Program-made: the position numbers and the translations under genes
Shown here: positions 1 through 64,000 of the stretch, in pieces
Position numbering within the stretch: position 1 is the first letter of the stretch
Layout of the letters: every line of letters starts with the position of its first letter
Assembly (NCBI GenBank): GCA_019247495.1
Contig: JAFAOU010000003.1
Location: 2,011-66,010, forward strand
Origin: Acidobacteriota bacterium
GTDB taxonomy: Bacteria; Acidobacteriota; Thermoanaerobaculia; Gp7-AA8
Reading direction: 5' to 3'
DNA length: 64,000 nucleotides
Notes under the pieces: model-generated
Database searches by the model: none
What the model was told of the DNA's origin: nothing
The model's input: only the letters and a program-made list of their open reading frames with translations

Positions 1-471
1 CGCGATCAGCACGACGCCGGCGACGAACAGAATCCGCGACGTGCGCCGATCCGCATTGCGTTCTGCGAACCAGATCAACAGCAGGATGAACGAGGTGGCG
101 GTGATCAGGTTCGTCGCTTTCGACAGCACGCGGATCGCGCCGACGGGCAGATAAATCCGGAACACCTCCAGGTGCATCCAGTAGATCGCCGCTGCGAGGA
201 ATGCGGCCAGGACGACGAAGCCGAAGCCGTGTGGCCGGAAGCCGCCGTGCGTTTCCGGTTTCCCGAAGAGCCGTACGCGGAGCGCGCGCAGAAGCCACAG
301 CACCGACCCGAAAAGCACACCGCAAATCAATCCGTAGACGATGGTTACGGTTGCCAGACGGCCCGGCGTGATGTCGATCTGCGGGTTGAGAAAGTAGAGC
401 AGGTTGGCGATGTAGAGGCCGAAGATCGCGCCCGCGAGCACGCGCTTGAGGTACGCCCAGCGTATCGGCAT
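1..471 (-). CDS. Polytopic membrane protein, N-terminal part (runs off the left edge)
   Basis: Manual translation from ATG at 471: MPIRWAYLKRVLAGAIFGLYIANLLYFLNPQ...ILFVAGVVLIA. Frame open to position 1, with several hydrophobic helices. Not in the ORF track because its stop lies outside the window. Confidence 0.75.
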   Translation of the reverse strand, partial: MPIRWAYLKRVLAGAIFGLYIANLLYFLNPQIDITPGRLATVTIVYGLICGVLFGSVLWLLRALRVRLFGKPETHGGFRPHGFGFVVLAAFLAAAIYWMHLEVFRIYLPVGAIRVLSKATNLITATSFILLLIWFAERNADRRTSRILFVAGVVLIA

Positions 472-496
472 GTCGGCGCGCGCAGTGTATCGGATG

Positions 497-569
497 CGGG
501 AGTCGTAGGACGTCGGGGGTCGGGGGTCGGAGCTCCATGTCTGCTCCGGCTCCCGACGCCCGACTCCCG
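497..569. repeat. Short-period (~7 nt) tandem inverted repeat (GGGGTCG/CGACTCC type)
   Basis: cgggagtcg...gtcgggggtcgggggtcggag faces ctccggctcccgacgcccgactcccg, between divergent genes. Confidence 0.55.
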
Positions 570-587
570 TTCCTCCCGAGGTGCCGC

Positions 588-3500
588 GTGATCACCGCCG
601 CGCACCTGCGCGATCGCGACGTTTTAGCGCTTCTTCGCACGCTGGGTTACGACATCGCGCCGGTCACCATCGCCGCCGCTGATTGGCGCCGCGCCGGAAT
701 CGAGATCTCGTGGAATGGCGAGGTCACGCTGCAGTTGGCGTCGCGCACGCCGCAACTCGATCTCTACGTGATCAGCGCCAATCCACTGCCCGAGCCGGAC
801 GCGATCACCGCGTTTCTCCGCTCGCTGGCGTCCTACAACGCGCTGGTCAAGCCGGTCGCGATCGGCGTGACCTCGGCGCGGCTGACCATCCACGACCTCT
901 CCGCGCGCCGCGAGCCGCGACGCCTCGACGTCGATCTCGATCATCCGACGGCGCACGCGCTCGATCGCCTCAACCTCCTCAGTAACGGCAGCGATGCCGC
1001 GCGCATCTTCGACCGCGCCCTCGACCGCGAATCGCTGACGCGACAGTTCTTCGAACGCTTCCGCCGCGCGGTCAGCGATGTGTCGAAAGCGATCCGCACC
1101 GTGACGTGGGAACCGCACGAGGCGGCGGACGGTCAGGCGCTGCTGCTGTTGTCGCGATTGCTCTTCCTCTACTTCATCCAGCAGAAGGGATGGCTCAACG
1201 GCGAGCGGCGATTCCTCGTCGATCGCATCGGGCGCGATGTTTACGCGACTCTTCTGAAACCACTCTTCTTCGGCTGCCTGAACACTCCAACGCACGAACG
1301 CGATGCCATCGCGCGGCAGCTCGGCAAAATCCCTTACCTCAACGGCGGACTTTTCGAACCGTCGGCATTCGAAGAGCGCAATCCCGATCTCGACCTGCCC
1401 GACGAGTTGCTGCAACGCGTCATCGAAGACGTCTTCGAGCGTTTCGCCTTCTCCATCGACGAGTCCGATGCCGCGGGCGCGCACATCGATCCGGAGATGC
1501 TCGGCAAGGTTTTCGAGTCGCTGATGAACACCGACGAGCGGCTCAGCACCGGCAGCTTCTACACGCCGCGCGCGATCGTCGACATCCTGGCGGCGCGCGC
1601 CATCGTGGCCTGGCTGAGCGACGGCGACGACGCGACGCGCGCCGATCTGGAACGCATCCTTCGCGGCGAGCCGGTTTGCGCGCGCAACGCAAAGCCGCTC
1701 GCGGAACGGCTCGATGCCATCACGATCCTCGATCCCGCCTGCGGCTCGGGCGCGTTCCTGCTGTCGTCGCTCCGCATCGTCGAGAAGCTGACCATTGCGT
1801 TGCATTCGTCGCCGCCATCCGAACTTCGCCGCCGCATCGTCGAACGGTCACTCTACGGCGTCGATCTGAAACCGGAAGCCGTCCGGCTCTGCGAATTGCG
1901 GCTGTGGCTCGCGATCGTGTCGCAAGCGAATGACGACGAGAACGACATCCAGCCGCTGCCGAACCTCGACCGCAACATCCTCCAGGGCAATTCGCTCCTC
2001 AGCCCCACCGACTTCCTCGGCGACAACCGAGGGGATGTGTATCGCGAATGGGTATACGCGTTGCGCGCGCAGGCCGACCTGATCGCGCGTTATCGCAACG
2101 CGCCGCACCGCGAGCGGGCGCAGGTGTCGCGCCTCATCCGCGCGAACGACGGCCGCCTGGCCAGCGAGCTGCTGGCGAAAGCGATCGACCTCGACGAACA
2201 CGAGCAGGAGGTGCTCTGCGCGCCGCAACGCGATCTCTTCGGCCGTCTGCGCGAAGTGAACATTGAACGCTGCCGCGAACTGCGCGAGCGCATCATGGCC
2301 AACCGCCGCACGCTCGAGCGCATCGAGGATGGCGAGATCGGCTTCTTCTCCTTCGACATTCACTTCGCGCACGTCATGGCCGCCGGCGGCTTCGACGTCG
2401 TGGTCGGAAATCCGCCGTGGGTGCGCAACAGCCGCATCGATTCTGGCGCGAAGCGGATGTACGCCGAACGCTTCGCGCTCTTCCGCAACGACGGTGCGCG
2501 CGGCGCGGTCTTCCATCAACCCGATCTCTCCATCGCCTTCGTCGAGCGCTCGCTCGCGCTGACCGCGCCGAGCGGCGTGATGTCGCTCCTCGTTCCATCG
2601 AAGCTGCTCAACGCCGGCTACGCTGCCGGATTGCGTAAACACGCCACGGCGTCCGCGAACATCGTGGCGCTCGATGACTGGTCATCCGACGCGCATCGCC
2701 ACTTCGATGCCGACACTTTCCCGCTCGGCATCACGCTCGCTCATCGCAACGGCAGCGAGCCGCGCAACATCTCCATCACGTCTGCCGGCGAATCGTTCGC
2801 GCTCCCGGCCGGCGCGCTGACGATCGGCGGAACGGAGTGGTCGCTGCTGCCTCCGGACGTGCATGCCATCGTCGCGCGCATTCACGCAACGCATTCGCCG
2901 CTCGCCGAAACGCTTGGCCGCCTTCCGATCATGGGCGTGAAGACCGGCGACAACGACGCCTTCTTTCTCGACGTGAAGCGCGTCCGCGCGAATGCGGTCG
3001 AGACCACCGACGGTCTGCACATACCGCTGACGTCCGCCTGCCGCTGCGTGCGCGGACGCGACGTGCGCCGCTGGAAAGTCGCCGATCCGCCGTGGATGCT
3101 CTGGCCGCCCGCCGGCGGCTGGCGCAAACCGCCAAAGTGGGCGGAGCGGTTCGCGGATGCGCGTGGCGTCGGCGTCGAAACGCTGCGGCTGAAGTACGTC
3201 CGTCCCGAACACGTCGGCATCAAGGTGGTCTGGAAAGATCTCTCGCGCGGCTTCTGCGCGGCCGTCCTCGAAGACTTCCTCCGCCTCGGTGAACGCAGCA
3301 TCCCGCTCGTCCCGAACCAGACGCTCTATTCGCTCGATGCCGCAACGATCGAAGAAGCACACGTGCTGGCCGCGCTCCTCAATTCGACCGTCGTAAATGT
3401 CCTTGCGATTGCCATCGCCGAACGAGCGAAGGATTTCTACTTCCGCTACTTCGGACGAACGGTCGCGCGCCTTCCGCTGCCCGTCGTCGTGCCGGCGAGC

Positions 3501-3671
3501 GATTCGTGGACGCGCTTGTTGCGCGCCGCCCGTCGCGCGCGAAGAAATCCTGATCGCGTCGGCGACGAAATCGATCTCGAGGTGAACGCGCTCTACGGCG
3601 TCTCGCAGTCCGAGCACGCACGGCTCTCGTCATTCCTCCGCACGCGCCTCGGCTTCAACGGCGATGCCTGA
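588..3671 (+). CDS. N6-adenine DNA methyltransferase, Eco57I/type IIG-like large MTase with C-terminal target-recognition region
   Basis: Motifs PYLNGGLF, LGKVFESL, GSFYTPR, ILDPACGSGAF (motif I) and FDVVVGNPPW (motif IV). Likely GTG start at 588 after GAGGTG. Confidence 0.88.
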   Translation: MITAAHLRDRDVLALLRTLGYDIAPVTIAAADWRRAGIEISWNGEVTLQLASRTPQLDLYVISANPLPEPDAITAFLRSLASYNALVKPVAIGVTSARLTIHDLSARREPRRLDVDLDHPTAHALDRLNLLSNGSDAARIFDRALDRESLTRQFFERFRRAVSDVSKAIRTVTWEPHEAADGQALLLLSRLLFLYFIQQKGWLNGERRFLVDRIGRDVYATLLKPLFFGCLNTPTHERDAIARQLGKIPYLNGGLFEPSAFEERNPDLDLPDELLQRVIEDVFERFAFSIDESDAAGAHIDPEMLGKVFESLMNTDERLSTGSFYTPRAIVDILAARAIVAWLSDGDDATRADLERILRGEPVCARNAKPLAERLDAITILDPACGSGAFLLSSLRIVEKLTIALHSSPPSELRRRIVERSLYGVDLKPEAVRLCELRLWLAIVSQANDDENDIQPLPNLDRNILQGNSLLSPTDFLGDNRGDVYREWVYALRAQADLIARYRNAPHRERAQVSRLIRANDGRLASELLAKAIDLDEHEQEVLCAPQRDLFGRLREVNIERCRELRERIMANRRTLERIEDGEIGFFSFDIHFAHVMAAGGFDVVVGNPPWVRNSRIDSGAKRMYAERFALFRNDGARGAVFHQPDLSIAFVERSLALTAPSGVMSLLVPSKLLNAGYAAGLRKHATASANIVALDDWSSDAHRHFDADTFPLGITLAHRNGSEPRNISITSAGESFALPAGALTIGGTEWSLLPPDVHAIVARIHATHSPLAETLGRLPIMGVKTGDNDAFFLDVKRVRANAVETTDGLHIPLTSACRCVRGRDVRRWKVADPPWMLWPPAGGWRKPPKWAERFADARGVGVETLRLKYVRPEHVGIKVVWKDLSRGFCAAVLEDFLRLGERSIPLVPNQTLYSLDAATIEEAHVLAALLNSTVVNVLAIAIAERAKDFYFRYFGRTVARLPLPVVVPASDSWTRLLRAARRARRNPDRVGDEIDLEVNALYGVSQSEHARLSSFLRTRLGFNGDA

Positions 3672-5268
3672 TCTCGCACCGCACCAGCGCGAAGCGGTGA
3701 GCCGCGCGCTGGCGCTCATCGCCCGCCACGGCGGCGCGATCCTCGCCGACGACGCCGGCCTCGGCAAGTCGTACGTCGCCGCACGCGTCGCCGCGGAGTT
3801 GCAGTGCCGCGGCAGTCGCGTCGAGATCGTCGTGCCGGCGCCGCTCGTCTCGCAGTGGCGCGACACGCTCTGCGACTTCAACCTCGACGCGCGAATCATC
3901 ACGCACGACTCGCTCGCCGGCGATCCATCGCTCGGCGACGGCGATCGCTTCATCGTCGTCGACGAGGCGCATGCCTTTCGCAACCGCCGCACGCAACGCT
4001 GGTGCGCGCTGGCGCGACGATCCGTCGGATCGCGGCTGCTGCTCGTCACCGCAACTCCGATCTGCAATGGGGCCGGCGATCTTCTCGCGCTCGTCTCGCT
4101 CATCGCTGCCGATGACGCGCTGCGGCGTTGCGGCGTGGCATCGATCGACGATGCCTTCGCCATCCGCGACGGACCCTCGCTCGACGTAATTGTGCGCGAG
4201 TTGGTGATCCGCCGTGAACGCGACGTGCTCCCGCCCGAGTTGCGTTTCGGATCGCTCGAACGGCGCGTGATCCGCCATCCGATCGCCGCGGCGCCGATCG
4301 ACGCGTTGCAGTTTCCGCTCAGCACGAGCGCGCCGTTGCTGCGCCAGTTCCTCTGGCGGCGTCTCGAATCGAGTCCCCACGCGCTGCTCGAATCGGTGCG
4401 CCGCCAACTCCGCTTCTACGAACGCGCGATCGAAAGCGGCCGCGCGCTATCGCGCCGCGACTATCGCCGGGCGTTTGCCGCCGAGGAGGACGCGGATGCG
4501 TTTCAACAGATCCTGTTCTGGGACTTGCTCGCGCCCGCGGACGGCTTCGACGCGACCGCGGTTCGCGAAGAGATGGCGCGCCTGAGTTGCATTCGATCGA
4601 TCATCGAATGCGCCGAGGATACGAAGGCTGCGCTGCTCGAATCGATCCTCGACGGCGAACCGACGCTCATCTTCACCGGCGCCGCGGCCACCGCCCGATC
4701 GCTGGCGCGGCGACTCCGATGCGGACTCGCCACGGCGCGTGACGGCACCGGCGCGATCGACGCCTTTCGCCGCGGCATGATCGACCGCGTCGTCGCTACG
4801 GATCTCGCGTCTGAGGGATTGAATCTGCAGCGCGCGGGCGTGGTGGTGCATTACGACATCCCCTGGAATCCGGTGAAACTCGATCAGCGTAACGGACGCG
4901 CGCACCGAATCGGACAAATGCGCGACTCCGTCCGCGCGATCTATTTTTTGCCCGAGGCGAGGAGCCGCGTCGTGGAGATGATCGCGTCGAAGAACCGCAC
5001 GCGGCGGCGGATTCTCAGCGCGCATGAAACTACGATCGATGCGCCGTCGCTCGCCGATCTGCCGCAACGGCTGCCGTCCGATTCGCCGGCGCTTTCGCTC
5101 GTGCGCGCGCTGCGCGCGAACGGGCTCGCGCCGCCCGCGGCGCTCTTCCGCCGCTACCGCGCCGGAGTGGAACTGCTCTTCGCCGAAATGGCGAGGGAGT
5201 ATCTCGACGCGAAGCGGCTGGCGGAATTGGAAGCGGTGTTGAAGCGCGAGGGCGTGCGTACCGCGTGA
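3664..5268 (+). CDS. SNF2-related SF2 helicase/ATPase
   Basis: LADDAGLGKS (Walker A), VVDEAH, LLVTATP, TDLASEGLNLQ, YDIPWNP, QRNGRAHRIGQ. Overlaps the MTase stop codon. Confidence 0.88.
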   Translation: MPDLAPHQREAVSRALALIARHGGAILADDAGLGKSYVAARVAAELQCRGSRVEIVVPAPLVSQWRDTLCDFNLDARIITHDSLAGDPSLGDGDRFIVVDEAHAFRNRRTQRWCALARRSVGSRLLLVTATPICNGAGDLLALVSLIAADDALRRCGVASIDDAFAIRDGPSLDVIVRELVIRRERDVLPPELRFGSLERRVIRHPIAAAPIDALQFPLSTSAPLLRQFLWRRLESSPHALLESVRRQLRFYERAIESGRALSRRDYRRAFAAEEDADAFQQILFWDLLAPADGFDATAVREEMARLSCIRSIIECAEDTKAALLESILDGEPTLIFTGAAATARSLARRLRCGLATARDGTGAIDAFRRGMIDRVVATDLASEGLNLQRAGVVVHYDIPWNPVKLDQRNGRAHRIGQMRDSVRAIYFLPEARSRVVEMIASKNRTRRRILSAHETTIDAPSLADLPQRLPSDSPALSLVRALRANGLAPPAALFRRYRAGVELLFAEMAREYLDAKRLAELEAVLKREGVRTA

Positions 5269-5269
5269 T

Positions 5270-7474
5270 TCACGGCACGATCGTCAACTGCACCGGGATG
5301 TCCTTGCTCTGGCAGTAGCCGTACGCGTGCAGGGTGATCGTTGATACCCCGGGGCCGTGCGAACTCGTGTAACGCGCGTGACAGACGCCCGGCTGGGTGA
5401 AGCCGCCGCTGCAGACGCCGAGGGGCGTGATGGAGTCGTTGAGGGAATTGCTCCAGGTCCAATTGACGAGGCCGAGGTCTATGGTGAACGTCAGATCGGC
5501 GGTCTGACCGGCGTGAATCTGCGTGCTCTCCAGCTTCACGGTTGCAGGCGGATCGACCGGGCCGACCAGTACGACGAGCGCGCGCCTGATAGGACAGTGG
5601 TCGGGATCGGTGAACGAAAACGTGCAACCGATGGTGGCCGATCCGAGAGCGGCGGCGGTGTACTGCATCGTGCTGGTCCCCTGTCCCGAAACGATCGAGC
5701 CGTTATCGATGGACCAGGTCACCTGCGCGCCCGGTGGAGGCGGCGTGGCCAACGACACGGTGTGCATTTGCCCTTGGCAGATGCCGGTGGGGACGGTGAA
5801 ATCGGGGGCGGCATTCGGGTAGGGCGTGACGGACGGCTTGATGATCTGAGCCTCGCAGAAGGCGTCGTACGCGCGGACGACGGTGTACGTAGTGGGCGTC
5901 GGACCGGGGTTGACGAAACGATCCTGCTGATAGCTGTTCGATGACGTCGTTACGCCGTCGGACCATACGGCCGTCCAGGGTCCTTCCAGGGAGAAGTTGT
6001 TGAGGCATGAGTTCGAGTCGAAATGGGCACTCACCTGGACGAAGTTGGCGAGAGGACAAAACGCACTTACTGTGACCCGGTCGGGTACATGGGCGACCGG
6101 CGTAGCACCGGCAATGATGATGCGACAGCCGGTGGCGTCATGGCCGTCCAGCAGTTGATTGGTCAGAACGCAATTCACGAAAACCGGTCTTGAAATCGTC
6201 ATCTCGTTCGTCTGGAACGGCGTTCTGAGGCTATCGTTCCACTGCCCGGTGAATGGCGGCGTGCCGGTGAACGTCGCGGTGATCGTGTCGACACCGACGC
6301 AACTGTTGCCGGTCGCCGTGATCGTCGCGGTCGGGTGCGGCTCCGGAATCACGGCGACACCGGACGACGTACCGGCGCATCCCACATCTTCGAAACTGCT
6401 GATGCTGTAGGTGCCGGGCGTTGTGACGGTCCGGGCAATCGACCTTGCCAGTGTGGTGAAGGGGACGCCATCCGACCATATGCCCTTGAAGGGCGCGGTG
6501 CCGGTGAAGGTGGCGTTCACGATCGCCGAGCCGCACGAGACCGGGCCGGCGCTGACGACGGCGGTCGGGTGGTCGCACACAGCTTCCGCCAGGATGGGGA
6601 TGCTGCGCGCGGACTGGTTCACGCACGCGCCTCGCGTGAGCTGCACGCTGATGTCGACGTTGCCCGTCGATCCCGCCGTGATCACGACGTCGTTTCCCGT
6701 CGCGGTGGCGGGCGAACCGTTGGTGATCGTCCACAAGGCCACTGCTCCCGGTTGCGGGCGCACAGTGGCCTGGAAGCTCTTCTCCTTGACGACGGCATCA
6801 GGTGTGTCGACGGTAACGGACGGCGCAACGCAGTCGCCGACGGTGTACGCCACCGCCGTGTGGACCAGCGCGCAGGACGACGCGGAGGCGGGACTCTTGG
6901 CAACGGCGCGTTGTCTCGAAGACACCGGTGTCGATGTTGCCGGCGTATCCATGGCTGCGTCGATGACGATCTGCTTTGTCCCGCTCTTGTCGGGCGAATA
7001 CGTGTACGTGCGCACGCCCGGCGCCAGCGCGATCGCGCGGAAGTCTGTGCCGGTGATGGTCTGCTGCGCGGGCGATCCGTTTTCGTACGTCCAGGAGAAG
7101 GTCACCGGTTCGCCGGCATGCGCGGCGGGTACGGCGGCCACGCGGACGTTGAATGGATCGTGCAGGGCGATGACGCTGCTGCCATGCGACACGCAACCGC
7201 CTGCGGTCATCGTGACCGACACGGTGGCTGCGGCACTGGAGCCGAACGTCAGGTTGACGCGGTCGCTAGACGCGTCGCCGGCGATCGTGCCGCCATCCAC
7301 GGTCCACGCATAGGTCGCACCGGGAACGCCGACCACGGCTACCGTGGCCGTACCCGACTTGCACGCGGTCGGCGGCGCGAGCACGGCCACAGTCGATGAG
7401 CACTCGCCCGACGCGCGGAGAGTCGTGACAAGCGACAGCAACGTGATGATGAGGAGAGATTTTTTGGGGGACAC
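5270..7474 (-). CDS. Secreted Ig-like/PKD-repeat protein
   Basis: Signal peptide; Thr/Ser/Cys-rich beta repeats (GATYAWTVDGGTI, FTGTAPFKGIWSDG, GAQVTWSIDNGSIVSGQGT). GTG start at 7474, alternative TTG at 7483. Confidence 0.75.
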   Translation of the reverse strand: MSPKKSLLIITLLSLVTTLRASGECSSTVAVLAPPTACKSGTATVAVVGVPGATYAWTVDGGTIAGDASSDRVNLTFGSSAAATVSVTMTAGGCVSHGSSVIALHDPFNVRVAAVPAAHAGEPVTFSWTYENGSPAQQTITGTDFRAIALAPGVRTYTYSPDKSGTKQIVIDAAMDTPATSTPVSSRQRAVAKSPASASSCALVHTAVAYTVGDCVAPSVTVDTPDAVVKEKSFQATVRPQPGAVALWTITNGSPATATGNDVVITAGSTGNVDISVQLTRGACVNQSARSIPILAEAVCDHPTAVVSAGPVSCGSAIVNATFTGTAPFKGIWSDGVPFTTLARSIARTVTTPGTYSISSFEDVGCAGTSSGVAVIPEPHPTATITATGNSCVGVDTITATFTGTPPFTGQWNDSLRTPFQTNEMTISRPVFVNCVLTNQLLDGHDATGCRIIIAGATPVAHVPDRVTVSAFCPLANFVQVSAHFDSNSCLNNFSLEGPWTAVWSDGVTTSSNSYQQDRFVNPGPTPTTYTVVRAYDAFCEAQIIKPSVTPYPNAAPDFTVPTGICQGQMHTVSLATPPPPGAQVTWSIDNGSIVSGQGTSTMQYTAAALGSATIGCTFSFTDPDHCPIRRALVVLVGPVDPPATVKLESTQIHAGQTADLTFTIDLGLVNWTWSNSLNDSITPLGVCSGGFTQPGVCHARYTSSHGPGVSTITLHAYGYCQSKDIPVQLTIVP

Positions 7475-7573
7475 CGCGGTCAAAATAACCTATTTGGGTC
7501 AATCGCGGTCAAAAAAAGGCCTGACCCCGCGTCATCCTGACCCGCAAATCGCCGCTTCTACCCTGCAACCGCG

Positions 7574-7588
7574 TGGCACCGCGCTTGG
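7574..7588 (+). promoter_or_regulatory. Putative sigma54 (-24/-12) promoter
   Basis: TGGCAC-N5-TTGG versus consensus TGGCAC-N5-TTGC, ~30 nt before a strong RBS (AAAGGAG). Repeated GGTCA/TGACC boxes upstream (7477-7545). Confidence 0.4.
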
Positions 7589-7620
7589 GTTAGTCCCCTC
7601 CCCGAAAAGGAGACTCACCC

Positions 7621-8163
7621 ATGAAGAAAACAGGCATCGCAGTTCTCGCACTCTTGATGATCGCGACGTTTGCCGTCGCGAATGAGCACGGCGGACCGGG
7701 TGGACCAGGTGCCGGTCCTGGTGGACGCGGCATCGAAGGCGACGGCCATCTCAACGTCGCCGCTGACGGCACCGTCATCGTGCGCCGTGCCGCGGCCAGC
7801 AGCACGACCGCAACTCCGGTCGCCGAGGTCATCGCCATTCGCAACGGCGCGGTCGCGTGGAGCGCGACGCTTCCGTCGCCGCGCACGGAAGTTGAGCTGT
7901 CGGGAACGCAGGTCATCGAAGTCACCGACACGACCGCCTCCGGCGCCTCGACGCCGACCACCGGCCTCACGGCTCTCAACGTCTCGAACGGCGCGCAGGC
8001 CTGGACGCTCAGCATTACCGGCCGCGTCGAAGACCTCACGCCGTACAGCGGCGGCACGTACGCCGTCGTCATCATCCCGGCAACGACTACGGGCGGCACG
8101 GCCACCCGGAATCTCGTCGCAATCAGCAGCACGGGCGTCATCACCTCGACCGTCGCTTTCTGA
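7621..8163 (+). CDS. Secreted hypothetical protein with PQQ-like beta-propeller blades
   Basis: RBS AAAGGAG, signal peptide MKKTGIAVLALL...AVA, repeats GAVAWSATL and GAQAWTLSI. Confidence 0.7.
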   Translation: MKKTGIAVLALLMIATFAVANEHGGPGGPGAGPGGRGIEGDGHLNVAADGTVIVRRAAASSTTATPVAEVIAIRNGAVAWSATLPSPRTEVELSGTQVIEVTDTTASGASTPTTGLTALNVSNGAQAWTLSITGRVEDLTPYSGGTYAVVIIPATTTGGTATRNLVAISSTGVITSTVAF

Positions 8164-8233
8164 TTGTTCATCCTCCTCGATCGGGGCGGCGGCGCGTGGC
8201 CGTCGCCCATTTCGGGCATACGGAGATACGACC

Positions 8234-8431
8234 ATGGGCAGACCAGCCAGCTTTCCCCTTCCGCTTCTCTCGGCCTCGCGCCGGCCCTCGCTCCTCCGCT
8301 GCGAGTCGTGCTTTCACCTCGGCGGCGCGGTTCGCGTCGGTGGACGGTTGTTGTGCGGCGAATGTTTTCGCGATGCCGCGCTGGATGAAAACGCGAAACG
8401 CTCCGAGCCGGCGCGCGATCGGGTGGCCTGA
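8234..8431 (+). CDS. Small putative zinc-ribbon protein (65 aa)
   Basis: GGAG RBS then ATG at 8234: MGRPASFPLPLLSASRRPSLLRCESCFHLGGAVRVGGRLLCGECFRDAALDENAK...; two CxxC pairs. Confidence 0.5.
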   Translation: MGRPASFPLPLLSASRRPSLLRCESCFHLGGAVRVGGRLLCGECFRDAALDENAKRSEPARDRVA

Positions 8432-8506
8432 GAGCCTGCGCGAAAGAAGCCTCGCTCGACTTCGGTGGCGGAGCCTTGGGCAACCAACGCTGCCGGCCGT
8501 GCCGGC

Positions 8507-9493
<987 letters not shown>

Positions 9494-9595
9494 CTACTAC
9501 GAACCGCATTCGTGAAACGCCGCTCCTGGACTACTAACCATCGATTTGTCGCGCGACGCAAAGATTTCTTCCCACGTCGAGATTCACCGGTGGAG

Positions 9596-9742
9596 CGTAG
9601 TGCGGGCGTCCTCGCCTGCATCCGGCGTGGCGTCTCGCCCGACGGGGGTGTCCGTGATTGATTCCGATCCTGCAATTGAATCCCGGAACCCCCCCGTCGG
9701 GCGAGGACGCCCGCCGGTTGCAGGCGAGACGCCTACACTACG
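9596..9742. repeat. GTAG-type REP doublet (REPIN-like), copy 1
   Basis: cgtagtgcgggcgtcctcgcctgca...tgcaggcgagacgcctacactacg inverted arms; related copy at 33553-33688. Confidence 0.75.
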
Positions 9743-9832
9743 CCTTTGGGTTGCGGGCAAAGCCCGCGCTGTGACGTTGACGTGACCTCTGTCATCAATG
9801 TTGCGCGCGTGCCGTCTGTATCATCGGCACCG

Positions 9833-12211
9833 ATGCGCGCTCGTTCCCTCGCCTTGCTCCTCCTCATCGCATCCGCCGCGCATGCCGCGACTTTCATCGT
9901 CCCCTCGGATCGCGCGCTGGTCACGGCGTCGAAGGCGATCGTTGTCGCCACCGCGGGAGCGTCGCATGGACGGCGCGCGCCGGGCGGATGGATTGAAACC
10001 GTGACGGAGTTACGCGTCGAGGAAGCGATCAAAGGTCCGGTCGCGGCAGGGGAGAGCATTCGCGTCACGGAGTTGGGCGGGATGGTGGGCGACATCGGCT
10101 ACGTCGTCGCAGGGAGCCCGAGGTATGCCGAAGGGCAGCGCGTGCTGCTGTTTCTGGAGACGAACGATCGCGGCGAGTGGGTGTCAAAGAACATGGCCGT
10201 CGGCAAGTTCGACTATGCCGGCGATGTCCGCGGGCGGCAGTTGCTGGTGCGAGATGCGAGCGAAATCGTCGGATGGGAAACTGATGGCGACGTTCATCGC
10301 GAGCCGGTGCGGCTGGAACAGCGCTTCCTCAATTTCGTCCGCGCCACCGCGAAGGGTCTCGTCGCCGATGTCGATTACATCGTCCGCGATCCCCAGCCGC
10401 TGCGGCGTGTCGTAGCCGAGTCGACCGCGGAGGCGTTCGCGCCAAGCTCCTATCTTTTGCAGGGTGGCGGCGGCCTCGGCATCCGCTGGGCGAGCTTCCC
10501 GAGCGCCGTCGTTTTTCTCAGCCACGGCACGCAGCCGGGCGCGCTGAACGGCGGACTTACCTCGATTCAGCGCGCGCTCGCGGCGTGGACCAACGACGCC
10601 GGATCGAACATCGTCTACAGCTACGGCGGCACCACGACGATCGCGCAGACAGGCTTCGGTTCGGGCGGCAACTCCGACGGCGTCAACACGATTCAATTCA
10701 ACGATCCGGCCGGCGAGATTCCGGGATCGTTCACGGGGGCCGGCGGCTCGACCCTGGCCATCGGCGGCGCGTGGTTCGGCAGCGCCAAACACAGCGCAAA
10801 CGGCGAGCAGTACTTCACGATCGGCGAGGCCGACCTCGTCGTGCAGGACGGCATCAGCGGCGCGGGGCTGACCGGCAACGGCTTCGATCACGTCCTCACG
10901 CACGAGCTTGGACACACGCTCGGCCTTCGCCACTCCGACAAGACTCCGAGCGATTCCGGTACGTGCAGCGCGCCGCTGGACTGCTCCGATTTCGCAATCA
11001 TGAAATCGAGCGTCGCCTTCAATTCCGATCCGATCGGATCCGCGCTGCAGGCGTGGGATATCGCCGCCATCGACGCCGTCTACGGTTCGGGTGTGGTCGG
11101 TCCGCCGCCGTGCAATCCGCCGCACATCGCCAGCGCGCCGCAGACCACCAGCGTCGGAACGACGGCGGTGACCTTCACCGTCAGCGCGACCGGCGACGCG
11201 CCGCTGCGCTATCAGTGGTACCTCGGCGCGACCGGCAACACCGCCGCTCCGATCAGCAACGCCACGACCACATCGCTGACGGTCAATCCGGTCGTGACCA
11301 CCGCGTACTGGGTGCGCATCACGAACGATTGCGATCCGCCGGCCGACAGCGGGACGGTCTTCGCCATCGTCAACAACTGCCCGCCCGTGACGATCAGCTC
11401 GCAATCGCCCGACGCCACGATCCTCGAAGGACACTCGACCACGCTCACCGTCTCCGCGAGCGGCGGAACGGTTTCGTATCAGTGGTACGCGGGAAAAACC
11501 GGCGTGACGTCATCGCCCGTCAGCGGCGCAACCGGCAGCAGCCTGACCGTGACGCCGTCGATCACCTCGTCCTACTGGCTGCGCGCGTCGAACAGTTGCG
11601 GATCGTCGCTCGACAGCAACACGATCACGATCACCGTCCTGCCGTGCGCCGCGCCGAAGTTCGTCGTCCAGCCGCCCAGCGCGAACATCGTCTCCAACTT
11701 CGGAACCACGCTCTACTCCGCGGTCACAGGCACGCAGCCGATCGCCTATCAATGGTACGAAGGCACCTTCCCCGACACCTCCCATCCCGCCACCAACGGC
11801 AACTCGGCGACTCTGGCGGTGCCGTCACTGGTCGCGTCGGCATCGTTCTGGCTGCACGTGTCGAGCGAATGCGGCGCGGCGGACAGCGCCACCGCGCGAT
11901 TGACGGTGGTGCAGTCGTGCGCGCCGCCGACGATCTTCTCGCAGCCGCAGAATCAGAGCGTCGCCTCGGGATCGAACGTCGTCGTTTCGATCGTCGCTGG
12001 CGGCGCCTCCCTCTCCTTCCAGTGGTACCAGGGCCCAATCGGCGACTTCACGCATCCGATCGGCGGCAACGCGCCATCCGTCTTCGTCCCGTCGATCACG
12101 ACGGCGACACAGTTCTGGGTGCGCATCGGCGGACCATGCGGCAGCGTGGACAGCAGCGTGGCCACGGTGTCCGTTGCGACGACGCCACGGCGGCGCGCGG
12201 TGGGGCGGTAG
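9833..12211 (+). CDS. Secreted matrixin-like (M10/M57-type) zinc metalloprotease with C-terminal Ig-like repeats
   Basis: Signal peptide; HELGHTLGLRH zinc motif and downstream Met-turn (AIM); YQWY...YWVR Ig repeats; ends TTPRRRAVGR. Start reassigned to ATG 9833. Confidence 0.85.
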   Translation: MRARSLALLLLIASAAHAATFIVPSDRALVTASKAIVVATAGASHGRRAPGGWIETVTELRVEEAIKGPVAAGESIRVTELGGMVGDIGYVVAGSPRYAEGQRVLLFLETNDRGEWVSKNMAVGKFDYAGDVRGRQLLVRDASEIVGWETDGDVHREPVRLEQRFLNFVRATAKGLVADVDYIVRDPQPLRRVVAESTAEAFAPSSYLLQGGGGLGIRWASFPSAVVFLSHGTQPGALNGGLTSIQRALAAWTNDAGSNIVYSYGGTTTIAQTGFGSGGNSDGVNTIQFNDPAGEIPGSFTGAGGSTLAIGGAWFGSAKHSANGEQYFTIGEADLVVQDGISGAGLTGNGFDHVLTHELGHTLGLRHSDKTPSDSGTCSAPLDCSDFAIMKSSVAFNSDPIGSALQAWDIAAIDAVYGSGVVGPPPCNPPHIASAPQTTSVGTTAVTFTVSATGDAPLRYQWYLGATGNTAAPISNATTTSLTVNPVVTTAYWVRITNDCDPPADSGTVFAIVNNCPPVTISSQSPDATILEGHSTTLTVSASGGTVSYQWYAGKTGVTSSPVSGATGSSLTVTPSITSSYWLRASNSCGSSLDSNTITITVLPCAAPKFVVQPPSANIVSNFGTTLYSAVTGTQPIAYQWYEGTFPDTSHPATNGNSATLAVPSLVASASFWLHVSSECGAADSATARLTVVQSCAPPTIFSQPQNQSVASGSNVVVSIVAGGASLSFQWYQGPIGDFTHPIGGNAPSVFVPSITTATQFWVRIGGPCGSVDSSVATVSVATTPRRRAVGR

Positions 12212-12400
12212 CTGTCATCCTGAGCCGCCGGAGGCGTTGGAGCGCGAAGCGCGGAACGCCGTAGGACGGTCGAAGGACCCCCTCAATGCTTGCATCGTGA
12301 TTTACCGCCGCCCGTCCCTGGTTAACAGGAAGGGGGTCCTTCGACCGTCCTGCGCTGCTCCGGCTTCGCCGAAGCAAGCTCCGGCGGCTCAGGATGACAG
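12212..12400. repeat. CTGTCATCCTGAG...CTCAGGATGACAG palindromic element (CGTC-type REP/MITE-like), copy 1
   Basis: Long terminal inverted repeats plus inner GGACGGTCGAAGGACCCC/GGGGTCCTTCGACCGTCC arms; closely related copy at 36150-36336. Confidence 0.8.
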
Positions 12401-12416
12401 GTACACTCCGCGCCGA

Positions 12417-14774
12417 ATGTCATTAACGCTGTACATCGCGGTGGCGCTCCTGCTCTTGTGGATCGCGCACCGCGCGCTGCTGCCGCTGTCGCGCGTCGCG
12501 GCGCTCGCGCTGATCCTCCTGCCGATGTGCATCACCGGCAAGGCCTTGCTCACCGGTGGCGTTTTCGGTCCGGTCGATCTGCCGTATTTCACCGAGCCGC
12601 TGCGCGACATGCGCGTGCCGCTCGGCGTGCCGAAGCCGCATAACGGACTGCTGTCCGATCTTTACGCGCAGATGATCCCGTGGCGGAAGGCGGTGCAGTT
12701 CTCGATTTCGCACGGACGATGGCCGCTCTGGAATCCGTTCATCCTTTCCGGGACGCAACTGGCCGCGGCCGCGCAGCCGGCGGCGTATTCGCCATTCACG
12801 TTGATCGCCTGCCTCCTGCCGGTCGCGCACAGCATCACCTTCTCGGCGGCGATGACGTTCTTTCTCGCCGGCCTCGGCGCCTTTCTTTTCGCGCGGGAGC
12901 TCGGCTGCCGCGAATCGGTCGCGCTATCCGCCGCTGCCGGCTGGATGTACGCCGGCGGCATGGCCTTCTTCGTCCTCTGGTCGCTCGGCAGCTCGTGGGC
13001 TTTTCTCCCATTCGTTTTCTTCGCGACACGCCGTTGCGTCCACGCGCCGGGAGTGCGATCGGCGGCCATTCTCATGATCGTTCTGACGCTGCTCCTCCTG
13101 GCCGGCCATCCCGAAACGGCGTTCCACGTCGTTTTCTGCGGCGCGCTGTACGGCCTCGCCGAACTGCTCGCTCTCCGGAGAAACATTGCGCGCGTCCTCG
13201 GCACTGCCGCAGCCGCGGGCGGCATCGCGCTCGCGCTGGCGGCGATCTATCTGATGCCGATGTTCGAGGCAGCGCCGCAGACGATGGAGCAGCAGTTCCG
13301 CATGGGCGGCTACCGCGACCTGCCGCGCGGCGTGCCGTTAGCCGAGAGTGGCGCGCGCATCCTCAGCGACTTTTTCCCGCACCTGCGGGGCCGGTGGTGG
13401 AATCGCAAGGTTCCGCACTGGGTGCCGATCGAGACCTCCGCCGCCGGCAGCATCGTCGTGGCGCTGGCCATCTATGCGCTCATCCGCGTGCGGCGCCGCG
13501 AGATCGCTTTCTTCGGCGGCTTGGCGCTCTTCGGAATCCTCTGCGGCGCCGATTGGTCGCCGCTCGCCGCGCTGCTGCAGAAGCTCCCGCTGTTCGACAT
13601 CGCCCTCAACGAGCGCTTCACCTTCGCCGCCGCCTTTTCGCTGGTGATCCTGGCGTGCCTCGGCATCGAGCACGCCGTCGCAACGCGCGACAAAACCCTC
13701 GGCTACGCGCTCGCCGCCGCCGCGCTTCTTTTCGCCGCCGGCGCATTCACGATCGACCGGATGCACATCATCCAGGACAAGCTCCCCGAGTGGGGCGTCT
13801 ACACCCGCTTCGGCGAGCTGGCCGGCATAGGTCTCGCGGCCGCGGCCGTGCTCGCGTTGCAGAAGTCGCGCGAGAACGCGATTGGCATCGCCTTACTTCT
13901 GCTGATCACCGCGCAGCGCTGGCTGGCTGGACGCGACATCTATCCCACACTGCCCGCGTTCGCAGCGTATCCGCCCGTACCGATCCTCAGCTCGTTGCCG
14001 CGCGAGACCGGCGAGCCGTTTCGCATCACCGGCCGCGCGCATGCGCTCGTGCCCGGAACGAGCGCGCTCTACGAGCTGGAAGACGTCCGCGGCTACGAGG
14101 CCATGACCTTCTCACGCTACGTGGCCACGTATGACGCGTGGTGCACGCATCAGCCGGTCTGGTTCAACCGCGTCGACGATCTGACCAAGCCCTTCCTCTC
14201 CATGCTCAACGTCCGCTACGCCATCGCCTCGGACGACGTACCCGCGCCCGACGGCTGGCGGCGCGTGGCGGTGCAGCGCGGCGCGCAACTGCTGGAGAAC
14301 ACGCGCGTTTTTCCGCGCGCCTTCATGCCGTCGCGCGTCGTGTTTGGAACGCCGTTCGACGGCATCACCAAGGCTTTGATTGCCGCGCCCGACTTCCACG
14401 AACGCGCCTGGATCGAGGCGCCGCTCCCGCCCGGCGAGCGCGCCAACGACGGCGGCATTGTGGCCGCCGTGAAGCGCGACGACGACGGCGATCTGATCGT
14501 CGATACGGCCACCGCCGCCGGCGCCTGGGTGGTGATCACCGAGCCGGCCTGGGATGGCTGGCGCATCTACATCGACGACCGCCGCGTCGAGCACTTCTAC
14601 GCGAACGCCGCCTTCCTCGGCGTCTACGTTCCGTCCGGCGGCCACCGAATCCGCCTGACCTTCCTGCCGATGAGCTTTGTGCGCGGCCGGGCCATCTCTC
14701 TCTCGACGCTGGCCCTCCTCCTCGGCGCCACCATCGCCGCGAGAATCCGCCGCCGCCGTGTAACGTTGGCGTGA
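12417..14774 (+). CDS. YfhO-like GT-C membrane glycosyltransferase
   Basis: WPLWNPFILSG, LLAGHPE, DVRGYEAM, C-terminal WDGWRIYID...NAAFLGVYVPSGGHRIRLTF plus TM helix. Start reassigned to ATG 12417; the upstream extension runs through the repeat. Confidence 0.8.
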   Translation: MSLTLYIAVALLLLWIAHRALLPLSRVAALALILLPMCITGKALLTGGVFGPVDLPYFTEPLRDMRVPLGVPKPHNGLLSDLYAQMIPWRKAVQFSISHGRWPLWNPFILSGTQLAAAAQPAAYSPFTLIACLLPVAHSITFSAAMTFFLAGLGAFLFARELGCRESVALSAAAGWMYAGGMAFFVLWSLGSSWAFLPFVFFATRRCVHAPGVRSAAILMIVLTLLLLAGHPETAFHVVFCGALYGLAELLALRRNIARVLGTAAAAGGIALALAAIYLMPMFEAAPQTMEQQFRMGGYRDLPRGVPLAESGARILSDFFPHLRGRWWNRKVPHWVPIETSAAGSIVVALAIYALIRVRRREIAFFGGLALFGILCGADWSPLAALLQKLPLFDIALNERFTFAAAFSLVILACLGIEHAVATRDKTLGYALAAAALLFAAGAFTIDRMHIIQDKLPEWGVYTRFGELAGIGLAAAAVLALQKSRENAIGIALLLLITAQRWLAGRDIYPTLPAFAAYPPVPILSSLPRETGEPFRITGRAHALVPGTSALYELEDVRGYEAMTFSRYVATYDAWCTHQPVWFNRVDDLTKPFLSMLNVRYAIASDDVPAPDGWRRVAVQRGAQLLENTRVFPRAFMPSRVVFGTPFDGITKALIAAPDFHERAWIEAPLPPGERANDGGIVAAVKRDDDGDLIVDTATAAGAWVVITEPAWDGWRIYIDDRRVEHFYANAAFLGVYVPSGGHRIRLTFLPMSFVRGRAISLSTLALLLGATIAARIRRRRVTLA

Positions 14775-14843
14775 CGAGCGACACAATTCCTGGAGCGCCA
14801 GGCCGTACAATCCCGAGACCCATTCACAGAGAGACCCCTTTTC

Positions 14844-17510
14844 ATGCGAATCCTCGTTCGGTTATTGATCGTTTCGTTTCTTGCGGCTGCGACCTCGCTG
14901 CAAGCCATCACCTACATCGTTCCGACCGATCGCGATCTGATACACGACGCGGACGCGATCGTTCTTGCGAAGGCAATGTGTTCGTACTCGCAAGTCTCAG
15001 CTGATGGTCGGATCGTCACGATTGCGGAACTCGACGTGACCCGTTCGCTCAAAGGGGCTTTCCGCAAGGGAGACACTCTTCGCCTCAGCGAGATTGGCGG
15101 AAGCCTGACGAATATAACGCTCGCCGTTCCAGGCTCCCCACGATACGAGAACGGGGCCGACTACCTCGTGTTCGTGGCGGTGAGTCCGTCAGGGGAGACA
15201 GCCACCTATGGCATGGGTCTCGGGCGCTTCAAGAAAGTGACTGACCTTCACGGACTTACGACGTTTTCGCGCGGCATCGACACGGAGTCGATCTTCGGGT
15301 TTGACGCGAACGGCGGTTCCCACAAGGAGTTGGAGCGAGATGCTGTTCGCTTCCTTTCGTTTATTGAAAGGACGGTTGCGAATCAGCCTGCATCCGCCGA
15401 GTACTACGTTCCCGAACGTGAGATTACGCGGGCTCCGTCTTCGCAGAGTTTCGTGCCGCGAGCTACGGCTGGTTCATCGCGCGGTGACTATCTCTCGACG
15501 GGGAATGCCCGCTGGCAGACGCCAACAGCGCAGTGGTTCTCGTATCACACCCAAACGGGATATTCGGGCGGCGGGATCCCCGCTCTTCAAAATGCGCTTG
15601 GACAATGGGGAAGTGCTGGGGTTGGAATCAACTACACATACGGTGGCACCACTCTCAATCATGCTGGTCTGCACGGCGCGTCAGATTCGACCAACACCGT
15701 GATCTTTGATGACGCCGATGGCTTTGTCGCGCAGCAAAGAACGCAATTTCATAATCCCAATATCGCAGCGATTGGCGGTGCGTGGTATCCGAATACGACC
15801 TACCCGCTCGGCGGCGAAAATTTTCACCCTACCTCGGAGGGGGACGTAGAGGTCGGAACCACGATTTCTGGTGTCAGCGAAACACAGTTCGCGATGATCC
15901 TGACGCATGAGCTGGGGCACACACTGGGTTTTCGACACTCGGATCAGACCGCGGCAAACGATCCGAACACTCCATGTACCGCACCACTGCCGTGCGCTGG
16001 CGCGCTAAGTCCACCGCCGCCACCTGCCTATGCGCACGCAGTTATGGAGTCATCCGTTTCATTCTCTATCTCAGGCCTGCAGCAGTACGACCTTGACGCC
16101 GCCCAAACCGTCTACGGCAGCGGTCCTGTTTGCACTCCGCCGTCGATTGGAACCCAACCGTCCGGCGTGACAATCACCGCGGGACAACAGACCACGTTGT
16201 CCGTCGGCGCGACCGGAACGGGCCTCACGTATCAGTGGTACATCGGCAGCGCGAGCAGCACGACAACGCCGGCGCCGGGAGGCACCAGCAGCCAGTTGAC
16301 GGTTTCCCCGAGCACGACCACGAATTACTGGGTTCGCGTAACAGGCCAGTGCGCACCGGCTGCGGACAGCCGCACCGCGACCGTCACCGTCAACTGCGCG
16401 CCGCCGTCCGTTCCAACGCCGAACGCCTCGCCATCCTCGATAGCCGCCGGACAATCGAGCACTCTCTCCGCCTCGCCCACCGGCAGTGGACCATTCACCT
16501 ATCAGTGGTACACCGGCAATTCGGGCGATACATCGAGCCCGATCGCCGGCGCGACGAACTCCTCGACGAGCGTCAGTCCGGCGGTGACCACGAACTACTG
16601 GGTCAAGGTGACCGGCCAATGCGGAACGTTCAATAGTCCGGCCACGACTGTCAGCGTCGCCTGCACGCCGATCGCGGCGGGCGGCGTCGGGGCACAACCT
16701 CCGACGATCAATCCGGGACAGTCGTCCACGATTTCCGTTACCACGAGCGGCACCGGTCCCTTCACGTTCCAGTGGTATCGGGGAAGCCTCGGCGATTTCT
16801 CAAACCCAATCGCGGCCACCAGCAGCACGCTAGTCTCCCCAGCCGCGAACACGACGTATTGGGTTCGCGTCACCGCGCCGTGCGGCTCGCAGGACGGCAG
16901 CGTCACTGTGTTCGTAAATGTGCCTTGCACGCCGTCGTCGATCACTACTCACCCGGCGTTCGCGACGATCGCCCCGGGAGCGTCGGCGACGCTGACCGTC
17001 GTCGCCGCCGGAAGCGCTCCCATTTCCTACCAGTGGTACACCGGCACTTCGGGCAACACCGCCAGCCCGATCGCCGGCGCCACCAACGCCTCCGTCACCG
17101 TGACACCCACCGTAACGACGTCGTACTGGGTGCGCGTGTCGAACAGTTGCAATCAGACGGGCAACAACAGCACCACGGCGGTCGTGACGGTATCGGCGAA
17201 CTGCCCCGCGGCGACGATCACGACACAACCTGCGGGCGTTTCCGCCGGCATCGGAACCGCCGCCACGCTGAAGGTGGTCGCAACCGTCACCGGAACCACC
17301 ATTCATTACCAGTGGTACAAGGGCGCGAAGGGCGATCTCTCAACGAAAGTCGGCACCGACTCCGACACCTTCACTACCGGCGCGGTCAGCGTCACTACGA
17401 GTTACTGGGTTCGCCTGACCTCGGCCTGCAACACCCTGACGTTCACCGACAGCAACGCCGCCATCGTCACCGCAACCGCGACCCCCAAAGGACGCGCGGT
17501 ACGACATTGA
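14844..17510 (+). CDS. Secreted matrixin-like zinc metalloprotease with Ig-like repeats (paralog of 9833-12211)
   Basis: Signal peptide; HELGHTLGFRH; Met-turn AVM; five YQWY...YWV Ig repeats; ends ATPKGRAVRH. Confidence 0.85.
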   Translation: MRILVRLLIVSFLAAATSLQAITYIVPTDRDLIHDADAIVLAKAMCSYSQVSADGRIVTIAELDVTRSLKGAFRKGDTLRLSEIGGSLTNITLAVPGSPRYENGADYLVFVAVSPSGETATYGMGLGRFKKVTDLHGLTTFSRGIDTESIFGFDANGGSHKELERDAVRFLSFIERTVANQPASAEYYVPEREITRAPSSQSFVPRATAGSSRGDYLSTGNARWQTPTAQWFSYHTQTGYSGGGIPALQNALGQWGSAGVGINYTYGGTTLNHAGLHGASDSTNTVIFDDADGFVAQQRTQFHNPNIAAIGGAWYPNTTYPLGGENFHPTSEGDVEVGTTISGVSETQFAMILTHELGHTLGFRHSDQTAANDPNTPCTAPLPCAGALSPPPPPAYAHAVMESSVSFSISGLQQYDLDAAQTVYGSGPVCTPPSIGTQPSGVTITAGQQTTLSVGATGTGLTYQWYIGSASSTTTPAPGGTSSQLTVSPSTTTNYWVRVTGQCAPAADSRTATVTVNCAPPSVPTPNASPSSIAAGQSSTLSASPTGSGPFTYQWYTGNSGDTSSPIAGATNSSTSVSPAVTTNYWVKVTGQCGTFNSPATTVSVACTPIAAGGVGAQPPTINPGQSSTISVTTSGTGPFTFQWYRGSLGDFSNPIAATSSTLVSPAANTTYWVRVTAPCGSQDGSVTVFVNVPCTPSSITTHPAFATIAPGASATLTVVAAGSAPISYQWYTGTSGNTASPIAGATNASVTVTPTVTTSYWVRVSNSCNQTGNNSTTAVVTVSANCPAATITTQPAGVSAGIGTAATLKVVATVTGTTIHYQWYKGAKGDLSTKVGTDSDTFTTGAVSVTTSYWVRLTSACNTLTFTDSNAAIVTATATPKGRAVRH

Positions 17511-17554
17511 AGCAGGGGGCGAGGGAGATGAAGCAGGGACGAGGGACGGGACTC

Positions 17555-17748
17555 GTCGGCGAAGCCGGCGGAAGAGCCGTAGCCCACGGCTTCGAGCCGT
17601 GGGTCAGAGGGATCGCACAAATTTGTGAGCGCGCCTTGGCGCGCGATAGAAAGCTTTCTTTCGCCCGTTAAAACGGGCTCACAAGAGAAACCGCACCGTT
17701 CCCCCAGTTGAAACTGGGGGCTACGGCTCTTACGCCGGCTTCGCCGAC
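17555..17748. repeat. Palindromic REP-doublet element with GTAGCCC arms, flanked by 7-mer tandem repeats
   Basis: gtcggcgaagccggcggaagagccgtagccc...gggctacggctcttacgccggcttcgccgac, with internal hairpins cccacggc/gccgtggg and cccccag/ctggggg. Confidence 0.7.
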
Positions 17749-17811
17749 ACGCGCGGCAGGACAGGACGCGGGGACGAGGATCGCTCCCTCGTCCCTGATC
17801 CCTCACCCCTG

Positions 17812-19113
17812 CTACATCGTGTCCAGCTGCTTCTTCATCGACGCGATCATGCCTGGACTGACCTGTTCGCCGGGAAGTGACTGCGCGTAGGTGATCGCTT
17901 CTTCGATCGTTTTGCGCGCGGATGCCTTATCGCCTTTCGCCAGGTAGGTCGCGGCGCGGCTGCGGTAGATGCCGATCTTGCGCGGGCCGTAGGCGAGTTT
18001 GAGCGCGCGGTCCGATGCGGCGAGGGAATCGTCGAAACGTCCGGCGGCGCGGTAGGCAGAGATGAGGCGCGCCGGCGGGTTGTAGTCCTTCGGCAGATCG
18101 CGTTCGGATTGCTCCAGCATGGCGATGGCCTTCTCGGGCTGCTTGAGTCCGAGGTAGACCTCGAGCCGGTGCGAATCGTAGACGGCACGCGCGTCGGGAT
18201 TCTTCGCTTTGGCTGCTTCGCCTTCCAGGAACGCCGCCCACTCCTCGCGGAGTTTGCGCGCCGAGGTTTCGTCTTTGGCTTCGTCGCGGGCGTCGACGAG
18301 CGATTCGTAAAGTCCGGAGCGGTCGTCGGCGGACATCTTGATCTTGTCCGCCGCGGCGAGCGTTTCGCGCGTCGCTTTCTCCAGTCCTGCCGTCAGCTCG
18401 GAACGGTTCCATGATTTCGCATCGAGGTTGGTCGCGCAGGAGAGTCCGGTCGCCGCGACGTTGACCGCCGATCCTGTTCCGCGAACGCGCGGATACAGCG
18501 CGAGGGCGCGCTCGGCGCATTGCTGCGAATTCTGACTCTGCAGCAGCGCGAAGACGAGCGATTCGGAAGCGCGTCCGAGCCGCGGCCAATCTTTCGGCGC
18601 CGCAGCGATTGCCTCATCGAACGCTTTCGCGGCCTCGGCCTGCTTCCCTTGTCCGGCCAGCGCATCGGCGCGGACCAGGAGCGTGTCGGCCTTCGAATGC
18701 GATCCGCGGAAGGCGTGCTGGCCGTCATCGAGCAGCTTGCGGACCTGCGGTACGGTGCCGCCGCCTGCATAGCGGAAGATGACCTTGTCTTTCGGATCGA
18801 GGACGAGCAGCGTCGGCCAGACGCTGATCGGATGCGCTTTCAGGAATGCGGTGTTCTTCGCGTCTTCCGTGTCGATCGAGAGCCAGACAAACTGTCCGGC
18901 GTACCGCTCGAGGGATTTGTCCGTGAAGACATAAGCCCTCATCGAGCGGCAGGTGTGTCACCAGGGCGCCCACGCCTCGACGAAGACCGGAAGGTCCGCC
19001 GATTTCGCGCGGGCGATCGCTTTGGTGTAGTCGTTCTCGATCCACGGCAGGACTTCTTTCGCCTGAGCCGCGGACGCAACGAGCAGGAGCGATGCGAGCA
19101 GGAGTCGTTTCAT
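17812..19113 (-). CDS. Secreted thioredoxin-family + TPR protein with in-frame UGA (probable selenoprotein, UxxC)
   Basis: ATG 19113 gives signal peptide MKRLLLASLLLVASAAQA, then WIENDYTKAIARAKSADLPVFVEAWAPW-[TGA 18960-18958]-HTCRSM, in frame with ORF 17812-18942 (cis-Pro motif VWPT, TPR repeats). Confidence 0.82.
18904..18949 (-). promoter_or_regulatory. Candidate bacterial SECIS hairpin
   Basis: Starts 9 nt after the UGA: CCGCUCG-AUG-AGGG...UGUC-UUCACG-GACA...CCCU-CGAGCGG, a multi-segment stem. Confidence 0.55.
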
Positions 19114-19151
19114 GGCGCGAAAGTGTAATGCACTGACTGTTCCGCTTCATT

Positions 19152-19216
19152 TTCAACCACAGAGGCACAGAGAACACAGAGGGATTTCTCTGTGCCCTCT
19201 GTGTCTCTGTGGTGAA
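19152..19216. repeat. 9-mer tandem inverted repeat (ACACAGAG type), copy 1
   Basis: accacagaggcacagagaacacagag...ctctgtgccctctgtgtctctgtggt; related copy at 56612-56672. Confidence 0.75.
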
Positions 19217-19227
19217 ATGATTTTTCG

Positions 19228-20613
19228 CTACAGCAGGCTCTTCCGCACCTTGTCCCGATACTCCTTCGCCTTCGCCACCGCGGCGGGCGCATCGACGGTC
19301 AGCAGGTTGCGATTGCGCATCAGAATCTTTCCGTCGCAGATCGTCGTGACGACGGCGCTGCCGGATGCGGCGTAGACGATCGCCGACTCGACGGCGTACA
19401 CCGGCTGCGTCTTCGGCTGCTGGAGGTCGATGACGATTACGTCGGCGCGTTTGCCGGGTTCGAGCGTGCCGATGCGATCTTCCATGCCGAGGGCGCGGGC
19501 GCCGCCGAGCGTGGCCATTTCGAGGACGTCGCGGGCGCTGAGCGCTTTCGGATCGCCGCGGGTGATCTTCTGCAGACGCGCGGCGCTGGCGGCTTCTTCG
19601 ACCATGTCCAGATTGTTGTTCGAACCGGCCGGACCGTCGGTGCCGAGGCCGAGGGCGACGTTCGCGTGACGCATGTCGACGACCGGCGCGACACCCGAGG
19701 CCAGCATCATGTTGCTCTCCGGACAATGCGCGACGCCGACGCGTTTCGCGGCCAGCATCCGGATGTCGTCAGGAGTCAGCCAGATGCCGTGCGCGGCCAC
19801 GACGTCGTGTCCGAGGAAGCCAATCGAATCGAGGTAGGCGGCGGGGGAGAGGCCGGCGGTGTTGTCCTTGATTTGTGATCCCTCACCCTTCGTCTCCGCG
19901 ACATGGATGAGGATCGGCGCGTGCAGTTCGGTGGCGAGCGCGCGGACCTGTTCGAGATGCGCGCGTGACACGGTGTACGGCGCATGCGGCGCGAGCGCGG
20001 GCGTGATCAGCCGGTCGCCGTGCCAGCGCTTGACGAAGTCGCGGACGTAGGCGACGGCGGCATCCCACGTTTTGTTGTCGGGCGCGGGGAAGTCGATCAT
20101 CGTCTCCCCCAGCACGCCGCGCAGCCCCGCCTTCTTCGCCTCGGATGCGATGTCGCTCTCGAAGTAGTACATGTCGGTGAAGGTGGTCGTGCCCGACGCG
20201 ATCATTTCCGCTGCTGCCAGCCGCGTTCCCCACTTCACGAAATCGCGGTCGACGTTCTTGGCCTCAGCCGGAAAGATGAAGTGCTGCAGCCAGTCCATGA
20301 GATCGCGGTCGTCGGCGATGCCGCGGAAGAGCGTCATCGGCACGTGCGTGTGCGCGTTGACGAATCCGGGAAGGATGGCCATGCCGCGCGCATGAATCGT
20401 CTCCACGCCGGCGAACCGTTTGGCAATGTCCGCCGACTTGCCGACGCCGATGATTTCGCCCTTGTCGATGGCCACCGCGCCGTCATCAATATTCGGACCG
20501 GCCATGGTGATGACCGTGCCGCCGGTGATGACGAAGTCCACGCGCCGTGGAGCGGCGTGGGCCATCGCGACGGAGAACGTGAGCAGGAGTGCGGAAATCA
20601 AACGTCGATACAT
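19228..20613 (-). CDS. Metal-dependent amidohydrolase (MtaD/SsnA-like) with signal peptide
   Basis: PGFVNAHTH, HAPYT, HVAET, AAHG, HCPESN, GTDG motifs. Confidence 0.9.
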   Translation of the reverse strand: MYRRLISALLLTFSVAMAHAAPRRVDFVITGGTVITMAGPNIDDGAVAIDKGEIIGVGKSADIAKRFAGVETIHARGMAILPGFVNAHTHVPMTLFRGIADDRDLMDWLQHFIFPAEAKNVDRDFVKWGTRLAAAEMIASGTTTFTDMYYFESDIASEAKKAGLRGVLGETMIDFPAPDNKTWDAAVAYVRDFVKRWHGDRLITPALAPHAPYTVSRAHLEQVRALATELHAPILIHVAETKGEGSQIKDNTAGLSPAAYLDSIGFLGHDVVAAHGIWLTPDDIRMLAAKRVGVAHCPESNMMLASGVAPVVDMRHANVALGLGTDGPAGSNNNLDMVEEAASAARLQKITRGDPKALSARDVLEMATLGGARALGMEDRIGTLEPGKRADVIVIDLQQPKTQPVYAVESAIVYAASGSAVVTTICDGKILMRNRNLLTVDAPAAVAKAKEYRDKVRKSLL

Positions 20614-20661
20614 GGCCGCGAACCTTAGCGGAATCGTAGGCGCGCGTACAAACTCGGCCTC

Positions 20662-20730
20662 AATCTGGGTGAATCTGCGTAATCTGCGGACAAAGGTTTA
20701 ATCCGCAGATGGACGCAGATTTACACAGAT
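20662..20730. repeat. ~9-mer tandem inverted repeat (AATCTGCG/CGCAGAT type), copy 1
   Basis: aatctgggtgaatctgcgtaatctgcgga...tccgcagatggacgcagatttacacagat; related copy at 47368-47427. Confidence 0.7.
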
Positions 20731-20948
20731 GAAGCTGGTAACACTGCCGCAGCGGCGGGGAGATCGATCGTGAAGACGGAGCCGGTTCCGGCGGTGCTCT
20801 CGGCGGTGACGTCGCCGGCCATGGCGCGGGCGAGGTCGCGGCTGATGGCCAGGCCGAGGCCGACTCCGCGTGTGGTGATCGATAACAGCATCGGCTGCGC
20901 GCCGCTGCCGGAAGCCCTTACGTTGTTGCGGGACAACACATCAGTCAT
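20721..20948 (-). pseudogene. Deletion remnant: RsbQ-like hydrolase N-terminus fused to a histidine kinase HATPase C-terminus
   Basis: AGGAG RBS; [22 protein letters not shown] (RsbQ-like start) joined to [37 protein letters not shown] (G2 box). Confidence 0.65.
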
Positions 20949-21329
20949 TTCTGCTCCTGTCATCGATTGCTCCGCGATGACGCGGACATGAGCCCGTCAT
21001 GCAAGAAGCAGGCAGTGGAAGACTGCGCCGCCGCGACCCTCCGAAACGCGAAGGGCGGCACCAACGTCCGGTTGTTACGACGTGTAATCAATATTTCCAC
21101 GCATATGTAACCCCTCGCGCAAGAACGGACGTACCCTTCCCGTCCATCCCCGAATCCAGACAATCGAGGAGAGACGGACACCTTCCATTTTCTGTTATAT
21201 AGTTATCGGCGACATTATGGTGTTATTGCCCACGTCGCAGTCATCGGTCGAGTTCGCCGCTGGCGTCGCAGGGGACTACCGCAAAAACACGAAGTCCGCG
21301 CGAAGGGAGGTCTCCTCCTGACGCGCCAA

Positions 21330-22820
21330 TTGCCCGATGTTCTCCTGCGGGAGCTTCCCGACGCGGTCGCCATCACCTCGCCAACGGGCGAAATTGTCTA
21401 CTGGAACGCGGGCGCCGAACGGCTGTTCGGATATTCGAGCGCCGATGCGCTCGGCAGCTCGATCGACTCGCTGATTGTCCCGTACGGACACGTAGACGAC
21501 CTCGGTCAGTACCGGCGCGAAGCGCTTACCACCGGCTTCTCGACCTTTGAGACGGCACGGCTTCGCAAAGACGGCTCGCTCATCCACACGGTCGTTTCGA
21601 ACAAGGCGGTATACGACGCCGAGGGGCGCGTCGAGCTCCTCGTCATCACGCAGAAGGACATCACGCATCTCAAGGTGTTGCGCGATGCAAAACTCGTCGA
21701 GTCGCAGTACCGCGATCTTCTCGAATCGACGCCCGACGCCATCATCATGGCCAACCAGACGGGGCGCATCGTCCTGGCGAACAGCCAGGCCGAGAGGCTG
21801 TTCGGGTACGACCGCGGCGAGATGCTCGGCACGCTCGTCGAAGTCCTGCTGCCCAGCCGCTATCGCGGCGGGCACGTCGCGCACCGTTCCGGCTACTTCG
21901 GTCAGCCGCGCACGCGGTCGATGGGTGCGGGCCTGGAGTTGTACGGACTGCGTAAGGACGGCAGCGAGTTCCCGGTCGAGATCAGCCTCAGCCCTCTGAA
22001 GACTGACGGCGGCACGCTGGTGATGAGCGCGATCCGCGACATTACGTATCGGAAGGGCATCGAGAACGCGTTGCAGGAAAAGAACGTCGAGCTCGAGCGC
22101 GCCATCCAGGCCAAGGATCGGTTTCTGGCCAGCATGTCTCACGAGCTGCGCACGCCGCTGAACGGCATCATCGGATTTGCCGAGTTTCTGTCGGACCGCA
22201 AGCCGGGGCCGCTCAACGACAAACAGAAGGAGTACCTCGGCGACATCCTCAACAGCGGCCGGCATCTGCTTCACCTCATCAACGACATGCTCGACCTGGT
22301 CAAGATTCAGGCAGGACGCGTCGACCTAGTGCTGGAACGATTTTTACTGAGTGAGGCCATCAATGAAGTCTGCACGGGCGTGCATCCGCTGGCGGTCAGC
22401 AAAGACATCGACGTACGCGTCACGATCGAGAACGGCCTCGATTCCGTCACCCTCGACAAACAACGCGTCAAACAGATCCTCTACAACCTGCTCTCGAATG
22501 CGCTGAAGTTCACCGATGAGCACGGGCATGTCGGCATCGACGTCACGTCCTTCGACCAGGAGCGTTTCCGCCTGGTCGTTTCCGACGACGGCATCGGTAT
22601 TCGGGCCGAGGACATCGGGCGGCTCTTCACGGAGTTCGAGCAGTTGGAGACGGGCACGGCGCGGCGTTTCGGCGGCACCGGGCTCGGGCTGGCGCTGACG
22701 CGGAAGCTCGTCGATCTGCTCGGCGGAGCGATCGACGTCGAAAGCGAGTTTGGGAAAGGAAGCCGCTTCGGCGTGATCCTGCCACTGGCGATCGAGAGCG
22801 AAGATCGAGGCGGGCAATGA
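21330..22820 (+). CDS. Cytoplasmic PAS-PAS sensor histidine kinase
   Basis: Two PAS domains; H-box FLASMSHELRTPLNG; N box NLLSNALKFT; G boxes DDGIGI and GGTGLGL. TTG start uncertain. Confidence 0.9.
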   Translation: MPDVLLRELPDAVAITSPTGEIVYWNAGAERLFGYSSADALGSSIDSLIVPYGHVDDLGQYRREALTTGFSTFETARLRKDGSLIHTVVSNKAVYDAEGRVELLVITQKDITHLKVLRDAKLVESQYRDLLESTPDAIIMANQTGRIVLANSQAERLFGYDRGEMLGTLVEVLLPSRYRGGHVAHRSGYFGQPRTRSMGAGLELYGLRKDGSEFPVEISLSPLKTDGGTLVMSAIRDITYRKGIENALQEKNVELERAIQAKDRFLASMSHELRTPLNGIIGFAEFLSDRKPGPLNDKQKEYLGDILNSGRHLLHLINDMLDLVKIQAGRVDLVLERFLLSEAINEVCTGVHPLAVSKDIDVRVTIENGLDSVTLDKQRVKQILYNLLSNALKFTDEHGHVGIDVTSFDQERFRLVVSDDGIGIRAEDIGRLFTEFEQLETGTARRFGGTGLGLALTRKLVDLLGGAIDVESEFGKGSRFGVILPLAIESEDRGGQ

Positions 22821-24349
22821 TGGCGCAGCAGGTTCTCAGCGAGGAGCGATTCCGCTCGGCGCTCGAAAATCTGAGAGAAGGCTGCCAGATCATCGGGCGA
22901 GACTGGCGCTATCTCTATCTGAATCCTGCCGCCGCACGGCATGGGCAGTCGTCCGTGGAGGCTCTCGTCGGACGGACGATGATGGACGCATATCCGGGCA
23001 TCGAGACGACGCCGACGTTCGCCCTCTTGCGCGAGTGCATGGAGCGCGGGACCAGCACGACGACCGAGAGCCTGTTCGAGCTGCCGGATGGATCGGTCGG
23101 ATGTTTCGAGATCGTCATCCAACCAGTGCCGGAAGGTTTGTTCGTCAGGTCTCTCGACATCACGGAAAAGAAGCGCGCCGAGACCTCCCGCCGGGATACC
23201 GAGGCCCTGTTCAACGCCTTCATGAGCGCAAACCCAGCCATGGCATGGATGAAAGACGAGGACGGCCGCTACACCTACGTCAACAAGACCGTCAGCGAAG
23301 TCGTGGGTGCCGACACGAATCAGTGGCTCGGCAGGAATGGGTCCGACCTTTTCGGAGCCGAGCGGGGGGAGTTGGTGCGGCAGAAGGATCGCGAAGTGCT
23401 CGAACGCAACGAGCCGATCGAGGTCGTTGAACTCATGCTCGTGGGCGGCGAAACGCGCTTCTGGGACACGATCCGGTTTCCGTTCACGTCGCCGGACGGA
23501 CAACGCTTCGTCGGTGGCATCGCCATCGACATCACCGCATTGCGCGAAACCGAGGCGCAATTGCGGGAAGCGACGGCAGACCTCGAACGGAAAGTCTGCG
23601 AACGGACCGCCGAACTGCAAGTCGCCAAAGAAAGGGCTGAAGCGGCGGGGCGGGCCAAGTCAGACTTTCTGGCCTCCATGAGTCACGAGTTGCGCACGCC
23701 ACTCAACGGCATCATCGGATTCACCGAATTCATGATCGACGGCAAGCCTGGCCCGCTCAACGAGAAGCAGAAAGAGTACCTCGCCGATGTCGGGGCCAGC
23801 GGCCGACACCTCCTGCAACTCATCAACGATCTGCTGGATCTCGCCAAGGTCGAAGCGGGGAAGATGAGCTTGTACCCGGAGCCCTTCAGGATCGTGAACG
23901 TGATCGAGGAAGTGCGCGCGGTCATGAGGCCGCTGGCGGAGCAGAAAAGCATCGTCATCTCGATTTCCGTTGCGCCGCTGCTCGATGTGGTGGTGCTCGA
24001 TCAACAGAAGTTCAAGCAGGTACTCTACAACCTGCTGTCGAATGCGGTGAAGTTCACCGGGCCCGGCGGGTGCGTGGCTGTTTCCGCTGTGCCGCACGGG
24101 GTATCGCATTTTACGATCACCGTCTCCGACACCGGCATAGGCATCAAGGCCGAGGACATGACACGGCTGTTCACCGACTTCGCGCAGCTCGATGATGCGC
24201 GGACCCACGGTGGAACAGGACTCGGCCTCGCACTGACACGCCGGCTCGTGGAACTGCACGGCGGCTCGATCAGTGTCACCAGCGAATTCGGCACAGGCAG
24301 CACGTTCACCGTCGTACTGCCGCTCTCCGTCGAAGGAGCGCGCGATTGA
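22817..24349 (+). CDS. Cytoplasmic PAS-PAS sensor histidine kinase
   Basis: SHELRTPLNG, NLLSNAVKFT, DTGIGI, GGTGLGL. Confidence 0.92.
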   Translation: MMAQQVLSEERFRSALENLREGCQIIGRDWRYLYLNPAAARHGQSSVEALVGRTMMDAYPGIETTPTFALLRECMERGTSTTTESLFELPDGSVGCFEIVIQPVPEGLFVRSLDITEKKRAETSRRDTEALFNAFMSANPAMAWMKDEDGRYTYVNKTVSEVVGADTNQWLGRNGSDLFGAERGELVRQKDREVLERNEPIEVVELMLVGGETRFWDTIRFPFTSPDGQRFVGGIAIDITALRETEAQLREATADLERKVCERTAELQVAKERAEAAGRAKSDFLASMSHELRTPLNGIIGFTEFMIDGKPGPLNEKQKEYLADVGASGRHLLQLINDLLDLAKVEAGKMSLYPEPFRIVNVIEEVRAVMRPLAEQKSIVISISVAPLLDVVVLDQQKFKQVLYNLLSNAVKFTGPGGCVAVSAVPHGVSHFTITVSDTGIGIKAEDMTRLFTDFAQLDDARTHGGTGLGLALTRRLVELHGGSISVTSEFGTGSTFTVVLPLSVEGARD

Positions 24350-24732
24350 GCGCGGCATGCATCCTCGTTGTCGATGACAACCCCACGAACCTGAAGCTCG
24401 TGTCGGACATACTGCAGTTCGAGGGGTATCAAATCCTGAAGGCTAGCGACGCCGAGTCAGCCAGGCAGATGGTCCACGATACTCCGCCCGATCTGATCTT
24501 GATGGACATCGCGCTACCCGGTATGGATGGCCTCACGCTCACGCGGCTGCTGAAAGCGGACGAAACGACTCGGCACATCGTCATCGTAGCGTTGACCGCC
24601 TTCGCAATGAAAACCGACGACGCTCGCGCACGCGAGGCGGGCTGCGACGGCTACATTACCAAACCCATCGACACGCGGACGCTGCCCGGCACGGTGGCCG
24701 GCTACCTTCGCGGAATCCGAGGCTCCTCATGA
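24346..24732 (+). CDS. Single-domain response regulator (DivK/CheY-like)
   Basis: ILVVDD, DLILMDIALPGMDG, ALTAFAM, YITKP. Confidence 0.9.
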   Translation: MSAACILVVDDNPTNLKLVSDILQFEGYQILKASDAESARQMVHDTPPDLILMDIALPGMDGLTLTRLLKADETTRHIVIVALTAFAMKTDDARAREAGCDGYITKPIDTRTLPGTVAGYLRGIRGSS

Positions 24733-25112
24733 AAATCCTCGTCGTAGAAGATCAGCCGGCAGAGTTGAAACTGGCCGTGCACGTGCTCAGTGCCGCCGGA
24801 TTCGAGGTCGATCAGGCCGTAGCGGCGGAACAGGCCATCGCCGCGATCAAGGAGGACCGGCCGCAGATCATTTTGCTGGACCTGTCGCTGCCCGGTGTGG
24901 ACGGCCTGACACTCGCACGCAAACTCAAAGCGGATCCGTCCACGCGCGAAATCCTCATCGTCGCGATCACTTCCTATCCTGAGAGATTCCCGATGGCCGA
25001 AGCGCTAGCCGCCGGATGCGACGCCTATCTGCCCAAGCCGGTCAGCACGCGCACGCTGCCCGAAACACTTCGAACGGTGATGAAAAACGCGGAGGGCGAC
25101 GGAGATCGATGA
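24729..25112 (+). CDS. Single-domain response regulator
   Basis: ILVVED, ILLDLSLPGVDG, YLPKP. Confidence 0.9.
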   Translation: MKILVVEDQPAELKLAVHVLSAAGFEVDQAVAAEQAIAAIKEDRPQIILLDLSLPGVDGLTLARKLKADPSTREILIVAITSYPERFPMAEALAAGCDAYLPKPVSTRTLPETLRTVMKNAEGDGDR

Positions 25113-27901
25113 GTTCCCTGAACATCCTGATCGTCGACGACCAGCCGATCAACCTGAAACTCCTTCGCGCCGAACTGGAGGCCGAGGGTCACACCGTTTT
25201 CGAAGGGTCGAACGGCGAGGAAGGTTTGGCCGTCCTCGACCAGCAGCAGATCGACATCATCATCTCCGACATCCTCATGCCGGTGATGGACGGCTACCGT
25301 TTCTGTAACGAGGTGCGGCGAAGCGAACGGCATCGCAACATTCCGTTCATCGTCTACACCAGCACGTATCTCTCGCCCTCGGACGAAAAACTGAGCCTCG
25401 ACCTCGGCGCCGACAGTTACGTGCGCAAGCCGGCATCGCTCGCCGAGATCAGGCAGACCATCGCGAACGTGCATTCGTCGCCGCGCCGCCAGCCCACGGT
25501 CTTCTTCGAGTCCACCGACGTTCTGAAGGAGTACAACGCCGGCCTTGTCGCCAAGCTAGAGAAAAAGAACGTCGAGCTGACCAATGCCATGAGCCTGCTC
25601 ACGCTGCAGGCCGCGGCGCTGGAGACGAGTGCCGACGCCATGCTCATCACCGACGCGGATGGATCGATCATCTGGGTCAACGCCGCATTCACGAAGGCGA
25701 CCGGATACGCATCGGATGAGGTCATCGGACAGACGCCGCGCATCCTCAAATCGGGCCTGCAGGACGACGCGTTCTACCGCCGTTTCTGGGAGACCATTCG
25801 CGGCGGAAACACCTTCCGCGGCGAATTCGTCAACCGCCGCAAGGATGGAACCATCTACTACGACGAGCACACCGTCACACCGGTCCGCGCGGCGGACGGC
25901 ACGATCACGCACTTCGTCGGCGTGATGCACGACATCACGGTGCGGCGACGTATCGAGGAGAAACTGCGCAACGCGAACGCGCAGCTCCGCGAGTTTCTCG
26001 ATCACACGCCGGTCGTTCTCTATGCGTTGCGCCTCGAAGGGGAAGGGATCGTTCCCCGCCTCGTCAGCGAGAACGTCACGCGTCTCCTCGGCCACGAGGC
26101 GGAAGAGACACTCAGCTACGAGTGGTGGTTAAGTCATTTGCACGACGACGACCGCGAGGGCGCGGTCGCCAGCGTTGCCCGGACCCTGACGGAGGAGAGC
26201 GACCGCGCCGAATATCGCGTTCGCCACAAGGATGGCTCGTATCGCTGGGTGGACGACAACCGGCGGCTCGTGCGCGACCAGCAGGGAGCGCCCGCCGAAA
26301 TCGTCGGTGTGTGGACCGACATCACCGACCGCAAACGCGCCGAAGAGGAGCTGCACGAAACCGAGCGCCGCTTCCGCGAGATGCTCGACAACCTCGAGCT
26401 GATCTCGATCATGATCGATCAGGAAGCGCGCATTATTTACTGCAACGACTACTTCCTCCGTTTGACCGGCTGGTCGCGCGAGGAGATCATGGGCGCCGAT
26501 TGGTTCGAGCGATTCATTCCTCCGGACATCGCCGAGGAGACTCGCCAGGCGTTTGTGGCGCTTCTGAACGAACGAAAAGAAGTCCTGCACTACACGAATG
26601 AAATCGTTACGCGCTCCGGGGCGCGAAGGCTCATTCAGTGGAACAACTCGCTTATCTATTCAGACAGCGATGAAGCGATCGGCATCGCCTCTATCGCCGA
26701 GGACATCACTGACCGCGTCCAACTCGAGAAGCAGCTTTTCCGCGCGCAACGGCTCGAGAGCCTCGGCACGTTGGCTGGCGGCATCGCGCACGATCTCAAC
26801 AACCTGCTTCTGCCGATTCTGATGGGCGTCACCCTCCTCAAACGATTCCGTCCGAATGAAGCGAGCATGCGGGCAATCGAAAATATCGAACGCAGCGTCA
26901 AACGCGGCAGCGAATTGGTGAAACAGGTGCTGCTCTTTGCACGCGGCGGCCAGACCTCGCGTGAAGCGGTACTCCTGGGCGACGTCGTGCGCGAGATCCA
27001 GGCAATCATCAACAGCACCTTCCCCAAAGACATCACGCTCGAGATTGCGATCGCCGAAGACGTGCATCCCGTCACCGGAGACGTGACCCAACTGACCCAG
27101 GTGCTGCTCAATCTCTGCGTGAATTCGCGCGACGCCATGCCTCATGGCGGTCACATTGTGATCTCGGCGCGGAACGAAATCATGAGTGACGCCGAAGCAC
27201 TGTTGCACGGCACTGAGGCAGGAGGCGACTACGCAGTACTCGAAGTGTCCGACACGGGCGACGGGATGCCGAAGGAAATTCTCGATCTCATCTTCGATCC
27301 CTTTTTCACGACGAAAGAAGTCGGCAAGGGCACGGGCCTCGGCCTCTCGACCGTTCAGGGAATCGTGAGCAATCATGGCGGATTCGTCGCCGTTTGCAGC
27401 GCGGCCGGCGAGGGCAGCACATTCACCGTCTATCTTCCGGCGCGCCGCGCGCAAGCGGAGGCCGACCCGGTGCCAGCGGACACGAGTGCGGTGCCGCAGG
27501 GCAACGGCGAAGTGATCCTGCTCGCCGACGACGACGCCGCGATCCTCAGCATCACGCAGCAAACGCTCGAGGAGTTCGGCTACAAGGTGATCACGGCGGA
27601 AGACGGTGCGCACGCTATCGGTGCCTTCTCACGGCAGCACGAGGAGATCGCGTTGGTGATCACCGACATGGCCATGCCGGTGATCGATGGATTCGCGCTG
27701 ATGGCGGCACTCAACCGAATCCGCGGCGGCGTTCGCATCATCGCCACCACCGGAAACCCCTCCGCCTCGGCGATGACCAAGATTGCCAAGAGCGGCGTTA
27801 CCCACATCCTCGTCAAGCCGTACACGGCCGATCAGCTGCTCCGCACCATTGCAACCGTGCTTGCGGAGCCGGAGACCGGACAAAACGGACGCCGCCGGTA
27901 A
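25109..27901 (+). CDS. Hybrid sensor kinase REC-PAS-PAS-PAS-HisKA-HATPase-REC
   Basis: N-terminal REC ([11 protein letters not shown]), three PAS domains, [28 protein letters not shown]-terminal REC. ATG 25109 overlaps the previous stop. Confidence 0.92.
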
Positions 27902-27945
27902 CGCGGCGGCTGATAGAGCGGCGGAGAAATCTGGGCTCGGGATTT

Positions 27946-28166
27946 CGGTCGCGCGCGAAGGCGCGCTCGACAAGCTTAGCCCCGCGCTCTGCGCGGGGTT
28001 CGGAGGTGGCGGGGGATACGCGGCCGCGGAGGCAGCCGCTACAACATCTCGCGCTGCCGGAGCATTTTGTAATGGCCGCCTACGCGGCCACGAAACTCGG
28101 CCACGTCCTTTTTCCCCGCGCAGAGCGCGGGGCTAAGCTTGTTAAGCGCGCCTTCGCGCGCGACCG
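27946..28166. repeat. Long palindromic REP-doublet element
   Basis: cggtcgcgcgcgaaggcgcgctcgacaagcttagccccgcgctctgcgcgggg...ccccgcgcagagcgcggggctaagcttgttaagcgcgccttcgcgcgcgaccg. Confidence 0.7.
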
Positions 28167-28386
28167 TGGGCGAGACGAGCGCTCCGGTCGCGCCCTTTCC
28201 CGGCAGGTTGGTGCGTGGCAGCCCCCAATTACTTCAAATATCTGCGGCGCAAATTCGTCGAATTGAAGTTTTGCGCCATCATGCTCGCCACGATTCAATC
28301 CGCCGGACGTTTGCGTTCAACGATTTAGATCGATTTCCGCCGCGGCACCCCTGTTGAATGTCGTCAGGCGCGTCCGTCTGTCAGTC

Positions 28387-31200
28387 ATGCGCCGATCCTT
28401 TCTAGCGAACCTCGTGATCCTCGCCGTGACGGTGGCGATTGTGGCCGGTGCGTTCGCGTCGTTCCAGCGCAAACGATCCTCGTTCGAACGGATCGACTTC
28501 ACCTTCACGCGCGACAGCGGCGTCGTCGTCGTCAAAACGGTCGACCCCGGCAGCAGCGCCGAGACCAGCGGCCTTCGTCCCGGCGACCAGATCTGGCTGA
28601 TCGGCGACACGCCGTCGAGCGAGGTCGAAGGTCTGCAGAAAACGCTTCGGCGCATCGGCCAGAAAGTGCCGATGGTCATCAACCGCGGCGGCAAGACGTT
28701 CAAGCTCGACTACCTCGTCCCCGAACTGAAGATCGACTACGCCTACCTCATCCTCAGCTTCATCGGATTTCTCTATCTCGCTATCGGCATCTTCACGCTG
28801 TTCCGAGGGGGACGGACCGAGTCGACGCTCTTCTTCTTCGTCACGCTGCTGTCCTTCATCGTCTACGTCTACACGCCGGCCGGCGACATCGACCCGACGT
28901 ACAAGCTGCTGCAACTCGTCGAAGAATTCGCGACGATCCTGCTTCCGCCGCTGACGCTGAACTTCTTCCTGGTCTTCCCGCGTCCGATCGTTCGGTACCA
29001 GCGGCTCATCGCCGCGATGTACATCCCGCCGGCTCTCCTCGCGGCATGGGATCTCGACCTGCTCGTCCTCGGCAACCGGCTGGCCATCGCCGCGCCGTAT
29101 CGATCCCTCCTGCTGATCCAGCATTGGGAGCTGGTCCACTTCGTCATTTACTTCACGCTGGCCGTCGTAGCGCTCGCGTACACGTATCGCACCGCCGCCG
29201 CGGTCGGAAAAAAACAGATCAAGTGGATCTACCTCGGCATGGCGCTCGGCTTCGTGCCGTTCATGCTCATGTACCTCGTGCCGTACCTCGTCAGCGGATC
29301 GGTCAGGCCGATCTACGCGACGATTTCGATCCTCCCGCTGGCGCTCATCCCGCTGGCCTTCGCCGTCTCCATCCTCAAATACAAGCTGTGGGACGTCGAA
29401 GTCGTCATCAAGGAGATCCTGGCCTACTCGGTCACGTTCATCTTCGGCATGATCGCCTTCTCGACGATCAACCTGATCCTCACGCACGTGATCGAAGAGC
29501 GTTCCGCGCTGGAGCGCAGCTTCCTTGCCTTCACTTCAGGGTTGTTGATCGCCGGTGTGCTGATTCCTGTCAAGGGCCGCATCGAGTCGGTCATCGAGAT
29601 GTTCGTCTACCGCGACAGCTACAAGCATCGGCGCGCCATCGCCGAGTTCGCGCAGGAGCTGGCCACGTTTCACGACGTACACGAGTTGATCTCGATGATG
29701 CGCGAACGCCTTCGCGACGCGCTCGGCCTGCAGCGGATGAACCTCTTCACGCGGGAAGGCGCATCGCTGGTCATCTACGACGCCGAGCCGGAAATCCCGC
29801 GCCGCGCCACGATCGTCGAATTCGGTGCGATGCCGGCGGAAGGTCCTCTCGTTCTCACCGATCCGCGGCTGCCGGAAGGAAGCGAGCTCCCGTGGCAACT
29901 GCTTCGCGCCGGCTATCGTTATCTCTTTCCGCTTCGCAATCGCGGCGAGCTGCAAGGTCTCCTGCTCCTCGGCACGAAGCGCAACGAAGAGCCGCTCTCG
30001 CGCGATGACCTGCACCTCGTCGAATCGCTCTGCGCGCCGGTCGCCCTGGCCATCGAGAACTCGCGGCTCTACGGACGTCTTCGCCGCCAGCTCGAAGAGA
30101 TCCGCGCGCTCAAGGAGTACAACGAGAACATCATCGAGTCGTCGTCGTCCGCCATCGCGGTCGTCGCCTTCGACGGCACGGTGCTCACCGCGAACCACGC
30201 CTTCTGGGAGCTCCTCGGCGGCGTCGGTCCGAGCGAGGTACTCGACGAACCGATCGCGACGCTCTTCCCGCCGTACGACGAAATGCGCCGCACCAAGGCG
30301 CGCTCGATCACCACGAACTTCGTCAACCGCAACGGCGAGGAGAAGGAAGTCACCATCACCGCCAGCCCGCTCAACGCCGACGAACCGGACGGCGCACGCG
30401 TGCTCGTCATCGGCGACATCACCGAACGCGTTCGCCTCGAGCGCGAGCTGCAGGACAAAGAGCGCCTTGCCTCCCTCGGCCTCCTCGCCGCCGGCGTCGC
30501 GCACGAGGTCAACACACCGCTCACCGGCATTTCGTCATACGCTCAGCTCCTGCTGGCCGATACGGACGAGAACGATCCCCGCTACCGGCTGCTCAAGAAG
30601 ATGGAAGCGCAATCGTTCCGAGCCTCGCACCTGGTCAACAATCTGCTCGACCTCATCGCCAACCGTCCGCGCTCGCGCGAGATCGTCAACATCCCGGTGC
30701 TCATCGACGCCACCATCAATCTGCATGAAGACCTCTTCAAACCAAAGAACATCCAGGTGCATGTAGCGCCGATGGCCGATGCCGAGGTTCAGGGGAACTT
30801 TCATGATTTGCAGCAGGTGCTGACGAACATCCTTCTGAACGCTCGCGACGCGGTGGCCAACAACGGCAACATCTGGATCACCGCCGAGGAGAATGGTCCG
30901 AACCTCGTCATCAAGATCAAAGACGACGGCAGAGGCATTGCGCCGGACATGATCGGCCGCATCTTCGAGCCGCTCGTGACGACGAAACGCGGTCAGGGCG
31001 GAACGGGCCTCGGCCTCGCCATCACGCGCCGCATCCTTCACGCGTCTGACGGCGAAGTGACCGTTGAGAGCACGCCCGGCAACGGCGCCGAGTTCACCAT
31101 TACATTGCCAAAGAAAAGTGGATCAGTCGATCACTCGATCGGTCGATCAGAATCAGAGGACGAGGTTGTCGATCAACACACTGATCTACAAATCCACTAA
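28387..31200 (+). CDS. Membrane sensor histidine kinase (PDZ, multiple TM, GAF, PAS, HisKA, HATPase)
   Basis: PDZ-like VDPGSSAETSGLRPGDQI; many TM helices; GAF; AGVAHEVNTPL; GGTGLGL. Confidence 0.88.
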   Translation: MRRSFLANLVILAVTVAIVAGAFASFQRKRSSFERIDFTFTRDSGVVVVKTVDPGSSAETSGLRPGDQIWLIGDTPSSEVEGLQKTLRRIGQKVPMVINRGGKTFKLDYLVPELKIDYAYLILSFIGFLYLAIGIFTLFRGGRTESTLFFFVTLLSFIVYVYTPAGDIDPTYKLLQLVEEFATILLPPLTLNFFLVFPRPIVRYQRLIAAMYIPPALLAAWDLDLLVLGNRLAIAAPYRSLLLIQHWELVHFVIYFTLAVVALAYTYRTAAAVGKKQIKWIYLGMALGFVPFMLMYLVPYLVSGSVRPIYATISILPLALIPLAFAVSILKYKLWDVEVVIKEILAYSVTFIFGMIAFSTINLILTHVIEERSALERSFLAFTSGLLIAGVLIPVKGRIESVIEMFVYRDSYKHRRAIAEFAQELATFHDVHELISMMRERLRDALGLQRMNLFTREGASLVIYDAEPEIPRRATIVEFGAMPAEGPLVLTDPRLPEGSELPWQLLRAGYRYLFPLRNRGELQGLLLLGTKRNEEPLSRDDLHLVESLCAPVALAIENSRLYGRLRRQLEEIRALKEYNENIIESSSSAIAVVAFDGTVLTANHAFWELLGGVGPSEVLDEPIATLFPPYDEMRRTKARSITTNFVNRNGEEKEVTITASPLNADEPDGARVLVIGDITERVRLERELQDKERLASLGLLAAGVAHEVNTPLTGISSYAQLLLADTDENDPRYRLLKKMEAQSFRASHLVNNLLDLIANRPRSREIVNIPVLIDATINLHEDLFKPKNIQVHVAPMADAEVQGNFHDLQQVLTNILLNARDAVANNGNIWITAEENGPNLVIKIKDDGRGIAPDMIGRIFEPLVTTKRGQGGTGLGLAITRRILHASDGEVTVESTPGNGAEFTITLPKKSGSVDHSIGRSESEDEVVDQHTDLQIH

Positions 31201-31215
31201 TCCACTGATCTACTA
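31117..31215. repeat. 8-mer tandem inverted repeat (GTGGATCA/TAATCCAC type) overlapping the kinase 3' end
   Basis: gtggatcagtcgatcactcgatcggtcgatca...ctgatctacaaatccactaatccactgatctact; related copy at 49392-49517. Confidence 0.65.
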
Positions 31216-31220
31216 AGAAC

Positions 31221-32627
31221 ATGCGCATTCTCATAGTCGACGACGAAGAAGTACTCCGCGACGTGCTCGATGCCGTCCTGCGCCGTGAAGGCTTCGAAGT
31301 GGCCATGGCCGCGAGCGGCGAGGAAGCGCTGGCCGTCCTCGACGAGGACGACAACATCGACCTCGTGATCCTCGACATCATGCTGCCGGGCATCAGCGGC
31401 ATCGACACGCTGCGCGCGCTACGCATTTCGAATCCATCGCTGCCGGTCATCATCATCACCGCCTTCTCTTCGATCGACGGCGCCATCGAGGCGATGAAGC
31501 ACGGCGCGTTTCACTACATCCCCAAGCCGTTCAAAAACGAGGAAGTCATCCTCACCGTCAACAAGGCGCTCGAGCAGCGGCGCCTCTCGCGCGAGAACGA
31601 GCGCCTCAAAGCGGAGCTGTCCGAGAAGTACGCGTACGCGAACATCATCGGCAAGTCGGAGCCGATGCGGAAGGTCTACGACCTGATCCGCCTCGCCGCG
31701 CCGTCGCGTTCGAACATCCTCGTCACCGGCGAGTCGGGCACGGGCAAGGAGCTGGTCGCGAAAGCGATCCATCACGCCAGCCCGCGCGCGCGCAATGCGT
31801 TCGTCACCGTCAACTCCGGTTCGCTGCCTCCCGAGCTGCTCGAGTCATCGCTCTTCGGTCACATGAAGGGCTCATTCACCGGAGCGATCGCCACGAAACG
31901 CGGTCTGTTCGAAGTCGCTGACGGCGGCTCGATCTTCCTCGACGAGATCGGCAACATCAATCTGGAGACGCAGGCCAAGCTCCTCCGCGTGATCCAGGAA
32001 AAAGAGTTCATGCGCCTCGGCTCCGTCGACACGATCAAGGTCGACGTCCGCATCATCGCCGCCACGAACGCGGACCTCACCAAGCTGATGGCGGAGAACC
32101 GCTTTCGCGAAGATCTCTACTACCGCCTCAACGTCATCACCATCCCGCTGCCGCCGCTCCGCCGCCGCCGCGAAGACGTCGCGCTCCTCGTCGCACACTT
32201 CCTCGACAAATACGCGGAGGAGAACAAGCGCAAGGTGAAGGAAGTGACGCCGGACGCGATGCGCATCCTGCTCGACCACCCGTGGCCCGGCAACGTGCGC
32301 GAGCTGGAGAACACGATCGAGCGCGCCGTCGTCCTCTGCACCAGCGACCGCATCGGCATCGATCTGCTCCCCGACTATCTCCGCTTCCCGCAGCAGACAG
32401 ACCAGCCGGCGATGATCGTTCCGTCGGAAGGCTTGTCATTGAAGGACGCGGTCTCGCGCTACGAACGCGGCATGATCCTGCAGTCGCTTGAGATGGCGAA
32501 CAACGTCCAGAAAAAGGCGGCCGAGCTGCTCCAGCTCAAGCCTTCCACTCTCAACGAGATGATGAAGCGCCTCGGCATCCACACGAAGTCGAATGCGAAC
32601 GTCGAAGAGGAAGTCGGTGTTGAGTAG
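31221..32627 (+). CDS. Sigma54-dependent response regulator (NtrC/AtoC family)
   Basis: REC, GESGTGKE, GSFTGA, FLDEIG, FREDLYYRLNV, WPGNVRELEN, Fis-type HTH. Confidence 0.95.
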   Translation: MRILIVDDEEVLRDVLDAVLRREGFEVAMAASGEEALAVLDEDDNIDLVILDIMLPGISGIDTLRALRISNPSLPVIIITAFSSIDGAIEAMKHGAFHYIPKPFKNEEVILTVNKALEQRRLSRENERLKAELSEKYAYANIIGKSEPMRKVYDLIRLAAPSRSNILVTGESGTGKELVAKAIHHASPRARNAFVTVNSGSLPPELLESSLFGHMKGSFTGAIATKRGLFEVADGGSIFLDEIGNINLETQAKLLRVIQEKEFMRLGSVDTIKVDVRIIAATNADLTKLMAENRFREDLYYRLNVITIPLPPLRRRREDVALLVAHFLDKYAEENKRKVKEVTPDAMRILLDHPWPGNVRELENTIERAVVLCTSDRIGIDLLPDYLRFPQQTDQPAMIVPSEGLSLKDAVSRYERGMILQSLEMANNVQKKAAELLQLKPSTLNEMMKRLGIHTKSNANVEEEVGVE

Positions 32628-32630
32628 TTC

Positions 32631-33557
32631 ATGACCGACATTCGCGACTCCGTTCTTTCCGCCATCGGAAACACGCCCGTCGTCCGCCTCCGCAACCTCA
32701 TCGGCGAAGGAAGCGCGGATGTCATCATCAAACTCGAGTTCTACAACCCGACCGGCTCGTACAAAGACCGCATGGCGCTGGCGATGATCGAAGGCGCCGA
32801 ACGCCGCGGCACGCTGCGGCCCGGCATGCGCGTCATCGAATACACGGGCGGCAGCACCGGCTCGTCGCTCGCGCTGGTTTGCTCGGTCAAAGGCTACCCG
32901 TTCATCGCGCTGTCGTCCGACGCCTGGTCCGAGGAAAAGCTGCGCACGATGCGCGCATTCGGCGCCGAGGTGCGCGTCTTCCCGAGCGAGGGCGGCAAGG
33001 TCACGCCGGGACTCATCCAAACTCTGAAAGCCGAGGCAGAACGGCTGGCCGCCGAGCCCGGAACGTTCTACGCGAATCAATTCAACAACCGCAACGCGAT
33101 CGAAGGCTACCGCGGCATCGGAACGGAGCTTCTCGCGCAGGCGGGACCGATTTCCGCCTTTTGCGGCGGTGTCGGAACTGCCGGAATGATCTCGGGCGTG
33201 TCGCAGGCGCTCAAACCGACTGGCACGCGCATCATCGCCCTCGAACCCTCCACCTCGCCCGTTCTTACGGCCGGATACGGCGGACCACACCGCGTCGAAG
33301 GGATGGGCGTCGGCTTCGTCCCGCCACATCTGACGCGCGACGTCTACGACGAAGCGCGCGCTATCAACGAAGCCGAGGCGCGCGTGATGGCGCGCAGACT
33401 CGCGCGAGAGGAAGGCATCTTCGGAGGCGTATCGACGGGATTGAATGTCGTCGCCGCGCTGCAACTCGCGCGCGAGCTCGGACCAGGACACACCGTCGCA
33501 ACGGTGGCAGTCGACACGGGACTCAAGTACCTCGCCGGCGATCTGTTCGAAGCGTAG
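32631..33557 (+). CDS. cysK: PLP-dependent cysteine synthase family protein
   Basis: IGNTPVV, NPTGSYKDR, GVGTAG, RLAREEGIFGGVSTG. The substrate loop TGGSTG differs from canonical TSGNTG, so the symbol is tentative. Confidence 0.8.
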   Translation: MTDIRDSVLSAIGNTPVVRLRNLIGEGSADVIIKLEFYNPTGSYKDRMALAMIEGAERRGTLRPGMRVIEYTGGSTGSSLALVCSVKGYPFIALSSDAWSEEKLRTMRAFGAEVRVFPSEGGKVTPGLIQTLKAEAERLAAEPGTFYANQFNNRNAIEGYRGIGTELLAQAGPISAFCGGVGTAGMISGVSQALKPTGTRIIALEPSTSPVLTAGYGGPHRVEGMGVGFVPPHLTRDVYDEARAINEAEARVMARRLAREEGIFGGVSTGLNVVAALQLARELGPGHTVATVAVDTGLKYLAGDLFEA

Positions 33558-33688
33558 TGCGGACGTCCTCGTCTGCATCCGCTGGGCATCTTGCCCGGCG
33601 GTGGTTTCTGTGACCATCGCGCCGCTTGCACAAAAACCCCCGTCGGGCGAGGACGCCCACCGGTTGCAGGCGAGACGCCCGCACTACG
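33553..33688. repeat. GTAG-type REP doublet (REPIN-like), copy 2
   Basis: cgtagtgcggacgtcctcgtctgca...tgcaggcgagacgcccgcactacg; the GTAG contains the stop codon of the upstream gene. Confidence 0.75.
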
Positions 33689-33712
33689 TTGTGCGCCCTA
33701 TACTTCCCATCC

Positions 33713-34243
33713 ATGAAAAAACTTGCCGTCCTCCTGCTGCTCGCCGCGTCCACATCCGCGTTCGCGGCTTCGCCGAAAACTGCCGCGCCAAAACCTGGGA
33801 GTGATCAATTCGCGATCGAGTCGACGGTCCTCGCGGTTTACAACGTCATCAGCGGTCCGGCCGGACGCCGCGATTGGGATCGCTTCGAGGCGTTATTTGC
33901 GCCGGGCGCGCGGCTGGTCTCGACGAAACGCGGCGAAGATGGGTCGATCACCGCAAACGTCATGACGCCGAAGGAGTATGAGGAGAAGGCGAAGGTCTAC
34001 TTCAACGACCACGGCTTCTTCGAACATCCCGTGAACACGCACATCGATCTCTTCTCCGACATCGCCCATGTTTTCACGACATACGAATCGCGACATGCAT
34101 CATCGGATGACAAACCGTTCGCGCGCGGCATCAACAGTTTTCAGCTCGTACGCATCGGTGACGACTGGAAGGTGCTGACGATTTTTTGGGAAGAGGAAGA
34201 CGCGAAGCATCCGATTCCTGCGCAATACCTGCCGAAGCGATGA
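33713..34243 (+). CDS. Secreted NTF2/SnoaL-like protein
   Basis: Signal peptide; YNVISGPAG..RDWDRFEALF, RGINSFQL..W. Confidence 0.75.
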   Translation: MKKLAVLLLLAASTSAFAASPKTAAPKPGSDQFAIESTVLAVYNVISGPAGRRDWDRFEALFAPGARLVSTKRGEDGSITANVMTPKEYEEKAKVYFNDHGFFEHPVNTHIDLFSDIAHVFTTYESRHASSDDKPFARGINSFQLVRIGDDWKVLTIFWEEEDAKHPIPAQYLPKR

Positions 34244-34887
34244 GTCTCGCGGTCGCGCAGCTTTCGGCGCGGCGCGGCACGCGCCAGGTGCTGACCGGCG
34301 TCTCCTTCACCGCCCACCGCGGTGAAATCCTCGGCGTGATCGGTCCGAACGGCGCCGGCAAAACGACGCTGTTCGAATGCGTGGCCGGTCTTCTTCCGTT
34401 CGAGGGCACGGTTGACCACGATCTGCTCTTCTACGTCCCCGACGCCATCCGCCCGTGGCCGGATCAAACGGTGCGCTGGACGCTGGAGCTGATGGCGCGC
34501 ATGTTCGGCACACGTCTCGACGAAACGTTGCTCGACGATCTCGATCTCGTTGCGCTGCAACACGCAACGGTCAAGTCGCTATCGAAGGGGGAAGCGAAAC
34601 GCCTCGATATCGCCATCGGCCTCGCGGCTCCGCGTACGGTGTTGTTGCTCGACGAACCGTTCGACGGCCTCGATCTGCGGCAAACGCGGCAGGTGATGGA
34701 GGTCCTTCGCCGCGACGCCGCGAACGGCCGCACGCTCGTGCTTTCGATCCACCAGCTCAGTGACGCCGCGCGCGTCTGCGATCGATTTCTTCTGCTCGAT
34801 CATGGGAGATCTGTGGCCGAGGGAACGCTCGACGAATTGACCTCGGGAGTGGGCGGCCTCGAGGAGGTTTTTCTTGCGCTTACGTGA
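34240..34887 (+). CDS. ABC transporter ATP-binding protein
   Basis: GPNGAGKTT, LSKG signature, LLLDEP, H-loop. Confidence 0.9.
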   Translation: MSLAVAQLSARRGTRQVLTGVSFTAHRGEILGVIGPNGAGKTTLFECVAGLLPFEGTVDHDLLFYVPDAIRPWPDQTVRWTLELMARMFGTRLDETLLDDLDLVALQHATVKSLSKGEAKRLDIAIGLAAPRTVLLLDEPFDGLDLRQTRQVMEVLRRDAANGRTLVLSIHQLSDAARVCDRFLLLDHGRSVAEGTLDELTSGVGGLEEVFLALT

Positions 34888-36202
34888 TCTCGTGCGCAAG
34901 GAGATCGCGGAGCTGGCCGCCAGCCGCGCGTTCTGGCTGCTGCTGCTGATCGTCGGATTGCTGACGGGACAAAGCTTCATCACCGCGATGAATGCGTACG
35001 CCGAGGCCAGCGGAATCGGCGGCGGACCGGCGGCGCTCGCGCAGGGACTCTCGCCGCTCGACGGCATCCTCACGCCGACGCTCGGCGCGTACGACCTCGC
35101 CATCACGCTGCTGCTGCCGTTTGTTGTAATCCGTTTGATCGCATCGGAAAAATCGTCGGACGCGCTGAAGCTGATGCTGCAATGGCCGGCATCGATCGAA
35201 CGGCAGATCGCCGCGAAGGTGATCGCGCTCATCGCGGCGTGGGTCGTGTCGCTGGCGCCGTTCTTCATCGCACTGGCAATGTGGCGCAGCTACGGCGGAC
35301 ATCTCCACGCGCCGGAAGTGCTCAATCTCATTGCCGGCTACACGCTGCGATTCTTGCTGACAGCAGCGATCGCGATGGCGGCGGCATCGCTGATGTCGGG
35401 CGCTGCGAACGCGGCGATCGTCGTCCTCGCCTTCACCATCGGCACCTGGGCGCTCGACTTCATCGCAACCGGCCGCGGCGGGATCCTGCAGACGCTGGCG
35501 TCGTTCACGCCGGCGGCGACGCTGCGCGGTTTCGAGCGCGGACTTCTTCGCGTCGACGTCGTGCTGGTGATGCTGATCCTTTCGATCTTCGGCTTCTCCC
35601 TCGCCGCGAACTGGCTTCACCTCGGACGCACGCTCAAAGCGCGCATCGCAGGAACGGCGGTGTTGCTGATCCTCGCGACGCTCGCGACCATGAACGTGTT
35701 GATGCTGGTCCGGACCAGTTTCGACGTCTCCGAGAATCGCCGCAATTCGTTTTCGCATGCTGACGAGAACACGCTTGCTCACATCACCGAGCGGTTGACG
35801 ATCACCGTCTTCCTCGCCTCCGAGGATCCGCGAATGATGGATTTCGAGAACAACGTGCTGTTGAAATTGCGCCGATCGATGCCCGACGTGAGCGTGATCT
35901 ATCCGCTCGCCGGCCGCTCCGGCCTCTTCGAAAACGACGCGCGCTACGGCACGATCGAATACCGCCTCGGCACGAAGTCAGCGATGTCCCGCTCGACGAC
36001 AGAAGAGATCGTGCTCGACTCGATCTACGAGCTGGCCGGCGTGCGCGCACCGGCGCGCGCGGCGTCGGCGTATCCGGGATATCCGCTCGCAAAAAAACCA
36101 AACGGAGCGACGCTCGTGTTCTATGCGCTCTGGCCGGCAGCGTTGGGCGCTGTCATCCTGAGCCGCCGAAGCCGCGCAGCGCGAAGCGCGAAGACGGCGT
36201 AG
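34874..36202 (+). CDS. ABC-2 type permease with GldF/GldG-like fusion
   Basis: Multiple TM helices, LIASEKSSD.LKL, DVSENRRNSFS. Confidence 0.8.
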   Translation: MRLRDLVRKEIAELAASRAFWLLLLIVGLLTGQSFITAMNAYAEASGIGGGPAALAQGLSPLDGILTPTLGAYDLAITLLLPFVVIRLIASEKSSDALKLMLQWPASIERQIAAKVIALIAAWVVSLAPFFIALAMWRSYGGHLHAPEVLNLIAGYTLRFLLTAAIAMAAASLMSGAANAAIVVLAFTIGTWALDFIATGRGGILQTLASFTPAATLRGFERGLLRVDVVLVMLILSIFGFSLAANWLHLGRTLKARIAGTAVLLILATLATMNVLMLVRTSFDVSENRRNSFSHADENTLAHITERLTITVFLASEDPRMMDFENNVLLKLRRSMPDVSVIYPLAGRSGLFENDARYGTIEYRLGTKSAMSRSTTEEIVLDSIYELAGVRAPARAASAYPGYPLAKKPNGATLVFYALWPAALGAVILSRRSRAARSAKTA

Positions 36203-36336
36203 GACGGTCGAAGGACCCCCCAAGTGCTTGCGTTGTACTTCCCCGCCGCCCAACCGGGTTAGCAGGTAGGGGGTCCTTCGACCGTCCTACGCTGCTACGG
36301 CTTCGCCTGCGCAGCTCCGGCGGCTCAGGATGACAG
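36150..36336. repeat. CTGTCATCCTGAG...CTCAGGATGACAG palindromic element, copy 2
   Basis: Same termini and inner arms as 12212-12400; overlaps the last ~50 nt of the permease gene. Confidence 0.8.
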
Positions 36337-36339
36337 GCG

Positions 36340-36993
36340 CTACCGCTTCACTACGTACTTGTCGAACTGACTCACGCTATCCGTCTTCGACCACACGCCC
36401 ACCTTCCCCGACACCGGCTCTGCCAGCGTGTATTCGAGGAGCGGCTTGTCATCGAGAAACCCGTGTAGCGAAGTTCCGGCGACGGCGATTTTCATCGTGT
36501 GCCATTCGCCAAGGGGGATGTGGACGTTCTCAGAGCCTTTCTTCACGAAGCTGCGTTTGCCGCTCTTGAACGTCCAGAGCACTAGGTTGTCCTCTTTGCC
36601 GTTGAAGCGGACGGTCAGGTAATCGCCGTTCGTTTTCAGATTGAAGAGGATGCCGGCGCATTGATCGAGCTGGCCAGCCAGCAGGCGGAAGCGGATCGAG
36701 ATCTCGCCGTCGTGAAAATCATCGACATCCTTCGCCACCGCGTACGGAAAGTACGCGTACGCCTTCACGCTGTCGATGAACTCCTCGTGCTTCGCGCCGT
36801 AAATCGTGCGCGCTTTCGCGGCCAGGCCGGCGGACGGCTGCCCTTTGATCCATTGCCGTCCGTCGACCTGCAGCATGTGATCGCTGGTGACGTTCCAGTC
36901 GCCGACGATTGCAAGAAAATGCGACGGCGGAACGGAAACGTTCGCCGATGCGGCGAGCGACAGGATTGCGATTGCAACAACAGCAGTTTTCAT
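36340..36993 (-). CDS. Secreted beta-sandwich protein (DUF1080/ConA-like)
   Basis: Signal peptide MKTAVVAIAILSLAASA; GEWHTMKI, SGKVGVWSKTDSVSQFD. Start reassigned to 36993. Confidence 0.7.
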   Translation of the reverse strand: MKTAVVAIAILSLAASANVSVPPSHFLAIVGDWNVTSDHMLQVDGRQWIKGQPSAGLAAKARTIYGAKHEEFIDSVKAYAYFPYAVAKDVDDFHDGEISIRFRLLAGQLDQCAGILFNLKTNGDYLTVRFNGKEDNLVLWTFKSGKRSFVKKGSENVHIPLGEWHTMKIAVAGTSLHGFLDDKPLLEYTLAEPVSGKVGVWSKTDSVSQFDKYVVKR

Positions 36994-37043
36994 ATCAACC
37001 TCGGAGCAAGATTTTCGGAGATCATCGCACGCTCCTTTGCACT

Positions 37044-37766
37044 TCAGCGCGCGACCAGCATCGCAATCCCGAGAGCAATCAATAGGCCCGCAACCAGCCG
37101 CCGGAACACATTCTCCGGAACGCGGCCGAGGAGCGTGCGGCCGAAGAAGGTGCCGAGGATGACGGCGGCGCTGGCGCCGGCGATGAGCGGCCAGACCGTG
37201 AGCAGCTGGCGTCCGGTGCTGAAGGCGTAGACCGGCAGCCGCGCGCCGTCGACGATCAGCGCGATCGCCACGGCCGTGGCTACGAACACCTCTTTGCGCA
37301 CATCCAGCGCAAGCATCGCCGCGGCCCGGATGCCGCCCTGGTTTCCGACTAAACCACCAAGCAGGCCTGAGACGCCGCCGGCAACCCATGCGCCGCGCCG
37401 GCCGAAGCGGAGGTGATCGCTCCATCCCGTCACGCCGAAACATCCGACGATGATCAGCACGATCGCGAAGACCACCTTCAGTGCCTGCGTCGCCGCCATC
37501 GCGTGCAGCAGCGCGCCCGCAAGCGCGCCGGCGCCGCTCATCACGCCGAAGGTTTTCAGCACCTGCCTGTCGACGCGGTCGCGCAGCGTCCAGAGCCGCA
37601 GCGCGTTGCCGATGAAGTGCGGGATGGCCGCGGCGGCGACCGCCAGCTTCACGCCGATGGTCATGCCGAGGAGTGGCGTGAGGATGCTGCCGATGCCGAA
37701 GCCGGCCACGGCCGAAATCGCGCCGGCGAAGAATGCCGCGATGGCGATGAGGATCGCCGAAAGCAT
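37044..37766 (-). CDS. TauE/SafE family (TSUP) transporter
   Basis: GAISAVAGFGIGS, GLLGGLVGNQGG, ~8 TM helices. Confidence 0.85.
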   Translation of the reverse strand: MLSAILIAIAAFFAGAISAVAGFGIGSILTPLLGMTIGVKLAVAAAAIPHFIGNALRLWTLRDRVDRQVLKTFGVMSGAGALAGALLHAMAATQALKVVFAIVLIIVGCFGVTGWSDHLRFGRRGAWVAGGVSGLLGGLVGNQGGIRAAAMLALDVRKEVFVATAVAIALIVDGARLPVYAFSTGRQLLTVWPLIAGASAAVILGTFFGRTLLGRVPENVFRRLVAGLLIALGIAMLVAR

Positions 37767-38158
37767 CAGGAAGTCCGCGCCCTCGCCAGCTCCGGCCTGG
37801 GCGCGTTCTGCAGCGACGCCGGCAATTTCGCCGCGCAGCAGACGCGCTCGAGGGTCATGCGGTCGCGCTGCATCCCGCGCTCGTTCGACGCGACGTCCAG
37901 CACCTTCTGCAGCACCTCAGCAACAGCCGGGTCGGAAGGCATGGTCAGGCTGTAGTGCATCCACTTTCCGTCGCGCCGCGCCGTGACCAGTCCCGAGCGG
38001 CGGAGGTAGGCCAGATGCCGCGAAATCTTCGGCTGCGGCTCATCGAAGATCTCGACGAAGAAGCAGACGCAGACCTCGCCGGCCGCCATCAGATTCAGGA
38101 GCCGCAGCCGCGTCGGGTCGGCGAGCGCCTGGAAAAGTGTGACGAGGCTGGTTTTCAC
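37766..38158 (-). CDS. ArsR/SmtB family metalloregulator
   Basis: FQALADPTRLRLL, EVCVC, QPKISRHLAYLR, C-terminal CC. Confidence 0.92.
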   Translation of the reverse strand: MKTSLVTLFQALADPTRLRLLNLMAAGEVCVCFFVEIFDEPQPKISRHLAYLRRSGLVTARRDGKWMHYSLTMPSDPAVAEVLQKVLDVASNERGMQRDRMTLERVCCAAKLPASLQNAPRPELARARTS

Positions 38159-38269
38159 AGCGCGCGAGTATAGCGGGCTGGCAACGACGCAACATCCTGC
38201 CGTAACGATCGTTACTTTCCAACCTCATCCACACGGATGGCAACTTATCCGCGTCATACATCAGGAAGG

Positions 38270-38298
38270 TTGAAGTTCCGTACGGAATGCCGTATAGT
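38270..38298 (+). promoter_or_regulatory. Sigma70-type promoter with palindromic operator in the spacer
   Basis: TTGAAG-N17-TATAGT; the spacer contains the perfect palindrome TTCCGTACGGAA. Confidence 0.6.
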
Positions 38299-38304
38299 GC
38301 GCTT

Positions 38305-48016: not shown

Positions 48017-49393
48017 TCAATCGGCCTGACCGGCCAAAAACTCGGGCGTGAAGATGCGCGCGATCTCTTCTTCGCTCAGCAACCTCTTCTCGCGTAGAAG
48101 AGTTGGGATGGGCGTGCCGCTCTTTGCCGACTCTTTCGCGATCTCCGCCGCCTTCGCGTAACCGATGATCGGATTGAGCGCGGTGGCCAGCGACGGAGAG
48201 CTGACGTAGTACGCCTCGCACTGCGCGCGGTCCGCTTCAATGCCGGCGATGCATTTGGCGACGAAGACCGGCAGGTAGCTCTTCAGGATCTCGATCGAGA
48301 AGAGGAGCTCGAAGGCCATCAACGGCATCATCACGTTGAGCTCGAGCTGGCCCGCCTGAACGGCGTAATCGATTGCGGTCGCCGATCCGATGATGTGGAA
48401 GCAGACCTGGTTCATGCACTCCAGCATCGACGGATTCACTTTGCCGGGCATGATCGACGATCCCGGTTGCACGGCGGGCAGGATGATCTCGGCGAGACCG
48501 GTTTGCGGTCCGGAGGCGAGCAGACGCAGGTCGTTCGTGATGCGCGTCAGTTCGAACGTCAGATTGCGCATCGCGCCGGAAACGGCAGCGACCGGAAGCT
48601 GCGACTGCATCGATTCGCGAAGATCGGCCGCGGCTGTGAGATCGAGACTGGTCAGCTCGTTCAGGCGCCGCACGACGACATGGCGGTAGCCGCGCGGCGC
48701 GTTCATGCCGGTGCCAACCGCAGTGCCGCCGATGCCGAGGTCGCGAAGCTCGCCCGCGGCGGCTCGGAGAAGGCGCGTGGCGCGGCGGGTGGCGGCGGCG
48801 TAGGCACGAAACTCCTGGCCGAGCGTTAACGGAACGGCATCCTGCAGGTGCGTACGGCCGGACTTGATGACGTCCGCGAAGGCATTGCCGCGGTCGTCGA
48901 AGGCGTCGCCGAGCGCGTCGAGTTGCGGGAACAGTTCGTTCAACAGCAGCAGCGTGGCGATGCGGATGGCCGTCGGAAACACGTCGTTCGTCGACTGCGC
49001 CATGTTGACGTGATCGTTCGGATGGACCGGCTTGTACGTCCCGCGCTCCGGATTGGCGAGGTTGGCGATGACCTCATTCACGTTCATGTTGAACGACGTG
49101 CCCGCACCGGCCTGGAAGACGTCGACGACGAACTGAGATCGATACGTCTCAGCGTTGTTCAGCAACTCATCGCAAGCAGCAACGATCGAATCGGCAAGTC
49201 CGGCATCGAGCGCGTCAAGCTCCTTGTTCGCCAGCGCCGCCGCTTTCTTCAACAGGATGAACGAGCGGATGAACACGGGATGCTCGCGCAGACCGCTGAT
49301 CGGATAGTTCTCGACCGCCCGCTGCGTCTGCGCGCCATACAGCGCGTCTTCGGGGACGCGGACTTCGCCGAGGGTGTCGCGTTCGGTGCGCAT
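48017..49393 (-). CDS. aspA: Aspartate ammonia-lyase (class II fumarase superfamily)
   Basis: QAGAGTSFNMN, HPNDHVN, GRTHLQDA, GSSIMPGKVNP. Confidence 0.85.
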   Translation of the reverse strand: MRTERDTLGEVRVPEDALYGAQTQRAVENYPISGLREHPVFIRSFILLKKAAALANKELDALDAGLADSIVAACDELLNNAETYRSQFVVDVFQAGAGTSFNMNVNEVIANLANPERGTYKPVHPNDHVNMAQSTNDVFPTAIRIATLLLLNELFPQLDALGDAFDDRGNAFADVIKSGRTHLQDAVPLTLGQEFRAYAAATRRATRLLRAAAGELRDLGIGGTAVGTGMNAPRGYRHVVVRRLNELTSLDLTAAADLRESMQSQLPVAAVSGAMRNLTFELTRITNDLRLLASGPQTGLAEIILPAVQPGSSIMPGKVNPSMLECMNQVCFHIIGSATAIDYAVQAGQLELNVMMPLMAFELLFSIEILKSYLPVFVAKCIAGIEADRAQCEAYYVSSPSLATALNPIIGYAKAAEIAKESAKSGTPIPTLLREKRLLSEEEIARIFTPEFLAGQAD

Positions 49394-49517
49394 AGTGGAT
49401 TCGTAGATTAGTGGATTCGTCGATTAGAGGGGGTGCACGGCGGGTTGTTGTCAGTCATTGGTCAGTCACGCGTCTCAGCTTCCTAATCTACTGATCCACT
49501 AATCCACTAATCCACTA
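49392..49517. repeat. 8-mer tandem inverted repeat (GTGGATTA/TAATCCAC), copy 2
   Basis: tagtggattcgtagattagtggattcgtcgattag...ctaatctactgatccactaatccactaatccacta. Confidence 0.7.
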
Positions 49518-50087
49518 CGCCTTCATCGCATCCAGCCGCGCCTTCGATTCTTCGAAGACGTTCTTGTGCAGCGACTGGCCGTGGGCATCCATCGTCACGA
49601 TGGCCATGAAGTCTTCCACCCAGAGATGCCAGATGGCCTCGGGGGACCCCAAGTCCATCCAATCGACGCCGTCGACGCGCTTGATCGACGCGGCGCAGAC
49701 CTGCGCGGCGCCGCCGATCGCGTGCATGTAGACGGCGCCGTACTCCTTGCACGCTGCCAGCGTCTTCTCCCCCATCCCGCCCTTGCCGATCACGCCACGG
49801 ATTCCGTAGTCGCGCATGACCTCCCACTGGTACGGCTCCTCGCGCGACGACGTCGTCGGCCCGGCCGCCTTGCAGACCCACTGATCGCCCTCTTTCACCA
49901 TCACCGGACCGCAGTGATAAACGATCTGGCCTTGGAGATCGACGGGCGGCTTCGTGCCGGTGTGGATGCGGTGATGGACGGCATCGCGTCCGGTGTAGAG
50001 ACGACCGGTGATGGAGACGGTGTCACCGACGTGGAGGCTGCGGATGGTCGGTTCATCAATGGGAGTGGTGAGCTTTACCAGAGCCAT
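49515..50087 (-). CDS. Fe-S fumarate hydratase, beta (C-terminal) subunit
   Basis: TGRDAVH, YHCGP, GPTTSSR, IGKGG. Confidence 0.9.
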   Translation of the reverse strand: MALVKLTTPIDEPTIRSLHVGDTVSITGRLYTGRDAVHHRIHTGTKPPVDLQGQIVYHCGPVMVKEGDQWVCKAAGPTTSSREEPYQWEVMRDYGIRGVIGKGGMGEKTLAACKEYGAVYMHAIGGAAQVCAASIKRVDGVDWMDLGSPEAIWHLWVEDFMAIVTMDAHGQSLHKNVFEESKARLDAMKA

Positions 50088-50184
50088 GCTTCGATGCTAT
50101 CGCGTTTGGGATTCCGCCGGCATGACACGACGTGCAGGCTGCTTTGGCGCTCTCGGTCGAACTGACCGGCGTGACCATGAGCAT

Positions 50185-50379
50185 TCACGGGAAGTAACCG
50201 GATGGTGGCGGCGGAGGCGGCGGTTGCGGCGAAACGAGTTCCGCCAACGAAGGCGGCGTAAAAAGTGCGCGAATTGCGTCCGGTCTCTTCGGCGGTTTCA
50301 GCGAAGCCATCTCGCGTTGCGTCCACGCGTCGCACGATGAGAGGAGCAGGGAAACCACGAACGGCACAACCGCTTTCAT
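50185..50379 (-). CDS. Small proline-rich putative lipoprotein
   Basis: RBS AAGAGG; lipobox LSSC; PPPPPPP tail. Confidence 0.45.
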   Translation of the reverse strand: MKAVVPFVVSLLLSSCDAWTQREMASLKPPKRPDAIRALFTPPSLAELVSPQPPPPPPPSGYFP

Positions 50380-50393
50380 GCCCTCTTAGACGA

Positions 50394-51308
50394 TCAATAG
50401 AGCCAGTTGGAAACTTCGCCGCTCAGATTCAGTTCCGCGCCGCGCCTGCGATACGCCCAGCACATGTAGGCGATCGAGACGAAGAACGATGCCGGAAGCC
50501 GATTGAGCTTGCCGATCTTGCAGGCCAGCAACGTCGTCTTTCCGCCGAATCCCATCGGTCCGATGCCGGACTGATTCGCCTTCTCGACGACGCGTGCCTC
50601 GAGCTCCGCGAGAACGGGATCGTGGTTAGTGTCGTCAAGCATGCGCAGGAGCTGTTCCTTGGCGAATCCGTAGCCGGTGCCGCGGTCGCCGCCGATGCAG
50701 ACGCCGAGGATGCCGGGGCCGCAGCCCTGGCCCTGGGCCTGGAGCACGCAGTCGAGAATGGCGTTCTCGACGCCTTTGAGATCGCGTCCGCCGAGGTCGG
50801 GGTGGGGGAGGGAGTACTGCGCGTTCATGTTCTCGCAGCCGCCGCCTTTCAACATCAACTTCACTTCGACATGCGGCTCGCGCCACTGATGAAAGTGAAA
50901 GACGGGAGAGCCGGGCCCGGTGTTGTCGCCGGTGTTCTTGCCGGTGATGCTGTCGACGCTGTTCTGCCGCAGATACCCTTTCTTCGTCGCCGTCCTCACG
51001 GCCTCGGTGGCGATCTCCTCGAACGCGAGCTGGTCGTAGCCTGCGGGCGTGTGGACGTAGAAGAGGATCGTGCCAGTGTCCTGACAAAGCGGAAGCGAGC
51101 TGTCGCGCGCCAGTCCGATGTTGCAGCCGATGACGTTGAGCGCGACGTCAGCATTCGATCCTTCGACTTCATTCTTTCGCGCGCCGGTGACGGCGCGGAC
51201 GACGTCGTCCGGCAGGATCGTAGACGTGCGCCGGATCAGTTCGAGGATCGATTCGAAGAGGTTGGTTTCAGGCGAGATGCGGTCAATCGTTTGCGCGGTC
51301 GCGCTCAT
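50394..51308 (-). CDS. Fe-S fumarate hydratase, alpha (N-terminal) subunit
   Basis: PLCQDTG, KGGGCEN, GIGPMGFGG. Confidence 0.9.
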   Translation of the reverse strand: MSATAQTIDRISPETNLFESILELIRRTSTILPDDVVRAVTGARKNEVEGSNADVALNVIGCNIGLARDSSLPLCQDTGTILFYVHTPAGYDQLAFEEIATEAVRTATKKGYLRQNSVDSITGKNTGDNTGPGSPVFHFHQWREPHVEVKLMLKGGGCENMNAQYSLPHPDLGGRDLKGVENAILDCVLQAQGQGCGPGILGVCIGGDRGTGYGFAKEQLLRMLDDTNHDPVLAELEARVVEKANQSGIGPMGFGGKTTLLACKIGKLNRLPASFFVSIAYMCWAYRRRGAELNLSGEVSNWLY

Positions 51309-51343
51309 GCGAGTCTCCGGGAGCGAAGTCTATCTGATGAAAC

Positions 51344-51670
51344 TTAAGGTGACTGATTCGCTTCTGAATCCGCGACGCCCAGTCTTTTCTTGAGATCCGC
51401 GAGAGCACCATCCGGTGTGGATCCGCGCCCGATCGGCAATTTCCGAGCTTCGCATTCTTGAAAGAAACACATGCACTCAACATCCTCGTCAGCGTAGTCG
51501 CTGTGCGCGAGATCTTCTGCTCCTACTGGAAAGGCGAGCCAACGGTCTCCCTCATATGTCCCCTGATAACGGGACATTACGATGGTGACTGGAAACAGGG
51601 CTCGCGTGACGTAATCCTGCGCGACGGCCATCGCCGCGAAGAAGCGGGTGTTGTGCGGCTGTTCGCGCAT
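51344..51670 (-). CDS. Hypothetical protein
   Basis: FPVTIVMSRYQGTYEGDRWLAFP...GRGSTPDGAL; -10-like TAGACT 6 nt before the ATG. Confidence 0.5.
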   Translation of the reverse strand: MREQPHNTRFFAAMAVAQDYVTRALFPVTIVMSRYQGTYEGDRWLAFPVGAEDLAHSDYADEDVECMCFFQECEARKLPIGRGSTPDGALADLKKRLGVADSEANQSP

Positions 51671-51695
51671 GTCGGCAGTCTACAATCCCCCTCGC

Positions 51696-52499
51696 ATGCT
51701 CCGCGACAAGCTGATGCACCACGATCCGGTCGACGGTTTCCGTTGGCGCAGTCACGAGATCACGCGCGTGGAAGGCTTCAGCGACGCCGTCTTCGGCTTC
51801 GCGGTGACGCTGCTGATCGTGTCGCTCGAAGTGCCGCGGACGTCGGGTGAGTTGCTGGCCACGATGCGCGGCTTCGGCGCATTCGTCATCACCTTCCTGA
51901 TGCTGGCCGGGCTCTGGTACTCGCAGTTCACCTTCTTCCGGCGCTACGGGCTGGAAGATCGTGTCACGGTGATCCTGAATCTCGTGCTGCTGTTTATGGT
52001 GCTGTTCTTCGTCTATCCGTTGAAGTTTCTGTTCAACGTGATGCTGACGGATTTTCGGATGAAGCAGACCATCGCCACCGCCCACGGCATGGAGTTGGTG
52101 GTGCTGCCGGAGCACAAGCCGCTGATCTTCGCCATCTTCGGCGCCGGGTTCGCCGGCGTGATGGTGGTCTTCACGCTGCTGTACCGCCATGCCTTCAAGA
52201 AGCGCGAAGAGCTTGAACTGAATGAGTTCGAGATTTTCGAAACGGAGCACAGCGTCCGCCGTCTCTCCGTCGCCTCGGCGGTCGGCTTCTCCTACTTCCT
52301 GATCGCGGGGCTGAACGCGCTGCCGCATCGCACGAAGATGGAGAAGAACATCGTCACAGCCGCGGCGATCGCCATCCTGATTCTCCTCGCCGGCCTCATG
52401 ACGATGATGGTCCGCCTGGCGCTCGCGCGGCGGAAGCGCGCTAAGGAATGGAAGCAACGGAACGGTCCGCAGCCAGGCGATCCGTCCGCTACTTCCTGA
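51696..52499 (+). CDS. TMEM175 (DUF1211) family potassium channel
   Basis: RVEGFSDAVFGFAVTLL signature, ~6 TM helices. Confidence 0.85.
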   Translation: MLRDKLMHHDPVDGFRWRSHEITRVEGFSDAVFGFAVTLLIVSLEVPRTSGELLATMRGFGAFVITFLMLAGLWYSQFTFFRRYGLEDRVTVILNLVLLFMVLFFVYPLKFLFNVMLTDFRMKQTIATAHGMELVVLPEHKPLIFAIFGAGFAGVMVVFTLLYRHAFKKREELELNEFEIFETEHSVRRLSVASAVGFSYFLIAGLNALPHRTKMEKNIVTAAAIAILILLAGLMTMMVRLALARRKRAKEWKQRNGPQPGDPSATS

Positions 52500-53037
52500 T
52501 CACCAGCTCCACGCGACGGTTCTTCTGCCTGCCCTCGGGATCGTCGGAGCCGTCCGGCTTCGTGTTCGGCGCGACCGGCTTCTTCGCACCAAAGCCTTCC
52601 GTCGAAAACTTCATGTTGTTCAGTCCGTGCGCGAGGAACCAATTCTTGACCGACGCGGCACGCCGTTCGGACAGCTTCTGGTTGTACGTGTCGTTGCCCT
52701 TCGCGTCGGTGTGCCCTTCGATGCGAACGGCGCCCCCTTTGGCGCGATCACGGATGAAATCGGCGGCCTTCTGCAGCGTCTCACCGGCTTTCGGAAGCAG
52801 ATCGGCCTTATCGAAATCGAACAACACGTCCGCCGCCATATCCACCCTGACCTCGGTCGCTGTCTCTTTCACCTCGATGTCCTGCACCGCGCCGGCGATG
52901 CTCTCCACGCGATAGACGAGGTCGACGATCGTGAACTGGTACGGCGGACCGGGATCGTTGTCGACCGGCTGCCGGTCACCCGCGTTGGCGGCGAGCGCCG
53001 TGACGATCAACGGGACCGCGAGCAGTTTCGCGTTCAT
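52489..53037 (-). CDS. OmpA-like peptidoglycan-binding protein
   Basis: VLFDFDKA, IEGHTD, NQKLSERRA, NRRVE. Confidence 0.9.
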   Translation of the reverse strand: MNAKLLAVPLIVTALAANAGDRQPVDNDPGPPYQFTIVDLVYRVESIAGAVQDIEVKETATEVRVDMAADVLFDFDKADLLPKAGETLQKAADFIRDRAKGGAVRIEGHTDAKGNDTYNQKLSERRAASVKNWFLAHGLNNMKFSTEGFGAKKPVAPNTKPDGSDDPEGRQKNRRVELVIRK

Positions 53038-53039
53038 CG

Positions 53040-53630
53040 TCAGTGGCTGATGGCGACGTCGTCGAGCGGCTGAAAATGCGGGATGACGATCGAGATCTTC
53101 TGCACGTCGTCGGGCGGCGCGGGGAACTTGGCCCAGAGCGAAACGCGCGAGTGCGGCGCAACATCAGGAACCTTGGTGCTGCAGACGCACTTGCCCTCGG
53201 AGTCGCGTGCGACGAAGTATTTTTTCTTTCCGACCGGATCGACGAGTTGCACAGCACCGATGCTGCCGTGGTCGCGGATCTCATGATCGGGATCCGCGAA
53301 GTTGTACCCGAAGCCGATCGCATTCTCGGAATCGTTGACGAACGCCATCTTCAGCGTGACCGTTCCGCCGCTGCCGCGCTTGAGCTCCATCACGTCAACG
53401 CGCGTGCCCTGCCGCTCACCGTCCGCCGAGGCGATGCCGGAGGATGTCGTCGCCGCGGCCGGAGGAGCGGCGGCTGGCGTCGACACGGGCGCGGGAGCCG
53501 GGGAAGCCGTTACCGCGGATGATGTCGTTTCCGGAGCGGGAGCAGCGGCTTGCGTCGTTGTCGTGGCCTCCTTCTTCGCGCAAGACAGCACGACCACGAA
53601 CGAAAGGAGAAGGACGAGATGACGAGTCAT
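53040..53630 (-). CDS. Lipoprotein of unknown function
   Basis: Lipobox VLSC, Ala/Pro/Thr linker, LVDPVGKKKYFVARDSEGKCVCS...FPAPP. Confidence 0.75.
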   Translation of the reverse strand: MTRHLVLLLSFVVVLSCAKKEATTTTQAAAPAPETTSSAVTASPAPAPVSTPAAAPPAAATTSSGIASADGERQGTRVDVMELKRGSGGTVTLKMAFVNDSENAIGFGYNFADPDHEIRDHGSIGAVQLVDPVGKKKYFVARDSEGKCVCSTKVPDVAPHSRVSLWAKFPAPPDDVQKISIVIPHFQPLDDVAISH

Positions 53631-53943
53631 GAGAGTTCCTCCCAGCCGCGCCAATCGTACGTCCCGCCAGTGGCCGCGGCAACTCGGCGCCCTGTACTTT
53701 TCGACATGCTGTTCATGACGCGCTATCGAGCCACACGGGCCGAGACGGTTGGTGCTGACCGGGAGCGGGATCGTCCTCCGGCCATCGCGACGCGCTCCTG
53801 AATCGCGTCGCGTTTACGCTGCGCGACCATACGGTGGTTGGAGTACGGACCCACCGGCATCCTGGAACCGTGCATCGCGATTGAATCGACTTCGCGCTCT
53901 CTTCTTGCACGTCTGGAATGGGCGGTATTACCCGCCCGTTACG

Positions 53944-53966
53944 ATGTGAGTCTATTTGACTCATAT
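53944..53966. promoter_or_regulatory. HAIR-like (HspR) operator upstream of clpB
   Basis: ATGTGAGT-CTATTTG-ACTCATAT matches the core of CTTGAGT-N7-ACTCAAG. Confidence 0.55.
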
Positions 53967-53979
53967 GTGAGGTAATCCT

Positions 53980-56604
<2,625 letters not shown>

Positions 56605-56611
56605 ACGCGAT

Positions 56612-56672
56612 TCACCACAGAGACACAGAGATCACAGAGGGATCTCTGTGTTCTTTGTGTCTCTTGTGGTGA
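56612..56672. repeat. ACACAGAG 9-mer tandem inverted repeat, copy 2
   Basis: tcaccacagagacacagagatcacagag...ctctgtgttctttgtgtctcttgtggtga, between convergent genes. Confidence 0.75.
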
Positions 56673-56675
56673 TTT

Positions 56676-58277
56676 TCACGGCACGTAGTACAGCCGGATC
56701 GACTTCCCCACTCTTCGATAGTTTTCCGGCAGCCACCGCCAACCGCCCTGCTGTACGTTCGTCATCCGGTACGAGTGATCGCTGACGGCGATCCAGCCAT
56801 GGGACGGTACCCAGGGGCTCGGATAGGAGAATGGCGGGAAGCCGAGCGCGGCGTAGTCGGCGGGACCCATCAGCGACAACCTGATCGACGGGATGTGCTC
56901 GCGGCGGATCACGCTGCGGAGGCGGAGGATGTCCTGTCCCCAATCGACGTTGCTGTCGACGAGATAGCGTGATGGATCGCGGCCGGCGAAAGCATTGAAG
57001 TAGGGGAAATAGTCGGGATGCGCGAACGCCGAGGCGGCGAGATGAAAGACGAGCAGGCCTGCGGCGGCGAAGCGCATTGCGCGAACCCGCAACATCGCAA
57101 CGACCGCCGTCGCACACGCGATCGCGAATGGGACGTAGAACGGCAGGATGTAGCGGACGCCGAGGTCGAGAGTGGTTGGCAGCGCCACGGCGACGATGGC
57201 CAGCGCGGCCAGCGACCACTCCGCGAAAATGCCGCGCAGTTCGCGGTCGCGCAGCGCGAACCAGAGGCCGGAGACGAAGAGGAGCAACGACGCAACCGTC
57301 GACTTCAGCGCGATTGCGAACGGGAAGTACCACCACCAACCGGCGGTGCTGGTCCGGCCGCAGAGGAACGATTCCATCCCCTCTTTGTCGATTTTGCGAA
57401 TGGCGCTAATGCCGACGAAAAATGCCGGCGCAGGCAGCGGCGTGGACGGACTGACGTGCGCCAGAAAATGCTGCAATCGCGGCGGATACGAATCCATCCA
57501 CGGCTGCAGTTCCGCGAACGTGTGGACGGTGAATGCGTAACCGGCCCAGACCACGAACAGCGTCACGAAGGCTGCCGGAATCATCGTGCCGAGAGCCCGG
57601 GCGAAACGTTTTCGAAAGCCGGGATCGCGCAGCAGACGGACGACGGCGATGACGATGCACGTCACCGGCACGTAGAGGATGCTGGTGAACTTGCAATGGA
57701 TGCTGAAGCCGAACGCCGCGCCGAAGATCAGCGCGTGTTTGAGATCGGGATTTCGCAGCCAGCGGGTGAACGCGAGCAGCGCCACCGCCAGCCCGGCTAC
57801 GGCCGGACCGTCGTGCGTCGTCAGCGCGGAGTAGCCGAGGACCACCGGCTCCATCGTGAAGAGGAACGTTGCTGCGAGTGCACCGCTCTCGCCGAGGGTG
57901 TCGCGCGCGGCGAAGAAGATCGCGATCGCCGCGATGATGAAGAAGACTGCAGTCCCAGCGCGGCCGCGGAAGAGATTCGCTCGGTAATCGCCGTGTCCGT
58001 AGAAAACGCTGTGGATCTGATCTGTGAACGTGCCGTGCGGGTCGAAGCGCATCCCACCAAACCACGGCGCGGCGGCGTAGATGACGCGCGGCAGCGGCGG
58101 GTTCTCGCTCTGCAGCGTGTAGCGGTGGAACTCCAACAGCTCCAGTCCCGCGCCGAGGTGTGTGGCCTCGTCATTCGTCGCCGAAAAGACGCGCCACGTC
58201 GTCGCCATCCGGATCGCGCCGATGGCGATCAGCAGCGCCGCGATGACGGCAGGACGGACTCGTGGAAATCGCGGCAT
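56676..58277 (-). CDS. GT-C membrane glycosyltransferase (ArnT/PMT-like)
   Basis: ATNDEATH..ENPPL, many TM helices, GVRYILP, DSNVDWGQD; start at ATG 58277. Confidence 0.8.
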   Translation of the reverse strand: MPRFPRVRPAVIAALLIAIGAIRMATTWRVFSATNDEATHLGAGLELLEFHRYTLQSENPPLPRVIYAAAPWFGGMRFDPHGTFTDQIHSVFYGHGDYRANLFRGRAGTAVFFIIAAIAIFFAARDTLGESGALAATFLFTMEPVVLGYSALTTHDGPAVAGLAVALLAFTRWLRNPDLKHALIFGAAFGFSIHCKFTSILYVPVTCIVIAVVRLLRDPGFRKRFARALGTMIPAAFVTLFVVWAGYAFTVHTFAELQPWMDSYPPRLQHFLAHVSPSTPLPAPAFFVGISAIRKIDKEGMESFLCGRTSTAGWWWYFPFAIALKSTVASLLLFVSGLWFALRDRELRGIFAEWSLAALAIVAVALPTTLDLGVRYILPFYVPFAIACATAVVAMLRVRAMRFAAAGLLVFHLAASAFAHPDYFPYFNAFAGRDPSRYLVDSNVDWGQDILRLRSVIRREHIPSIRLSLMGPADYAALGFPPFSYPSPWVPSHGWIAVSDHSYRMTNVQQGGWRWLPENYRRVGKSIRLYYVP

Positions 58278-58381
58278 CGGCTGGCGGATTCTACTTTCGA
58301 GCGTGGGGAACAACGACTGAGCCGCACCCGTTGACAATCCGTACCGTAGTGGTACTGTTTCGCGCCCGACGGGATCTGCCG

Positions 58382-58849
58382 ATGCTGAAAATCTCCAAAC
58401 TCACCGACTACGGCCTCCTCGCCGCCGTCTACCTGGCCCGCCACAGCGGCGAGGTCGCGTCCGCGCGGGAGATTGCCGAGTTCTACCACCTGCCCGTTCC
58501 GATGATCACGAAAGTGCTGAAGACTCTGCATCAGAGTGAGCTCATCGATTCGCAGCGCGGTGCGGGCGGCGGCTACGTATTCAACGGAGACGTCGAGACG
58601 ATCACGCTCGGCAACCTCATCGAGGCGCTCGAAGGTCCGTGGGATCTCGTTGAATGCGAAACGACGGACGATCAGGGGCACGCCACGTGCGCCATTCGCG
58701 TGGCCTGCCCGTCGCGCCGCTTCATGTTCGGCATCAACCGTGCGGTAAAAGGAGCGTTCGAGCAGGTCACGCTCGGCGATCTCACCCGCGGCGTGATGCC
58801 GGTTGCGCGCGTCGCGCAGGCAGCCCCGGCGCTTGGAGCCACCCTATGA
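58382..58849 (+). CDS. Rrf2 family SUF system regulator
   Basis: [23 protein letters not shown]; promoter TTGACA at 58331. Confidence 0.88.
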
Positions 58850-60279
58850 GCAGCACGATCGAACAGATTGCCAGCCAGGAGTACAAGTACGGCTTCATCA
58901 CCGACATCGAAGCCGATCAGGCGCCGCCCGGCCTGAACGAAGACATCATCCGGCTCATCTCGGCGAAGAAAAACGAGCCGGAGTGGATGCTCGAGTTCCG
59001 CCTCAAAGCGTTTCGGCACTGGCTGACGATGAAGGAGCCTACGTGGGCGAACATCAAGTACGGACCGATCGACTATCAGGCCACGTCGTATTACTCCGCG
59101 CCGAAGCAGAAGAAGAAACTCAACTCACTCGATGAGGTCGATCCGGAGCTGCGGGCGACGTTCGCAAAGCTCGGCATTTCGCTCGAAGAGCAGAAGCGGT
59201 TGAGCGGCGTTGCGGTCGACGCGGTCTTCGACTCCGTCTCGGTCGCCACGACCTTCCGCACGGAGCTCGCCAAGGTCGGCGTGATTTTCTGCTCGTTCTC
59301 CGACGCCGTTCAAAATCACCCCGAGCTCGTCCAGAAATACCTCGGCAGCGTCGTTCCGTACACCGACAACTTCTTCGCCACGCTGAACTCCGCAGTCTTC
59401 ACCGACGGCTCGTTCTGCTATATCCCGAAAGGCGTTCGCTGTCCGATGGAGTTGTCGACCTACTTCCGCATCAACTCGGCCAACACCGGCCAGTTCGAGC
59501 GGACATTGATCGTGGCGGATGAAGGCGCGACGGTCAGCTACCTCGAAGGTTGCACGGCGCCGATGCGCGACGAGAATCAGCTCCACGCCGCCGTCGTCGA
59601 ACTGGTCGCGCTCGACAACGCCTCGATCAAGTATTCGACGGTGCAGAACTGGTATCCCGGCGACAAAGAAGGCCGCGGCGGCATCTACAACTTCGTCACC
59701 AAGCGCGGCAAGGCGTTCAAGAACGCGAAGCTGTCGTGGACGCAGGTGGAGACCGGCTCGGCGATCACTTGGAAGTATCCGAGCTGCATCCTGCAGGGCG
59801 ACAACTCGATCGGCGAGTTCTATTCGGTCGCGCTCACCAACCATCGCCAGCAGGCCGACACCGGCACGAAGATGATTCACCTCGGCAAAAACACCCGCTC
59901 GACGATCGTGTCGAAAGGCATCTCTGCCGGCCGCGGCCAGCAGACCTACCGTGGCGAAGTAAAGATCATGAAGTCGGCCGAGGGCGCGCGCAATTACTCG
60001 CAGTGCGACTCGCTCCTCCTCGGCGACAAATGCGGCGCGCACACGTTCCCATACATCGAGGTGCGTAACTCGACGGCGAAGATGGAGCACGAAGCGTCGA
60101 CGTCGAAGATCGGCGAAGACCAGCTCTTCTACTGCCAGCAGCGCGGGATTTCGGCCGAGGACGCGGTCTCGATGATCGTGAACGGCTTCTGCCGCGAAGT
60201 GTTCAAAGAGTTGCCGATGGAGTTCGCGGTCGAAGCGACGAAGCTTTTGGGAGTGTCATTGGAAGGGGCAGTTGGATAG
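58846..60279 (+). CDS. sufB: Fe-S cluster assembly protein SufB
   Basis: [37 protein letters not shown]. Confidence 0.97.
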
Positions 60280-60281
60280 CA

Positions 60282-61040
60282 ATGCTTGAAATCAAAGACC
60301 TTTACGCCGGAATCGACGGCAAGGAAATCCTCAAAGGGCTGACGCTGCATGTCGGAGCTGGCGAGGTTCACGCGATCATGGGGCCGAACGGCTCCGGGAA
60401 ATCGACGCTCGCGAACGTTCTCGCCGGCCGTCCAAAGTACGTTCCGACCTCGGGCAGCGTCACGTACGAGGGCAAAGACCTGCTGGCGCTTCCCGCCGAG
60501 GAACGGGCGCGCGAGGGAGTCTTCCTGGCCATGCAGTATCCGGTCGAGATTCCGGGCGTGAACAACATCTACTTCCTCAAAGCCGCGCTCAACGCGGTGC
60601 GCAAACATCAGGGGCAGGAGGAGCTCGATGCGATGGAGTTCCTGCAGCTCGCGCGCGAAAAGATGAAGCTCGTCGAGCTCGATGAAGCGTTCATGAACCG
60701 GTCGGTGAACGAAGGTTTCTCGGGCGGCGAGAAGAAGCGGAACGAGATTTTTCAGATGGCCGTGCTCGATCCGAAGCTGGCCATCCTCGACGAGACCGAT
60801 TCCGGCCTCGACATCGACGCGTTGCGCATCGTGGCCGAGGGCGTCAACGCGCTGCGAAGTGAGAAGCATGCGGTGCTGGTCATCACGCACTACCAGCGCC
60901 TGCTGAAGTACCTCGTGCCGGACTTTGTGCACGTCCTTGCCGACGGCCGCATCGTCAAGTCGGGCGGCAAGGAATTGGCCGAAGAGCTCGAGCAAAAAGG
61001 CTATGAGTGGATCGAAGAGGAGCTGGTCGCAGCGCGATGA
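60282..61040 (+). CDS. sufC: Fe-S cluster assembly ATPase SufC
   Basis: MGPNGSGKST, GFSGGEKKRNE, LDETDSGLD. Confidence 0.97.
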   Translation: MLEIKDLYAGIDGKEILKGLTLHVGAGEVHAIMGPNGSGKSTLANVLAGRPKYVPTSGSVTYEGKDLLALPAEERAREGVFLAMQYPVEIPGVNNIYFLKAALNAVRKHQGQEELDAMEFLQLAREKMKLVELDEAFMNRSVNEGFSGGEKKRNEIFQMAVLDPKLAILDETDSGLDIDALRIVAEGVNALRSEKHAVLVITHYQRLLKYLVPDFVHVLADGRIVKSGGKELAEELEQKGYEWIEEELVAAR

Positions 61041-62344
61041 GCACGGTTCTCGATGATCGATTCACGCTCGCGCCGGTTCACATCGACGGCGAGCCGGAAC
61101 GCGTCCGCCGCATCCGCGAGCAGGCCGCGGAGCGTTTCAACGTCCTCGGCTGGCCGACCACGCGTTCCGAGGACTGGAAGTACACGTCGCTGGCTTCGCT
61201 CACAAGCATCGACTGGAAGATCGATCAGCGGCAGCCCGAGGGAAACGATCCCGCCTCACCGTTCGGCGATCAGCCGGTCGCAGAGTTGATGTTCGTCAAC
61301 GGCACGCTGCACGCGAACCGTTCGGCGCTGGCGAATGAGCACCCCGGAATCCGCGTGATGCCGATCGGCGAAGCGATGGAAACGGAGTCGTTCACGCAGC
61401 ATTTCTCGCGCTATGCCGACTACGAAAAACACGCGATGACGGCGCTGAACACCGCAATGTGGCAGGACGGCGCGTACATCGAGATCGCGCCGGGAACCGT
61501 CGTGGAGGGATTCATTCACCTCCTCTACGTCGGGGGCGGCAACGCCGAACATCCGATCGCGTCGCATCACCGCAACCTGATCGTTGCCGGCCGCGGAAGC
61601 CAGATCACCGTCGTCGAATCGTTCTTCGGCAAGGGAACGTACTTTACGAACACGGTCACTGAGATCGTGGCCGGCGACGGTGCAGTCGTCGATCACTACA
61701 AATTCGAAAACGAATCGCTCGACGCCTTTCACATCGGCACCGTGCAGATTCACCAGGAGCGGGCGTCAAACGTTACGTCGCGCACCATCGCCACCGGCGG
61801 CGGCCTCGTTCGCAACGAGATCAACGCCGCGCTCACCGGCGAGGGCGCGAGTCTTTCGATGGAAGGGCTGTTCGTCCTCTCCGGCAAGCAGCACGTCGAC
61901 AATCACACCGTCATCGATCACGTCGCGCCGCACTGCGACAGTGTGGAACTGTTCAAAGGCATCCTCGATGAGAACGCGCGCGGCATCTTCGATGGCCGCA
62001 TCATCGTCGAGCCGGATGCGGTAAAAACGAACTCGCGGCAGACAAACAAGAACCTGCTGCTGTCCGAGACCGCGGTCATCGATTCGAAGCCATCGCTCGA
62101 GATTCATAACGACGACGTGAAGTGCAATCACGGCTCGACGATCGGCCAGCTGGACGAGGAAGCGCTCTTCTACCTTCGCGCACGCGGCATCGGTGCCGAG
62201 GAAGCGCGGAACCTGCTCGTCTACGCGTTCGCGAGCGAGATCGTGGAGCGGATGAAGGTCGATGCCGTCCGCGAAAACGCAGGCCGTGCGCTGTTCAGCC
62301 GCATGCCGAAACGCCTCCCCGAGCGCAGGAGTGAATCGCGATGA
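61037..62344 (+). CDS. sufD: Fe-S cluster assembly protein SufD
   Basis: EDWKYT, KPSLEIHNDDVKCNHG, FYLRARGI. Confidence 0.95.
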   Translation: MSTVLDDRFTLAPVHIDGEPERVRRIREQAAERFNVLGWPTTRSEDWKYTSLASLTSIDWKIDQRQPEGNDPASPFGDQPVAELMFVNGTLHANRSALANEHPGIRVMPIGEAMETESFTQHFSRYADYEKHAMTALNTAMWQDGAYIEIAPGTVVEGFIHLLYVGGGNAEHPIASHHRNLIVAGRGSQITVVESFFGKGTYFTNTVTEIVAGDGAVVDHYKFENESLDAFHIGTVQIHQERASNVTSRTIATGGGLVRNEINAALTGEGASLSMEGLFVLSGKQHVDNHTVIDHVAPHCDSVELFKGILDENARGIFDGRIIVEPDAVKTNSRQTNKNLLLSETAVIDSKPSLEIHNDDVKCNHGSTIGQLDEEALFYLRARGIGAEEARNLLVYAFASEIVERMKVDAVRENAGRALFSRMPKRLPERRSESR

Positions 62345-63591
62345 CCGCCGTGCTGCAGCAGACGAATACCGGTCTTGATGTCGACCGAATCAGACGCGAC
62401 TTCCCCATCCTCACCCAGCCCGTTCGCGGCGGACGTCCGCTCGTCTATCTCGACAACGCCGCCACGACGCAGAAGCCGCGGCAGGTGATCGATCGCATCG
62501 TCCGCTACTACACCGAGGAGAATGCGAACGTCCATCGCGGCGTGCATTACCTGAGCGAGACCGCCACCGACTCGTACGAAAAATCGCGCACGACCGTGAA
62601 GCGCTTCATCAACGCGCGCGATGAAAAGGAAATCGTCTTCACGCGCGGAACGACGGAGGGCATCAACCTCGTCGCGCAAACCTGGGGACGCAGGAACGTC
62701 GGCGCCGGCGACGAAATCGTCATCACTGCCATCGAGCATCACTCGAACATCGTTCCGTGGCAGATGCTCTGCGAGGAAAAAGGCTCGCGGCTTCTCATCG
62801 CTCCGGTCAACGATTCCGGCGAAGTCATCCTCGACGAATTCGAGAAGCTGCTCTCCCCTCGCACGAAGATCGTTTCCTTCGGACACGCCTCAAACGCCCT
62901 CGGCACCATCAATCCGATCGGCAAAATGATCGGGCTCGCGCACGCGGCCGGCGCAATCACGCTGATCGACGGCGCGCAGGGCGTTCCCCACCTTCACGTC
63001 GACGTTCGCGATCTCGATTGCGACTTCTACACGTTCTCGGCGCACAAGGTCTACGGACCGACCGGCACCGGCGTGCTGTACGGCAAGGAGTCGATCCTCG
63101 ACGCCATGCCGCCATGGCAGGGCGGCGGCGACATGATCCTCTCCGTCAGTTTCGAGAAGACCACGTACAACGCGCTGCCCTACAAGTTCGAAGCGGGTAC
63201 GCCGAACATCGAAGGCGTCATCGGCCTGGCCGCCGCGCTCGACTACGTCAGCGCCATCGGCATCGACACCATCGCCGCGCACGAACAGGACCTGCTCCAC
63301 TACGCGACGAAGCGTCTCCTCGAAATCGACGGCCTGCGCATCATCGGCACGGCAGCGGAAAAAGCGAGTGTCATCTCCTTCGTGCTCGAAGGCGTCCACC
63401 CGCACGACATCGGGACCATCCTTGATGAACAAGGGATCGCCGTTCGCACCGGCCACCACTGCGCGCAGCCGCTGATGCTGCGCTTCAACGTGCCCGCCAC
63501 CGGCCGCGCTTCGTTCGCGATGTACAACACGCGCGACGAGGCCGATGAGCTCGTGGCGGGGTTACACAAAGTCATCGAGGTGTTTCGATAA
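62341..63591 (+). CDS. sufS: Cysteine desulfurase SufS
   Basis: YLDNAATTQKP, EHHSN, SAHK, RTGHHCAQP. Confidence 0.97.
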   Translation: MTAVLQQTNTGLDVDRIRRDFPILTQPVRGGRPLVYLDNAATTQKPRQVIDRIVRYYTEENANVHRGVHYLSETATDSYEKSRTTVKRFINARDEKEIVFTRGTTEGINLVAQTWGRRNVGAGDEIVITAIEHHSNIVPWQMLCEEKGSRLLIAPVNDSGEVILDEFEKLLSPRTKIVSFGHASNALGTINPIGKMIGLAHAAGAITLIDGAQGVPHLHVDVRDLDCDFYTFSAHKVYGPTGTGVLYGKESILDAMPPWQGGGDMILSVSFEKTTYNALPYKFEAGTPNIEGVIGLAAALDYVSAIGIDTIAAHEQDLLHYATKRLLEIDGLRIIGTAAEKASVISFVLEGVHPHDIGTILDEQGIAVRTGHHCAQPLMLRFNVPATGRASFAMYNTRDEADELVAGLHKVIEVFR

Positions 63592-63594
63592 AAC

Positions 63595-64000
63595 ATGTCC
63601 GACTTACGCGAGCTCTACCAGCAGGTCATCCTCGACCACAACAAAAACCCCCGCAACTTTCACGAGTTGCCGAACGCGACGAAAGCCGTCGACGGCTACA
63701 ACCCGCTCTGCGGCGATCACTACAAGATCTACGTCGAAGTCGACGGCGACACCATCAAGGACATCGGCTTCACCGGCAACGGCTGCGCGATCTCGAAAGC
63801 ATCCGCGTCCGTGATGAGCTCATCGTTGAAAGGAAAATCGACCGCCGAGGCGCATCAGCTCTTCGACGTCTTCCACAAACTCGTGACCGGCGAACCGGGC
63901 AGCCTCAGCACGGCAGAACTCGGGCGCCTGGCCGCGTTCTCCGGAGTGTCGGAGTTCCCGGCGCGCGTAAAGTGCGCGACGCTTGCATGGCACACGCTCA
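63595..64000 (+). CDS. sufU: SufU (NifU N-terminal family), partial at the right edge
   Basis: MSDLRELYQQVILDH, NPLCGD, GCAISKAS, ARVKCATLAWHT. Confidence 0.92.
   Translation, partial: MSDLRELYQQVILDHNKNPRNFHELPNATKAVDGYNPLCGDHYKIYVEVDGDTIKDIGFTGNGCAISKASASVMSSSLKGKSTAEAHQLFDVFHKLVTGEPGSLSTAELGRLAAFSGVSEFPARVKCATLAWHTL

What the first reader, a model, noticed from the sequence alone, without database searches (positions are those of the whole stretch)
17812..19113. Hidden selenoprotein: secreted thioredoxin-TPR with UxxC active site and SECIS-like hairpin
Seen: the ORF track starts at 18942, but reading from ATG 19113 gives a signal peptide and a thioredoxin N-terminus. TGA at codon 52 sits exactly at the nucleophilic Cys position (WAPW-U-HT-C), and a stable hairpin begins 9 nt downstream (18904-18949). 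Established: bacterial Sec insertion uses UGA plus an adjacent downstream SECIS. Inference: an exported Sec-thioredoxin fused to TPRs. Caveat: the apical loop (UUCACG) lacks the G typical of the E. coli-type SECIS, so the element may be lineage-specific.
Basis: partly seen in the sequence, partly recalled or inferred. Interest (0 to 1): 0.8.

Follow-up and report, generated by a model that had tools for sequence, protein, structure and literature searches.

The report
Hidden secreted thioredoxin-TPR selenoprotein gene
A gene that databases cut short at an apparent stop codon most likely encodes a full-length exported thioredoxin-like enzyme with selenocysteine in its active site, and many related soil bacteria share it.

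Summary
Window 19113..17812 (-) is one 433-codon frame interrupted only by TGA at codon 52 (18960-18958), in the motif WAPW-U-HT-C of a Thioredoxin_7 domain that is followed by a TPR domain.

The genome (Thermoanaerobaculia, Acidobacteriota) has tRNA-Sec, selA, selB and a Sec-containing selD. In 61 related genomes, 37 of the 39 strongest matches carry one in-frame TGA and 2 are Cys forms. The TGA sat at the same codon in every locus I read. Two independent DNA assemblies confirm it.

The downstream hairpin is real. It folds better than shuffles (z -3.6), shows compensatory changes, suppresses synonymous variation over codons 50-78, and is lost in 3 of 4 Cys-encoding homologs.

It fails one rule of the consensus bacterial SECIS model: no G in the first two apical-loop positions. 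Three other selenoprotein genes or candidates in this genome have canonical G-loops, so the oddity belongs to this gene family and is not lineage-wide.

Public databases mostly hold the truncated ~376-aa "TPR repeat protein". I found no NCBIfam model or published catalogue entry for the family. It is a new member of a known kind, with moderate interest. Selenium incorporation and function remain untested.

The parts
17812..19113 (-). Full selenoprotein gene: 433 codons plus TAG stop, with TGA = Sec at codon 52
   Evidence: Orthologs match residues 1-433 across the TGA. Third-codon-position changes dominate upstream of the TGA as they do downstream.
19060..19113 (-). Predicted Sec-type signal peptide (residues 1-18, MKRLLLASLLLVASAAQA, cleavage after AQA)
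   Evidence: By inspection; the pattern is kept in orthologs. AlphaFold pLDDT is below 50 for residues 1-16. A divergent member (G329) has a lipobox-like LAAC instead. No signal-peptide predictor was run.
18958..18960 (-). UGA selenocysteine codon (codon 52), the first position of the U-x-x-C redox motif
   Evidence: TGA at this codon in 29 of the 30 first loci and in the distant ones read. TGC/TGT in Cys forms. No differences in two independent DNA assemblies.
18949..18951 (-). TGC codon 55, the resolving Cys of U-H-T-C
   Evidence: Invariant C55 in alignment A2.
18706..19044 (-). Thioredoxin-fold domain (residues about 24-136)
   Evidence: Pfam Thioredoxin_7 3.9e-10, Thioredoxin 4.4e-07. Best PDB sequence match 2kuc_A, 1.2e-11. 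AlphaFold beta-alpha pattern over residues 24-136.
17818..18693 (-). All-helical TPR domain (residues about 141-432) with invariant C199 and C226
   Evidence: Pfam TPR_12, TPR_2, TPR_14. AlphaFold helices 141-432 at pLDDT above 90. Foldseek matches TPR superhelices, TMq 0.37-0.42. Invariant cysteines.
18896..18964 (-). SECIS-like multi-tier hairpin: basal helix including UG of UGA, helix CCGCUC/GAGCGG, helix GAGGG/CCCUC, apical mini-stem with loop UUCACG (18927-18922)
   Evidence: covariation; lost in 3 of 4 Cys forms; synonymous constraint over codons 50-78.
18886..18896 (-). Small 3' hairpin GAC[A/G]-GUU-[U/C]GUC with a G-first triloop, 65 nt after the UGA
   Evidence: RNAalifold: pair 74-78 is GC in 17, AU in 7, AC in 3. 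Found in 24 of 30 distinct sequences. Its role is unknown and it lies outside the 16-37 nt range of the bSECIS model.
17812..18942 (-). The truncated ORF (376 aa) that standard gene callers report
   Evidence: 113 of the 120 best database proteins are 282-378 aa and cover at most 87% of the query.

Best explanation
This is a genuine selenoprotein gene, misannotated as a truncated TPR protein. Shown or strongly supported: UGA codon 52 is recoded as selenocysteine by the genome's own selA/selB/selC/selD system, helped by a conserved mRNA hairpin that starts about 7-9 nt after the UGA. Inferred: the product is exported (signal peptide; a lipobox in a divergent subgroup). It would act in the cell envelope as a selenol/thiol-disulfide oxidoreductase. 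Sec52 would be the attacking nucleophile and Cys55 would resolve the mixed selenenylsulfide. The roughly 290-residue TPR superhelix would hold a client or partner protein. The oxidised U-C pair would be recycled by a membrane electron donor such as the genome's single DsbD-family protein. The direction of the redox reaction (reduction or oxidation) and the substrates are unknown.
For: One frame with a single TGA in the W-U-H-T-C motif of a Thioredoxin_7 domain. Machinery: tRNA-SeC, selA 477 bits, selB 361 bits, selD 368 bits with its own TGA. Of the 39 matches at E <= 9.3e-57 in 61 related genomes, 37 have exactly one TGA and 2 have none. In a phylum sample of 401 genomes, 25 have the family. 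Of the 22 matches that cover the N-terminus, 20 carry a TGA and 2 do not, and both of those read as Cys forms. The TGA is at the same codon in all loci read. All seven full-length database homologs I fetched read CHTC. Upstream codons evolve as coding sequence in the same frame: differences at positions 1/2/3 are 1718/1130/3279. Hairpin: z -3.62. 88.3% of pair cells are paired against 33-51% when partners are slid, and 6 pairs change on both sides against 2-3. Sec forms average -25.4 kcal/mol (n=36), while Cys forms give -8.7, -12.1, -16.3 and -24.9. Codon entropy is 0.54 bits inside codons 50-78 against 0.97 outside, with 0 of 10,000 permutations as low. DNA contigs from two other samples cover the TGA with 0 differences, and one metatranscriptome contig bridges it with TGA intact. 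AlphaFold model: pLDDT 93.3, Trx fold plus TPR superhelix. One DsbD_TM protein is encoded elsewhere in the genome.
Against: There is no direct evidence of selenium in the protein. The apical loop has no G in its first two positions, so the hairpin fails one of the four constraints of the published bSECIS model, whereas selD, a Prx-like gene and an AhpD-like candidate in the same genome satisfy it. No Rfam family matches. The covariation controls have known weaknesses: the structure was derived from one of the aligned sequences, the sequences are related, and the region is coding. RNA evidence is one low-depth contig from an RNA library, which the tool warns does not prove transcription. The signal peptide was judged by eye only. 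No redox partner or substrate gene is adjacent.
Confidence: 0.9

Rival explanations
1. The TGA is a true stop. The locus then encodes a 51-aa peptide and a separate 376-aa TPR protein that starts at ATG 18942, as current annotation has it.
For: Gene callers and public databases report the 376-aa form: 113 of the 120 best hits are 282-378 aa. ATG 18942 is present in most Sec forms.
Against: The stop would cut a thioredoxin fold inside its CxxC motif. Cys forms are continuous proteins. The upstream 24 codons are under coding constraint in the same frame. The paralog in G006 has a TGA but no ATG after it (CRLLKAE), so restart cannot be general. The downstream ORF would lack the signal peptide.
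Confidence: 0.04
2. The TGA is a nonsense mutation (a pseudogene) or an assembly or sequencing error in this genome.
For: This would be the default reading of an isolated in-frame stop.
Against: The same TGA occurs in 36 distinct sequences from many assemblies, at identities down to about 35-40%. Two independent DNA runs cover it with 0 differences. The rest of the gene is intact and conserved.
Confidence: 0.01
3. The UGA is recoded, but the long hairpin is not the SelB-binding element. SelB would bind something else, for example the weak GCUC-GAUGA-GGGC hairpin 14 nt downstream or the 3' GUU triloop. Or another amino acid such as Cys is inserted part of the time.
For: The apical loop lacks the G that canonical SECIS elements in the same genome have. 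The GUU mini-hairpin occurs in 24 of 30 sequences, with A-U/G-C covariation at pair 74-78. GCC-GGA codons are fixed in Sec forms but not in Cys forms.
Against: The GAUGA hairpin occurs in only 11 of 30 distinct sequences and shows no covariation. The GUU loop is 65 nt from the UGA, outside the 16-37 nt range of the model. The long hairpin is the element that covaries and that is lost in Cys forms.
Confidence: 0.05

Closest known systems
Thioredoxin-fold UxxC selenoproteins of bacteria (Sec-thioredoxin PF00085; thiol:disulfide interchange protein PF13098), as listed in the 2026 catalogue of prokaryotic selenoproteins (PMC13188914; passages seen)
   Same: Trx fold with Sec as the first residue of U-x-x-C, Cys-containing homologs, and the SECIS inside the coding region just after the UGA. 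The protein scores just above the Pfam cut-offs of both families: 30.3 bits against 23.5, and 28.5 against 27.
   Different: The best Pfam match is Thioredoxin_7 (PF13899). The Trx domain is fused to a roughly 290-residue TPR domain and preceded by a signal peptide. The review's main text has 0 occurrences of TPR, tetratricopeptide or PF13899.
Trx7/PDZ domain-containing (seleno)protein, NCBIfam NF041199
   Same: A Thioredoxin_7-type domain fused to a protein-binding module, with known Sec forms.
   Different: The score is 19.8 bits against a cut-off of 300. There is no PDZ domain. The catalogue gives its motif as CxxU, whereas this protein has UxxC.
CnoX / YbbN of E. coli and Salmonella (PDB 3qou, 3qdn), a thioredoxin + TPR protein. 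Its 'chaperedoxin' function is recalled and comes from no call.
   Same: N-terminal Trx domain followed by a C-terminal TPR domain. Both structures appear among the top 8 Foldseek hits, E about 1e-5.
   Different: TMq is only 0.20-0.21 with rmsd about 24 A, so the domain arrangement or size differs. This protein has a signal peptide and a much longer TPR domain. No sequence-level PDB hit extends beyond residue 137. It has Sec in place of Cys.
Consensus bacterial SECIS (bSECIS model; Fig. 2 legend of PMC13188914, read)
   Same: A stem-loop directly downstream of the UGA within the ORF. The apical loop is 4-6 nt, the spacing is 30-31 nt (allowed range 16-37), and the MFE is far below -7.5 kcal/mol.
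   Different: No G in the first two loop positions. The hairpin is unusually long and multi-tiered (about 65 nt), and its base pairs with the UGA itself. BSepDB reports 87.4% of its entries as having a canonical SECIS (passage seen), so non-canonical elements are a known minority.

Membership tests
Bacterial SelB/SECIS-dependent selenoprotein gene | In-frame UGA at a position occupied by Cys in homologs | tested here: met
   TGC/TGT at the same codon in G046, G025, G429, L069 and L073, and CHTC in the 7 full-length database proteins fetched.
Bacterial SelB/SECIS-dependent selenoprotein gene | UGA conserved among orthologs | tested here: met
   37 of 39 strong matches in 61 relatives. 20 of 22 matches covering the N-terminus in a 401-genome phylum sample. 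Codon-level check. The matches in G114, G140, G098, G398, G264, G323, G069, G397, G309, G117, G348, G402 and G405:C8 were counted only as '1 TGA inside the match' and were not read at codon level.
Bacterial SelB/SECIS-dependent selenoprotein gene | Conserved stem-loop immediately downstream of the UGA | tested here: met
   z -3.62. Covariation. Lost in 3 of 4 Cys forms. Synonymous constraint.
Bacterial SelB/SECIS-dependent selenoprotein gene | bSECIS model: loop 3-9 nt, upper stem 4-16 bp, 16-37 nt between UGA and loop, MFE <= -7.5 kcal/mol | tested here: met
   Loop UCAC or UUCACG at spacing 31 or 30, a 4-5 bp mini-stem on top of further helices, -32.2 kcal/mol.
Bacterial SelB/SECIS-dependent selenoprotein gene | bSECIS model: G in one of the first two apical-loop positions | tested here: not met
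   The loops are UUCAC(N), UACAC(N) or CUGACG. No G-first hairpin within the 16-37 nt range is shared by more than 16 of 30 distinct sequences. Three other genes in the same genome do meet this rule.
Bacterial SelB/SECIS-dependent selenoprotein gene | Genome encodes tRNA-Sec, SelA, SelB and SelD | tested here: met
   the three protein families score above their curated cut-offs.
Bacterial SelB/SECIS-dependent selenoprotein gene | Selenium found in the protein | not testable with these tools
   Needs 75Se labelling or mass spectrometry.
Pfam Thioredoxin_7 (PF13899) | HMM score above the gathering cut-off, with a CxxC-type motif | tested here: met
   40.2 bits against 27, residues 24-107, motif U-H-T-C.
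NCBIfam NF041199 Trx7/PDZ (seleno)protein | HMM score above the cut-off, and a PDZ domain | tested here: not met
   19.8 bits against 300. No PDZ hit in Pfam.
CnoX/YbbN thioredoxin-TPR proteins | Trx domain followed by a TPR domain | tested here: met
CnoX/YbbN thioredoxin-TPR proteins | Superposable overall fold or sequence relatedness across both domains | tested here: inconclusive
   Foldseek E about 1e-5 but TMq 0.20-0.21 and rmsd about 24 A. Sequence hits in the PDB are confined to residues 7-137.
CnoX/YbbN thioredoxin-TPR proteins | Cytoplasmic protein without a signal peptide (recalled property of CnoX) | tested here: not met
   N-terminal MKRLLLASLLLVASAAQA|K, kept in orthologs, and lipobox-like LAAC in G329. 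By inspection only.
DsbD (NCBIfam NF001419) | HMM score above the cut-off | tested here: not met
   31.8 bits against 330; only the C-terminal Trx-like part of the profile matches.

The most novel reading that the evidence does not exclude
The family carries a distinct class of bacterial SECIS. It is a roughly 65-nt multi-tier hairpin whose base pairs with the UGA itself and whose conserved apical loop UUCAC(N) has no G. Yet it would be read by the same SelB that serves canonical G-loop SECIS elements in selD and the Prx-like gene of the same genome. One version of this reading is that the long hairpin acts as a spacer, bringing the invariant 3' GAC(R)-GUU-(Y)GUC triloop next to the UGA, so that the SelB-binding site is 'split' from the recoding site.
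Probability: 0.2. Interest if true: 0.7.

Novelty: new member of a known kind. Interest (0 to 1): 0.5.

Why it matters
The annotation is systematically wrong for a widespread soil lineage. 113 of the 120 best database relatives are stored truncated at 282-378 aa, and the named ones are mostly called "TPR repeat protein" or "hypothetical protein". As a result an exported redox enzyme, and part of selenium use in Acidobacteriota, goes unseen.

The family adds a Thioredoxin_7-TPR fusion to the list of Trx-fold selenoproteins, and Sec is strongly preferred over Cys in it. It also offers a clean natural experiment on SECIS recognition: one genome and one SelB, three canonical G-loop elements and one conserved G-less element backed by covariation. 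That makes the question of what SelB actually requires directly testable.

Tried and rejected
1. One search chose the strand by fewest stops and picked the antisense frame in 4 of 30 loci, because high-GC antisense frames are open. redid it by the reported strand.
2. One search printed nothing (a script filter was too strict); it was redone.
3. The de novo genome scan for in-frame TGAs with coding-like GC3 on both sides gave 1233 candidates, or 456 with loose redox motifs. That was too noisy to use. A strict filter left 36, of which I judged only this gene, a Prx-like gene and an AhpD-like candidate plausible. The scan is not a selenoproteome.
4. Pfam on the 85-aa N-terminal fragment of the AhpD-like candidate found nothing at E <= 0.01. 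Its family label rests on the recalled CxxU motif only.
5. I enumerated hairpins that meet the bSECIS G-loop rule. None within the 16-37 nt range is shared by more than 16 of 30 distinct sequences.
6. Rfam at E <= 10 gave no SECIS hit. The only hits were sub-threshold miRNA-like matches on the intergenic hairpin and other weak matches.
7. The search of earlier findings returned nothing for this genome.
8. Synteny: the upstream amidohydrolase is kept in closer relatives, down to orthologs at about 61-66% identity (L033-L036, L067). It was not detected in loci L037-L043, and of L069-L076 only L069 and L071 gave any hit, to the M57/Ig protein. No functional link was drawn.
9. RNA run X19: its longest piece reaches only 28 nt beyond the TGA, below the tool's 31-nt rule, so I did not count it as bridging.
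10. Small-share sequencing runs were not used to name a habitat.
11. I could not compute the C199-C226 distance because the model coordinates are not readable by scripts.
Full report
**Observation.** On the minus strand, ATG 19113 opens a frame that runs to TAG 17814-17812 and is interrupted once, by TGA at codon 52 (18960-18958). Standard ORF calling splits it into a 51-aa ORF (18958..19113) and a 376-aa ORF that starts at ATG 18942. Read through, the protein has 433 residues. The N-terminus MKRLLLASLLLVASAAQA|KEV looks like a Sec-type signal peptide; I judged this by eye, because no predictor was available. It is followed by ...FVEAWAPW-U-HT-C-RSM.... Pfam places residues 24-107 in Thioredoxin_7 (40.2 bits, cut-off 27), with weaker Thioredoxin and Thioredoxin_2 hits, and several TPR families over residues 142-411. 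The TGA falls on the first Cys position of the CxxC motif.

**The hairpin.** RNA 18965-18890 folds to -32.2 kcal/mol. Dinucleotide shuffles give -21.0 +/- 3.1, so z is -3.62 and 0 of 200 shuffles fold as well. The full structure has four parts:
- a basal helix that pairs UGGUG (including UG of the UGA) with CGCCGG;
- helix UGCCGCUC/GAGCGGUA;
- helix GAGGG/CCCUC;
- an apical mini-stem closing UCAC (or UUCACG).

**Sec machinery.** The window lies on contig C210 of a 5.30-Mb assembly with 247 contigs and 62.8% G+C. ARAGORN finds one tRNA-SeC with anticodon TCA on C90. selA (477 bits), selB (361 bits) and selD (368 bits) all score above their NCBIfam cut-offs, and selD itself contains one in-frame TGA.

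**Homologs in relatives.** I searched 61 related genomes with the read-through protein. Of the 39 matches at E <= 9.3e-57, 37 carry exactly one in-frame TGA and 2 carry none. In the 30 loci fetched, the TGA is at the same codon (W-U-H-[T/S]-C) in 29, and the thirtieth (G046) has TGC. One search had misread four of these loci on the wrong strand. More distant homologs (G026, G024, G054, G058, G030, and a second tandem copy in G033) and a paralogous subgroup with W-U-YSC (G006, G031, G010) also have the TGA there. G025 has TGC.

**Homologs across the phylum.** In an even sample of 401 genomes of the phylum, 25 have the family at E <= 1e-40. Of the 22 matches that cover the N-terminus, 20 carry one TGA and 2 (G046, G429) carry none. 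G429 reads APW-C-HTC. Four matches covered only the TPR part. I examined two of them. G329 is a divergent Sec form (WAPW-U-HSC). The G405:C30 locus starts at the same post-TGA Met. It appears to be the same contig end as L075, with matching contig length and downstream peptide, and L075 carries the TGA. That identity is my inference. G214 and G420 were not examined.

One of the TGA genomes, G042, is unpublished. No conclusion depends on it, and it was left out of my alignments.

Record titles from genome contigs place the family in Thermoanaerobaculia and other Acidobacteriota MAGs. One Cys form at 44% identity comes from a bin labelled Proteobacteria.

**Evidence against a sequencing error, and for one reading frame.** Contigs from two other DNA samples cover the TGA with 0 differences: X2 over 18860-19113 and X3 over 18506-19113. 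A 249-nt contig from a soil metatranscriptome library (X20, 18798-19046, 7 differences, none at the TGA) bridges it. The tool warns that presence in an RNA library does not prove transcription. Among orthologs, the 24 codons before the TGA differ mostly at third positions (1718, 1130 and 3279 differences at positions 1, 2 and 3). The pattern matches a downstream control region (2286, 1248, 3154) and breaks down in a shifted frame.

**Is the hairpin a functional RNA element?** Four tests bear on this.
1. *Covariation.* I aligned 27 of the 33 distinct 81-nt sequences then in hand. I left out 2 Cys forms, 3 paralogs with a one-codon length difference, and G042. With the MFE structure, 88.3% of 702 pair cells are standard pairs, against 32.8-50.9% when the 3' partners are slid by 1-3 columns. 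Six pairs change on both sides, against 2-3. The covariation score is 0.131, against 0.025-0.066. None of 500 column shuffles reaches the observed values. Pair 30-54 uses GC 16, CG 3, GU 3, AU 2 and UA 1. Pair 33-51 joins two third-codon positions (Ala GCN and Lys AAR) and uses CG 12, UG 5, UA 4 and GC 1, with 5 unpaired. There are caveats: the structure came from one of the aligned sequences, the sequences are related, and the region is coding.
2. *Natural control.* The 51-nt core folds to a mean of -25.4 kcal/mol (mean z -4.3 against mononucleotide shuffles) in 36 distinct TGA sequences. The four Cys-encoding homologs give -8.7, -12.1, -16.3 and -24.9. The last is G046, which I take to be a recent conversion; that is an inference.
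3. *Synonymous constraint.* In 28 Sec-form genes there are 224 conserved, degenerate codon columns. The mean codon entropy is 0.54 bits for residues 50-78 and 0.97 bits elsewhere. None of 10,000 random column sets scores as low, and the lowest 25-residue bin is 51-75. The TGA column itself, which has zero entropy by construction, is one of the 23 inside columns.
4. *Codon choice.* Sec forms use GCC (28 of 28) and GGA (26 of 28) for Ala72 and Gly73, which pair with UGG-UGA. Cys forms with the same residues use GCG-GGC or GCC-GGC. That is only two informative cases.

**Comparison with the consensus SECIS.** The bSECIS model in PMC13188914 (section 5 and the Fig. 2 legend, read in full) sets four requirements:
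- a 3-9 nt apical loop on a 4-16 bp stem;
- G in one of the first two loop positions;
- 16-37 nt between the UGA and the loop;
- MFE <= -7.5 kcal/mol.

This element meets all but the G rule: the loop is UCAC or UUCACG at spacing 31 or 30. No alternative G-first hairpin within range occurs in more than 16 of 30 distinct sequences.

In the same genome, three other genes have the canonical form:

| Gene | Hairpin | Spacing after UGA |
|---|---|---|
| selD | GGGUC-AGGAU-GACCU | 16 nt |
| Prx-like gene on C179 (AhpC-TSA 1.6e-13 on its C-terminal part) | GCCCGGC-AGUUG-GCCGGGC | 16 nt |
| AhpD-like CxxU candidate on C2 (family label recalled; Pfam found nothing on the fragment tried) | CGCUGC-GGUCG-GCAGCG | 17 nt |

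The G-less loop is therefore a property of this gene family and not of the lineage.

A small 3' hairpin, GAC(R)-GUU-(Y)GUC, has a G-first triloop and occurs in 24 of 30 sequences. Its inner pair 74-78 is GC in 17 sequences, AU in 7 and AC in 3. It lies 65 nt from the UGA, and its role is open. No Rfam family matches the region.

**The protein.** I aligned 21 sequences, a mix of Sec forms and Cys forms. Invariant residues include U/C52, C55, the putative cis-Pro P100, and two further cysteines, C199 and C226. The assignment of P100 as the cis-proline is recalled thioredoxin-fold knowledge and was not tested.

AlphaFold2 gives pLDDT 93.3 and pTM 0.88. Residues 1-16 score below 50, residues 24-136 form a thioredoxin fold, and residues 141-432 are entirely helical. 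C199 lies near the start of helix 196-210 and C226 near the end of the next helix, 215-228. A stapling disulfide is plausible there, which would fit an exported protein. I could not measure the distance.

Foldseek matches TPR superhelices best (designed CTPR proteins and LGN, TMq 0.37-0.42). It also lists the two-domain Trx-TPR proteins YbbN/CnoX (3qou, 3qdn) at E about 1e-5, but at TMq 0.20-0.21 and rmsd about 24 A. By sequence, the closest solved chain is 2kuc_A, a putative disulphide-isomerase (1.2e-11). It is followed by thioredoxins and the C-terminal domain of DsbD, and all hits lie within residues 7-137.

**Genomic context.** The neighbours give no clue to function: an amidohydrolase upstream on the same strand, a convergent M57-peptidase/Ig protein downstream, and PAS histidine kinases beyond. 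The genome has one DsbD_TM protein, on C28 (154 bits). It lies next to a 297-aa Trx-like paralog, so a periplasmic reducing pathway exists.

1. Sec52 attacks a substrate disulfide or another oxidised species.
2. Cys55 resolves the selenenylsulfide intermediate.
3. The TPR domain binds the client or a partner.
4. The protein is recycled through a DsbD-like donor.

**What public resources hold.** Of the 120 best relatives among 5.8 billion proteins, 7 are 433-437 aa and cover at least 95% of the query, and all 7 read CHTC. The other 113 are 282-378 aa and cover at most 87%. Where they are named, the names are "tetratricopeptide (TPR) repeat protein", "hypothetical protein" or "thiol reductase thioredoxin".

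No NCBIfam model reaches its cut-off. The selenoprotein models TsoB and Trx7/PDZ score 28.4 against 805 and 19.8 against 300.

**What is in print.** I checked four sources by term search over their main text:
- PMC13188914, the 2026 catalogue: 0 occurrences of TPR, tetratricopeptide, PF13899 or Acidobacteri. I saw passages, the outline and section 5.
- PMC9312934: 0 occurrences of TPR or tetratricopeptide (passages).
- PMC12013277, deep-Sep: 0 occurrences of TPR, tetratricopeptide or thioredoxin (passages).
- PMC13326102, BSepDB: 0 occurrences of TPR, tetratricopeptide, thioredoxin or Acidobacteri (passages).

Full-text searches gave the following results:
- selenoprotein + thioredoxin-like + tetratricopeptide + bacterial: 5 papers, none relevant by title or abstract.
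- Thermoanaerobaculia + selenocysteine: 0 papers.
- UxxC + TPR + selenoprotein: 0 papers.
- Two broader searches led to the reviews above.

Supplementary tables were closed, including BSepDB's list of 111 families. The family may therefore already be counted there under a generic thioredoxin name.

**Verdict.** This is a real, conserved and systematically misannotated selenoprotein gene: an exported Thioredoxin_7-TPR protein with U-x-x-C. Its SECIS-like hairpin is well supported but non-canonical. It is a new member of the well-known class of Trx-fold selenoproteins. Selenium incorporation, export and function have not been tested.

Noticed in passing
window 19114-19227 (hairpin about 19146-19221): The intergenic region between the amidohydrolase and the selenoprotein gene holds a long near-perfect hairpin (-55.6 kcal/mol) built from three CACAGAG units facing three CTCTGTG units. 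The motif CACAGAG-N(1-3)-CACAGAG occurs 210 times in the genome counting both strands, so this looks like a dispersed REP-like palindromic element. Rfam gives only sub-threshold miRNA-like hits.
   Followed up: partly
G000:C163:24659-25594 (+): selD of this genome is itself a selenoprotein gene (GG-U-ACK), with a canonical SECIS option GGGUC-AGGAU-GACCU 16 nt after the UGA.
   Followed up: partly
G000:C179, TGA at 52171 (+); G000:C2, TGA at 5910 (-): Two further likely selenoprotein genes outside the window. One is an AhpC/TSA-like protein with GYW-U-AYC (Pfam 1.6e-13 on the part after the TGA). The other is a CxxU candidate (NGCEF-U) whose AhpD/CMD-like label is only recalled. Both have strong canonical G-loop hairpins 16-17 nt after the TGA.
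   Followed up: partly
G000:C28:36055-38184 (+): The only DsbD_TM-family gene (600-aa frame, 154 bits) lies next to a 297-aa Trx-like paralog of the query. It is a possible envelope reducing module.
   Followed up: no
L036 (G033:C30:1828-4425): One relative carries two tandem copies of the Trx-TPR gene, both with the TGA. A separate paralogous subgroup with W-U-YSC and a one-codon-shorter hairpin region occurs in G006, G031 and G010.
   Followed up: partly
window 9746-17510 (+): Two large proteins with Ig_7/CHU_C-type Ig repeats flank a protein with a YfhO-like C-terminus. The one at 14844-17510 also has an M57-type HExxH peptidase region.
   Followed up: no
window 21330-27901 (+): Three consecutive PAS-domain histidine kinases; the last is a hybrid with two receiver-domain matches.
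   Followed up: no
G000:C193, complement 7514-7587: ARAGORN reports a tRNA of undetermined identity with a four-base anticodon (tgat). This may be a prediction quirk or a tRNA with an expanded anticodon loop.
   Followed up: no
L078 (G329:C13), residues upstream of the Trx domain: The divergent subgroup (G329 and related loci L074-L076) appears to replace the AxA signal peptide with a lipobox-like LAAC, which suggests a lipoprotein version of the same selenoprotein.
   Followed up: no
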